A DNA stretch of 64,000 nt from Flaccisagitta enflata (taxonomy: Eukaryota). The position numbers were made by a program, and so were the translations under genes. Where the stretch lies: assembly GCA_965153355.1 (NCBI GenBank), contig OZ231126.1, forward strand, positions 10,354,001-10,418,000, read 5' to 3'. Below are positions 1 to 64,000 of this stretch, piece after piece. The notes under the pieces are model-generated. The model was not told the origin of the DNA. It made no database searches and worked only from the letters and a program-made list of their open reading frames with translations. Each line of letters opens with the position of its first letter. Position 1 is the first letter of the stretch.

Positions 1-235
1 TTAAAGAAAATTCGAGACAAATTTCTCTGAGATCCACAAGCGTGTTTTGAGGCTCGACTTGAATGGTAAAGCTTTTAGTGTTGCTGGTAATCGGCAGCGA
101 TGGATAAAACGGCACAGGGGAAATATGATCGATACTGAAATCACGTTTCGGTACGCTCCACAAATCAAAACGCTCCGAGATGCATGTTTCGCTAGAGTCG
201 ACGTAGACCGTCGCGGGATCGTGTATTCCGCTCAT
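1..235 (-). CDS. Maverick/Polinton major capsid protein (PY/hexon-like), N-terminal part; truncated by the window edge
   Basis: Not in the ORF track. Manual translation from ATG at 235 gives MSGIHDPATVYVDSSETCISERFDLWSVPKRDFSIDHISPVPFYPSLPITSNTKSFTIQVEPQNTLVDLREICLEFSL, open to base 1. This fits the Polinton MCP N-terminal pattern (C.xS.LDLF..P..Q.SI.....YP.....IEF.I......DL) and the expected position after the core protein gene. Confidence 0.8.
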   Translation of the reverse strand, partial: MSGIHDPATVYVDSSETCISERFDLWSVPKRDFSIDHISPVPFYPSLPITSNTKSFTIQVEPQNTLVDLREICLEFSL

Positions 236-285
236 TTTGATTGACTTCACGCGCGTACACGCATGCGCACGCGAGACTATCTCGC

Positions 286-1047
286 CTAGTCAAAAATCGA
301 TTTTATACGCGAAGATTTGGTCCCACGCGCACGTCCCTTCGTCGTAGACTTCTTGCGTATAACAGCCCCTCCTCCCTTTCCTCCACGCTTAACTTTCCTC
401 CCGCCACTTTTACTTTTTATCGGGCGTTTTCGGGCCCCTCGTCGAACCCCACGCTGCGCCCCCCCTTTTCCTCCGCGTCGCGTTACGCGTCGAGCACCGC
501 GTCGCGTTACGCGTCGAGCACCTCGGCGCACGACGCGTCGAACCCCACCCCGTGTTCGTTTACGAGCCCCCCGCTTGCCACCCACTCGCTTATGTCGCCG
601 TCGCCCGCGTCGAGATTTTGTTAACGCGGATAAACGTCTTTTGTTTTCCGGGTTGAGGTTTTCGACGATGTCGTTGGGTAGCGTGTTAGATTTTCCTCCT
701 CTTCTTCTTCCTCCTCCTTTTCCTCCTCGTCGCCCGCGACCTCCAACGACGTTTTTTAACGCGTCAGCGCCTCGTTTTAGTGTTTTTTTACCGACGTCCT
801 TCACGGATTCTCCTTGCGCCAACGAGCTAAGAGCATCAGCGCCAACGTTAAGGGCTTTTTGGCCGAATGACCGTATCCCTTTATTTATATACTTGCTCGT
901 CAATCCGTCCGCGGCTTTTTCTAGGATCGGGCGGAAAAAACGTCCAATCGAGGCTAGGAATCCATCACCTCTTCCCCCCGCCCTACCTCCTCTGCGTCTT
1001 CTCTCAGTATCGAACAAAGAAAACGTGCGAATAGATGGTCGCTCCAT
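286..1047 (-). CDS. Maverick basic core/DNA-condensing protein (PM / adenovirus pVII-like) with N-terminal amphipathic helix
   Basis: Contains GGRGDGFLASIGRFFRPIL...GQKALNVGADALSSLAQGESVK, typical of the gene between mCP and MCP, plus a very Arg/Gly-rich tail with VTRRGARR repeats. The ATG at 1047 overlaps the upstream stop (TGATG). Confidence 0.7.
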   Translation of the reverse strand: MERPSIRTFSLFDTERRRRGGRAGGRGDGFLASIGRFFRPILEKAADGLTSKYINKGIRSFGQKALNVGADALSSLAQGESVKDVGKKTLKRGADALKNVVGGRGRRGGKGGGRRRGGKSNTLPNDIVENLNPENKRRLSALTKSRRGRRRHKRVGGKRGARKRTRGGVRRVVRRGARRVTRRGARRVTRRGGKGGAQRGVRRGARKRPIKSKSGGRKVKRGGKGGGAVIRKKSTTKGRARGTKSSRIKSIFD

Positions 1048-1946
1048 CACGAGGGCGCTCGAATGTGAAGCGTGATGCGAGTGTAAGCGCTAAACGAAGT
1101 AATTGGTCTATCGTACAAGTCACGTATCAGTATTCGGATGTATTGAATTTCCTGAGACTTCAACGTGATGTATTGCGGCGATCCTCCGTAATTGCGCGTT
1201 ACTCTCAGTGTTCCGGGAGTGTAGGGAAAAGACACGAAACGTAACAATCCAGCTTGACCGGAGGCGATTTTTTGAGGCACACCCAAATTTGAGAGAACCA
1301 TGAACGTGTCGTTGGGCGTTAACTCTGGTGGGTACTTGAAGTAGTCCCGCGTCGTCATAGTCGAGGGCCAAATCACTTGGCAATCCTTGTGGAAGAATCT
1401 TGTCTGCCTTTTATACTCGTACTTGAGCTTCTTGGTCTTATCTTTGGAGATCCCGATGATGAGATACTGCCGACGGGTAGAGTGAGTTGTTTGCACACCA
1501 AGGAGGTCCAATAATCCAGCATGGATTTTCATGGTGATTCCACAGTCGGGTTCAAACGAGACCCAAATTCGAACCAACACTGGATCGTACGTAAATAACT
1601 TCTTTATGCGTCGCGGCATTTCCTTTTTAATCCCATCGTTTAAAAACTTAACCAAGGTATTTCCAGAAACTAATTCTTTTCTTCCAAGTACCACTTTAAC
1701 GATTTTTCCATATGTACCATCTTCATTCTCATAATACCAGTCTAAAATTTCCAAATACGCAGTATCATCGTCATTCATATGTACGGCCTTGTAGGAAATT
1801 TCTGTGAGACAGACGGACGAACCTTGGGGTGCGTATAAAGGTTCATCGAGTACATTGGTGAAGTCACTTGGGGAATTGGGGAATCCATTTAGCGAGTTAG
1901 ACAGCAGGTTGATGTAGCAACCCTGAGGTGTCAACTGAACCGGCAT
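1047..1946 (-). CDS. Maverick/Polinton minor capsid protein (PX/penton-like)
   Basis: N-terminus YINLLSNS..FPNSPSDFTNVLDEPL...VCLTEISY and C-terminus LLRFV...PQYITL...IRILIRD..DRPI.....RITLHIR match Polinton mCP termini. Confidence 0.85.
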   Translation of the reverse strand: MPVQLTPQGCYINLLSNSLNGFPNSPSDFTNVLDEPLYAPQGSSVCLTEISYKAVHMNDDDTAYLEILDWYYENEDGTYGKIVKVVLGRKELVSGNTLVKFLNDGIKKEMPRRIKKLFTYDPVLVRIWVSFEPDCGITMKIHAGLLDLLGVQTTHSTRRQYLIIGISKDKTKKLKYEYKRQTRFFHKDCQVIWPSTMTTRDYFKYPPELTPNDTFMVLSNLGVPQKIASGQAGLLRFVSFPYTPGTLRVTRNYGGSPQYITLKSQEIQYIRILIRDLYDRPITSFSAYTRITLHIRAPS

Positions 1947-3195
1947 TTTTCAAGTTGACCAGCGTCTGACTGTCAATGAATTGTTTGAACCGCGGATTAT
2001 TCTTGTCTTGAAGCAAATATTCTGTTCTATCTTCCCCGATGGCTTTTCCCGATCTAGTTCTCTGCGCTTCGACAGTTCTCGATTCGGTTACGTAATATCT
2101 AGGTTTCTCCGGCGGAGCGTTCGCACTGTCGCTCACCGTGACTCGCGATATTCCAAGATCCTCGGGGGTCGAGATTTGAGGGCGATACACCAAACTCAAC
2201 TCGGGAGCGTTATAGGACCTTTGCAACGTTTTCGCGTCCGCAGGCTCCAGCGGTTTAATTTTAAAAACGGGCGGGATGGATCTTATAACTTTAGTGACGA
2301 CATAAATTTCGTCACTCCACTGCGGGATGCTGAAAGACTTTTGAAACTGTTTTTGCTCGTTTAAAATCCTCACTTGGTCGCTTATCTTGAATTTGGGTGG
2401 GCGATCATTACGTTGGTAAAACTCTACCAATTTCTGAGCATTTTCGCGTCGGACCCGCTCGCGGACTTGCTTGTTGTACACAATGGAGTAGGGCGTCTCC
2501 CCTTGAAACCCGAGGGATCGATGCGAGGATTTATTATAATTGTTAACAACCTGGTCAATGTACTTAACCCACGCGAACGAAGACTCCCATTCGAGAACAC
2601 GGAAGAGTCTACGCTGAATGGAGGCCAATACCCTTTCCGCAAGACTTGCTTTTAGTCGATTTCGATTATGGATTAGCTTTATTCCATAATTATCTTTAAG
2701 GAATTCAGCACAGCTAACATTCTCCGTCCCTCTATCACAATTTATATACTTCACTTTATGCTCACTCACAGGTGGTGATTCAAGAATTTCACTCAGGGCT
2801 GTTTTCATCGAGCTCGTGTCTTTCTTTTTCAAATTTTTCGTTATCAAGTACTTACTATAATTTCCAATAAACACTAATAGATACGCATTGCCGTTATTAA
2901 ACTTCTTGTTTTTAAGCGATTGAAAATCCCCCAAGTCCATGCTACAAGATTCGAATAGATTCGTTGGATCCAACATGTATTTGCGCCGAACAAAATTTTT
3001 AGGAGGCCGTTTCTTGTACAAAGTTGATATCTTATCCTTGAAGAGCCACTCACCCACATCTTTTTCTCTTAAGTGTTTAAACCGCTTTTTTAAAGCTTTA
3101 TACACTCGATTCTTACTGGCAAAACTCAACGGACTCTCCAAATTATAGTATAAATCGCGAAAAACCTTCTCCTCTTCCTCGTTGTTACGCGGCAT
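1897..3195 (-). CDS. Retroviral-like (rve, DDE) integrase of Maverick/Polinton
   Basis: Motifs LYYNLESPLSF, catalytic MDLGDF / CDRGTE / KASLAER, V.NYNKS.HRSLG..TPY and F.KS..PQWSDEIY.V, with a degenerate chromo-like C-terminus. Intact 432 aa. Confidence 0.92.
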   Translation of the reverse strand: MPRNNEEEEKVFRDLYYNLESPLSFASKNRVYKALKKRFKHLREKDVGEWLFKDKISTLYKKRPPKNFVRRKYMLDPTNLFESCSMDLGDFQSLKNKKFNNGNAYLLVFIGNYSKYLITKNLKKKDTSSMKTALSEILESPPVSEHKVKYINCDRGTENVSCAEFLKDNYGIKLIHNRNRLKASLAERVLASIQRRLFRVLEWESSFAWVKYIDQVVNNYNKSSHRSLGFQGETPYSIVYNKQVRERVRRENAQKLVEFYQRNDRPPKFKISDQVRILNEQKQFQKSFSIPQWSDEIYVVTKVIRSIPPVFKIKPLEPADAKTLQRSYNAPELSLVYRPQISTPEDLGISRVTVSDSANAPPEKPRYYVTESRTVEAQRTRSGKAIGEDRTEYLLQDKNNPRFKQFIDSQTLVNLKNAGSVDTSGLLHQPAV

Positions 3196-3198
3196 GAC

Positions 3199-4146
3199 TT
3201 AAAAGAGAGACTCCCATCTTATCTTAACACGCGGGATGCCAAACACACGACCGGATCCACGTTGCGTTAACGTCTCATCCGCCTCGCTATTATTAATCGG
3301 CGTGCTCGTCCTCCTACTTTCCGCCAGGATAGCCGATTCGAACGCGGACGAGTCGTCTCTCAGCTCTTCGAGTTTCCTCACCGCCGCTTCGTTGCCGACA
3401 ATACTCGACATGTAAGGAATAACACTCATCCGCTCAAGTAACGGGTCTATATTGAACTTGAGCGTTTTATTTTTCCGCGCGAGATTATCCAGGATCGGCA
3501 AAGTCTCGCCTTGAATCTGCCCGTCGACAATGATGCTTTCAGGTCCGACGGAGACACCGGGGAGAGCAAGGATCTCTGAGTATATGCGATTTGCTTTATT
3601 TTGAAAATTAGGTTTAATTTTTTGATAAATAAGTCGAGTAACATTAGCCGCCGAAGGCGCGCTTTCTTGTTGTGATCCTTGACTGGATGCCTCGGCCGCC
3701 TCTGTCGACGCGCGGGACGTGGATGCTTGATCTGGGGACGTCCCCTCCGCTCCCAAAGCTTCCTCTTCTAGCGCTTGCTCGTATCGTCGCTGTTGGTCTC
3801 TCGCCTCCTGTCGTTGTCGATCTAAATATTGTCTTTGCGAAGCCACTGGCGTAAAGCTTGAATTTCCCACCGCTAACGCCGGATTTGTAACTGTCGTGTT
3901 AGTGGGACCTGATGACGCCGGAGGTGCGGCTATTTTACTCGAGAGCATTGGTTGAATTTTATCCGAGATGCTCGCCCAGGCAGCTTCGTTTTGATTCTTG
4001 TTTTGTAAACGGTCCTCGATAAACTTTTGCTGGACCGTGCTTAATTCCACCGCGCTGGGAATAGATTTGTCACGTAATGTTTTTAAGCGCTGATATTCAT
4101 CGTCCGATAGGATCCAATGGCGTTTGGACAGGCTTAAACCTGACAT
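3199..4146 (-). CDS. Conserved Maverick hypothetical protein located between PW and integrase
   Basis: Intact 315-aa ORF in the cassette. N-terminal ILSDDEYQRL, low-complexity middle and C-terminal QRGSG...KIRWESLF resemble the protein at this position in other Mavericks. Confidence 0.65.
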   Translation of the reverse strand: MSGLSLSKRHWILSDDEYQRLKTLRDKSIPSAVELSTVQQKFIEDRLQNKNQNEAAWASISDKIQPMLSSKIAAPPASSGPTNTTVTNPALAVGNSSFTPVASQRQYLDRQRQEARDQQRRYEQALEEEALGAEGTSPDQASTSRASTEAAEASSQGSQQESAPSAANVTRLIYQKIKPNFQNKANRIYSEILALPGVSVGPESIIVDGQIQGETLPILDNLARKNKTLKFNIDPLLERMSVIPYMSSIVGNEAAVRKLEELRDDSSAFESAILAESRRTSTPINNSEADETLTQRGSGRVFGIPRVKIRWESLF

Positions 4147-4552
4147 CTTTGGACATTGATTCTTCCCTCATATTAGATTCTTCATCATTCATAGATTGTT
4201 GATTGTCACTTTGGTGGTGTTCGTGCGATGTAGGAGCAATTACGCGTAATAATATAGGTAGCAGCACTTCAAACAGCTTAGCAAACAAATCTTTTCTGCA
4301 TAAGTCTGCTCTCCGTTTTACGATTGATTTCTTCGCCTTGCACAAGCTTTTGATCTGATTTTTGTACACTCTGAGCTTTTCAGTCGCCGCTGACGAAATA
4401 CTTAAATTCCCGACCAGCACATTATAAACCACATCTGTGATTGCCTTTATGATTGGGTTTTTACACTTTTTAAGAAACTTTATTCTTTCTTTCTTATCCA
4501 GCGAAGTTATAAATTCCAAAATTGGAATTACTTTTTTAATTTTTTCACTCAT
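4097..4552 (-). CDS. Maverick PW-like small basic protein
   Basis: KKERIKFLKK..NPIIKAITDVVYNVLVGNLSIS...LRVYKNQIKSL..KKSIVKRR..L followed by an amphipathic LFAKLFEVLLPILL. The start overlaps the ATPase stop (ATGA). Confidence 0.8.
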   Translation of the reverse strand: MSEKIKKVIPILEFITSLDKKERIKFLKKCKNPIIKAITDVVYNVLVGNLSISSAATEKLRVYKNQIKSLCKAKKSIVKRRADLCRKDLFAKLFEVLLPILLRVIAPTSHEHHQSDNQQSMNDEESNMREESMSKDVRFKPVQTPLDPIGR

Positions 4553-5479
4553 TTTTTAAAGATGAACACTTGCATCGGGGATTCTTCGGGTGTGATACAC
4601 GTCCTTAGGCGGTACTTGTCTTTTGTGTGTACCCCCAGATCAACAAGAAGGTAGCCAAAGATAGAATTTTTAGTTAAATTTTCAAAAATTTCAATCACTC
4701 TTTTAAAATCACGGGGAAAGAATTGTAGACTGAACGAGCGAACCATACTGCGGGCCACCGGCGAGTATGTTAGGATGAAGGCAGAACTTTGGAGTACACA
4801 TTCTCTCATGTAGCGGATTGTGCGCGTGTACAGATTATGGACGATGAGTATAACCGTGAACCTGTAGGAATAAAGAGGAAACATTTTCACCCTCAATTTA
4901 TAGTTTTTGGTGATCACGTTGATCATGGATACTTACGATTGATGATGCATTAGGGAGCAGAAGAGGTACCGGAGGAATTCCTGGTCGCATCCTACATAAG
5001 AGAAAATGGGATTTATTGGAAGACCAAAAGGACAATATGGGTGGGGCTGCCATCCCTACACCCTACTTACCTACATAAGCATCGTCAATAACGATTGCAC
5101 AATTTCTTTTCTTTTTTAAGTTCTCCTGAGATATTTCTTCCGAATCCCATCCCTCATAGAACCGGATGTGAGGGTGCTCTTCAAAGATTTTTTGATAAGG
5201 TCCGTGAATAAAGATACATTCAAGACCATTTTCAGGGATATTATAAAAACAGTCCTTAAGATGTTTGAGCATTGATAATACTCTAGTTGTTTTTCCTGTA
5301 TTCGAGCTCCTGTAATAAAAAAGAGACAATAATTAACTATAATTACCATCAGTAATATGACAATAACCTGATCAATCAGTGTCATTATCTCACCCAACGA
5401 CAATCATGTTGCAGGGGTGCCTTATTTTTAAGGTTTCTTCAATTGGAACTCCAAATTCTTTATCTGTAGACGGTTCCAT
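4549..5479 (-). CDS. Maverick A32/FtsK-like genome-packaging ATPase; 4 exons (5394-5479, 5071-5309, 4937-4991, 4549-4861), 230 aa
   Basis: Splicing three GT-AG introns gives a 693-nt open frame: RHPCNMIVVG|SSNTGKTT (Walker A), CAIVIDD (Walker B), LFCSLMHHQS|FTVILIVHNLY, FSLQFFP, FGYLLVDL, KYRLRT. Confidence 0.88.
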
Positions 5480-5619
5480 GATTCTTTTTCATAACGTCAA
5501 AAGACAGAATCTTCTATCTTTTCTATCCTTTTATTCTCCACCTCATGAAGTTTGACCCTTGCTCATTCAAGTGGAATCGTTAATGGGATTCAAGGATTAA
5601 CTTCCGCGTGTGTGTGTGT

Positions 5620-5674
<55 letters not shown>

Positions 5675-5859
5675 TGTTGCCGTTTCACTCTTAAGGTGTT
5701 AGGGGTTGAATGATCTGCATTACGCCCTTGTACTCCTTGACCTCTTTGCACTCCACCCCTAAGCTGGGGTTTAATGCAATTTCCATCGTTACCCCTTTCC
5801 CATCATTACACCCCTTAGCTGTCACATTAGAAATGGTGTCTCATCATTTTAGCGGGAAT

Positions 5860-6097
5860 TCCATCTACTGTGAGCAAAGCTGGTTGTCTGGTTGAGTTAT
5901 TTTGAATAGTTTAGCTCATCTAGCTCATTTGGCTCAGTCCTTTTTTTCTCTGATTTTCAGTGCAACCAATACATACAATTGCTTTTGATTTGATCTAACA
6001 AATAAAAAAATTTCAGTGACTGAGGATAAAAGCATGGTGAAAAGTGACTAATGCTTACGACTTTTTTCCTCACGGCGACAGCCGCCATTACTGGTAA
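5860..6097. repeat. Fragment of an interspersed DNA-transposon-like repeat; longer copy at about 41500-42012
   Basis: gctggttgtctggttgag...cgacagccgccattactggtaa is nearly identical to 41797-42007, where it continues to a TIR-like end (taaccctg). Confidence 0.7.
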
Positions 6098-6211
6098 TAG
6101 TTAGATCTTACGAGCTTTTTTTACCGCCGCAAAACACCAACGTACACCTGATTATAATTGTTAGATCCGGCCGGAACGTTTGCCAATTTTTTAAGTATAT
6201 GGCCCGAGAGA

Positions 6212-6309
<98 letters not shown>

Positions 6310-6339
6310 ATAGAAATGAATGTGAAACAAAACTATCTT

Positions 6340-6386
<47 letters not shown>

Positions 6387-9079
6387 TGTGAACTACTTTG
6401 TTAACGCAAAAATATCCAGCGACCACCACTCAACGACCAGGATGAGAGGAGACACCAAATCTAGACGAGAAAAAGGAGCGCCGAGCGGAAAACGAGTTAT
6501 GCGCAAAAAACGCGTTTTGCGCAAAAAGACGATCGGAATCGACGGAGAATCCTCTCCACAGTCGAGATACGAGGAAGCTCAGCGCAAGTGCCGGAAATAC
6601 GAAATTGGACAAAAGGACGACGCAAAAACGAATCTCGATCGACGCTGAGAACGAAAATGGACAGCACGCTGAGGAAGGCGAGGAATGGCGCGCGCGGTAG
6701 AATAGTATAGCGAATCACTCTGTATAAGAAAACCGCCAATAACGCATATGTACAAAAAAGCATCCCAGTCATGAAAATTGTTTGTGAAACACTGTGACAG
6801 AAAGCAATTAAATTGTAGATACAGTCAGATAGAGTTTTTGTTGAGACTGTACCCGCGTATAACGAATTCAACGCAAATAAAAGAATTCTGTACATGACAT
6901 AATGCAATTAACCCTTTTTCCGCAGTAAAAAGCAAGTTTTTATCAATTTTTTAAAATTTGGCTTCTACCTTTTGTTTCATTTATCTCGGGCTTTGAGTGT
7001 TAAAAACCCTTTTACTTTTAGAAATTTAAAAGTTCATTCAGAACTGAGGCATTCACGACCGTCTCGACCTCCAACAACCTCTACGACACCCACAGCACGC
7101 CAGCGTCTTGCCGTCGATGTCTCCAAGGCCGACCAGAGAACCTTCGCCGCCGCCGCCGCCGACCGCGGCACACGACGCGCCCTCACTCCCCAACGGCTCA
7201 AGGCACGACCTCCGAACTTCACACACAAGTCATCCACACCTTCGGGTAACGACTTCTAATCGACTTCCGATCGTCGCGCCTCATTCATTTCTTCGCCAAT
7301 CGAGCTGGGAATCGAGGTGAAGCAGCAGCAAAGTCCCCTCTACCAACAGACCAAGCAGCAACAACACCCTCGACCCCCAAACACCTCGTCGAGTCGCTCA
7401 ATCCGCTTATTTATGTAGTAATATATTACTAGATCTTAAACAATTTTGTTTCGAAAAAAAAAATTAAAAAAAATTTTTTTTTAATAGTTTAATTGTTAGA
7501 TCCTAAAAAAATGATTTTTTTTTTTAATAGTATAATTGTTAGATCCTACATGCGAACCTTCGCCGCCGACGCCCGCGGCACACGACGCGCCCTCACGCCC
7601 CAACGGCTCAAGGCACGACCTCCAAACTTCACACACAAGTCATCCACACCCTCGGGTAACGACTTCTAATCGACTTCCGATCGTCGCGCCTCTCCAACAC
7701 CTCATGGAAGCTCATTTGTCGAAGTCCTCGATGTCCACCCTGTAACTCGGTTTCAAACGTCTCTACAGCGTGCAATTCTGACCCGAGAGTCTTCAAACTT
7801 CTCAAACACCTTCCCCTTACACGTTTGTACGTCATCCAAGACCGACAGCGATCAACTCGAATGCCAAGCAGCTTGTCGAGGCGATCTGAAGACGATTTCG
7901 ACGAACCGCCGCCGCCGCCTAACTTAAACTGGCGGGGCGACCACAGTTTTTTCTTGATAAACGTCAAAACTTTAGGGAAGGTAGTTCTAAGTGTACTGCA
8001 TCACATCCGGAAGCAGCTCGCGCCATCTCGACCCCCAAGTGCCCCTTCAAGGCCTCCAAAACGCATCTTCGAACACCTCTGCCGACAACAATTTTCAACT
8101 GCGGATCAGGCGCCACCAAAGCGACACAGAATCGCCATCTCCGAGCCAGGTGTACTTCAGTCCACCCTCTATCACATCCAACCGTCATTTTGGACATTCT
8201 CGACCGCCAAGTGCCCCGTCGAGACGCTCAAAGTCGCCGCCTTCGAACGTCCGCCTAAAACGCCGATCGCGCGGCATATAAACGAGGATGAGGGCGCATT
8301 GAAGAAAAAATCTCCTCAGGAAGCTCAAAATTTCAGGGATGGTACTCGAGGTACTCCAGCAGTTCCACATTCGATTTGAAGCAAATCGCCCTACGGGTTC
8401 GGCCGCAGCGTCTCGTCAAAGTCGACGTCAGAATTGACTCCGCGACCGCGTTTTTTACTACCTAGAGCATAAGTCTTCGTCCACCTATAAACATGAATAA
8501 CCTCTCTTTGGCAAGAGATAAGTAGAAAAAATTTGTGAGATCTGCGAACAGCTTCAAAAAATCTTTCATTTGAGTCCAATCCCGTCCCAGTAGCTCAATG
8601 CGTTTAGAAATGAGAGCAATTTGAAGATTGCTAATCACTTCTGAAAATTGGGAAATGAATTGAGACTTTTTTTTGTTTCATGCATCTTTCTAAACACATG
8701 CTTGTCAAGACATGAAAAAACTTGACTGAACAAGAGCCAGTGGCTGAAAAAAGTTCAAGGCCTGCTAACAAAATTCAGCAAAATTTATCCCCTCAAAGTG
8801 TTCCAGACCCAGAAGACGTAAAAGTTAATCTATTACTACAAATGGACTAATATAAAATCTCATATGATCTAAAATGACAAGGTTTGGTAAAATACGTCCA
8901 GAGGCTTCAGAAATCGATACAGTGACCTATGGAAGCAGGCTTTAGCATGGCAGGAAGTTAGATGAAATATCCTAACCATAATATAAGTTGTTTTGTCCAT
9001 ATTTTAGATCTAAACAAGTTCTTAGCCCAAGTGGACGAAGACTTTTGCTCTAGGTAGTAGCAACTTCAAATGCAACTTT

Positions 9080-9449
9080 TTCGCCGAACGCATGTCAACT
9101 TCGACCGCTTATAAATCCTGAACCACTGGGCCGATTTCGACGAAATTTTGCACAGAGCTGCCCCTGGGCAGGGTCATCATACGGTGAAAATTTCAGCCCC
9201 ATCGGCTATCGCCTTCTTCTTACTCGTTAAAAAACGTGGGGGCGTTTCGAAAACCGAAAATCTGTTTCGCCGAACGCATGTCAACTTCGGCCGCTTATAA
9301 ATCCTGAACCACTGGGCCGATTTCGACGAAATTTTGCACAGAGCTGCCCCTGGGCAGGGTCATCATACGGTGAAAATTTCAGCCCCATCGAATATCGTCT
9401 TCTTCTTACTCGTTAAAAAACGTGGAGGCGTTTCGAAAACCAAAAATCC
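9080..9449. repeat. Two tandem near-identical 186-bp units
   Basis: tcgccgaacgcatgtcaacttcg... starts at 9081 and again at 9267. Confidence 0.85.
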
Positions 9450-10308
9450 AACTTCTTTATTTCTGCATCTGTGGTTTTAGCAAAAAAAGTGCAACGACGG
9501 CAACGATCAGGACGAGAGAAGACACCGAGTATAGACGAGAAAAAGGGGCGCCAAGCGGAAAACGAGTTTTGCGCAAAAAACGCGTTTTGCGCATAAAGAC
9601 GATCGGAATCGACGGAGAATCCTCTTTACAGTCGAGCTCAGCGCAAATGCCGGAAATACGAAATTGGACAAAAGGACGACGCAAAAACGAATCTCGATCG
9701 ATGCTGAGAACGAAAATGGACGTCACGCTGAGGAACGCGAGGAAAGGCGTGCGCGGTAGAATAGGCGTATAATCAGGCCTGATTTTAGAGCGAGCCCGCG
9801 AGCCCGGTGCTCTCTATTTTGCTCTCGGGCTCTCATGTTTTGCAAGCTCTGAGCCCGGCTGGCTCTCTGTCATTAATGGGGTGGATTCAAAGTGCTCAAG
9901 CTGATTGAGTTAAATATTTGAAAAATCATCAAGTTTTCAGTCGTTTTTTATTTTTTTGATTTCTTTCACAAACTGAATCATCTTTGTAGTGATTATTTCA
10001 TCATTATACCATTTAGTCATTGGCTACTTTTACAAATCTAGGCTGATATGATTGTAAAATTTGGCATAACATTTTTACCGGGCTCAAGGTTTTTGTCTCG
10101 GGCTCTGTCAAATTGTGAGGGGCGAGCCCGACTGGCAATGGTCGAGTATATTTGTTAGATCCCCGGCGAACGTTTTCTTAGGCCTTAATAAAACCATAGT
10201 AACGCTAATTATAATAGTTAGATCTTACGAGCTTTTTTTACCGCCGCACAACACCAACGTACACCTGATTATAATTGTTAGATCCGGCCGGAACGTTTGC
10301 CAATTTTT

Positions 10309-10683
10309 AGTCGCGTGCTACGCGACTCTGCAACCCGCTTTGTCGGTCCGTCCGTCGGTCCGTCCGTCGGTCCGTCCGTCCGTCGGTCCGTCGGTCCGTC
10401 ACACTTTACTTTTTTACAATATAACATCATTTCTTAAGTTATTTTAAGTCATTTAAAGTCATTAATAGTTATTATAAGTCATTTTGAGTCATTCTAAGTC
10501 ATTTTGAGTCATTCTAAGTCACTTCAAGTTATTCTAAGTCATTTTAAGTCATTTTTGGTTATTAGGTTTTTTAGTCATTTTAAGTTGTTTTTGGTCATTT
10601 TAAGTCATTCTAAGTCATTCAAAGTCATTCTAAGTCATTCTAAGTCTGTAAGTCTTGCACGCGACTTATAGGTGTTGGCCTTG
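10309..10683 (+). mobile_element. HINE-like (Helentron-associated) non-autonomous element
   Basis: Starts agtcgcgtgctacgcgact, then a (gtcc/gtcg)n tract, an aagtcatt minisatellite and a gcacgcgact subterminal repeat. It sits in a T-run, and the empty site is visible in the paralogous sequence at 6181-6200. Confidence 0.7.
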
Positions 10684-11145
10684 TTTAAGTATATGGCCCG
10701 AGAGAGTCGCAAAATGCTCAGTTTTTCACGCGTAAAACTGCAATAAAACAGTTATATTATGGTTTATTTCATTCCGCAGTAAAACGCCTGCCAAATACAT
10801 TCATTTGTCCCACAAAGAAATGTAACTTCTTGTAACAATTGTTTTGTTTGTATAAAAATAAAACTCCCCTTTGTTTAATTCCATTTCTTTTCCGCTTCAA
10901 CATTTCATGCGATTACCATGGCTTCGTTATCTAGAATCTGTCTGTTTTGATAAGTTTAGTTAGCTGATGTGCCAGTGGTGGAAAGTGTTTCGAAACGGCT
11001 TCGTTCTCGTCATTCAAAGTGTTAATGTTCATACAATGCACCACGTTGTACACAAATTTGTCATTGGCGCCATTTATTGTTATGCGACTTTTTCAATTCA
11101 CTGTTTCGAGTATTTTGATAAAATTATATTTTGTCCAGCGATCTT

Positions 11146-11210
11146 AAAAACCCAGGCTGGGCACCTGCTTCGAGTATTTTACTCGAAGCAGGTGCCCAGC
11201 CTGGGTTTTT
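11146..11210. repeat. Perfect 31-bp inverted repeat with a 3-nt loop
   Basis: aaaaacccaggctgggcacctgcttcgagta-ttt-tactcgaagcaggtgcccagcctgggttttt. Confidence 0.95.
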
Positions 11211-11789
11211 TTTTTAAGCTCGCCGGACCAAATATAATTATTATATTTTGGGATCTAACTATTATAGCTCATGGTATAATTATTAGATAATCCAAAATAT
11301 AATTATTATAATTATCAATATAATTGTTGTAAGTTGTCTTAAAACAGTTATATTGGTTGAATAAAACTGTTATATTGACCATATGGCACCACTGCGATAT
11401 AATTTCGATATAATTTCGATATAATTTCGATATAATTTTGATAAAAAAATTATAATTTCGATATAATATCGATATAATATCGATATAATTGTTATGTGGT
11501 ATAATTTCGTCCGCGATTGATATAATTTTTTGCTATAATTATTAGAAAAAAACTTTTTTTTTTGAGTGTATGTCACACAGTACTATATCTGCGCGGGTTA
11601 CATCAGTGTCTTTTCCTGTCATTGTCTCACCATCTAATTGCTTGTCTACTTCTCTTTTTTGTTTTACAGTAGGTTTCATGCCAACGTTTTTGGCCTGTCT
11701 ATTTATCTGTCTGTGTCTGTTTGTGTCTCTACTTGTACCTGTCTCTCTGTCTCTGTCTCTGTCTTTGTCTCTCTCTCTCTCTCTGTCTC

Positions 11790-11881
<92 letters not shown>

Positions 11882-13108
11882 AGATAGCAAAGGGACAATT
11901 TAGTGCCCCGGCGTTGCTTCAGCAGCGGTTTTCTCTTCTCACTAAGGTACAATTTTACTACGATTGCTTCATTCAAATGGTTCAATCTCTTAAGCCCACA
12001 TGTTTTAGTCTTTTTCATAGGGATATCAGTAAATTAATCCCCAATCAATTTTGTTTTGTTCTTCCTAAAATAAATCATATGTTTGCATTTTGCCCATGGT
12101 TTGATATCTAGATGGATTAACCAGTATTTTTAAGCATTGGTTTGATCAGGATTCAAGCCAGGCACAGTTTCATCAGCAAAATCTATGTAGAAAAACCTGT
12201 ATCTGTATTCATTAGATGTCAAGAAATTGAAGGATTTCTTTTATTCATCATTTGATCTGATGTCCTACCCAGGCTATGACCATCTCCATTTGGCATAGTT
12301 ACTGTTTGCAGAGCTTTTACATGAATTCTAAGAGGACTTGTCAGTTGAACATTTGTGCAACTTTGTTTTCGCCTCTTAATTGATATCACTCTTTTTCCCC
12401 CATTTTCCCCCCAATACTTGATAATGGCAAAAGGTTTGCATCTGATGTGATATCCAGACTTTGAGGGACAATCTTTTGTCAATGGATAAACAAATCCATG
12501 ATGCTAAACTTAATGTACCAAGACAATACCTCACCCTGTATGTTAACAATCATGCTAAAAAATAACTGAATCAACTCAATTATTTTTCACTATTTTCAGA
12601 AAAGAAATGTCATCTTCAAATCGCTCTCATTTGACTGATTGAGACACAAAAATTGGATTGGTCTCAAATGATAGAACTTTCGAAGTAGTTTCTGAATCTC
12701 ATAATGTTTTCCTACCTATTCCTGCCAGCAATATAGTTATCACTGATTATAAGTTAACTAAGAATTTTTTCCTAGGAAGTATTATGCAATTCACAAGAAA
12801 CTTCACATTTCATGCCTCTTTTTTATCAGATTCAAACCAGAGTAACACAAAGAGAGCATCATTTTCTTTCCTTTGGTCTGGTCTTTGTCGCGGCCAGTTT
12901 CGCAGTCTAAGCGTAGTTTCACTTACCCCAAGGGCCGTAGTTTCTCTTACCCCTAGGAGTAATTTCACTGACCCCAGGGGAGTAGTTCTTCTTGTACGCT
13001 GTTCGCGAAAAAAAGGTCCTCTATTTCATCTTTGGGATTGCCGAGGGTAAAAAATGATGAATGTTTCCAAATCTGCAATTGTGTGCAGTCTGCATTTATT
13101 TTGCTTTC

Positions 13109-13208
<100 letters not shown>

Positions 13209-13292
13209 CAGCCGATTTTACTAATTAGTAATCCTCGATTGCACTGCTCACCAAGAAAATCTGAACTTATCATTAAACATGATTTGCATTGG

Positions 13293-13989
13293 GATGTTGA
13301 AGTGGAAGCGATGACGTGCGTAGGGCCAGGATGCGAGGATAAGTAGGCCGGAACGCGAGGACAAGCAGGCCGGGACGCGAGGACAAACAGGCCGGAATGC
13401 GAGGACAAGCAGGCCAGGATGTGAAGACAAGCAGGCTATGACACGATGACAAACAGGCCGGGTCGCAAGGACAAGAAGGCCGGGATACAAGGATAAGCAG
13501 GCCGAAACGCGAGGACAGGCAGGCCGGAATGCAAGGACGAGCAGGCTGGGACGCAAGGACAAGAAGGCCGGGACGCGAGGACAAACAGGCCGAAAAGTGA
13601 GGACAAGCAGGCTCTGATGCAAGGACAAGCAGGCCGGGGCACCAGGACAAGCAGGCCGGGATGCCAGGACAAGCAGGCTGGGACATGAGGACAAGCAGGC
13701 CAGGACGCCAGGACAAGCAGGCCGGGATGCAAGGATGTGAGGAAAAGCAAGTGGGGACGCAAGAGAAAGCAGGCCGGGACGCAAGGACAAGCAGGCGGGG
13801 ATGCGAGGACAAAGGACAAGCAGGCAGGGATGCCAGGACAAGCAGGCTAGGACGCGAGGACAAGCAGGCGGGGATGTCAGGACATGCAGGTGGGGTAACG
13901 AGGACTAGCAGGCCAGTGCGCGAGGATAAGATGACCGGGATTTGAGGACAGGTATGCCAGGACGCGAGGACAAGCAGGCCGGGATGCGA
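13293..13989. repeat. GC-rich 22-bp minisatellite (about 30 degenerate units)
   Basis: Unit cgcgaggacaagcaggccggga. Confidence 0.9.
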
Positions 13990-14644
13990 AATCTGTTTCT
14001 TTTTGGTCGGTTGGTCAATCGGTAATGAAGTCTTTTCACCGAGTTTTTCACTCCTGCCTTTCTTTTTGCCAATTATTTCCACATGATTTTCATGGAGACT
14101 TGATGTAAAGCAAAGATATGTCGAGGAGCCCAGGAGGTTTTAAACTGAGCTAAGCCTAAGGTACTGAAACCTTAAATAGCGTAAAAGTGATAGGGAGTGG
14201 ATTCAGCCTCCTCCTTCAACTGAATAATGGAAAGAGTTTGACAGATGATAGAGAAGAAAGGTAATATGCAACACAGATACGACAGCTGATAAAGAGGAAG
14301 GGTAATATGCAACGCGGATATGCGGAGATCCCCACCCTCAAGTTTCAATAAAACAACAGTTTAGCTTAGAAGTTCGATGCATCCGAACAAAACTGAATGG
14401 AACAAAATTCTAGCCCGCTTGTCAATTGCAACCAAAATGGGGACTCATATATGCATATTCCACTGGATTTAAATCAACCTAAGAGTTACGTGTGGGCAGA
14501 AGCACCACTGCAAAAACTCCGTGACGTGCGGACGGGCATGGGCTGGACGCATAGACAGACAAACGGATGGAGGGATCTACCAACTGTACAACATTGTCTA
14601 TCGTCTATGTATCTGAGTGTGCGTGTTGTGTTTTCAGTATTGTC

Positions 14645-15610
<966 letters not shown>

Positions 15611-16231
15611 GAGAGCGCGATGAAAGAGAGACAGAGCTAAGAGGCAAGAATAACACTAAATGTCAAGAAACATTTTCTTTGAGTCAGGGAAGAGATTCGG
15701 ATGGCTTTTCATGATGGAGCGACTTTAACTTAAAGCTTGACTCAAGCCTTGAGGCAACTATTTCAGACATTTTGCATTTGTTCATCTTTTGTGTTTATTT
15801 GTAAATGCCAGTTCAGACATTGTGCATTTGTTCATCTTTTTAGTCGCGTGCTTCGCGACTTTACATCCCGCTATGTCGGTTCGTTGGTCGGTCGGTCAGT
15901 CCCCTTTTTATTTTTTTGGCGTTTTAGAGCTTTTGGAGCCTCATGCTCCTGCCCAAATGTACTAGTGATCTTCTCCAGCACTGCTCCTGCCCACCCGCAC
16001 GCGACTGGGGTAGCAATGTATCCGGCCTTGTTTAGTCAGTTATCTATTGTCGAAAGTCAGTTCAAGAAGCGTGCGCCAAATGCCGTTGGCAATCTGCTTA
16101 ATCTTAAGATAGTTATGAAATTTGCAACATAAAGTATCTTAAACAAAATCTTTGGAAAACTATTTTAACAAATCAACTAAACTACATTGATCCTGGTTGG
16201 AATTGTAAATTATTTATGCGTGGGTAACACG

Positions 16232-16480
16232 CATGTCAGTATGTCCATTCCGGTATGAACATGTTGGTATGCCCATGTTGGTTTATCCATGCTTGTATGC
16301 CCATGCCGGTTTGTCCGTGTCGGTATGCCCATGCCGGTTTATCCATGCCGGTATGCCCATGCCGGTTTGTCCATGTTGGTATACCCATGCTAGTATGTCC
16401 ATTCTGGTGTGTCCATGGCTCATGCCGGTATGTCCACGCCGGTATGTCCACGCCGGTATGTCAATGTCCGTATGCCCAGG
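16232..16480. repeat. 14-bp minisatellite
   Basis: Unit approximately catgccggtatgcc. Confidence 0.85.
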
Positions 16481-16888
16481 TCACCATGGTGCTATCATTG
16501 CTGGGGCTAATGTTCGACTGAATGTGTATCCCAAAAGGAAACCAGCCTTTGATTCTTGAGGAATTTCAAAGTATTCAATGCTCTCAATGCTTTCGAGTCT
16601 CTGTATCCCGCTATGTCGGTCAGTTGATGTGTTGATCCGTTCTTCCATCGCGTCGGTCGCTCTAATTTTTTAAGCGTTTATGGGCTGTTTTTGCATTACT
16701 GCTCCCACCCAAATACTTGGGCTGGCCTTTTTGTTCACTGCCCCTGCTCACCCGCAAGCGACTTGGGTAGCCGTGTATCCAGCCTAATTAACGAAGGGAA
16801 AATGGGAATTGTCTTGATTTTGTAAAAAAGCGGTGACGCGTAAGGATACAAATTAGGGGGTAGAACGCAACCAGCTATATGAAGAGAT

Positions 16889-16952
<64 letters not shown>

Positions 16953-16972
<20 letters not shown>

Positions 16973-17229
16973 GGACAGACAGAGCCAGAGAGGGAGAAAC
17001 AGAGGGACAGAAAACAAGGCCAACACCCATAAGTCGCGTGCGAGACTTAGATTGACTTAGAATGACTTAGAATGACTTAGAATGACTCGGTATACTCTTA
17101 AAATGACTTTAAATGACTTAAAGGAATAAAATTGATAAAAAAAGTAAAAGTGTGACGGACGGACGGACGGACGGACAAAGCGGCGTGAAGAGTCGCGTGC
17201 ACGCGACTAAAAAAAAGAAAAAAAAAGAA

Positions 17230-17273
<44 letters not shown>

Positions 17274-17520
17274 GGACAGACAGAGCCAGAGAGGGAGAAA
17301 CAGAGGGACAGAAAACAAGGCCAACACCCATAAGTCGCGTGCGAGACTTACAGATTGACTTAGAATGACTTAGAATGACTTAGAATGACTCGGTATACTC
17401 TTAAAATGACTTTAAATGACTTAAAGGAATAAAATTGATAAAAAAAGTAAAAGTGTGACGGACGGACGGACGGACGGACAAAGCGGCGTGAAGAGTCGCG
17501 TGCACGCGACTAAAAAAAAG
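16953..17520. repeat. Recent tandem duplication (about 300-bp unit) containing a HINE-like element on the minus strand
   Basis: cagagccagagaggg...aagtcgcgtgcgagactta...gagtcgcgtgcacgcgactaaaa occurs twice, nearly identical. Confidence 0.85.
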
Positions 17521-17522
17521 AA

Positions 17523-17567
<45 letters not shown>

Positions 17568-17740
17568 TAAATTATAGAGTCTGACTTCATCAACTATGAA
17601 GCTATTTCATAACGGTTTCTTTCTTTTAATGACGCCCAAAGAGAGAAAAAAAGGAACCTTTTTTCTTGGAAAAACTGGGAAAAAAAGATGGAAAGAAATA
17701 AGGAAGGAGGATGAAAGAGGGAAAACAAGAAAGCAGGAAC

Positions 17741-17742
17741 TA

Positions 17743-17826
<84 letters not shown>

Positions 17827-17847
17827 GAAAGAGAGAAAGAAAGAAAG

Positions 17848-17937
<90 letters not shown>

Positions 17938-18214
17938 GAAAGAAAGAAAGAAAGGAAAGAAAGGATGAAAAAAAGGAAGAAGAGAGAGGGAAAGCAAAAG
18001 AGAAAGAAGGGAACAAACAAACAAACAAACAAACAAACAAACAAACAAACAAACAATGAAAGCGACAAAGAAAGAAAAAAAAAGAAGGAAAAGAAAAGAA
18101 AGGAAGGATGAAAGAAAGGAAAGGAAAAAGAAAAGAAAGGTAGAAGAAAAGATCAAAAACAGAAAAATAAAACGGATGAAATAGGAAGGAAAGCAAGAAA
18201 GAAAGAAAGAATGA

Positions 18215-18278
<64 letters not shown>

Positions 18279-18914
18279 AAAGAAAGAGGTAGAGATGGGC
18301 TTTTATCTTTGAAGTTGCCGACAAGGGAGGACCAACATAATGGAACCATAGTAGAATAATGAAAACAGAGTAAAGAAGGAAGAAATGAAAGAGATGAGGG
18401 ATGAGGAGGGGATGAGGAGGAGGGGATGAGGAGGAGGAGAAGATGAGGAGGAGCTGGAGGAGGAGAAGAGAGGAAAGACAAAAAAACGAGCGAACTTTAA
18501 ACCCATAAAAAAAAATTGTTTTGTAAAAACCTTTTCTCTTTGCACCATTCTTTTTTTTTCTTTACAGGGCTTACTATCCACCCTCGGCATCTCTTGATGA
18601 GTTCCTTTCTTGGTTTTAACATGGATTTACCAGTTTATATAAACTTTATTGATATTCATATTAGTTTTAATGATCAAAAAGACAGGCCGCTACCAAAAGA
18701 GGGAAAAGATAAGAAGGAAAGGAATGTTGAGAAACACGTCGTCAAATTATTTGATAACGTATTATACTTGAAATTTCTATTTCCTCATTTTTTTCTTCTT
18801 TCTCAGACCTTTTTTTTTTCTTCCATGGAAGATATATAAGATTTTCATGAACAAATCCGTAAGAGAGGGACGATAATGTGTAATTCGAATCCTGAACAAA
18901 CATTTGAAAATTGC

Positions 18915-18998
<84 letters not shown>

Positions 18999-19027
18999 CC
19001 AGAGTCAGAGAGACAGACGGACATACA

Positions 19028-19074
<47 letters not shown>

Positions 19075-19127
19075 GAAGAAAGAAAGAAAGCAAGAAGGAA
19101 AGTAGGAAAGAAAGAAAGAAAGAAGAA

Positions 19128-19199
<72 letters not shown>

Positions 19200-19290
19200 A
19201 AGAAAGAAGGTATAAAAGAAAGACCGACATACAGACAGAGAGATGGATAGAAAGTAAGAAAGTAAAAAGAAAGAAAGAAAGAAAGACAGA
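17741..19290. repeat. Purine-rich low-complexity (GAAA)n/(GA)n tracts
   Basis: Directly visible; source of many spurious ORFs. Confidence 0.9.
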
Positions 19291-19412
19291 AAGAAAGAGT
19301 CATAACTTCTTTTTTGATCGCAGTCATGCGTTAGCCACATTTTCGCGGCTTCTTTGTTATTCAGTTTTAAAAAATTATGAATTTATAATTTTTTCCTGGA
19401 CCTTATTTTAAA

Positions 19413-19517
<105 letters not shown>

Positions 19518-21180
19518 CAGATTGGCACAGTTCTAAGCCACACTGAATGAATGAATGAATGGATGATTGAATTAATGAAGGAATGGATGAAGAAATAAAT
19601 GAGTTATTACAGGAATGCGTTAACAGGAATGATAAATGGTCAAGAGATTTACCTGTCTTCGTGGTTTCTGCTCTTACTGTCCAACAAACCAGAACACTGA
19701 TCAACAGATCAAGGCCCCAGTCGCGTGCGGGTGGGCAGGGGCCGTATTTGAGGTCACTTGATCATTTTGGCAGGAGCATTCAGGCCAAAGACAAAAAAGA
19801 AAAACAAAAAAAGTTAAATGTAACGGGACGGACTGACAGACGGATCGACGGATGGACCAACGGACCGACAAAGCGGGGTGTAGAGTCGCGTTGACAGAGC
19901 GACATATATGAACTCTTATGGATGTGCCAGGACAAACAAAAATGAATTCAATGAAAGGATTAGTGTACTTGTCTTGTCTTTCGTGATTCGAATAAAAAAG
20001 CTAATTTGCATATTGTCGTCATTCAATCATTTCGATATCGACAGACTTAAGATCACACACAAACCTTTTTGCGCATTATTTTCTTACGAACTATAAACCA
20101 TACATTGACATCTATCCAACAAAGGCCAACATGAACGTGTAGGAAGGCAACGATAGGATTAGGGAAAACAGGCAAATCACTCGGCCACGGCTGATGCTTT
20201 GCTTTTTAGAATAGCGTATATATACTTTTGAAGTAAGGATGAAGGTGAACGAAGATATAATAATATAATGTAATTCATTTTTTGTTGTCTCTATTTGAAG
20301 GGCGGCCGGAGAGCTGCCCTAAAAGTCTGTGCCGCGGTCAGCCGTGATTATGCATCCGGTTCCGGCCTCTCGAAATGGGTGTTTTGCCGATATAGTACTA
20401 TCTAAAAAATAATTATGGAATCACTAAGGTTGTGATTTGATTTATCAACCAAATTACGCTCAAACAATGAAACTGATCGCATAAGCACTTCATGTGACAT
20501 TTTCAGTTGCGTTGCATTTTTAGTTGAGGCTTTGTCCGTCCGTTGGTCCGTTGGTCCGTTGGTCCTTCCGTCCGTCTGTCACGCTCGAGTTGAAAAGTGG
20601 GAAAACGCGCATTTCCGCCCCTGCCCACCTGTCCGCAACTGGTGGCCGTGTATCCGGCCTTCTGGTTAACTAATATCTACATCTAATATGTACAGTTTTG
20701 TAGCTGGGGGCGGTTGATGAAGATTTTCATACAGGTAGGGTCTCGTTCTGCTATCTGTGCGCGGTTATTGCCAGTTAATCATTTAATGGAGAGTTTCCAT
20801 AGTTTCGATTGTCATTTCTCAACGGTTAAAGCCACAGAAACAAGACTGCGCTCATCTTGAAGATTTTTCGATGTAGATTAATTTGCTTTTTTTTTTTTAA
20901 GTTTTGTTTTTCAAGAAGCGGAGCTTTCTCAAGCATAATAAAACCCTAATTTTTTTGTTCAATCTTTTTCATTTTTTTCCGACCATTTTGAAAATGAGAG
21001 TTTTTACTCTTTTGCTTGTCATAAATTTCTAAACGGTTTGAGCTACAGAGACCAGATTGAACTCACCTGAAGATTTTTTGACGTAGATTAATTTGCTATT
21101 TAAAAAAATTATTCAGCTTTTTAAGAAGCCAAGATATCTATGGTAGAAGTTGATACCATAATTATTTCCTAGTTAGTACG

Positions 21181-23590
21181 CTTTTTGGGCAGCGGCCCCG
21201 AAGGGGACGAAGTCCTGTAGAACACAGGGGGACTTTCGTTCGTCCGTTAGTTCGTTCGTTCGTCCGTTCGTCCCCCCTCTCAGGCCCAAAATCAGCCCTC
21301 TCAAGCCTGAAACCCCCCTCTCAGGCCCAAAATCAGCCCTCTCAAGCCTGAAATCAGCCCTCTCAGTCCTGAAATCAGCCCTCTCAAGCCTGAAATCAGC
21401 CCTCTCAAGCCTCAAATCAGCCTTCTCCAGCCTCAAATCAGCCTTCTCCAGCCTCAAATCAGCCTTCTCAAGCCTCTTAGTGGCCTTCTAGAGCCTTTCA
21501 ATCTGCTCTCTCAGACCTTATTTTAGCCCTCTCAAGCCCCCTTACCCCTCTCAGATCTAAGAATCTCCTACTTCTACAGGACTTCGTCTCCTTCGGGGCC
21601 CCTCCATGCTCTTTCAGACTCTTAATTTGCCTTCTCAAGCCCTCTCAACCCTTGAATTGGCTCTCAAAGCTCTCTCAGACCTAATTGTAGCCCTCTCAAG
21701 CCTGAAACCCCCTCTCAGACCCAAAATCAGCCCTCTCAAGCCTAAACCCCCTCTCAGGCCCAAAATCAGCCCTCTCAAGCCTAAGACCTCTCAAAAAAGA
21801 GCCCTCTCAAGCCTGAAATCAGCCCCTCAAGCCTGAAATCAGCCCTCTCAATCCTGAAATCAGCCCTCTCAAGCCTGAAATCAGCCTTCTCAAGCCTCAA
21901 ATCAGCCTTCTCCAGCCTCAAATCAGCCTTCTCCAGCCTCAAATCAGCCTTCTCAAGCCTCTTAGTGGCCTTCTAGAGCCTTTCAATCAGCTCTCTCACA
22001 CCTTATTTTAGCCCTCTCAAGCCCCCTTACCCCTCTCAGATCTAAGAATCTCCTACTTCTACAGGACTTCGTCTCCTTCGGGGCCCCTCCATGCTCTTTC
22101 AGACTCTTAATTTGCCTTCTCAAGCCCTCTCAACCCTTGAATTGGCTCTCAAAGCTCTCTCAGACCTAATTGTAGCCCTCTCATGCCCCCTTACCCCTCT
22201 CATATCTAAGAAACCCTTACTTCTTCAGGACTTCATCTCCTTTGGGGCCCCTCCAAGCCTTTTCAGACACCTAATTTGCCTTCTCAAGCCCTCTCAAGCC
22301 TGAAATTGGCTCTACAAGTTAAAATCAGCCCTCTCAAGCCTGAAATCAGCCTTCTTAAGCCTGAAATCAGCCCTCTCAAGCCTGAAATCAGCCCTCTCAA
22401 GCCTGAAATCAGCCCTCTCAAGCCTGAAATCAGCCCTCTCAAGCCTGAAATCAGCCCTCTCAGGCCTCAAATCAGCCTTCTCCAGCCTCAAATCAGCCTT
22501 CTCAAGCCTCTTAGTTGCCGCCTTTAAATCAGCTCTCTCAGACCTTATTTTAGCCCTCTCAAGCCCCCTTACCCCTCTCGAATCTCCTACATCTACAGGA
22601 CTTCGTCTCCTTCGGGGCCCCTCCATGCTCTTTCAGACTCTTAATTTGCCTTCTCAAGCCCTCTCAACCTTTGAATTGGCTCTCAAAGCTCTCTCAGACC
22701 TAATTGTAGCCCTCTCATGCCCCCTTACCCTACTCATATCTAAGAAACCCTTACTTCTTCAGGACTTTGTCTCCTTTGGGGCCCCTCCAAGCCTTTTGGG
22801 CAGCGGCCCCGAAGGGGACGAAGTCCTGTAGAACACAGGGGGACTTTCGTTCGTCCGTTCGTCCGTCCGTTCGTCCGTTCGTTCGTTAGTCCCCCCCCTT
22901 CATCAGACCCCTCAGGCCTCAAATCTGGCCTCTCAGGCCTCAAATCCAGCCTCTCAGGTCTCAAATCCAGCCTCCCAGGCCTCAAATCTGGCCTCTCAGG
23001 CCTCAAATCTGGCCTCTCAGGCCTCAAATCTGGCCTCTCAGGGCTCAAATCTGGCCTCTCAGGCCTCTCAGGCCTCGAATCTGGCCTCTCAGGCCTCTCA
23101 GGCCTCGAATCTGGCCTCTCAGGCCTCAAATCTGGCCTCTCAGGCCTCAAATTTGGCTTCTCAGGCCTCAAATCCAAATTCTTAGGCCTCAAACCTGGAC
23201 TCTCATGCCTCAAATTAGGCCTCTCAGGCCTCAAATCAGCCATCTAAACCTCAATTTATTGCTCCCTGGCTTCAAATCAGTCCTCTGGCCTTTCAAGCCT
23301 TAATCCAGCTCTCTCAAGCCTCAAGTCAGCCCTCTCAAGCTTCCAATCGGCATTCTCAGGCCTTATATCAGCCTTCTTAGACCTCAGTTTAGGCTCTTGA
23401 ATGCCTTCAGTCAGCCCTTTATAGCATCTCATCCACTTCTTCAGGTAGGACGAACGAAAGTCCCCCTGTGTTCTACAGGACTTCGTCCCCTTCGGGGCCG
23501 CTGCCCTGCTTCCCCTCACTTCAATTCACAATCACTCAAAGCAGGGCAACGGGTATCGCTGACCACATATTGCCCTTGGGCGACCTGTTA
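21181..23590 (+). mobile_element. Cluster of HINE-like elements with a 21-bp internal minisatellite; complete copy at about 22793-23590
   Basis: Long subterminal inverted repeat gggcagcggccccgaaggggacgaagtcctgtagaacacaggggg, offset from a 3' end ...gggtatcgctgaccacatattgcccttgggcgacctg. The internal unit is aggcctcaaatctggcctctc. Confidence 0.7.
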
Positions 23591-24358
23591 GATGCCAGCA
23601 ACTCAATACTCATATCCTCATAACTATATCATTCAGCTGCGACCGATTTACAAACCTATCTGACCCTCTCATGAAGTGTTTAGACTGTAGTTATGTGGAA
23701 GCGATTGACCGCTTCCAATATGGTGGGTGGGATAGCTACTAGTATTTGAACTATAAAATGGAAGCGGGAGCGGAAGCGGAAGCGGAGACGGAAGCGGAAG
23801 CGGAGGCGGAAGCGGTGGAAATGGCATAAAAATCGACCGCTTCCACATCCCACATCACAGCTTTAGACGATATTGTGGACGGAGAGCAGAGTTAGAGACG
23901 GGACGGGGTCACGCTGGATTTGTTAAATGTTAAAACAAGAACGGATGTAGGGGCAGTATTTGCGGTTATCAGTCATCGGAGCGACCGACGGACCGATAGC
24001 GACTTCAGAGACATCAAGAATCGTGTCGCGTGGACCCGAGATGGTCCCTCTCAAGGTCGACTTATCTAGGGCAAGGAAGTAACAAAAACAATATTTTGGC
24101 CCAACCAAAATTATCGAGGCAAATGAGGCCTCTTCAAAAAACGACATTTCTTAATTTTCTAGCGAAACATGTACGAGATAGGAACGATAGAGAGCTATTC
24201 GGACAAAAAGCGAAAATCTATCATGAATTCAGGGAATTCATTCCTCTAATTGGCCCTGATAAAACAACAAAGAGATTTTTGTAGTGCTAATCATTGGTAC
24301 ATCTTTACATCTCGTGGTTGTACTTCGACTAATCATCCAGGGAATAATGAAAAATATG

Positions 24359-24438
<80 letters not shown>

Positions 24439-24507
24439 CCCAGGAACAAACCCTTGGTGGAAAAAAAAGGCCAAGCGTTATGAACCCCCTGAACATGTTT
24501 TACATTG

Positions 24508-26811
24508 GGGGGAAGCGCCTGAAAGCTAAATTTTTCCAGTGGCCTGATGTCTAAAAATGATTTAGGCCTGAGAGCTAAAAAAAGATTTTAGACTTGGGGC
24601 CAATTTGAAACTAAAAGCATTGGCATGTTTTGAAAATCTAAACGCACCTAACAGCTAAAAAGTAAGCGCCTGATGTCTAAAAAACAGGAAGGCATTGAGC
24701 GACAGATATGAAAAACAGTTATAAGAAACGGAGATGGATGGATTAGAGTGAGCAACAGACCAATAAAAGGACAAAGTGTCTGATGATCACTAGAATAGAA
24801 TAGAAGGTAGATCCTCGAGGGCAGACCGATGTGTCCGCATAGGGGAGGACTTCGAATCAACTCCGATATTTCGCGCAGATGACGAGTTTGTTCTTCTCTG
24901 CCATACGTCAGTTTCATATTTTTTTTTCCGTCTGCAATAAAAACATAAGAAATTATCAAGTGCAGTAGATGGTACAGCATGCATGAGCAATTGAGATAAA
25001 GTCAAATTGCAAATAGAATATTTCACTAATTACTGTTCATTAATATACAGTATGTTTTTTGTAATGCAACATATCTCTGCTTCTAAGCATCATAGCAAGA
25101 TGCAGATTGTACCATTGGATAGAGCATGATTGTCTTTTTTTAGTTTTTTGATATTATAACAGGGGTGTATATTCTTGAGTCGCTTTTGATTTTTTTCCCC
25201 CCCCTGCCTTTGATTTTCTTCCCCGCGACGCGTCGCGTCATGTTTTTATATCCATGATTTTCTTCCCCATATAGCAATAAAACTATGTAGTTAAGGTTTA
25301 AATAGTGTTAAATTGTGTTCTACTAATTGAGTTTTATGATTTGGTACTGTAAAAAGTTATATTTTCCCCAAATTTCCTTTTTTTCTCTTTTTTCCCCCTT
25401 AGATTTCCTTCCCCATCTCCAGACCCTTTGATTTTTTCCCCCCCCCACCGGGGGGGGGAAAACTCAAGAATATACAGGCCTGTATTATAATGCATTATGT
25501 CATGGTGTGATCCCCTCTCCCCTACATAATCATTGCGCTGCTGTGTTATCCATTTTTGCCCCATGGAGGGAATAAACCTTATTTTCATTTCATTTTCATG
25601 TTATATTAGTAATGTAAATCTATTTAACAATTCTATTCATAATTTACAAATTATACCATAATCGGCAAGAGAATAGTTTTAGCTTTCTTTTGATGTATCA
25701 CATAATAAGATTTAAGTAATAGATGCGTTTCAATAAACTACTATTGATGAGGATATCTCTTGATCTCTCTGTCACGTTTTTGGCCAACCACCATCACTTT
25801 TCCCCCTGAAAATATAAGTTTTCTGAGATCTTCTTTTATTTTCTATACAAATAACATGCACTTTCTTTTGCTCATCGCGTCAAGGCGCGTGGTCGTAGAG
25901 ATAAAATGAAAACAGATTTAAACTCGTCATGTTTTGGAGATTTTAAGTGTAGCTCGCCTTAACTCAACGCAGCCTGCTTAGACCACAACAACCTTTTATT
26001 TAAAGCTTCAACAACTGCGGAATTTATTTGACAATTTAAAAAAAAAAAATATCTTGTGATGATGATAGGTATAAATAACAAAAATTCCTTGGCCTAGAAC
26101 ATTTTCATGCCTTTGTCATGGCCTGGGCGTGCAAGGAGTCAAGAAACTTATTTCCGACATAGTATTTTTCTTGCGAGCTCCATGAATCTTAACTAATGTT
26201 ACGTTTCTAGTTATATCCCTACCACAATGCCAGCAAACACCTTGATGTCTGCAACATCTTGAAAATAGCTGTCTGATTCTCCTTCTTTAGAAAATGAGAA
26301 GATTGAAATCATTAAATGATAAACATTCAGGGGCTTTCCTGTGATTTTCTGCTATAAAAACATGTCAATCTATAATGTACACTAGTTGCTGTTCTTAAAA
26401 AGATTTTGTAATTTTTTTTAAATCAGAAAAAAGGCAGTTTCACTAAAAAGCATAAAATTGCTTAGTCCCTTGAGATGCCTTCTAGTTAAGCCCATCTGTA
26501 CTGTATACGTAAAGAAAAATATGAGCAAATAAAACAAGTAGATAAAGATGAGACTTGATTTGTGTATGGTTTCAATTGGGGCCTTATACTTTTTCCATTT
26601 TCTTTTATCATTCTCAACCTTACTCTTTTTTAGAACTTAGGCCAATAACTAATAGAAATTTTAGAAGTTAGGCCACTTTTTCTGACAAAATCTTTAGAAA
26701 TAAAATGCCTCAAAATTGGCTGCAAAGCTAAAAAAATATTTTAGCTCTCAGGCCAATCTGTCAGGAAAAAATTTTAGCTGTTGAGCGCTTTAGCTGTGGG
26801 GAGATACACCC
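24508..26811. mobile_element. Non-autonomous DNA transposon with 8-bp TSD
   Basis: TTACATTG at 24500-24507 and 26812-26819; imperfect GGG...AGCTAAA termini. Confidence 0.65.
25160..25482. mobile_element. hAT-like MITE
   Basis: TIR cagg..tgtatattcttgag / ctcaagaatataca..cctg; 8-bp TSD TATTATAA. Confidence 0.8.
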
Positions 26812-27558
26812 TTACATTGTATTAGGTACAATAAGAGGTAAAAAAAAAAAATTGGCTTGGAAACATAGCATTTATAGCTTTATATTAGCAAAATTAATGC
26901 ATTTTGAAGCATTTTTTATGCTGAAAAAGGAAGTCACACCTTCTAAAGCTTCAAAAAACTACTGAGCAGGGTGGCAATCATTGCTGTAAACAAACTTTCA
27001 CCCTATCGAGCTAGTTTGGAGGGATATCAACCCGTTAAGCACAAAAAAATACTAAAAAACAGCAAAAAAAAAGGATTTTCTAAACAAGAAATTATGACTA
27101 TTTTTTTCAAAAATTCAAAAAAATACAAAAAATGTATGATAACAGTATAAATACCCATATTTTAGTCTCTGACAACTAGATAGAAGAAAAAAATTATAAA
27201 CCAGGGCTTAAAATAAGCTAAAACACACTAGAAAAATCCAAATTTGTTGTTTTTTAGCAGTTATTTTGCTTCAATTTGTACAAGATGCCTCTGAACTAGT
27301 TAAAAGGAATTAAAATATTAATACAGCAGCTATTGCCACACTATCCAACTATCTTTTCCAATTTAAAAAAAAACAAACCATAATCTTTAGCTTGAAATGT
27401 ACTTAGAAATGCTTTATTTTTGCTTATATTAAGCTACAAATGCTATATTTCCATTTTTGTTTTTAATTTTAATTGTACCTAATACAGTGTACAACATGCC
27501 TAGGGGGTTCACAACACTTGGCCTTTTTTTTCCACCAAGGGTTTGTTCCTGGGATGCG

Positions 27559-27611
<53 letters not shown>

Positions 27612-28172
27612 CTCCAGGTGCTCCTACTTAAAGGCATGATCAAAAATGAAAACTGTTGTAAAAACTATTGCCTTTGGGTTGATCAAAAACGTTATTGTCT
27701 ATGGATGATGATTATGGACGAAATTGGACCAAGCTGATCAGGACATATTTGTTATTATTGATGCTTATAATTAACAATTTTGAAAAGGCCATATTTTCAA
27801 CCTGGGTTTCTGATCGAGCAAGGCTGAGTAGGCCAATGATGCGTCCTCTATTAATGAATGTTTTTAGTCGCGTGCTGCGCGACTCTTCATCCCGCTTTGT
27901 CGGTCCGTCGGTTGGTCAGTCGGTCTGTCTTTACTTTACTTTCACTTTTCCGGCGGTTTAAAGCTTTTTGTGCTCACTGCTCCTTCCCGTCATTCTAAGT
28001 CATTCTAGGTCATTCAAAGTCGTTTTTAGTTAAATTAAGTTATATTAAGTCACTGAAGTCAATTTGAGTTCTTTTAAGTTGTTTTAAGTCATTTTAAGTC
28101 ATTTTAGGTCAGTTTAGCTCATCTTGAGTCATTTAAACTTTAAAGTCAATATAAGTCATCTTAAGTTATTTA

Positions 28173-28593
28173 CACTTTTTTTTTAAAAGAACCTAGTTTA
28201 TAAGAACATCAAGGCTTCGAATGGGCCAAAAATTAAGGACATCTTAAGAACATATGAAGGCTTCAAATCTTGAGAAAAAATTTCGCTTAAAGTAATATTT
28301 AAAGAATATTAACAAAACACTAACATTTTAGTATAACTAAGCTAAATTTTTTTTTATTTCTAATATAAAAACCAAGAAAATATCCCCAGACATTAATTTT
28401 AAGCATTTGTTTTAAAAGTATTCAAAAGAAATATATTTAATATAATCAAATAATAGTATATTATAAGGTTCCTTATAGTATATTTAGTATTTTAAATTAA
28501 GAACGCTCTAAGAACGTTGAAGGCTTCATTTGGCCTTGAAAATAAGAACATGAAGCCTTCGAAAAAAAATGACGTTCTTTTTAAAAAAAAGTG
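28173..28593. mobile_element. MITE with TA TSD (Tc1/mariner-like); shorter relative at about 53035-53190
   Basis: ta|cacttttttttt..aaaagaac ... gttctttttaaaaaaaagtg|ta. Confidence 0.65.
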
Positions 28594-29852
28594 TATGTGT
28601 TGGCTTGACGGTATGTTTTCCCCCTCATGTGCTCAAAACCCATGTACCCGATCGTTTTTTATTATTTCTATAACATTACTACCTAGAACCAAAGAGATTT
28701 GGGATTTTTGATCCATTTTAGGGACCGCGAGTTCCATTTATTTATCACCACTCCAAGGTGGTTGTGGTGAAAATGTTGAAATTTGGTCACTTTGGGCTAA
28801 AAATTGGGCCACTTTGGTTTGGAAATTTGACCCGAAATCTGTGAGATTATGAAACTAGAGCTCAAGAGCTAACCAGTGGTGCAATCCGCATGTTGCTATC
28901 ATTTTTTGTTAAGATTTGAGAGCTTTTCAAAGATGGAAGGGTATGAGGGTTATTTTACCAATTGAATTTGGTGGTCAATTTTGACATTTTTTACAATTTT
29001 TGATATATTTCCGCTTTGGATGGACAAATCTGGATGAAATTGGTGACCAAATCAAAAGAGTTTTTGATACTCTAGATGAATCTGGTAAAATTTTGGATCG
29101 ATATGACCCTCAAAATTTTTGGGAGACTCTACAAGCAGGTGCTAAAAAGTGATTTTTTTTGCCATTTTGGCTACTTTGGTCAAAAAATTTGGGCACTTCT
29201 GAGATAGAAAATGACAAAAAATCAGTGGGCAAATTAAACTACTGTTCAAGATCTAACCAATGGTGCAATCGGCATGTCAATAGGTTAAAGCATATAGATT
29301 TGGCAAAGCTTCAAAGATCAGTGGGTATAATAAAATGACATTTTTTGGTCATTATAAGCCTAAAAGCTCTGCCAAATCTATATGCTTCAACATATCGACA
29401 AGCCGGTTGCATCATTTTTTAGATCTTGAACAGTAGTTTAATTTGCCCACCGATTTTTTGTCATTTTCTATCTCGGAAGTGCCCAAATTTTTTGACCAAA
29501 GTAGCCAAAATGGCGAAAAAAATCACTTTAGCACCAGAGGAAAACTTGACACTCTAATGACTCTTTATCTGACAAAAAAAGCAAAAAAAAAAAAAAGCAA
29601 AAAAACAAAACAAAACAAAACAAGAAAAAAAAAACAAAAAAAAAAAAAAAACAAACTGAGCATTGCTGGTGTCTTTTTTTTTAAACATAACCTCGTAAAA
29701 CTGATTCGAGTTTCTAATGCTAACTAACGACCTCTAGACTTTCAGAAACCTTTATCGTGATTGATTAGACAAATGCCCTGGCGCTGGGAGGGTATTTTTA
29801 TAGACACGCAACTAAACAGGAGGCTTTGTCCGTCCGTTGGTCCGGTGTTTTT

Positions 29853-29934
<82 letters not shown>

Positions 29935-30096
29935 TGTATGTGTGTGTGTGCGTGTGTGAAGGTAGTGCATACTAGTAGAAGGAGGTGTACAACTGTACAA
30001 CTGTACATATGTAGATATGCCCCTGCCCACCCGCCCTTTCATCTTCATAGAGTTTATGGTTGGTTATAGTAATGATGTCGGGGTTGCTGCTGCTGC

Positions 30097-30097
<1 letters not shown>

Positions 30098-30178
<81 letters not shown>

Positions 30179-30188
30179 GATGTTGATC

Positions 30189-30249
<61 letters not shown>

Positions 30250-30258
30250 GCTTGTTGT
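30098..30258. repeat. (GTT)n microsatellite
   Basis: Directly visible. Confidence 0.95.
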
Positions 30259-30329
30259 TGTGGTGGGGGTCTCTGTTCACTTTGCTCTAAGACTTTTAGC
30301 TCCTCTACTCATGTGATATACAATCATAA

Positions 30330-30780
30330 AACGCAGCAATTTTATTAGCGATAACTGTTGATTCGCGAGAAAAAAATCAATTTTGAGTACAAATTACAGG
30401 AAACGCCGCATAATCCGACAGAAAAGTGTTTCACAACATAGACGAACAACAATTACATCATACATCTTCTTAGCTGATAATTCATTCAAAAGGTTCTTTA
30501 TCTGGAGACTACGATTATTTACTAGTAAATACTCGTCAACGGTTTTTAAGTGCAAAAACGCGAACAATGGAAAAAAACGCGTGATAGGAAGACGTTTCAT
30601 AATTTAACATTTAACAAAAATTACTGTCAACCAGAAATACAGCTTGAAACAACCAATTTCTGCGTCGGTTTGTTTTTTGTTTTCTTTTTTTTTTTTTTGT
30701 TTGCATATATAAACAGTTCAGTTCCGGTTCATTAGCAGTCTTCATCGACATCATCGTTTTCTTTTTCGTGTGGGCCGAGC
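30330..30780 (-). other. Putative last exon of the APGWamide precursor gene (3' UTR or read-through extension)
   Basis: Acceptor TTTTGCTTTAAACAG|G at 30781/30780; candidate donor AG|GTGACG at 31477/31476. Confidence 0.5.
30341..30346 (-). terminator. Putative polyadenylation signal of the APGWamide gene
   Basis: AATAAA on the minus strand, ending about 440 nt of unique UTR-like sequence after the acceptor at 30781. Confidence 0.4.
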
Positions 30781-31478
30781 CTGTTTAAAGCAAAATACAC
30801 AAAATTCAATGAAAATACATGAAAGTACTGCAACATCTAAATACACCTTGTATACGCAATATTAGGAATGATAGATGTCATCAAGACTAAGTAGGCCAAC
30901 GATGCTTCCTCTTTAAATGAATGTGAATAAATAAATGAGAGAATAGATGAATGGTTGGATCAAATAAATGCACGGATCAAATGAATGAATGATCGAATGA
31001 ATGACTGAAATGAATGGATCAAATGGAAGGAAGGATAAACTGAGGAATCAAGGCTATCAAGTTGTGAGGAATGAAAAAATATTATGATGAAACCAAAAGC
31101 TTGACAGACCGATTGACGAAAATACCGTGGAAACATTATGATGATTAACAACTTATTAACAACAAAGCCAAGTGATTTTTATAGCCAGTGTGCGAGACTC
31201 GCTGATTAGGAATTTGTGAATAAACATTTGAATGAATGAGTGAATGAATGAATGAATGAATGAATGAATGAACGAACGACATAAAGAAAAAAATTGAAAG
31301 GCATAAGAGGTATATCAGAGATGACAAAAGACGTCGCGCACTCGGGATGGATCATATAGCGCAGATGTGACAAATGCATATTTAACCAACCAACCAACCG
31401 GCCAACCGACCGAGCAACCGACTGACCAAGGGACGTGACCTGAATAATACGTGCTAGGATTGAAAATAAACGTCACCT

Positions 31479-40061
<8,583 letters not shown>

Positions 40062-40311
40062 CTTTTATCTGGAGAAGGAGAAAAAGACGAGGAGCTGGTG
40101 AATTAAGGACCCATGCCTCATTAATATTTCAAGTTATATCTCCTTTTAAGTCGCGGACTTGCGACTCTGTAGGAGGCGTTGTTTGTCCGTCCGTCCGGCA
40201 GTCTGTTGGTTGGTCTGTGACGCTCGAGTTGAAAAGTGCGAGATCGAGATCACGCATTTGAGATGCTGTAATTGTTCTTTTGAGTTTGTCTGTGTGGTTT
40301 TGTTTGTGTGG

Positions 40312-40346
<35 letters not shown>

Positions 40347-40347
40347 C

Positions 40348-40450
<103 letters not shown>

Positions 40451-40732
40451 TGTGTGTGTGTGTGTGTATGTGATGTGTGCAACAATTCATCCTATATAAA
40501 ACTCATACAATTATCCAAAAAAGAAACATTAAGCTTTAAAGAAAATCTGAAAAAATACGGACATTTACATAGCGTAAGCTTCCATTACATACACATACAT
40601 ACCTAATATATGGTTTTTTGAAACGCTATCAAAATTCCTCAGGTACATACTTTTTACTAAATGTGTCATATTTCTTCTATTTAAATCAAAATTTTAGGTG
40701 TATTTTAGAAAAATATATAAAAAACATTTTAG

Positions 40733-40875
<143 letters not shown>

Positions 40876-43652
40876 AAGAGGGGGGGCTGAACGCACCAGC
40901 CCAAGCTCATCTGTCGGCGCCGATACTGTAACCTCGCGTTACTTCTTTATCACTTTGTTAATCGACTGTCGACCTCACTCACGCGCGCGGTCTAAAGCCA
41001 GATGGATTTTTATGCCGGGGATAAATAATAGATTATTTTCCGCCAAAATATCTTTTGACGTCTTCTTATGTCAAGGAATGTGAATGAGAGGAAAAAATGT
41101 AAAATGCTCGCAAAAGCGTCTAGAACGGTCTGTGGTACCCGATGCCCCATGTTTTGCATTTGTTGGGAAAAAAGTCGAAGTCAGTCTTCGACTTTTTGAC
41201 ATATTCGAGAGAAACAGGGTTTTCATTTGCTTATAAATGCGAAAGTTGATGGTCTTTTCCGGCTGATTGGGGCCGCCAATGAAATTGATAGGGTTAGTAA
41301 ATTTGATAATTCTCTTTCATTTGGCGCCAAGCAGAATGCTTTACGACAAATATTTTTTGCGCTATGATTTTTTAAAAATTTTTTTACAAAAAATTTAAAT
41401 TGAATTTTTTTTTTATTTGTTTTGATTTTAAATAGGATCGATAAAAGAGTGTATTTATGTTTGTTGGAGCATGAAAATACAAAAAAACATGTTTATGAGC
41501 ATAGCTGCTCAACTGTGAGGGTGTTTTTGAGCATTCTAGCTCATTTAGCTCATTTTGCTCAATCTTTTTTTCTGATTTCAAATGCAATAAATGAATTAAT
41601 ATTTTGATACATGTTAAAGCAAGCAGATACAAAAAAACATGTCACAAGATGTCAGTGAGCATAAGTGCTCTTCTGTGAGGGTGTTTTTAAGTATTTTAGC
41701 TCATTTAACTCAGTTTTTTTTCTGATTTTAAAAAGGATAAATAAATGAATATTTGATATGAGCATGCAAATACAAGAAAGCATGTCAGTGAGCATAGCTG
41801 GTTGTCTGGTTGAGTGATTTTAGCTCGTCTAGCTCATTTGGCTCAGTCCTATTTTTCTCTGATTTTCAGTGCAATCAATACATACTATTGCTCTTGATTT
41901 GATCTAACAAATAAAAAGATTTGCAGTGACTGGAAACAAAAGCTTGGTGAAAAGTGACCAACGCTTACGACTTTTTTCCTCACGGCGACAGCCGCCATTA
42001 CTGGTAACCCTGAAATTAGTGTATGTTGTGATAGGGCGATTTTTGTTTCTGTTTCAGACAGAATTTTTTTTTTTCACTAAATACTCTAAACTTCATGGAT
42101 ATTGTGCCGAAGGGATTCACATGGGATTTTAGGTCAGTGTCAACCGAGAACATTGAACATTTTTCAGGTGGTGAAAAGAATATGCAACTTTTTTGTCTTC
42201 TTATAATGTTTGCAAAACAATTTTTAGGCTAAAATGTTTTACAAATAAGAGACCCAGTGGAAGGGTCTTTAGTCACGTGATACGTGATACGTGACTCAAT
42301 ACCCCGCCATGTCTGTCCATTGGTTGGTCGGTCGGTCGGTCCCTTTATTATTTTTTTGGCATTTTTGAGCGTTTTGAGCTCACTGCTCCCACCCAAACGC
42401 CCCAGTGCCCACCCGCACGTGACTAGGGTAGCCGTGTTTGTTCTTCTTAGTACTTTTTTTCTAGTCATTGATATTGTTAGTCGCGAACTCGCGACACCAT
42501 AATAAGCTTTGTTTGTCCATCCGTCGATACGTCTGTCGACCCGTCCGTCGGTCTGTGATATGAAAAGTGTGAAATGAAAACATTGTAGATACCGTGGTTG
42601 TGATCGTGAGTGTCAGTGTACACGCCCCCCCCCCCCGCCACACACTCATACACTCATACACTTACACACAATAACGACTGCAGATTTTTCGTTTTTTCAA
42701 CTTTAGCATGGACAGACCAACGGACGGAAAGACGGACCAACGGACGGACAAAGCCTTGTATAAGAGTTGCGCGCACGCTACTAAAAATCATTTCAATTTA
42801 GGACCATTGATTATGAAAGAGGAATCTCTTACGCCACTGATCCTTTCGCGAACTGGCGCCGCAGCAGGCGGAAAATATGAAATGTGTCATCACGTTGTTA
42901 AATGATTTCGAACTGTTTTGCTTCACATTTTTTTGCCAAGATGTCATCTTTGGGTTTAAGTGTGAGATAATAACATCGAACATCGGAAACCCGGTTTAAC
43001 GATATTTGAGGAACTCACCACTTTTAATCCCGTGCTATGCGACTGCACCCCGCTCGCGCTCTCTATGTTTGTCTGTTCGTCCGTCCGTTCATCACACTTC
43101 TTTTTTGAGAGTTTTTAACACGTGTTAAGTGGGTCGATGACTTTTTGGTACAGAACTATTGATGAATAAATCGACGAGTTCTTCTGTTTCAAAGTCTTTT
43201 GGCTTTGGTGAAATTGTCAAATTTTGAGCCTGGCTAGGATATGGGTCTCAAGGCTTGGATTTGAGCTTCAAGGCTTGGATTTCAGCCTCGAGGCTGGGAT
43301 TTCATCCTTTAGGTTAGGATTCGAGCCTCCAGGCTAGGATTTGAGCATCGCGGCTGGGATTTGAAGGAGGGAGCAAGGTGGCAGTCCCAAAAGGGTCGTG
43401 TCAATGAACATTTTTTTCCTTCTCCTTCTAGCGATTGGGATTTGGGCCTTTAGGCTGATATTTAGGCTGTGGGGCTGGAATTTGTTCTTTATGGCTGGGA
43501 TTTGGTCTTTAAGGGTGGGATTTGGTCCTTGGGGCTGGGATTTAGGCATTGGAGCCGGAAATTGGGGGCAATGGTGGGGGGTTACAAAGAAGGAGAAAAT
43601 TACCCATTTTCTTGAGAGCATAGGTCATTGAATCCTTTGGGGCCAATGCCTA

Positions 43653-45031
43653 ACAGGTCGCCCAAGGGCAATATGTGGTCAGCCATATCCGTTGCCCGGC
43701 TTTGCAAGATTGTGAATTGGAGTAAGAGGAAGCCGAGCAGCGGCTTCAAAGGGGACTAAGTCCTGTAGAACACAGAGGGATTTCTGTTTCTTTGTTTGTC
43801 CATCTGTCTGTCCGTCCATCCCCCCCACACCCTCTCAGGTCTGAAATCGGTCCTCTCAGGCCTGAAATCTACCCTCTCAGGCCTGAAATCTGCTCTCTCA
43901 GGCCTGAAATCTGTTCTCTTAGACCTTAAACCTGCCCTCACAGAATCATGGCTTGAGAGGCTCGATTTCAGGCCAGAGAGGGCAGATTTCAGGCCTGAGA
44001 AGGCAGATTTCAGGCCTGAGTTGGCAGAATTCAGGCCTGAGAGGGTAGATTTGAGGCCTAAGAGAAGGCCTGGAGAGGATGGACGAATGGACGAATGGAC
44101 AAACGGATGCATGAACAAACAAAAGTTCCCTTGTGTTCTACAGGACTTTGTCCCCTTTGGGGCTGCTGCCCAAAAAGCGTCATAACAAAATAGTCGCAAA
44201 GCCAAAGGCATCAGATGAATGAATGAATGAATGAATGAATTTTATTTACGATAAAAGCAACAAGCAAAAACTTGTTCGATCGACGGATAGCTCGATTAAG
44301 TCATTACAACTTTTTTCCAATGGGGTCCGGTGAGATAAAACAGGTCGCCCAAGGGCAATATGTGGTCAGCGATACCCGTTGCCCTGCTTTGAGTGATTGT
44401 GAATTGGAGGGAGGGGAAGCAGGGCAGCGGCCCCAAAGGGGTCCCGAAGGGGAGGAAGTCCTGTAGAACACAGGGGGACTTTCGTTCATCCTGCTTGAAG
44501 AAGGGGAGGAGATGCTATAGAGGACTGACTGAAGGCCTTCTAGAGCCTAATCTGAGGTCTAAGAGGCTGATATAAGGCCTGACAATGCAAATTGGAAGCT
44601 TGAGTTGAGAGGGCTGACTTGAAGCTTGGGAGAGCTGTTCAGGCTTGAAATCAGAGGAGTGACTTGAAGCCTGAGAGCAATAAATTGATTTGAAGCCTGA
44701 GAGGCCTAATTTGAGGCCTTAGAGGCTAGGTTTGAGGCCTCAGAATTTGGATTAGAGGTCTGAGAGGCCTAATTTGAGGCTTGAGAGGCCAGGTTTGAGG
44801 CCTGAGAGGTTGGATCTGAGGCCAGAGAGGCAAGATTAGAGGCCTGAGAGGCTGGATTTGAGGCCCTGAGAGGCAGGATTTGAGGCCTGAGGGGCCAGAT
44901 TTGAGGCCTGAGAGGCCTGATGAGGTAGGGGGGACGGACGAACGAACGGACAAACGAACAAACGGACGGACAAACGAAAGTCCCCCTGTGTTCTACAGGA
45001 CTTCGTCCCCTTTGGGGCCGCGGCCCAAAAA
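43653..45031 (-). mobile_element. Two HINE-like elements (about 43653-44177 and 44340-45031), same family as 22793-23590
   Basis: caggtcgcccaagggcaatatgtggtcagc end, the same subterminal inverted repeats and the 21-bp minisatellite. Confidence 0.7.
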
Positions 45032-46857
45032 GCTAAAAAATATAGTGTAAAATATTAAGAATATTAAAGACAAAATTGTATGTGATAGGAAATGTCTTTA
45101 TTCATTGAAGGCCAAATTTTTAAAGAAAGTCTCTTGGATCTTCTTTAGCTTGATATGGTTCAAACAAATGCTTAAAAGTTTTCTAAAATATTTGAGCTAG
45201 AACCTTGAAATTTGAAACGTACAATATTGAAAGCGCTGAGCAGGTCCATGCAAAAGGTTGAGCTACTGGCTGACCTCAAAAAGTTTTCGAGTCAAAGTCT
45301 ATTTATGTGGAGGCATAGGACATTGACCCCTTTGGGGCCATTGCCCTGCATCCACGGCCAATCTTAATCACAAACTACTCCAGCGGGGCACGGGTATCGC
45401 TGACCATCTGATGCTTTTGCGACTATTTCGTTTTGACCCTTTTGGACAGAATTTCGGGGGGGGACGTATAGGTGAATTGGTGGTAATGAGGGGGTGATTG
45501 GGGGGTGACAGGTGGTGGGATTTGGGGCAGTGTGTAGGTGAATTGGTGGTGATGAGGGGGTGATTGGAGGGTGACAGGTATTTATTTTTCGTGGTGGTGG
45601 GATTTGGGGCAGTGTGGGGACCGAGGAGGAGAAGAAGATTCCGTGAAAGCATAGGTTATCGACCCGTTTGTAACTGTCTCCGAAATAACATATTTAAGCT
45701 GCCATGTTTCTGTTTATTTGTTTTTTGTTTGTTTATTCTATTTTTTTTCATGATGATGGATCTTACTATGCAACAAACCCAACACAGGGCAAAAGTCGCG
45801 GAAGGTTGAGCAGGGGCAACACAGCAAACAATACTCACACTTTATACATATAGAGTTGGACAACATTACTTCATGACAAAAATCTAGAATAAGGACAAGA
45901 GCCTTGGGAGCTCTAACTGGTGTTTCATCCGGACCCCTCACAGCTATCCTTAGAAATATCAAAATCAACTTCAAACCTTACCACAAAGCGGCTCAACAGA
46001 CTCAAATCAACAGCAAGAAAAATCTATAATTGTCAGCTATTTGTGAGATGTGCAAGTGACAAGAAAGAGTACCAGATGAGTGTGCTGAACGCCCCAAGGT
46101 TCCTCACAGCCATCTGATCTTCCCATTGTAAAATGCTCATAACACCCATAACCTTAAATCAAGATCCTTCCCACTAATTGAGACAAATCCATTAAATTAC
46201 TCTGAGTCAACCCCAATAGGGCTAAGCAAAATGGTCTTTCACTTTGACTGACTCTAGCTCCTAAACGGTTAAAGATACAGACCTGGGATTGGTCTAGAAT
46301 GAAAGTTCTTTAAAATCAGTTTGTCCAATCAATGTTTGTGGAGCTTTTTGAACTGATTTCATTGACAAATACAAAGCTGCGTCTTTTTTTTAAATTCGCG
46401 TAGTATACCGTAAGACGTTCAAAGATGCAATCTTTCAATGATATCACAGACTAGGTATAGAGTCGCGTTTGCGCGACTACAAGTGCAATTTTAATCAAAA
46501 AAAAAAGACGCACCTCTTTATAAAACAGATAAAAAAAAATAATCTAACTATTTTCAGTTAAGTCATTTTTAAAGATTTTCAAAAAATCTTTCATTCTAGA
46601 CCTGTATCTCAAACGGTTTAGAAGCTAGAGCTCTGCAAAGAGAAGCATTATTTTATAAAAATGCATTTTTTCATAGGGATTGCGAAACTGAAATAGGCAA
46701 CATTTTTATTCAATTTAATGACATTTCTAAACGAAAAAAGATAGGATTACCAGATTAGCGCCAAATAAAAGTACTTTTGATGGGCTTTCAGATGACTTAA
46801 GATTTTGTTTGGTTTTGTTAGGATTCATAGGCAAAATTAGCTATTCAAAAGTGCGTC

Positions 46858-47345
46858 TTTTTGGGCAGCGGCCCCGGAGGGGCCGATGACCTATGATTCC
46901 ACATAGGGCAATTTTCTCCGGTTTCCGTCCGTCCGTCCGTCCGTCCCCCCCCAGCCTCAAATAAAGCCCCTCAGACCCCAAATCAGGCCTTTTTGACTCC
47001 AAATCAGGCCTCTCAGACCCCAAATCAGGCCTCCCAGACCCCAGGTCAGGCTTTTCAGACCCCAAATTAGACCCCTCAGACCCAAATAAGGCCTTTCAGA
47101 CCCCAAATCAAGCCTCTCAGACCCCAAACCACGCCTCTCACACCCTAAATCAGACCTTTCAGAGCCAAAATCAGGCCTCTCAGCCCTCCAAACCAGATTC
47201 TCAAACCGGAGAAAATTGTCCTATGTGGAATCATAGGTCATCGGCCCCTCCGGGGCCGCTGCCCCTCTCATAATCTCATTCCCACACACACTAACTTAGG
47301 GGCATCGGGTACCGCTGACCATGTAACGCTTTTGCGACTATTTTT
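46858..47345 (+). mobile_element. HINE-like element, related subfamily
   Basis: gggcagcggccccggaggggccgatgacctatgattccacatagg inverted repeat, a minisatellite and a gggtaccgctgacca 3' end. Confidence 0.7.
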
Positions 47346-47643
47346 TAGTCGTATGGTAAGTAATCTTTGCAAAAGATTTTTGCTGTAATCTGTTTGGGCA
47401 TCTTTATTTTGCAAATACTCACTGATAAGTGACTTACATATTATAGTAATATTGTACCCTGGTTTTGTCAATTTCTACGAAATGAAAATATCATGTTTAA
47501 CCCTTTTGACACAACAAAGCTTACCTTCAAATGCAAGCCATCTTAAATCACTTAAAAACTTATTCAAACGCACGAAATAATTATTTGAATTAAGTAAAGG
47601 TGAAAAAGAGTAAAATATTTCTATTATTATATTCTCTCCTCAC

Positions 47644-47743
47644 CTGAGAGTTAGAGACGATTATTGCTATACGGCGTTGCGCTGTTTTTCCGTGTCTTTT
47701 TTTCTTCTCTTGAGTTTCTCTCGTTTGGTGGCGTCTTTAAATA
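47644..47743 (-). promoter_or_regulatory. Candidate core promoter and non-coding first exon of the APGWamide gene
   Basis: TATTTAAA (47743-47736) lies about 30 nt upstream of a TCA initiator-like site (about 47712), followed by a strong donor CAG|GTGAG at 47644/47643. GC/CpG-rich unique sequence lies upstream. Confidence 0.45.
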
Positions 47744-47770
47744 CTCCGCGGACGCTCGAAGGCGCTCCAA

Positions 47771-47844
<74 letters not shown>

Positions 47845-48540
47845 GAGCGTTGACACACGCGCGCGCTCCTAAACATGTGAACATGTGCACCGCGAAACCT
47901 TCTTTTACTTCCAATCCTGTTTGCGCTCGGCGGTTTATGGGGCGGCAGCGGAGAGCGTCGGCCCGACGGTGAAAAATTGAGTATTACGGCGCCAACTTGG
48001 TATTTCCGGTGCCAGCCGCCGATTCCCGTACCGGCCCACTTCAGCGGCGTCGCCCGGTGATTTCGAAGCCGGCCCACCTCATCGGCGACGTATAAGGCGA
48101 TTTTAACCGGTTTCAAGGTGCCAAATTCCTCGATTAATCTTCCTTCTCATCTTACAACTTTATTACCTCAACGTGGCAGTGAGGCGACTTTCAATATTTC
48201 ATACTCTATCTTCCTCCGTCCCCCTCTAGGCCACTGTCCCGGCCTTCGTCCCACCCTCTCACTCTCTTGCCTCCACGTTTTTTGAAGCCCCATGAAGGGC
48301 TGACAATCCACTTTATCGATCTAAGAAATATTTAGTTTTACCACTGATCTCTGCCTGTAACCCATACTCTTTGCCCGGCTATGGGGACATCACTAACACA
48401 CGGGCGGAGAAAGAGAAAAACATATGTCAAAGTCTTAAGCTGGCATATTCAGACGAAGTACAGTAGGCACAAGGCATGGACCATTACCTTTCACCCCAAA
48501 CAAGTTGCATCAACTTTTATCGTCAGACCATGTCATTCTA

Positions 48541-49290
48541 ACTTACAGGGTCTTCAATCTCATTTGACACGAAAAGAACCTATATTTTGCAAACACCAAT
48601 TCATAATTCAATGTGATTTTTTTTCCTATGAAAGCACTATGTATGACGTTTTTTGTATCAAAATTTCATGGGACTGGGTCTTGTAGTTTGGCAGAAATCA
48701 AAATTTTAAGTTATGCAACAAAAAATACTGTTTTCTCGCTACTTTTGACTTAGAAAACATATAAGATTCAAAGTGCTTTGAGCCACAGATGCTTTTATTT
48801 CAGTTGAGTGATAGATTATAACTCCCCAAAGTTAGAAATTGTCAGGTTTTATCATATAACTTTAGATTATACGCAAACACTTTAAAAATTTGGCAAAATT
48901 CTTACAAAAACTGTAACCAAGACTGTTTTTTTCCGAAAAAGACAAAAAATAATGAATATGATAAGATTTCAAAGGACTTTTTTCTCATATACAAAGAGTG
49001 ATGAAATTATCTGCCATTCAAGACCAATCTCACATCTGTAGCTCAAAGCGTTCAGAAATGAGAGCAGTCTAAAGATGAAAGGTCAAAACCTCAAAGTCAA
49101 AAAAATCCGCCCATCTCATCATCTCATCAGGGATATCTCTCAAACTATTTGACCCAGTACCATGAAATTTGGACACAAAAAACGTCATATGTAGTGCTTT
49201 TATGAGAAAAAAAATCAAACCAAGAGGTTGATTCATTTTTGCATAATATAGGTTCTTTTCGTGTCAAATGTGATTGAAGCCTCTGTAAGT
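48541..49290. mobile_element. MITE with about 50-bp TIRs
   Basis: acttacagggtcttcaatctcatttgacacgaaaagaacctatatt / aatataggttcttttcgtgtcaaatgtgattgaagcctctgtaagt. Confidence 0.75.
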
Positions 49291-50212
49291 ACTCCAAAGT
49301 ACTCCACATGCTGTCTCGAGCAATTTACCTCCATCCATTTATTACTCCTTTCCTCCCCCCCCAACTAATCGGCAATGCCACCCCATCTCTTGGGTGCTTC
49401 ACATAGCAAAAGTTGGGAGTATCCCTTCACCCTACTTAGGAGCAAAAATCATGAAGATGACCATTTTCCTTTTTTCAAAATTCCTTCATCTTCCGTTTTT
49501 GTTTTGGCCTTAAAGTTTCCACTGATTTCCCAGAATTCAGCAAAATCCTGTGTAGTTTTGTTACAAAAAGGACAATTATTTGTTTTAAAAAATCATGATA
49601 TATGTAAAAATAAACTAAAATATCAGAATATAAGTTATGAAAGAGCAAATGAAAAGGCAGAATTGCAATTCTATGAAGAGTAGAAAATTATGAAAGCTGA
49701 TTCAAACAATGTCAGCATATTGTTTTATCCCACTGCATTATGCAAATTAGGTCCTCAAAAGCAACTTTCTAAAAAACGGAAAATGAACGATTTTTGATAA
49801 AACAAAAATGGTAAGGGTCCTAAAATTGGTCACTCCACATTAGGTAAAGAGGGCGAAAAGAAATAACCAACTTTTGCTATGCGAAGCACGCAACCCCATC
49901 TCAACTTCTTACCCCATCTTTACCCCCCCTACAAATCGGGTATGCCACCCCTTTTGAACTTCTTACCCCCTAAAAATCGGCAAAGCCCCCCATTCAAACT
50001 TCTCACCCCCCCCCCCCATCGGCATTGCCACCCCATTTCCGGTCGTGATCACGTGACTTCTGCCTGTCCTCAGTCATCATCTGCGTCACTTTCACCGATC
50101 CACGACTCGACTATCCGGTGTTAAATATTTACCGTGACTGACATATGACATCGGCGACCACGCAGATTGGTTATGGAACCTGCCCGGTCGTAATCTGCCT
50201 TCCCCCTCTCTC

Positions 50213-50383
<171 letters not shown>

Positions 50384-50529
50384 TCTACAAGAGCATTTGT
50401 CCGTCCATCAGTCCGTTGGTCCGTTGGTCCGTTGGTCCGTCTGTGGCGATCGAGTCGAAAAGTGGAAAAATGAGCGATATAGATACTTTCTGAGTAGGTT
50501 TGTGTGTGGGGTGGGAGTTGGGGTGCAGA

Positions 50530-50864
50530 CATGGATGTAGGGGACGCCACGTCCACCACGTCCATGGACGTGGTAAAAGTCGGGCTTGAAAAGCAAGTCG
50601 GTCTTGAATTAGAAGGGATTCAAGGTTGAAAAATTAAAAATTTCTTAGAAAAATATCCTAAAAAGAGAATAATTGAACTGAGTTTATTTGAATACTACAA
50701 AAAAGCCTTTAAAAGGAGGATTTTCATTCCAGAATGATGCAAAAAGTAAGAAAATTACATTTCTTTTTATAGTTTTCAGTTTTTACATAAGTCGGACTTG
50801 AACCTCACTCGGTCTTGAAATGCAAAGTGGACGTGGCAAACTTCAGAGCTCCCCTACATCCATG
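50530..50864. mobile_element. MITE with 15-bp TIR
   Basis: CATGGATGTAGGGGA / TCCCCTACATCCATG; absent from the paralogous segment at about 60800. Confidence 0.75.
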
Positions 50865-51503
50865 GCCGTGCAGATGGGGTTTGGATGCCCCTGCCCACCT
50901 GTCCGCAGCAATATTGTGACCCCGCGTCACTTGTTCTCCTTATTCATGTGGCGCCTTTCTTTCGGCATTTTTTCGGCAACGGTGACTTTGTTTCGCCTCC
51001 TTGTCATCGGCAAATAACCACAGCGAGCGACTGAGCCGATTTTTCAATCATGGGCTACCAAATCTTTCCTGGCTTTGGTCTTAAGTCTCAGGAAAGACTT
51101 CGTCGGTTCTCAATTATTCATCATTCTAGAAAATTGACCCCCAAAAAATCCGACATGACCAAACTCTATTTCCAACCTACCAGATTTCTTTTTTAAGCCT
51201 TTTGGATCTAGGTAATACCGAGACTCTAGGTATGCTGAAAGACAGTCACTCAAGGATCGCTTGTGGTCAGCGATGCCCGGGCTCTGCTTAGCTACATTTT
51301 CAGGTCAAAGATTTAAAATTCAGGCGTTTAAGCTTAAAGTTCAGAATCTTTTTTCACAATCTTAATATTAAAAAAAAAATAGAAAAAGAATTATGTTCAA
51401 AGGATACATGCCATTTCGACCTGCTGCCCAAAAAACGTGGAGCCCAGGTAAGAGCCTATTTCTGAAATGCATTATGTTTTTGTGTGTGTGAAAGAGAGAA
51501 AGA

Positions 51504-51599
<96 letters not shown>

Positions 51600-52126
51600 G
51601 AAAACAGGGACGGATACACAGCTAACGAAATTGCGTGAAGGTAGGCACGGGCTGTAATGAAATTGGCTAAGTAATTATAGTTATTGGGCAGAAGCAGTGT
51701 TGCCAAAAAACCGCACATAAACGCCAAATAAGCAAAGATTGATAGACCGATGGACTATTTTACGGGCGGACCAACCGACATTGCAAGTTATTGAGTCGCG
51801 TGCACGCGACTAAGAAGAATTAAACTGAGCAGTGCAAGTAAAGCAAGGTAGCATCAATTACTGACGAGTTCAGTGGGGAATCAATGACTGACGAGTACAG
51901 AGGCCGCAATTGAAACGAGCTAACGTCATCTGTTGAATTCCATGGCTGCGTGAGAGGGTAATATTAGGGAAATGCATCGTAAACAAGGCCAAGTCAGATA
52001 GTTAAGCATGTAATCAAAACAAGGCAATGTCGGTCTTTCGATCCGTCCGTTTGTCCGTGGAAAAGCACTTCCGCCCGAGTTCGTCCATCGAGTCGATTAG
52101 AGTGATTTACTCCCCTGCTCCTCGTC

Positions 52127-52913
52127 CACGCATCCCAGGAACAAACCCTAGGTGAAAAAAAGGCCAAGTGCTGTGAACCCCTTTGTAATGTTGCACATTG
52201 TACTAGGTATAATCAAAGCCAAAAATGAAAAAAAAATTAGCTTGGAAATATAGCATTTGCAGCTCAATATTAGCAAAAATACAGCATTTTTTAACAATTT
52301 TTAGCTGAAAATCATAGTTTTCATTTCTAAAACTTTGAAGAAATAGTTGATTAGTATGGCAATAGCTGCTGTAATATTATCTTTACCCCTTTAACTAGTT
52401 CAGAAGCATCTTACACAAATTGAAGCTAAAAAACAATAAATGCAGGGTTTTTTGTTATATTTATCTCATTTCTAAGCCCTGATTTACATTCTATCTCTTC
52501 AATCTAATCATCAGAGATTCAAACATAGGTATTTCTACTGTTATTAAACATTTTTTATGTTTTTTTTTTAATTTTGCTTAAGAAAATTTTTTTTCTATTT
52601 TTAAGCCTTTTTTATGCTAATTGGTTTAACATCCCTCAAAACTAGCTTTGTTGGATAAAAAATTTCTATGGCAACAATAACCACACTGCTCAGTAGTTTT
52701 CTGAAGTTTTTGAAAGTGTGACTACCTTTTTCAGCATAAAAAATACTTGAAAATGTATCATTTTTGTTATTATCAAGCTATAAATGCTATATTTCCAAGC
52801 CAATATTTTTTATTTTTGGCTCTAATTGTACCAAATACAATGTGCAACATGGTCAGGGGGTTCACAACACTTGGCCTTTTTTTTCCACCCCGGGTTTGGT
52901 CCTGGGATGCGTG
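52127..52913. mobile_element. Chapaev-like MITE
   Basis: CAC...GTG termini, long TIRs and a 4-bp TSD CGTC (52123-52126, 52914-52917). Confidence 0.75.
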
Positions 52914-55039
52914 CGTCCGCAGCGATGCTGTAACCCCGAGTTACTCTTCCCATGGTTTTCTTATGAGCTTTTTTTGCGGCAACTCTCCCGTCCATTTGCC
53001 ACACGACAAGGGCATCGTTTAATATCTTCCATTACACTTTTTATTTTTTATGAGAACGTCGTTTTTTGGCCAAAGCCTTCAAAAGAGATAGAGATAGCTA
53101 CTAATAAAATAACTACAATGTTCTTAATTTTGGGGCAATTTCAAGCCTTGATGTTCTTATAAACTAGGTTCTTATAAAAAATAAAAAGTGTACCTGGAGT
53201 TCATCGATGCAATCGAGAGCGATAAATGCACGACTCAACAAGGCCGGATACACGGCCATCAGTTGCGGACGGGTGGGCAGGGGCGGAAATACGCGTTTTT
53301 CCACTTTTCAACTCGAGCGTGACGGACGGACAGACGGACGGACGGACGGACAAAGCCTCTTATAGAGTTGCGTGTCCGCAACTAAAAACAAATGGACTCT
53401 CACAATGGTCAAGGCCGTTGCATGTTGATGATCGTTTCTGTGAATGTTGTCGATATCATCAATATCAATTCTTATAGACTAGTAAATCTATCGAGCACTT
53501 AACCAATGCTGTTAAGTATTAACGAGGGCATCAAGCGAGTTTCAGCGACTGGCTCTCTCTCCGCGTTGCTGCCATTCTGCATCGGGCTCATGCTTGACAG
53601 ACATGTAAATCAATGCCAACGGCAGACGCCAGTCGATGGCACTTCCGGTCAGAAGCGCCGCTGATTTATTACTCATCGTTGGCGGGGCACTCATTTGCAG
53701 AATCGCCATTTGTGGTAAATAACGGGTCCCTATGAAAAACGTTTCCTCTTCAATGATTGAAATTGTTTGCTATGAAGCAGACATAGCCATCAAAATGGTA
53801 CCAATAGATAGAGCTCGACTTGCCCAACATTTTGATGTAAGATTTTTGACTTTTTTATTGTTGACATCCCAGTAAATCAAAATAAACAACCCTCCCTATG
53901 TAAATTTTCAGCAAAAATCGGGACAAAAGAGCCATATACCTGTTAAGTGCTGCCTCTGTGATATTGGGGTAAACTATTTTATGAAGTACTGCTATGTAAA
54001 AACAAAAGGCTTCCTACTTGTAGGAGATGGGAAGCAGCTGGAAAGGAGTTCATTGATGAGGAGGAAGATGTTTTGGAAATTCAAATCTCAGAGACCAAAC
54101 TTGTAACAGTCTAGTCTCAGACTAGTCTCAGTCTTTGGTTCAATGCCAGAGGAAGGAAAGATAAACCAAGCCAAGCAATGCCAAGTCAAGCCAGTCCAGA
54201 TGAAGCTAAGCTAGACCCCAAAAGCCACACAGACTTACTTATGCCAAGCCAAGCCAAGCCAAGCCAAGCCAAGCCAAGCCAAGCCAAGACAAGCCAAGCT
54301 TAACCAGAGCAAACCTAGCAACTTGATTTTTCTGATGCATAGCCAAGCCCTTCCAAGACACACAAGTTCTCTTTATTTTCAAATTCTCAATCTTTTTATT
54401 GAAAAAAATCATCAGTTTTTTTTTATTTTAGAAGTTTATCATTCTCTTCTAACTTTGAATACTCTTTGATTTGGACTGTAAATTTTCACCCTTTTGATGG
54501 AATAACAGTAAAAGGAGTGAAATTGGAAAAATCATATTGTTTGAATTTAAGACCCTGGGCAAGCAACACAAATTTCATCATTTGCTGAAAATTACCTCAA
54601 CTCAAAGACAAGTATATGCTGTCGTTTCATCTTGCCATAAATAGGTATAGAATAATATTTTCTAAAAATTTTTCCTCTTAAAAAAAGATAAATATTTCAA
54701 GGACTTTCATTACAGTGAGCTAATCAACTGACAACAATATGCAAATTAGATGTGTAAGTGAAATAGAGACAGCTAAAAAACTTACAACTCAAAAGTCTGG
54801 GATTTGAATAATACAAGGCCGGAAACATTGGTTTGAAATTTTAGTTCTTTTCCGCCTTCCTGCCCACCCAGCATTGACTGGAGGAGAATATATGGAATGA
54901 TCTGATGATCACTCTGAGTATTGTTGCCCTCCGATCATGTGACAAAGTCATTTTGTAAGGGTAAATGTACTTATGTTGAGATTTAAAACCAATACTCATT
55001 TTTAAGACATTAGGAAGCCAAATCAATACCCACAAAATA

Positions 55040-58000
55040 GTGGTTAAGTTATAGAGTGGTTCTAAGGCGTTGCTGTTACCAAAAGATGGACTTCACTGTT
55101 GAACTTATGGACCAAAGATATACGAGAGACCCATGCAACTGAAAAAAACACATTCAGGACATTTTCGTAGGTCACTGTAAAGCTGCAATATGCAAATGAG
55201 ATTGACAGTGACCCTTCTAAATCTTTCATACTGTTTGAGCTTCATAATATGTTGAAAAATGGAGTGAAAGCCCAATGGATAGTCCTCTCTCACGTTTTAT
55301 TAAATGCCAGCCAAATTTCTTGTGAATCAATGGGAGTCAAGGGCATCAACTCGTTAATAAAAGTTTTTGATTGGAAGAACATCATTAACATGACATATTC
55401 TTTTAAATACCATAATTATTGAAGGCTAGCAGAATCATGAGATAACAGTAAATGAACTTGACTGTTAGACTTATGGACCAATGATCTACAAACGACTAAT
55501 TCACCACACCTGAAAAAAAAGACATTCAGGAAATTTGTTTTGGTCACTATAGAGCGGCAAAATGCAAATGAGATTGACAGTGTCCCTTCTCAGTCTTTCA
55601 TACTGTTAAAGCTGTGTGATAGGTTGAAAAAAAGGGTGGAAGACAAAAGCATGGTCCTCCATCTCTTATTGCGCTCTGATAACTGGCAAGATTGCTAGTG
55701 AGTCAAAAGGTGTAGAAGGCGCAGATTGGTTTCTACAGTTGTCTAACAGGAGGAAGTACCTCCAAGGAACAAAGTTTATCAATCAGTGAGTGCTACAATT
55801 TCTCAATATTGGCAACAGTGATTGTCATTTTTTTGGCCTTTATAAGACTGTTAGGAGCAAAATGAATTCAAATAAGACTGGTCCAATCATGAAATGATTC
55901 TTTAGTCATTGCAGATAAACTGACATGGACTTGACTGTTAGACTAATCGACCAATGATGTACTAGAGACCTGAAAACCTGAACCTGAAAAAAAGACTTTC
56001 GGGAAGTTTTTCTAAGGTCACAGTAAAGCTGCAATATGCAAATGAGATTGGCAATGTCCCTTCTCAGTCATTCGTACTGCTTTAGCTGCATAAGAGGTAG
56101 AAAAAAATGGTAGAAGACACGTGGATGGTTTTCTGTCCATTGGTACTCCTTTGAAACCAGCCAAGTTGATCAAGAGTCAATGGTTACTAGTTTGTAACGG
56201 CGTCAGAACGGAAATTTAATAAAAACAGAACATCTGAATATGATATCAAAATTTGTCGAGGAGAGCAATGAAAAGCTTTTCTTAGATTGTAAGGAGCAAT
56301 ATGGATTCCAATATGATAGTTGGCAAATTATGGTATGGCTCCAAGGCATTGCAGTTATAAACAGATGGACATGACTATTAGACTCATGGACAATGATCTA
56401 TAAAAGAACAATCATTGCATCTCAAAAAAATCTCATTCAGGCAGTTTTTAAGGTCACAATAGAGCTGCAATATGCAAATTAAATTGAGTGTCTGTTTTAG
56501 CTGCATTATAGGTATGAATAGTCGCAAAAGGGTTTGATGGTCAGCAGTACTTGTGCCCTGCCCAAGTAGGTTGTGATTGAAGTTGAGGGCAGGAGCAGGG
56601 CAGCGGCCCCAAAGGGCTTGATGACCTGTGCTTTCACTCATGTGGGGAATTTTCTCCTTCTCTTTCAAGACTTTGGGATTTGGGTCTTTGGACTGAGATT
56701 TGGGTGGCAAGGCTGGATTTCGGCCTTCAAGGCTGAATTTGGGCCTTCAAGGCTGGAATTTGGTCCTCAAGGCTGGGATTTGGGCCCTGAGGATAGGACC
56801 TGGGCCTCAATATTGGGATTCTGACATTGAGAAACAAAAAATCTTGGCTTCTGTGTAAAGACACGGAGGATCAACCCCCTTAGAGCAATTGTCCAAAAAA
56901 GGGTCGATAGGTGCATTGGGAGCCGACCAACCTGTAAGAAAAGACCATGGTTGAACATAAATCTCAATAGAGGGTTGAATATTTAATGACTTTTATGATT
57001 TTCAAAGAATCAAATAGTTTTTTAATAGTTTGTTAGACTGTAAGGAGCAAAATGAATTCCGATATGACATTGATCAAATCCTGGAATGGCTCTAGGGCAT
57101 TGCAAATATCAATAAATGGACTTGATTGCTAGACTGATGGATTAATGATCTATTAAGGCCGACCTATGCACCTGAAATAAATGACATTCAGGAAGTTTTA
57201 CTAAGGTCACTAAAGAGCTGCAATATGCAAATAAGATTGAGTTTCCCTTCTTAGTCTTTTGTACTGTTTTGGCCACATAATCATTGAAACAGGTCGCCCA
57301 AGGGCAATATGTGGTCAGCAATACCCGTTGCCCTGCTTTGAATGATTGTGAAATGGATTGAGGGGAAGCAGGGCAGCGGCCCCGAAGGGGACGAAGTCCT
57401 GTAGAACACAGGGGGACTTTCGTTCGTCCTACCTGAAGAAGTTGATGAGATGCTATAGAGGGCTGACTGAAGGCATTCAGAGCCTAAACTGAGGTTTAGA
57501 AGGCTGATTTAAGGCTTGAGAATGCCAATTGGAAGCTTGAGAGAGCTGACTTGAAGCTTGAGAGAGCTAGATTACGGCTTGAAAGGCCAGAGGACTGATT
57601 TGAAGCCTGAGAGCAATAAATTGAGGATTTAGATGGCTGATTTGAGGCCTGAGAGGCCTAATTTGAGATATGAGAGGCCAGGTCTGAGGCCTGAGAATTT
57701 GGATTTGAGGCCTGAGAGGCCAGATTTGAGGCCTGAGAGGAGGCCAGATTTGAGCCTGAGAGGCCAAATTTAGAGCCTGAAGGCCAGTTTTGAGCCTGAA
57801 GGCCCAATTTGAGACGAGGCCAGATTTTAGGCCTGAGAGGGAGGCTGGATTTGAAAAGGAGTCTGAGGGTCTAGACGAGGGACTAGCAGACGGACGAGCG
57901 GACAGAAACGGACAAAGCGGACAAACGGACGGGATGAAGACGAAAGTCCCCTGTCCCTTCTCAGACTTTTGTACTGTTTTGGCCGTATAATCATTGAAAA

Positions 58001-60330
58001 CAGGGGTAGGAGACAAATAGATGGTTCTCTCCCCCTCCCTCTAATTTTCAGATACAATTTGCCAGATTGCTTTTACTATATGTCATAATTATTGAAGGTC
58101 AGCAAGGACGGAAGTTTTTTCTTTGGTGTCTCTAAGGCTGTTAACAGAAAACAAATTTCAAAATGAAAATGATAAAAAACTTTGGAATGACTCTTAGGCA
58201 TTGCTAAAATCAAGAGATGGACTAGTGTATTAGTTAGACTAATATACCAATGATCGACCAGAGACCAATCAATGCCCCTGCAACCAATGATCTACCCGAG
58301 ACCAATCAATACCCCTGCAAAAATTGACATTCAGGAAGTATTTATTAGGTCACTAAAGAGCTGCAACATGCAAATGAGATTGACAGTGTCCCTACTGAAG
58401 GTTTTAGCTGCATAAAAAGTTGAAAATAAGGGTGGAAGACAACTGGATGGATCACCTCCTGTAAGTCTCTTACAACCCAAACAGATTGCTCTTGACTTGT
58501 GAGTCAATCAGTGTGACAGGTTTTGACAGATCTAAGGGGAAGGTTGCCACTTATTTTTCATCTTCTTGCACATGCCAAGAGTTTGTGAAGTATGCAACCA
58601 TGATTGAATTTTTAGGTCTTTTTAAGACTGTAAAGAGCAAAATGAATTCAAATACAATAGTGATCCAATTGTGGTATTGCTCTAATGCATTGCAGATTCC
58701 AAGAAATGGACTGGACTGTTAGACTAATGGACTAATGATCTACAATATACCGATTTATGCACCTGAAAAAAATGAAATTCAGGAAGTTTGTGTTTAGTTT
58801 ACTATAGAGCTGCAATATGCAAATAAGATTGACAGTGTCCATCCTCAGTGTTTCATACTGTTTAAGCTGCTAAGTAGGTTGAAAACAAGGCCGGATACAC
58901 AGCTACCTTAGTCGGGTGGGCAGGGGCGGCAAAAAAAGCTAAGCGTGATGGACGGACCGACCAACGGACCGACAGACGGACAAAGCGGGTTGCAGAGTCG
59001 CGTGCAAGCGACTAAAAAGGGTGGTAAACAAGTAGACAGTTCTCTACCCCTTGATTCTCACTAAAAACTGGCCCAATGGCTTGTGAATCAACAGATGTAA
59101 AGTGCATAGATTGGCTTGTAAGGATAACTGGAGAGAAGAACTAAGCTAAACTAACACTTTTTCAAAAATGCCAAACTTTCTATGTTTTCCAAAGGTGAAT
59201 GAGTTTTTTAGGTGTTTGTTAGATTGTAAGGGGCAAAATGAATACCAATATGATAATAGTCAAGGCTTTAGGGCTTTGCAGATATCTAGTAATGGACTTG
59301 GCTGTTAGACCTATGCACCTGAGAATAAAAGGACATTAGGCAGTTTATTAAAGGTCACTGTAGAGCTGCAATATGCAAGTCAGAATGACAAAGTCCCTTC
59401 TCAGTCTTTCATACTGTTTTGGCTGCATATTAGGTTGAAACAAGTCATTGGATTTCACATGGTCAGCAGTACCCGATGCCTTGCTCGGAGTGATCAAGTC
59501 AAGAAGTAGAGCAATTATGCATTCACTTGCAGATATCAAGAAATGGACTTGACGGTTGGACTTATAGAAATATTAGAGACCAATCAGGCCCCTGAAAAAA
59601 TTGACATTCAGTATGTTTTTTTAGGTCACTGTAGAGCTGCAATATGCAAATGAGATTGAGTGACCCTTCTCAGTCTTTTGTACTATGTTAGCTGCATAAT
59701 GCGTTTAGTAAAGGGCTGGAAGGCAAATGAACAGTGCTCTATCTCCTTATTCTATCCCTTTATTCAACTAGCCAGATTGCTTGTGAGTCAATGGGTGTAA
59801 AGGGCGAAGACTGGTATATTTGGTTGTCTAAAGGGAAGAACTAAGTAAACTCTTCCAGAAATGACAGTATTATTCAAGGTTTCTGAAAAGAGTATTGTTT
59901 GCTTTCTTTTTGGGCTTTGTTAGACTGTAAGGAGCACAATAAATTCCAAAATGATAAGTGGACCAATTATGGAATGACTCTTAAGGGTTGCAGATATCAA
60001 GAGATGGACTTGATTGTTAGACTAATGAACCAATGATCTACAAGAGACCCATCCATGCCTTAAAAACAGAACATTCAGGAAGTTTTTTTCAAGGTCACTA
60101 TAGAGCTGCAATTTTCAAATGAGATTGTCTCTTCTAAGTCTTTTCAGGCGTCCCTTAGCACCTTTATAACTGGCTGTGTCAGTTGGTTGGTCAGTTAGTC
60201 TGTCTGTTGGTCGGTAATGCATTTGTTCGATGATCCACATGGCACACCCTATTGGCCCACATGGCCTTGTTTACTGCTTTAGCTCTATCAAAGGTCGGTA
60301 AAACGGGTGGAAGACAAATAGATGGTTCTC
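55040..60330. repeat. Degenerate tandem array, about 10 units of roughly 370-470 bp, interrupted by HINE-like insertions
   Basis: Core ggtcactgtagagctgcaatatgcaaatgagattg at about 55170, 55542, 56015, 56452, 57205, 58348, 58797, 59353, 59624 and 60093. Confidence 0.85.
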
Positions 60331-60659
60331 ATTTGAAACAGGCAAGGTTGCTCATGAATAAACAGGTGAAAAGTGTATTGACAGGTTAGTGAAGATGTCC
60401 TAAAGGAAGGGCAAAGATATTACTGAGGACATCAGGTTAAGTTGCAGCGAGCCCCAGCAATTGAGACAATGAATGATAAGAGCAGCCAGTGGCTGACTAT
60501 GCCTTGGATGATTTCATTTTTACATTATTTTTCACATCACTGTGAATGAAACTATCTAAAAAATGAGCTAGATCTGAATGGGTAGAGATAATATGAACGC
60601 GAGCTATCTGCTGATATTTGATGATCTAATGCATATATATATATATATATATATATCTC

Positions 60660-61401
60660 TTATTCTACAAAACATTTTGTCAAGTCCATCGATCACGTTG
60701 GTCCGGTCCATTGGTCAATCTGTGGCGTCGGGTCCGAAAAGTGGAAAAATGAGCGATAGATATACTCTGAGTAAGTTTTGTGTGTTGGGGGTAGGGTGGG
60801 GTGCAGATAGAGTTTGGATGCCCCTGCCCCACCTGTCACCAACAATATTATGAAACCCCACGTCTACTTGTTATACTATTCATCTGGCACCTTTAACAGC
60901 ATTTTCATAACAGTGACTTTATTCACCCTCTTGTCATCTGGCAAACTAACACTCAACAACTAGCGAGCCGATTTTGCAATCATGAGCTGCAAATCTTTCT
61001 AGCTACAGTTAAGTCTCAGAAAAGACTTCGTCGGTTCTCAGTTATTCATCATTCGAAAAATTGCCCCAAAAAAATCAAACATGATAAACTCTATTTCCAA
61101 CCTACCAGATTTCTTTTAAGCGCTGGATCTGATAATACCGAGACTCTAGGTATGCTGAAAGACAGTCTCCACCAAGAGATCCTTTTGCAGTCCCAGCACT
61201 GATGCCCAGGCTCCTGCAGCTACATTTCAGTCAAGAATTTAAATTGACGTTTAAAAGCAAAAGTTCAGATCTTTCTGATATTGTGTGTAAAAGGTATGTT
61301 CAATATTTCGACCTGCTGCCCAAAAACTATTAGACTAGGCAGAAACCTATTTTCTAAATGCATATTGTTTTAGTGTGTGTGTGAGAGAGAGTTAGAGAGA
61401 A
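60660..61401 (+). repeat. Diverged duplicate of 50380-51500
   Basis: Shared unique blocks, e.g. aagacttcgtcggttctca, aaactctatttccaacctaccagatttc, agactctaggtatgctgaaagacagtc. Confidence 0.85.
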
Positions 61402-64000
61402 ACATGGATACAACTAGGATCATCACAAGAACGCAGTTCTTGGTAGATTGTTCAGTTCTCCGAAGAAACGCATGTTCTCATGGGAGATTTTCTTCTTTGG
61501 ACTTGCTCTTTATCTTCCCCTCCTCAGTACATCTTGTAGGATTTTCTTGGATCCCAGGAGACAAATTTTCTGGCACATAAATCGGTCCGGGCTGCCTGGG
61601 ATTTTAGACAGTTCATCCCCCAGGTTCTTGGTAACAGCTCCCAGTCCACCTACGATAATAGGGACTGTTTTGGCGTCCAGACCCCACATTTTCTCCAGCT
61701 CGACCCTTAACCCCATATATTTTGCAACTTTTTCCCGTTCCTTTTTTCCCACATTGGTGTCGACTGGACAAGCCACATCAATTATAAGTGCTTTCTTTAG
61801 TACTTTATCCTTTATGACAATATCTGGGCGGTTAGCTCCAATAGGCCGTGAGGTTGTTAGCACTTGGTCATAGATTATTTCAACATGATCATTCCTGACA
61901 ACATCGGCGGGTTCATGATTGTACAAATTTTCGCCGATATCAAACTGGTAATGCTGCATGATCTTGTAGTGGAGGTATTTGCAAATGTTGTTGTGGCGCG
62001 TGAAATATTCTCTTTTTGCAAGAACATCACATGCCCCTAAAATGTGGAAGATAGACTCTGGATCTTTTCTACACACCCGGCAGACATCATCACAGCTGTT
62101 CTTTAGGATATGTTTTTCATGGTACTTTGTTATGACTGCCAACTCTTGGGCTCCACAGATATAACTCTCAGTATGAGGGTCTAAGTGGCACTTTTTTAGC
62201 CATTCAAATGATTGTTTCGAGTCTGCCTCACTATCAACCAGCAAGCGGGCATAAGCGCCATGTAGTGGTTTTGCAATATAGGTATTGGCCCGGTTTTTGG
62301 CTATTGCATCCTTGACTAATTTGGCTTTTGCTCTTGCTTGGGCCATAATTGGTTTCTCCAGGAAGTTCTCCGGCAGCGTAATATCCAATTTGGTTTCGTA
62401 CTTTTTAGCACGGGTTGCGTTAGAGAATAGGCAGCCTTTCTCAATAGCTAGGCATTGTTTCAGGATGGGGTTGTCAGTATGTTCAAATGCATGGGAGATT
62501 CGGCTTGTTGTGGACTGGAACGAATCCCATACAGATATAAGGCCACGCCCACCTTTTTCTCTTGTTAGATACAGGCGGTCGATGTCACTCATAAGCTCGA
62601 ATGCCCGGTACATGTGCAACATTTTGCGTGTCATTGTATCGTACCCCTTTAGCTCCTCTTCAGTCCAATGGACCACACCGAAAGAGTAAGATATGAGTGG
62701 TAATATACATTCGTTTATTGCCTGGAAGAGGTTTCTCGCATTGAGCTCAGTTTCCAAAAGTTTCCTCAGCTTTGCCTTAACTTGTTTGCATACTTTGTTC
62801 TTGACATCAGTATGCTTGATTACCTCCAGTTCTTCGATCCCCAGATATTTGTATGCTTCATCAGCGTTTACTTCTTCCATCATGCCGCCTGAAAGTAATT
62901 TAATACCCCCCATTTTCTGGTACTTCCCCTTGACAACATTTATGCATTTGCATTTTGATAAGCCAAATTCCATACCAATATCGTGGCTCATGGATTCGAT
63001 CAAGTTGGCCAGTTTACACATATTTTCATAGCTGTCTGTAAACCCTTTTAAGTCGTCCATGTGCCAAAGATGCGAGACATAGGTGTCACCAATCTTGTAT
63101 CCATTACTTCGCCTATTTATAATCAGGCTCAACGGGTTGAGGGCAATAATAAAGATTAGGGGGGAGAGAGAATCTCCTTGGAAGATTCCCCTCAAAAATC
63201 TCACTTTTTCAACAGTTATACAGCCGCCTTCATAGTACAGTGAGAGGTCGACGATCCAGAGGTCGACGATCCACAGCTGCATAGAGTAGCATATAAAATT
63301 AATGATGGTCGGGCAGATCCTGTATACTGTAAGAGATTCCTTTATCCACTCGTGAGGCACAGAATCATATGCCTTAGCATAGTCTATATATAACATATGT
63401 AAATTCCTTCGCCGTTTGGCAGCATCCAACAGTATATTCTTGTTGATGAGCAGCTCTTGGTCCCGTATGACTTTTTGATTGCTCCTTGCTGTTCTATAGC
63501 CAGCATTTTATTAGTTTCCATGAATTTGGCAATCTTATCACCCAAAATCCCAGTGAGGCATTTCCATAAGGTGGTCAGGCACGTTATTGGCCTATATTGT
63601 AAGGCATCTGATGTCTTATCACTTTTGGGTAACAGTGTAGTCTTCCCTTTTACCAGCCACCCGGGCATCAGCTCAGGAAATTCAATACAGTTGTTCATTG
63701 CTTTGGCGAGAAAATGGTGAGTAATTGTTATGCTTTTTAGCCAAAAGTTGGGAAGACAGTCGTGGCCAGGTGCTTTCCAATTCATAGTCTTGCCAAGTTG
63801 AGTGCTGATATCATTCTTCACAAGTGGAGTCCACTCCTGCTGACTTACATTACGATATGTTTTTTCAACTTCATCTAGCCAGCTTGGCCTTCCTTTGTAT
63901 TTGTTGGCGTCTCCCCAGATTTTCTTTTCCCAGATTTCTCTTATATCCACCGGTTTTGGCGGGGTTTCAACACGCTGCCCATTTTCAAATATAGAACGGA
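61402..64000 (-). mobile_element. R4/Dong-like non-LTR retrotransposon (RT plus restriction-like endonuclease); 5' end beyond the window
   Basis: KAPGHD, YRPITCL, IDYAKAYDSVPH, GIFQGDSLSP, HMDD, YKYLG, GGRGL, CRVC-x8-H-x4-C knuckle, RHN and RPD..IIDV..P...EKVAKY. Confidence 0.9.
61510..64000 (-). pseudogene. Frameshifted RT-RLE ORF of the retrotransposon
   Basis: Frame break at about 63455 (SYGTK / ELLINKNILLDA) and a 15-bp tandem duplication at 63243-63272 (WIVDLWIVDL). Confidence 0.8.

Follow-up and report, generated by a model that had tools for sequence, protein, structure and literature searches.

The element that lies at the start of the window (the whole stretch of 64,000 nucleotides of Flaccisagitta enflata DNA analyzed here) carries a gene for a viral-type packaging ATPase that is interrupted by three short inserts. 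We consider it probable that these inserts are spliceosomal-type introns of different ages and that the second of them arose by an introner mechanism. According to this explanation, a Maverick/Polinton-type element integrated in an animal genome would encode a 230-codon packaging ATPase of the A32/FtsK-HerA type; intron 3 would have been present already in the ancestor of the element family, and introns 1 and 2 would have been gained later, in the window copy or in its subfamily.

The three inserts were found on the minus strand exactly at the places and with the lengths given in the initial annotation (Table 1), and their removal joins four exons with a total length of 693 nt, i.e., 230 codons and a stop codon. 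The codon split at insert 1 is that of the glycine preceding SSNTGKT (exon 1 ends with GG and exon 2 starts with G). In the unspliced frame this codon is read as GGG and is followed by TGA, the translation ending with ...NMIVVG. The earlier claims that intron 1 splits a Walker A glycine codon and that the unspliced RNA runs into a stop codon at once are thus confirmed, and the five complete genes located downstream of the ATPase are, as had been stated, uninterrupted. The interrupted structure of the gene also bears out the concern that annotation based on open reading frames only would miss the ATPase of this element.

Table 1. Coordinates of the ATPase gene and of the neighboring open reading frames (ORFs) of the element, given as positions in the window.
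Feature	Positions	Strand	Description or basis
ATPase exon 1	5479-5394	minus	86 nt; ATG at 5479; ends with first two bases of Walker A Gly codon
Insert/intron 1	5393-5310	minus	84 nt, GTGAG...TTACAG, phase 2
ATPase exon 2	5309-5071	minus	239 nt; Walker A (SSNTGKT) to Walker B (AIVIDD)
Insert/intron 2	5070-4992	minus	79 nt, GTAAGT...TGTAG, phase 1
ATPase exon 3	4991-4937	minus	55 nt; 17 whole codons, ends ...HHQ + split Ser codon
Insert/intron 3	4936-4862	minus	75 nt, GTAAGT...CTACAG, phase 2
ATPase exon 4	4861-4549	minus	C-terminal half; stop TGA 4551-4549 overlaps ATG of next ORF
ORF, 151 aa	4552-4097	minus	downstream of ATPase; no family
ORF, 315 aa	4146-3199	minus	downstream; no family
Integrase-like ORF, 432 aa (rve core)	3195-1897	minus	PF00665
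ORF, 299 aa, candidate minor capsid (penton) protein	1946-1047	minus	Atlas neighbors, lead only
ORF, 254 aa, extremely Arg/Gly/Lys-rich	1050-286	minus	composition
Start of further ORF, runs past window start	250-2	minus	ORF list

Each of the three inserts opens with GTRAG at its first base and closes with YAG at its last, the latter preceded by a tract with 82-88% pyrimidines. The background rates of the two signals in the window are 0.14% of positions for GTRAG and 0.31% for a pyrimidine-rich YAG acceptor, and the chance of finding both at the exact ends of one given insert is ca. 4.5e-6. With GT...AG termini, a pyrimidine tract and exons that become colinear with uninterrupted relatives after removal of the inserts, each of the three has the characteristics of a spliceosomal intron. 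Folds of the inserts as DNA were no more stable than those of shuffled sequences (z from -0.8 to -1.6), which rules out a structure of the fungal-ILE type; group I/II introns and known RNAs were ruled out by a search of positions 4400-5700 against Rfam, which gave no matches at E<=1.

An exhaustive protein search with exon 4 as the query retrieved 239 relatives at E<=1e-3, and 81 of the 150 best ones are 200-260 aa long. Sixty uninterrupted relatives with lengths of 205-245 aa were used to build a profile of 218 positions, which was aligned with each exon separately. Exon 1 matched positions 4-18 weakly (3.6 bits), exon 2 matched positions 21-97 (53.1 bits), exon 3 positions 102-117 (6.5 bits) and exon 4 positions 119-217 (112.4 bits). 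The end-to-end alignment on which the earlier assignment had been made to depend was thus obtained, the exons jointly covering the profile of uninterrupted A32-like viral ATPases; inserts 1 and 3 translated in frame scored -2.0 and 0.3 bits on the same profile. Both nucleotide-binding motifs are present: the Walker A pattern GxxxxGK[ST] is formed by the split glycine and SSNTGKT, and the Walker B pattern hhhhD[DE] is found in the end of exon 2 (...AIVIDDAYV).

Since exons 1, 2 and 4, when scanned singly, matched no Pfam families, the family assignment was made through relatives. Out of 40 aligned relatives, 24 matched Pox_A32 at E<=1e-3 (best value, 1.1e-9) and three matched Adeno_IVa2. A structural model of P0002, which is the closest full-length relative and not the protein of the window, had a pLDDT of 91. 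Its nearest neighbor in the PDB was the STIV/STIV2 B204 packaging NTPase, which occupied the best 10 rows (E from 2.9e-6 to 2.2e-5), and in a viral library the nearest entries were adenovirus IVa2, Sputnik V3, virophage and A32-like ATPases and an adintovirus FtsK-like protein. With exon 4 as the query, a word-based search for homologues yielded 27 candidates, none of them scoring, and an Atlas search with the same exon gave no usable match; a PDB sequence search with exon 2 returned chance-level rows only, and a PDB profile search only generic P-loop matches (RecA, PilT, KaiC). Taken together, the profile of the relatives, their Pox_A32 matches and the P0002 model support the identity proposed in the initial annotation, and the predicted product can be assigned to viral genome-packaging ATPases of the A32/FtsK-HerA type.

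The assignment of the whole element to Mavericks/Polintons is favored by the packaging ATPase adjoining a putative rve integrase gene, whose Pfam match (E 3.8e-6, 27.5 bits) lies under the curated cut-off of 32.6. This assignment rests on the 5.5 kb of the element inside the window; the element continues beyond the window start, and only one of its ends, with a limit near 5480-5700, could fall in the window. Inspection of these 5.5 kb showed no Pol B, no capsid genes and no terminal repeats, and Pfam scans of this part gave no capsid or adenain-like protease match, nor was a protease seen otherwise. The candidate minor capsid protein has as its nearest Atlas clusters unnamed proteins of Preplasmiviricota, Nematoda and Arthropoda and one Sputnik V18/19 minor-capsid cluster (0.97). 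It has one close relative, the sister copy P0163 (93% identical), and its single-sequence model was unusable (pLDDT 35). The product of the last complete ORF might be a DNA-condensing core protein, to judge by its composition only. A search for related elements in viral contigs with the integrase gave 13 pattern matches, none of which was confirmed.

Sister copies of the element were obtained from contigs of three DNA runs (X1, X2 and X3) and from one metagenome ORF, P0164. Insert 1 is missing in contigs of all three runs, where position 5308 is joined to position 5394 with 85 letters skipped and one letter in between. All placed X2 and X3 contigs, which are 90-99% alike, are without it, and in the bin 5237-5423 the single contig lacking insert 1 explains all of the depth both in X2 (57.9 x 102/187 = 31.6) and in X3 (8.11 x 102/187 = 4.42). 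Insert 2 is missing in X1 and X3 contigs, where the joint 4996->5076 skips 79 letters, and the X2 contig has a joint 4991->5076 with five other letters in between. Insert 3 is kept: X1 and X2 contigs cross 4862-4936, the X3 contig covers 4889-4936, and no joint was reported. In P0164 (127 aa, 95% identical), exons 1, 2 and 3 are contiguous. The identity amounts to 27 of 28 residues in exon 1, 95% in exon 2 and 21 of 22 residues between exon 3 and the end of P0164, and comparison with the window frame leaves a 28-codon gap at insert 1. P0164 ends where insert 3 begins, directly after ...HHQS, as predicted by the TAA within the GTAAGT of this insert. The edges of inserts 1 and 2 match the gaps of the sister copies to the base.

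The distribution of the inserts suggests that insert 3 is an older intron common to the element family, and that insert 1 is specific to the window copy or its subfamily. Since all of the sister copies seen contain insert 3, it would have been present in the family ancestor, and the ATPase would be made only from spliced mRNA. The splicing-dependent lineage proposed in the initial annotation is therefore retained, at the DNA level, for insert 3, and given up for inserts 1 and 2, which are precisely missing from sister copies. The k-mer depth is not raised in insert 3 (114.8 at position 4878) or in insert 1, which has no flanking repeat; insert 1 possesses good splice sites of its own and has no recognizable source.

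The makeup of insert 2 is different. It consists of a high-copy repeat of ca. 70-72 nt (about 4999-5070) and one copy of a duplicated target. The insert is surrounded by a 10-nt direct repeat (4991-5000 and 5070-5079, spacing 79), the duplicated target encodes the same three residues again, and in the sister copies the 10-mer occurs once and insert 2 is absent. At position 5021, k-mer depth reaches 20165 in X1, 16517 in X2 and 162 in X3 compared to ca. 110, 65 and 5 in the flanks. The depth of the inner ca. 72 nt exceeds that of the element around them 50- to 250-fold, a measure of abundance that is given as depth ratios and not as absolute copy numbers. Contigs split into unlike flanks at 4998-5001 and 5061-5070. 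The insert opens with GTAAGT, and its 3′ AG comes from the duplicated target, which could be a matter of luck (1 in 16). Insert 2 alone shows two characteristics of introners, namely many similar copies, as seen from depth, and a target-site duplication with homologous empty sites. High depth, the 10-nt target duplication and the built-in GTAAGT lead us to read it as introner-type: it looks like an introner-type transposon that inserted after the element family had diversified, a status assigned here from a single copy and depth data.

Searches for further copies of the inserts gave little. A blastn-short comparison of the three inserts with the window returned only the inserts themselves and an 18-nt partial match (49421-49438, E 0.014), and a degenerate motif search of the window returned insert 2 only. 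A first scan of metagenome contigs for the insert-2 repeat yielded no stretches; the 12 stretches from a second scan all had unrelated flanks and were rejected as chance matches. The repeat was not found in viral contigs, and inspection of insert 2 for terminal inverted repeats gave no inverted pairs.

A deletion between the two 10-nt direct repeats would take out exactly 79 nt, and one can argue that all three introns are ancestral and that the sister copies have precisely lost introns 1 and 2, the latter by such a deletion or by recombination with spliced cDNA; for intron 1, the sequence gives no direction of change. We consider such losses improbable. The interior of insert 2 is a repeat whose depth far exceeds that of the element and whose flanks are unlike, which fits insertion with target duplication; an old intron that ends by chance in a copy of the upstream exon is a poor fit. 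The lack of insert 1 in all placed X2 and X3 contigs and the lack of a gap at the insert positions in distant uninterrupted relatives also argue against loss.

It is even harder to believe that the repeat and an 84-nt piece were wrongly assembled into the window copy, since neither a perfect 10-nt target duplication nor splice signals at three in-frame exon boundaries would result from a mis-join. Short high-copy repeats and multi-copy elements are admittedly difficult to assemble, of the words sampled from 4400-5600 a fraction of just 0.69 is present in X1, and among the contigs listed none is shown to bridge the insert junctions; however, of the 96 X1 pieces placed on the window, 22 are at least 99% alike to it.

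The absence of inserts 1 and 2 from sister copies is also what would be expected if they were ordinary insertional damage in a silent, decaying copy, a short repeat and some other fragment that came to lie in the ATPase gene and are never spliced, their likeness to introns being without effect, with only insert 3, if any, being a working intron. Signs of decay are seen in the family: the first Walker A glycine is replaced by a different residue in P0164, which suggests that at least some copies are decaying and that the family need not be active, and the X2 and X3 copies contain several 1-nt indels in downstream ORFs (2873-3604). Moreover, short insertions in degraded copies are classed as pseudo-"introns" in vertebrate Maverick surveys (PMC8097293). 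We nevertheless regard damage as unlikely. In both inserts the first bases are exactly GTRAG and the last exactly YAG behind a strong pyrimidine tract, at the low chance given above for each; their limits coincide with the gaps of sister copies to the base; and in the window copy the exons and the five downstream ORFs are all intact. The possibility that the inserts are random debris missing from other copies, raised in the initial annotation, is realized as regards the absence of inserts 1 and 2, but a high-copy repeat with a target duplication and splice signals, as seen in insert 2, speaks against random debris.

We thus return to the gain of introns 1 and 2 as the explanation that we prefer. 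Intron 2 would derive from a non-autonomous mobile element that is short and very abundant; one of its ends has the consensus 5′ splice site GTAAGT, and the other a pyrimidine tract. On insertion it would have made a 7-10-bp target duplication ending in AG. If the GT of the element were then spliced to the AG in the second copy of the target, the element would be removed together with one target copy and the frame would be kept, which is the "introner" mechanism. We infer that all three inserts are actually spliced, that the window copy is expressed and that members of the repeat family serve as introns at other places in the genome. In the one RNA run of the same study (X7), a sample of about 6% of the run gave no reads on positions 1-5600. 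A broader picture, in which a marine-animal Maverick family that produces its ATPase only via host splicing (intron 3 being fixed) is now colonized by an active introner family, is put forward tentatively. The earlier idea that genome packaging could be gated by host splicing is speculation.

The origin of new spliceosomal introns in animals is poorly documented, and the coexistence of an empty site (in sister copies) and a filled site (in the window copy) for an intron-like transposon within one gene family makes gain, splicing competence and timing directly testable. Among nuclear DNA viruses, a packaging ATPase that depends on splicing has a precedent in human adenoviruses, whose IVa2 coding sequence is joined from two exons. 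IVa2 belongs to the same fold class, and IVa2 of psittacine adenovirus 3 was the best viral-library match of the P0002 model (E 3.1e-8). However, adenovirus IVa2 is larger and has a DNA-binding role, and its intron belongs to a fixed transcription program of the virus and is not a recent mobile insertion.

Core genes of intact vertebrate and nematode Mavericks are stated to be intronless in two reports (PMC8097293; bioRxiv 10.1101/2022.07.12.499685). Like the elements described there, the one studied here combines genes for a putative integrase, an FtsK/A32-like ATPase and candidate capsid proteins in a compact module, in which the ORFs lie close together and in part overlap; unlike them, it would have an ATPase gene with one family-wide and two younger introns. 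If intron 3 is spliced, the intronless-core statements fail for the present family.

An introner of Chrysochromulina carries its own 5′ splice site and takes the 3′ splice site from the target-site duplication (Gozashti et al. 2022, PMC9860276, Fig. 2C), and in the same paper introner hosts are said to range "from copepods to" protists. The proposed intron 2 resembles it in having the 5′ splice site at the element start and the AG in the duplicated target, in leaving the mRNA length unchanged and in lacking terminal inverted repeats; the target duplication is 7-10 bp here, compared to 4 bp there (PMC9860276).

In dinoflagellates, introners occur within integrated polinton-like (eupolintoviral) and giant-virus elements; most insertions were judged to be post-integration and about 25% lie in coding regions (Gozashti & Corbett-Detig 2025, PMC12166617). 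Introners in polinton-like elements are therefore already known, to which the present case would add an example from an animal, located in a core gene. In both systems, what appears to be an intron-generating transposon resides in a Maverick/polinton-like provirus, and here the insert is missing from sister copies. Unlike in the dinoflagellate work (PMC12166617), the host is an animal, the insertion separates Walker B from the following motif of a core morphogenesis gene, and introner status is based on one copy and depth as opposed to a curated family with RNA support. If the repeat is a true introner, the link between polinton-like viruses and introners extends from dinoflagellates to animals. 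In the broader picture put forward tentatively above, virus-like Mavericks could spread intron-generating transposons from one animal to another, a role already proposed for the polinton-like viruses of dinoflagellates.

The minus strand of positions 4300-5700 was read, and each piece of the ATPase gene was translated on its own. All coordinates proposed in the initial annotation proved correct. The four exons sum to 693 nt, i.e., 230 codons and a TGA stop codon. As had been claimed, insert 1 splits the Walker A glycine codon in front of SSNTGKT and an unspliced frame runs immediately into a TGA; both features are seen in the translation. Each of the three inserts has GTRAG at its first base and YAG at its last base, the latter preceded by a stretch containing 82-88% pyrimidines. 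Based on signal frequencies in the window, the chance of finding both splice signals at the exact ends is ca. 4.5e-6 per insert.

Features of the window and scores of ATPase gene pieces against a 218-position profile of full-length relatives
Feature	Positions	Strand	Description	Profile positions	Score (bits)
Exon 1	5479-5394	-	translated separately	4-18	3.6
Insert 1	5393-5310	-	84 nt, GTGAG...CAG; in-frame translation scored as control		-2.0
Exon 2	5309-5071	-	translated separately	21-97	53.1
Insert 2	5070-4992	-	79 nt, GTAAGT...TAG
Exon 3	4991-4937	-	translated separately	102-117	6.5
Insert 3	4936-4862	-	75 nt, GTAAGT...CAG; in-frame translation scored as control		0.3
Exon 4	4861-4549	-	translated separately; score partly circular	119-217	112.4
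Direct repeat	4991-5000, 5070-5079		perfect, 10 nt, spacing 79
ORF	3195-1897	-	rve integrase core, E 3.8e-6, below Pfam cut-off
ORF	1946-1050	-	nearest protein clusters (Atlas) in Preplasmiviricota, nematodes and arthropods, and one Sputnik minor-capsid cluster (a lead only)
ORF	1050-286	-	254 aa, extremely basic, extraordinarily Arg/Gly/Lys-rich, repeated RRGARRVT-like units; no family found; may be a DNA-condensing core protein
Microsatellites	5607-5668, 11700-11900, 14600-15400, 17600-19300, 40150-40500, others		(GA)n, (CA)n and other short units
Tandem repeats	22300-23300, 43756-44241, 57567-58040		one dispersed family; similar translations, LKSALSGLKS... and RPERPDLRPE... on opposite strands
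Adhesion-type gene	34121-38014	-	uninterrupted 1297-codon frame; signal peptide, C-type-lectin-like N-terminus, Ig and FN3 domains, hydrophobic tail; contactin-like animal adhesion gene, apparently of a single exon, unusual for such genes
18-nt stretch	49421-49438	-	like the first part of insert 2, 17/18 letters, E 0.014; related-repeat remnant or chance
Reverse-transcriptase ORF	61510-63998	-	RVT_1, E 5e-15; further ORF upstream leaves the window; probably a non-LTR retrotransposon

Exons 1, 2 and 4, scanned singly, gave no Pfam matches, and the family was assigned through relatives. When exon 4 was used as the query of an exhaustive phmmer search, 239 proteins were retrieved at E<=1e-3; 81 of the best 150 are 200-260 aa long, with the match in their C-terminal half, and the ten that were looked up all come from metagenome contigs (ENA, Logan). 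A profile was built from 60 full-length relatives, and the exons were scored against it as separate records. The score of exon 4 involves some circularity, since profile members were selected on exon 4 similarity; that of exon 2 does not depend on how they were picked. When full-length relatives were used as tblastn queries against the window, an exon 4 HSP was obtained with all 25 queries listed and an exon 2 HSP at E<=0.01 with 12 of them.

Pfam Pox_A32 was matched by 24 of 40 aligned relatives and Adeno_IVa2 by three. The predicted model of P0002, the closest full-length relative (pLDDT 91.1), was compared with solved structures, and the top ten rows were all the B204 packaging NTPase of STIV/STIV2 (E 2.9e-6 to 2.2e-5, TM 0.46-0.57). 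Among viral predictions, its nearest neighbors were adenovirus IVa2, Sputnik V3, virophage and A32-like ATPases and an adintovirus FtsK-like protein. It thus follows from the relatives' Pfam matches and the neighbors of the P0002 model that the window gene is an A32/FtsK-HerA-type viral packaging ATPase; a packaging ATPase had been proposed earlier from the sequence. Counting the split glycine codon, both Walker A and Walker B are intact.

Gene content and the compact layout give good support to a Maverick/Polinton-type element. The five ORFs downstream of the ATPase gene are uninterrupted, as originally described, and are tightly packed, with several overlaps (by ATGA or ~50 nt). The label is provisional: the integrase match is below the cut-off, the element extends past the start of the window, and no Pol B, major capsid, protease or terminal repeats were seen in its in-window part. 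The host is an animal. Besides the element, the window contains the 1297-aa Ig/FN3 gene and a reverse-transcriptase element, and its DNA is present both in sequencing runs labelled organism A and in marine metagenomes. Microsatellites are very frequent throughout, one being located just upstream of the ATPase gene, close to a possible end of the element.

Contigs of three DNA sequencing runs (X1, X2 and X3) were placed on window positions 1-5600. Other copies of the element found in these contigs are 90-99% alike to the window copy; in one X1 contig, 4545 is connected back to 2819 via 11 other letters, which points to a copy in that run that is rearranged or has an internal deletion. Insert 1 is absent in contigs of all three runs, where 5308 and 5394 are joined across a single letter, so that exactly the 84 nt of insert 1 are missing. 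In X2 and X3, the full depth of bin 5237-5423 is explained by the insert-1-less contig alone (X2, 57.9 x 102/187 = 31.6; X3, 8.11 x 102/187 = 4.42), and no placed contig of X2 or X3 contains insert 1. Insert 2 is absent in X1 and X3 contigs, where 4996 is joined to 5076 and 79 nt are skipped; in X2, a variant joint links 4991 and 5076 through 5 other letters. Insert 3 is kept: X1 record 7 and X2 record 12 run through it, X3 record 19 does so from 4889, and no joint was reported there.

Independent support at the protein level comes from P0164, a 127-aa ORF of a 513-nt metagenome contig that is 95% identical and is the only near-length exon 2 relative in a collection of 5.8 billion proteins. 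P0164 comprises exons 1, 2 and 3 as one ORF and ends right after ...HHQS, at the point where the TAA within the GTAAGT of insert 3 would fall. When aligned with the window by tblastn, it shows a gap of 28 codons that coincides exactly with insert 1, and the frame changes at insert 2. In P0164, the first Walker A glycine is replaced by a different residue, and its ATPase is therefore probably impaired. Since the X1-X3 contigs and P0164 lack inserts 1 and 2 and have insert 3, sequence comparison places inserts 1 and 2 after the split between sister copies and insert 3 before it. Uninterrupted, more distant relatives show no gaps at the three insert positions; all three inserts are therefore gains within the lineage.

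Insert 2 is bracketed by a perfect direct repeat. The 10-mer is single in the sister copies, and its second copy in the window re-encodes the same three residues. Splice signals at all three inserts plus a perfect target duplication would not arise from misassembly, and we regard an assembly artefact as highly improbable. The k-mer depth at 5021, within insert 2, is 20165 (X1), 16517 (X2) and 162 (X3), compared to about 110, 65 and 5, respectively, for the flanking element. The excess depth in bins 4863-5049 and 5050-5236 matches that computed for ~72 nt (4999-5070) at insert 2 depth, and contigs diverge at both ends of the repeat, 4998-5001 and 5061-5070, continuing into sequences that are unlike one another. 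These features are characteristic of a short, very abundant mobile element inserted with a target duplication of 7-10 bp, the length being ambiguous because the end letters of the element may overlap the repeat. Loss of ancestral introns from the sister copies would also account for their lack of inserts 1 and 2, yet it agrees poorly with insert 2 being a high-copy sequence and appears unlikely.

On the gene strand, insert 2 starts with GTAAGT after an exonic AG and ends in a pyrimidine run, and its 3' AG comes from the duplicated target; splicing would therefore remove the element along with one target copy. No terminal inverted repeat, special fold or Rfam match was found for insert 2, and no second full copy was found in the window or in the metagenome and viral contigs scanned.

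Inserts 1 and 3 have very good splice signals. Neither shows raised k-mer depth, a flanking repeat or a similar sequence elsewhere in the window. The sister copies differ by 1 nt in length inside insert 3, at 4878, and no indels relative to the window are present within ATPase exons among the best-supported rows listed, a weak hint of constraint on the exons but not on the insert.

The gene contains an old intron common to the whole family and two recent intron-like insertions specific to this copy or its subfamily; one of the two insertions has the hallmarks of an intron-generating transposon (introner). The splicing-dependent lineage proposed initially is retained, at the DNA level, for insert 3 only, inserts 1 and 2 being absent in sister copies. 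We favor, with some reservation, a scenario in which the pre-mRNA would be spliced at all three sites to give a 230-residue ATPase, the element family would have depended on splicing since the gain of intron 3 and the insert 2 repeat family would be an introner. The main rival, in which inserts 1 and 2 damaged a silent copy without consequence, accords with their absence from sister copies; both inserts carry splice signals at their exact ends, and we consider this reading rather unlikely, if less so than the loss of ancestral introns.

The mRNA for adenovirus IVa2, a homologue of this ATPase, is spliced, so there is already a precedent for splicing of a packaging ATPase in a nuclear DNA virus. 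In the text available to us, core genes of intact Mavericks are described as intronless in vertebrates (PMC8097293) and nematodes (bioRxiv 10.1101/2022.07.12.499685), and group I/II introns are the only introns mentioned in the accessible parts of PMC10748475, PMC8502044 and PMC12220804. Our literature search, within the text accessible, found no report of an introner-type or any spliceosomal intron in an animal Maverick core gene; supplements of the introner papers may list relevant species. A survey of 3,325 genomes found introners in 175 of them, "from copepods to" protists, with target duplications in 49 of 130 families (Gozashti et al. 2022, PMC9860276). In four dinoflagellate genomes, they are reported in about 25% of the integrated viral elements, including full-length eupolintoviral proviruses, with most insertions judged to be post-integration and about 25% located in coding regions (Gozashti & Corbett-Detig 2025, PMC12166617).
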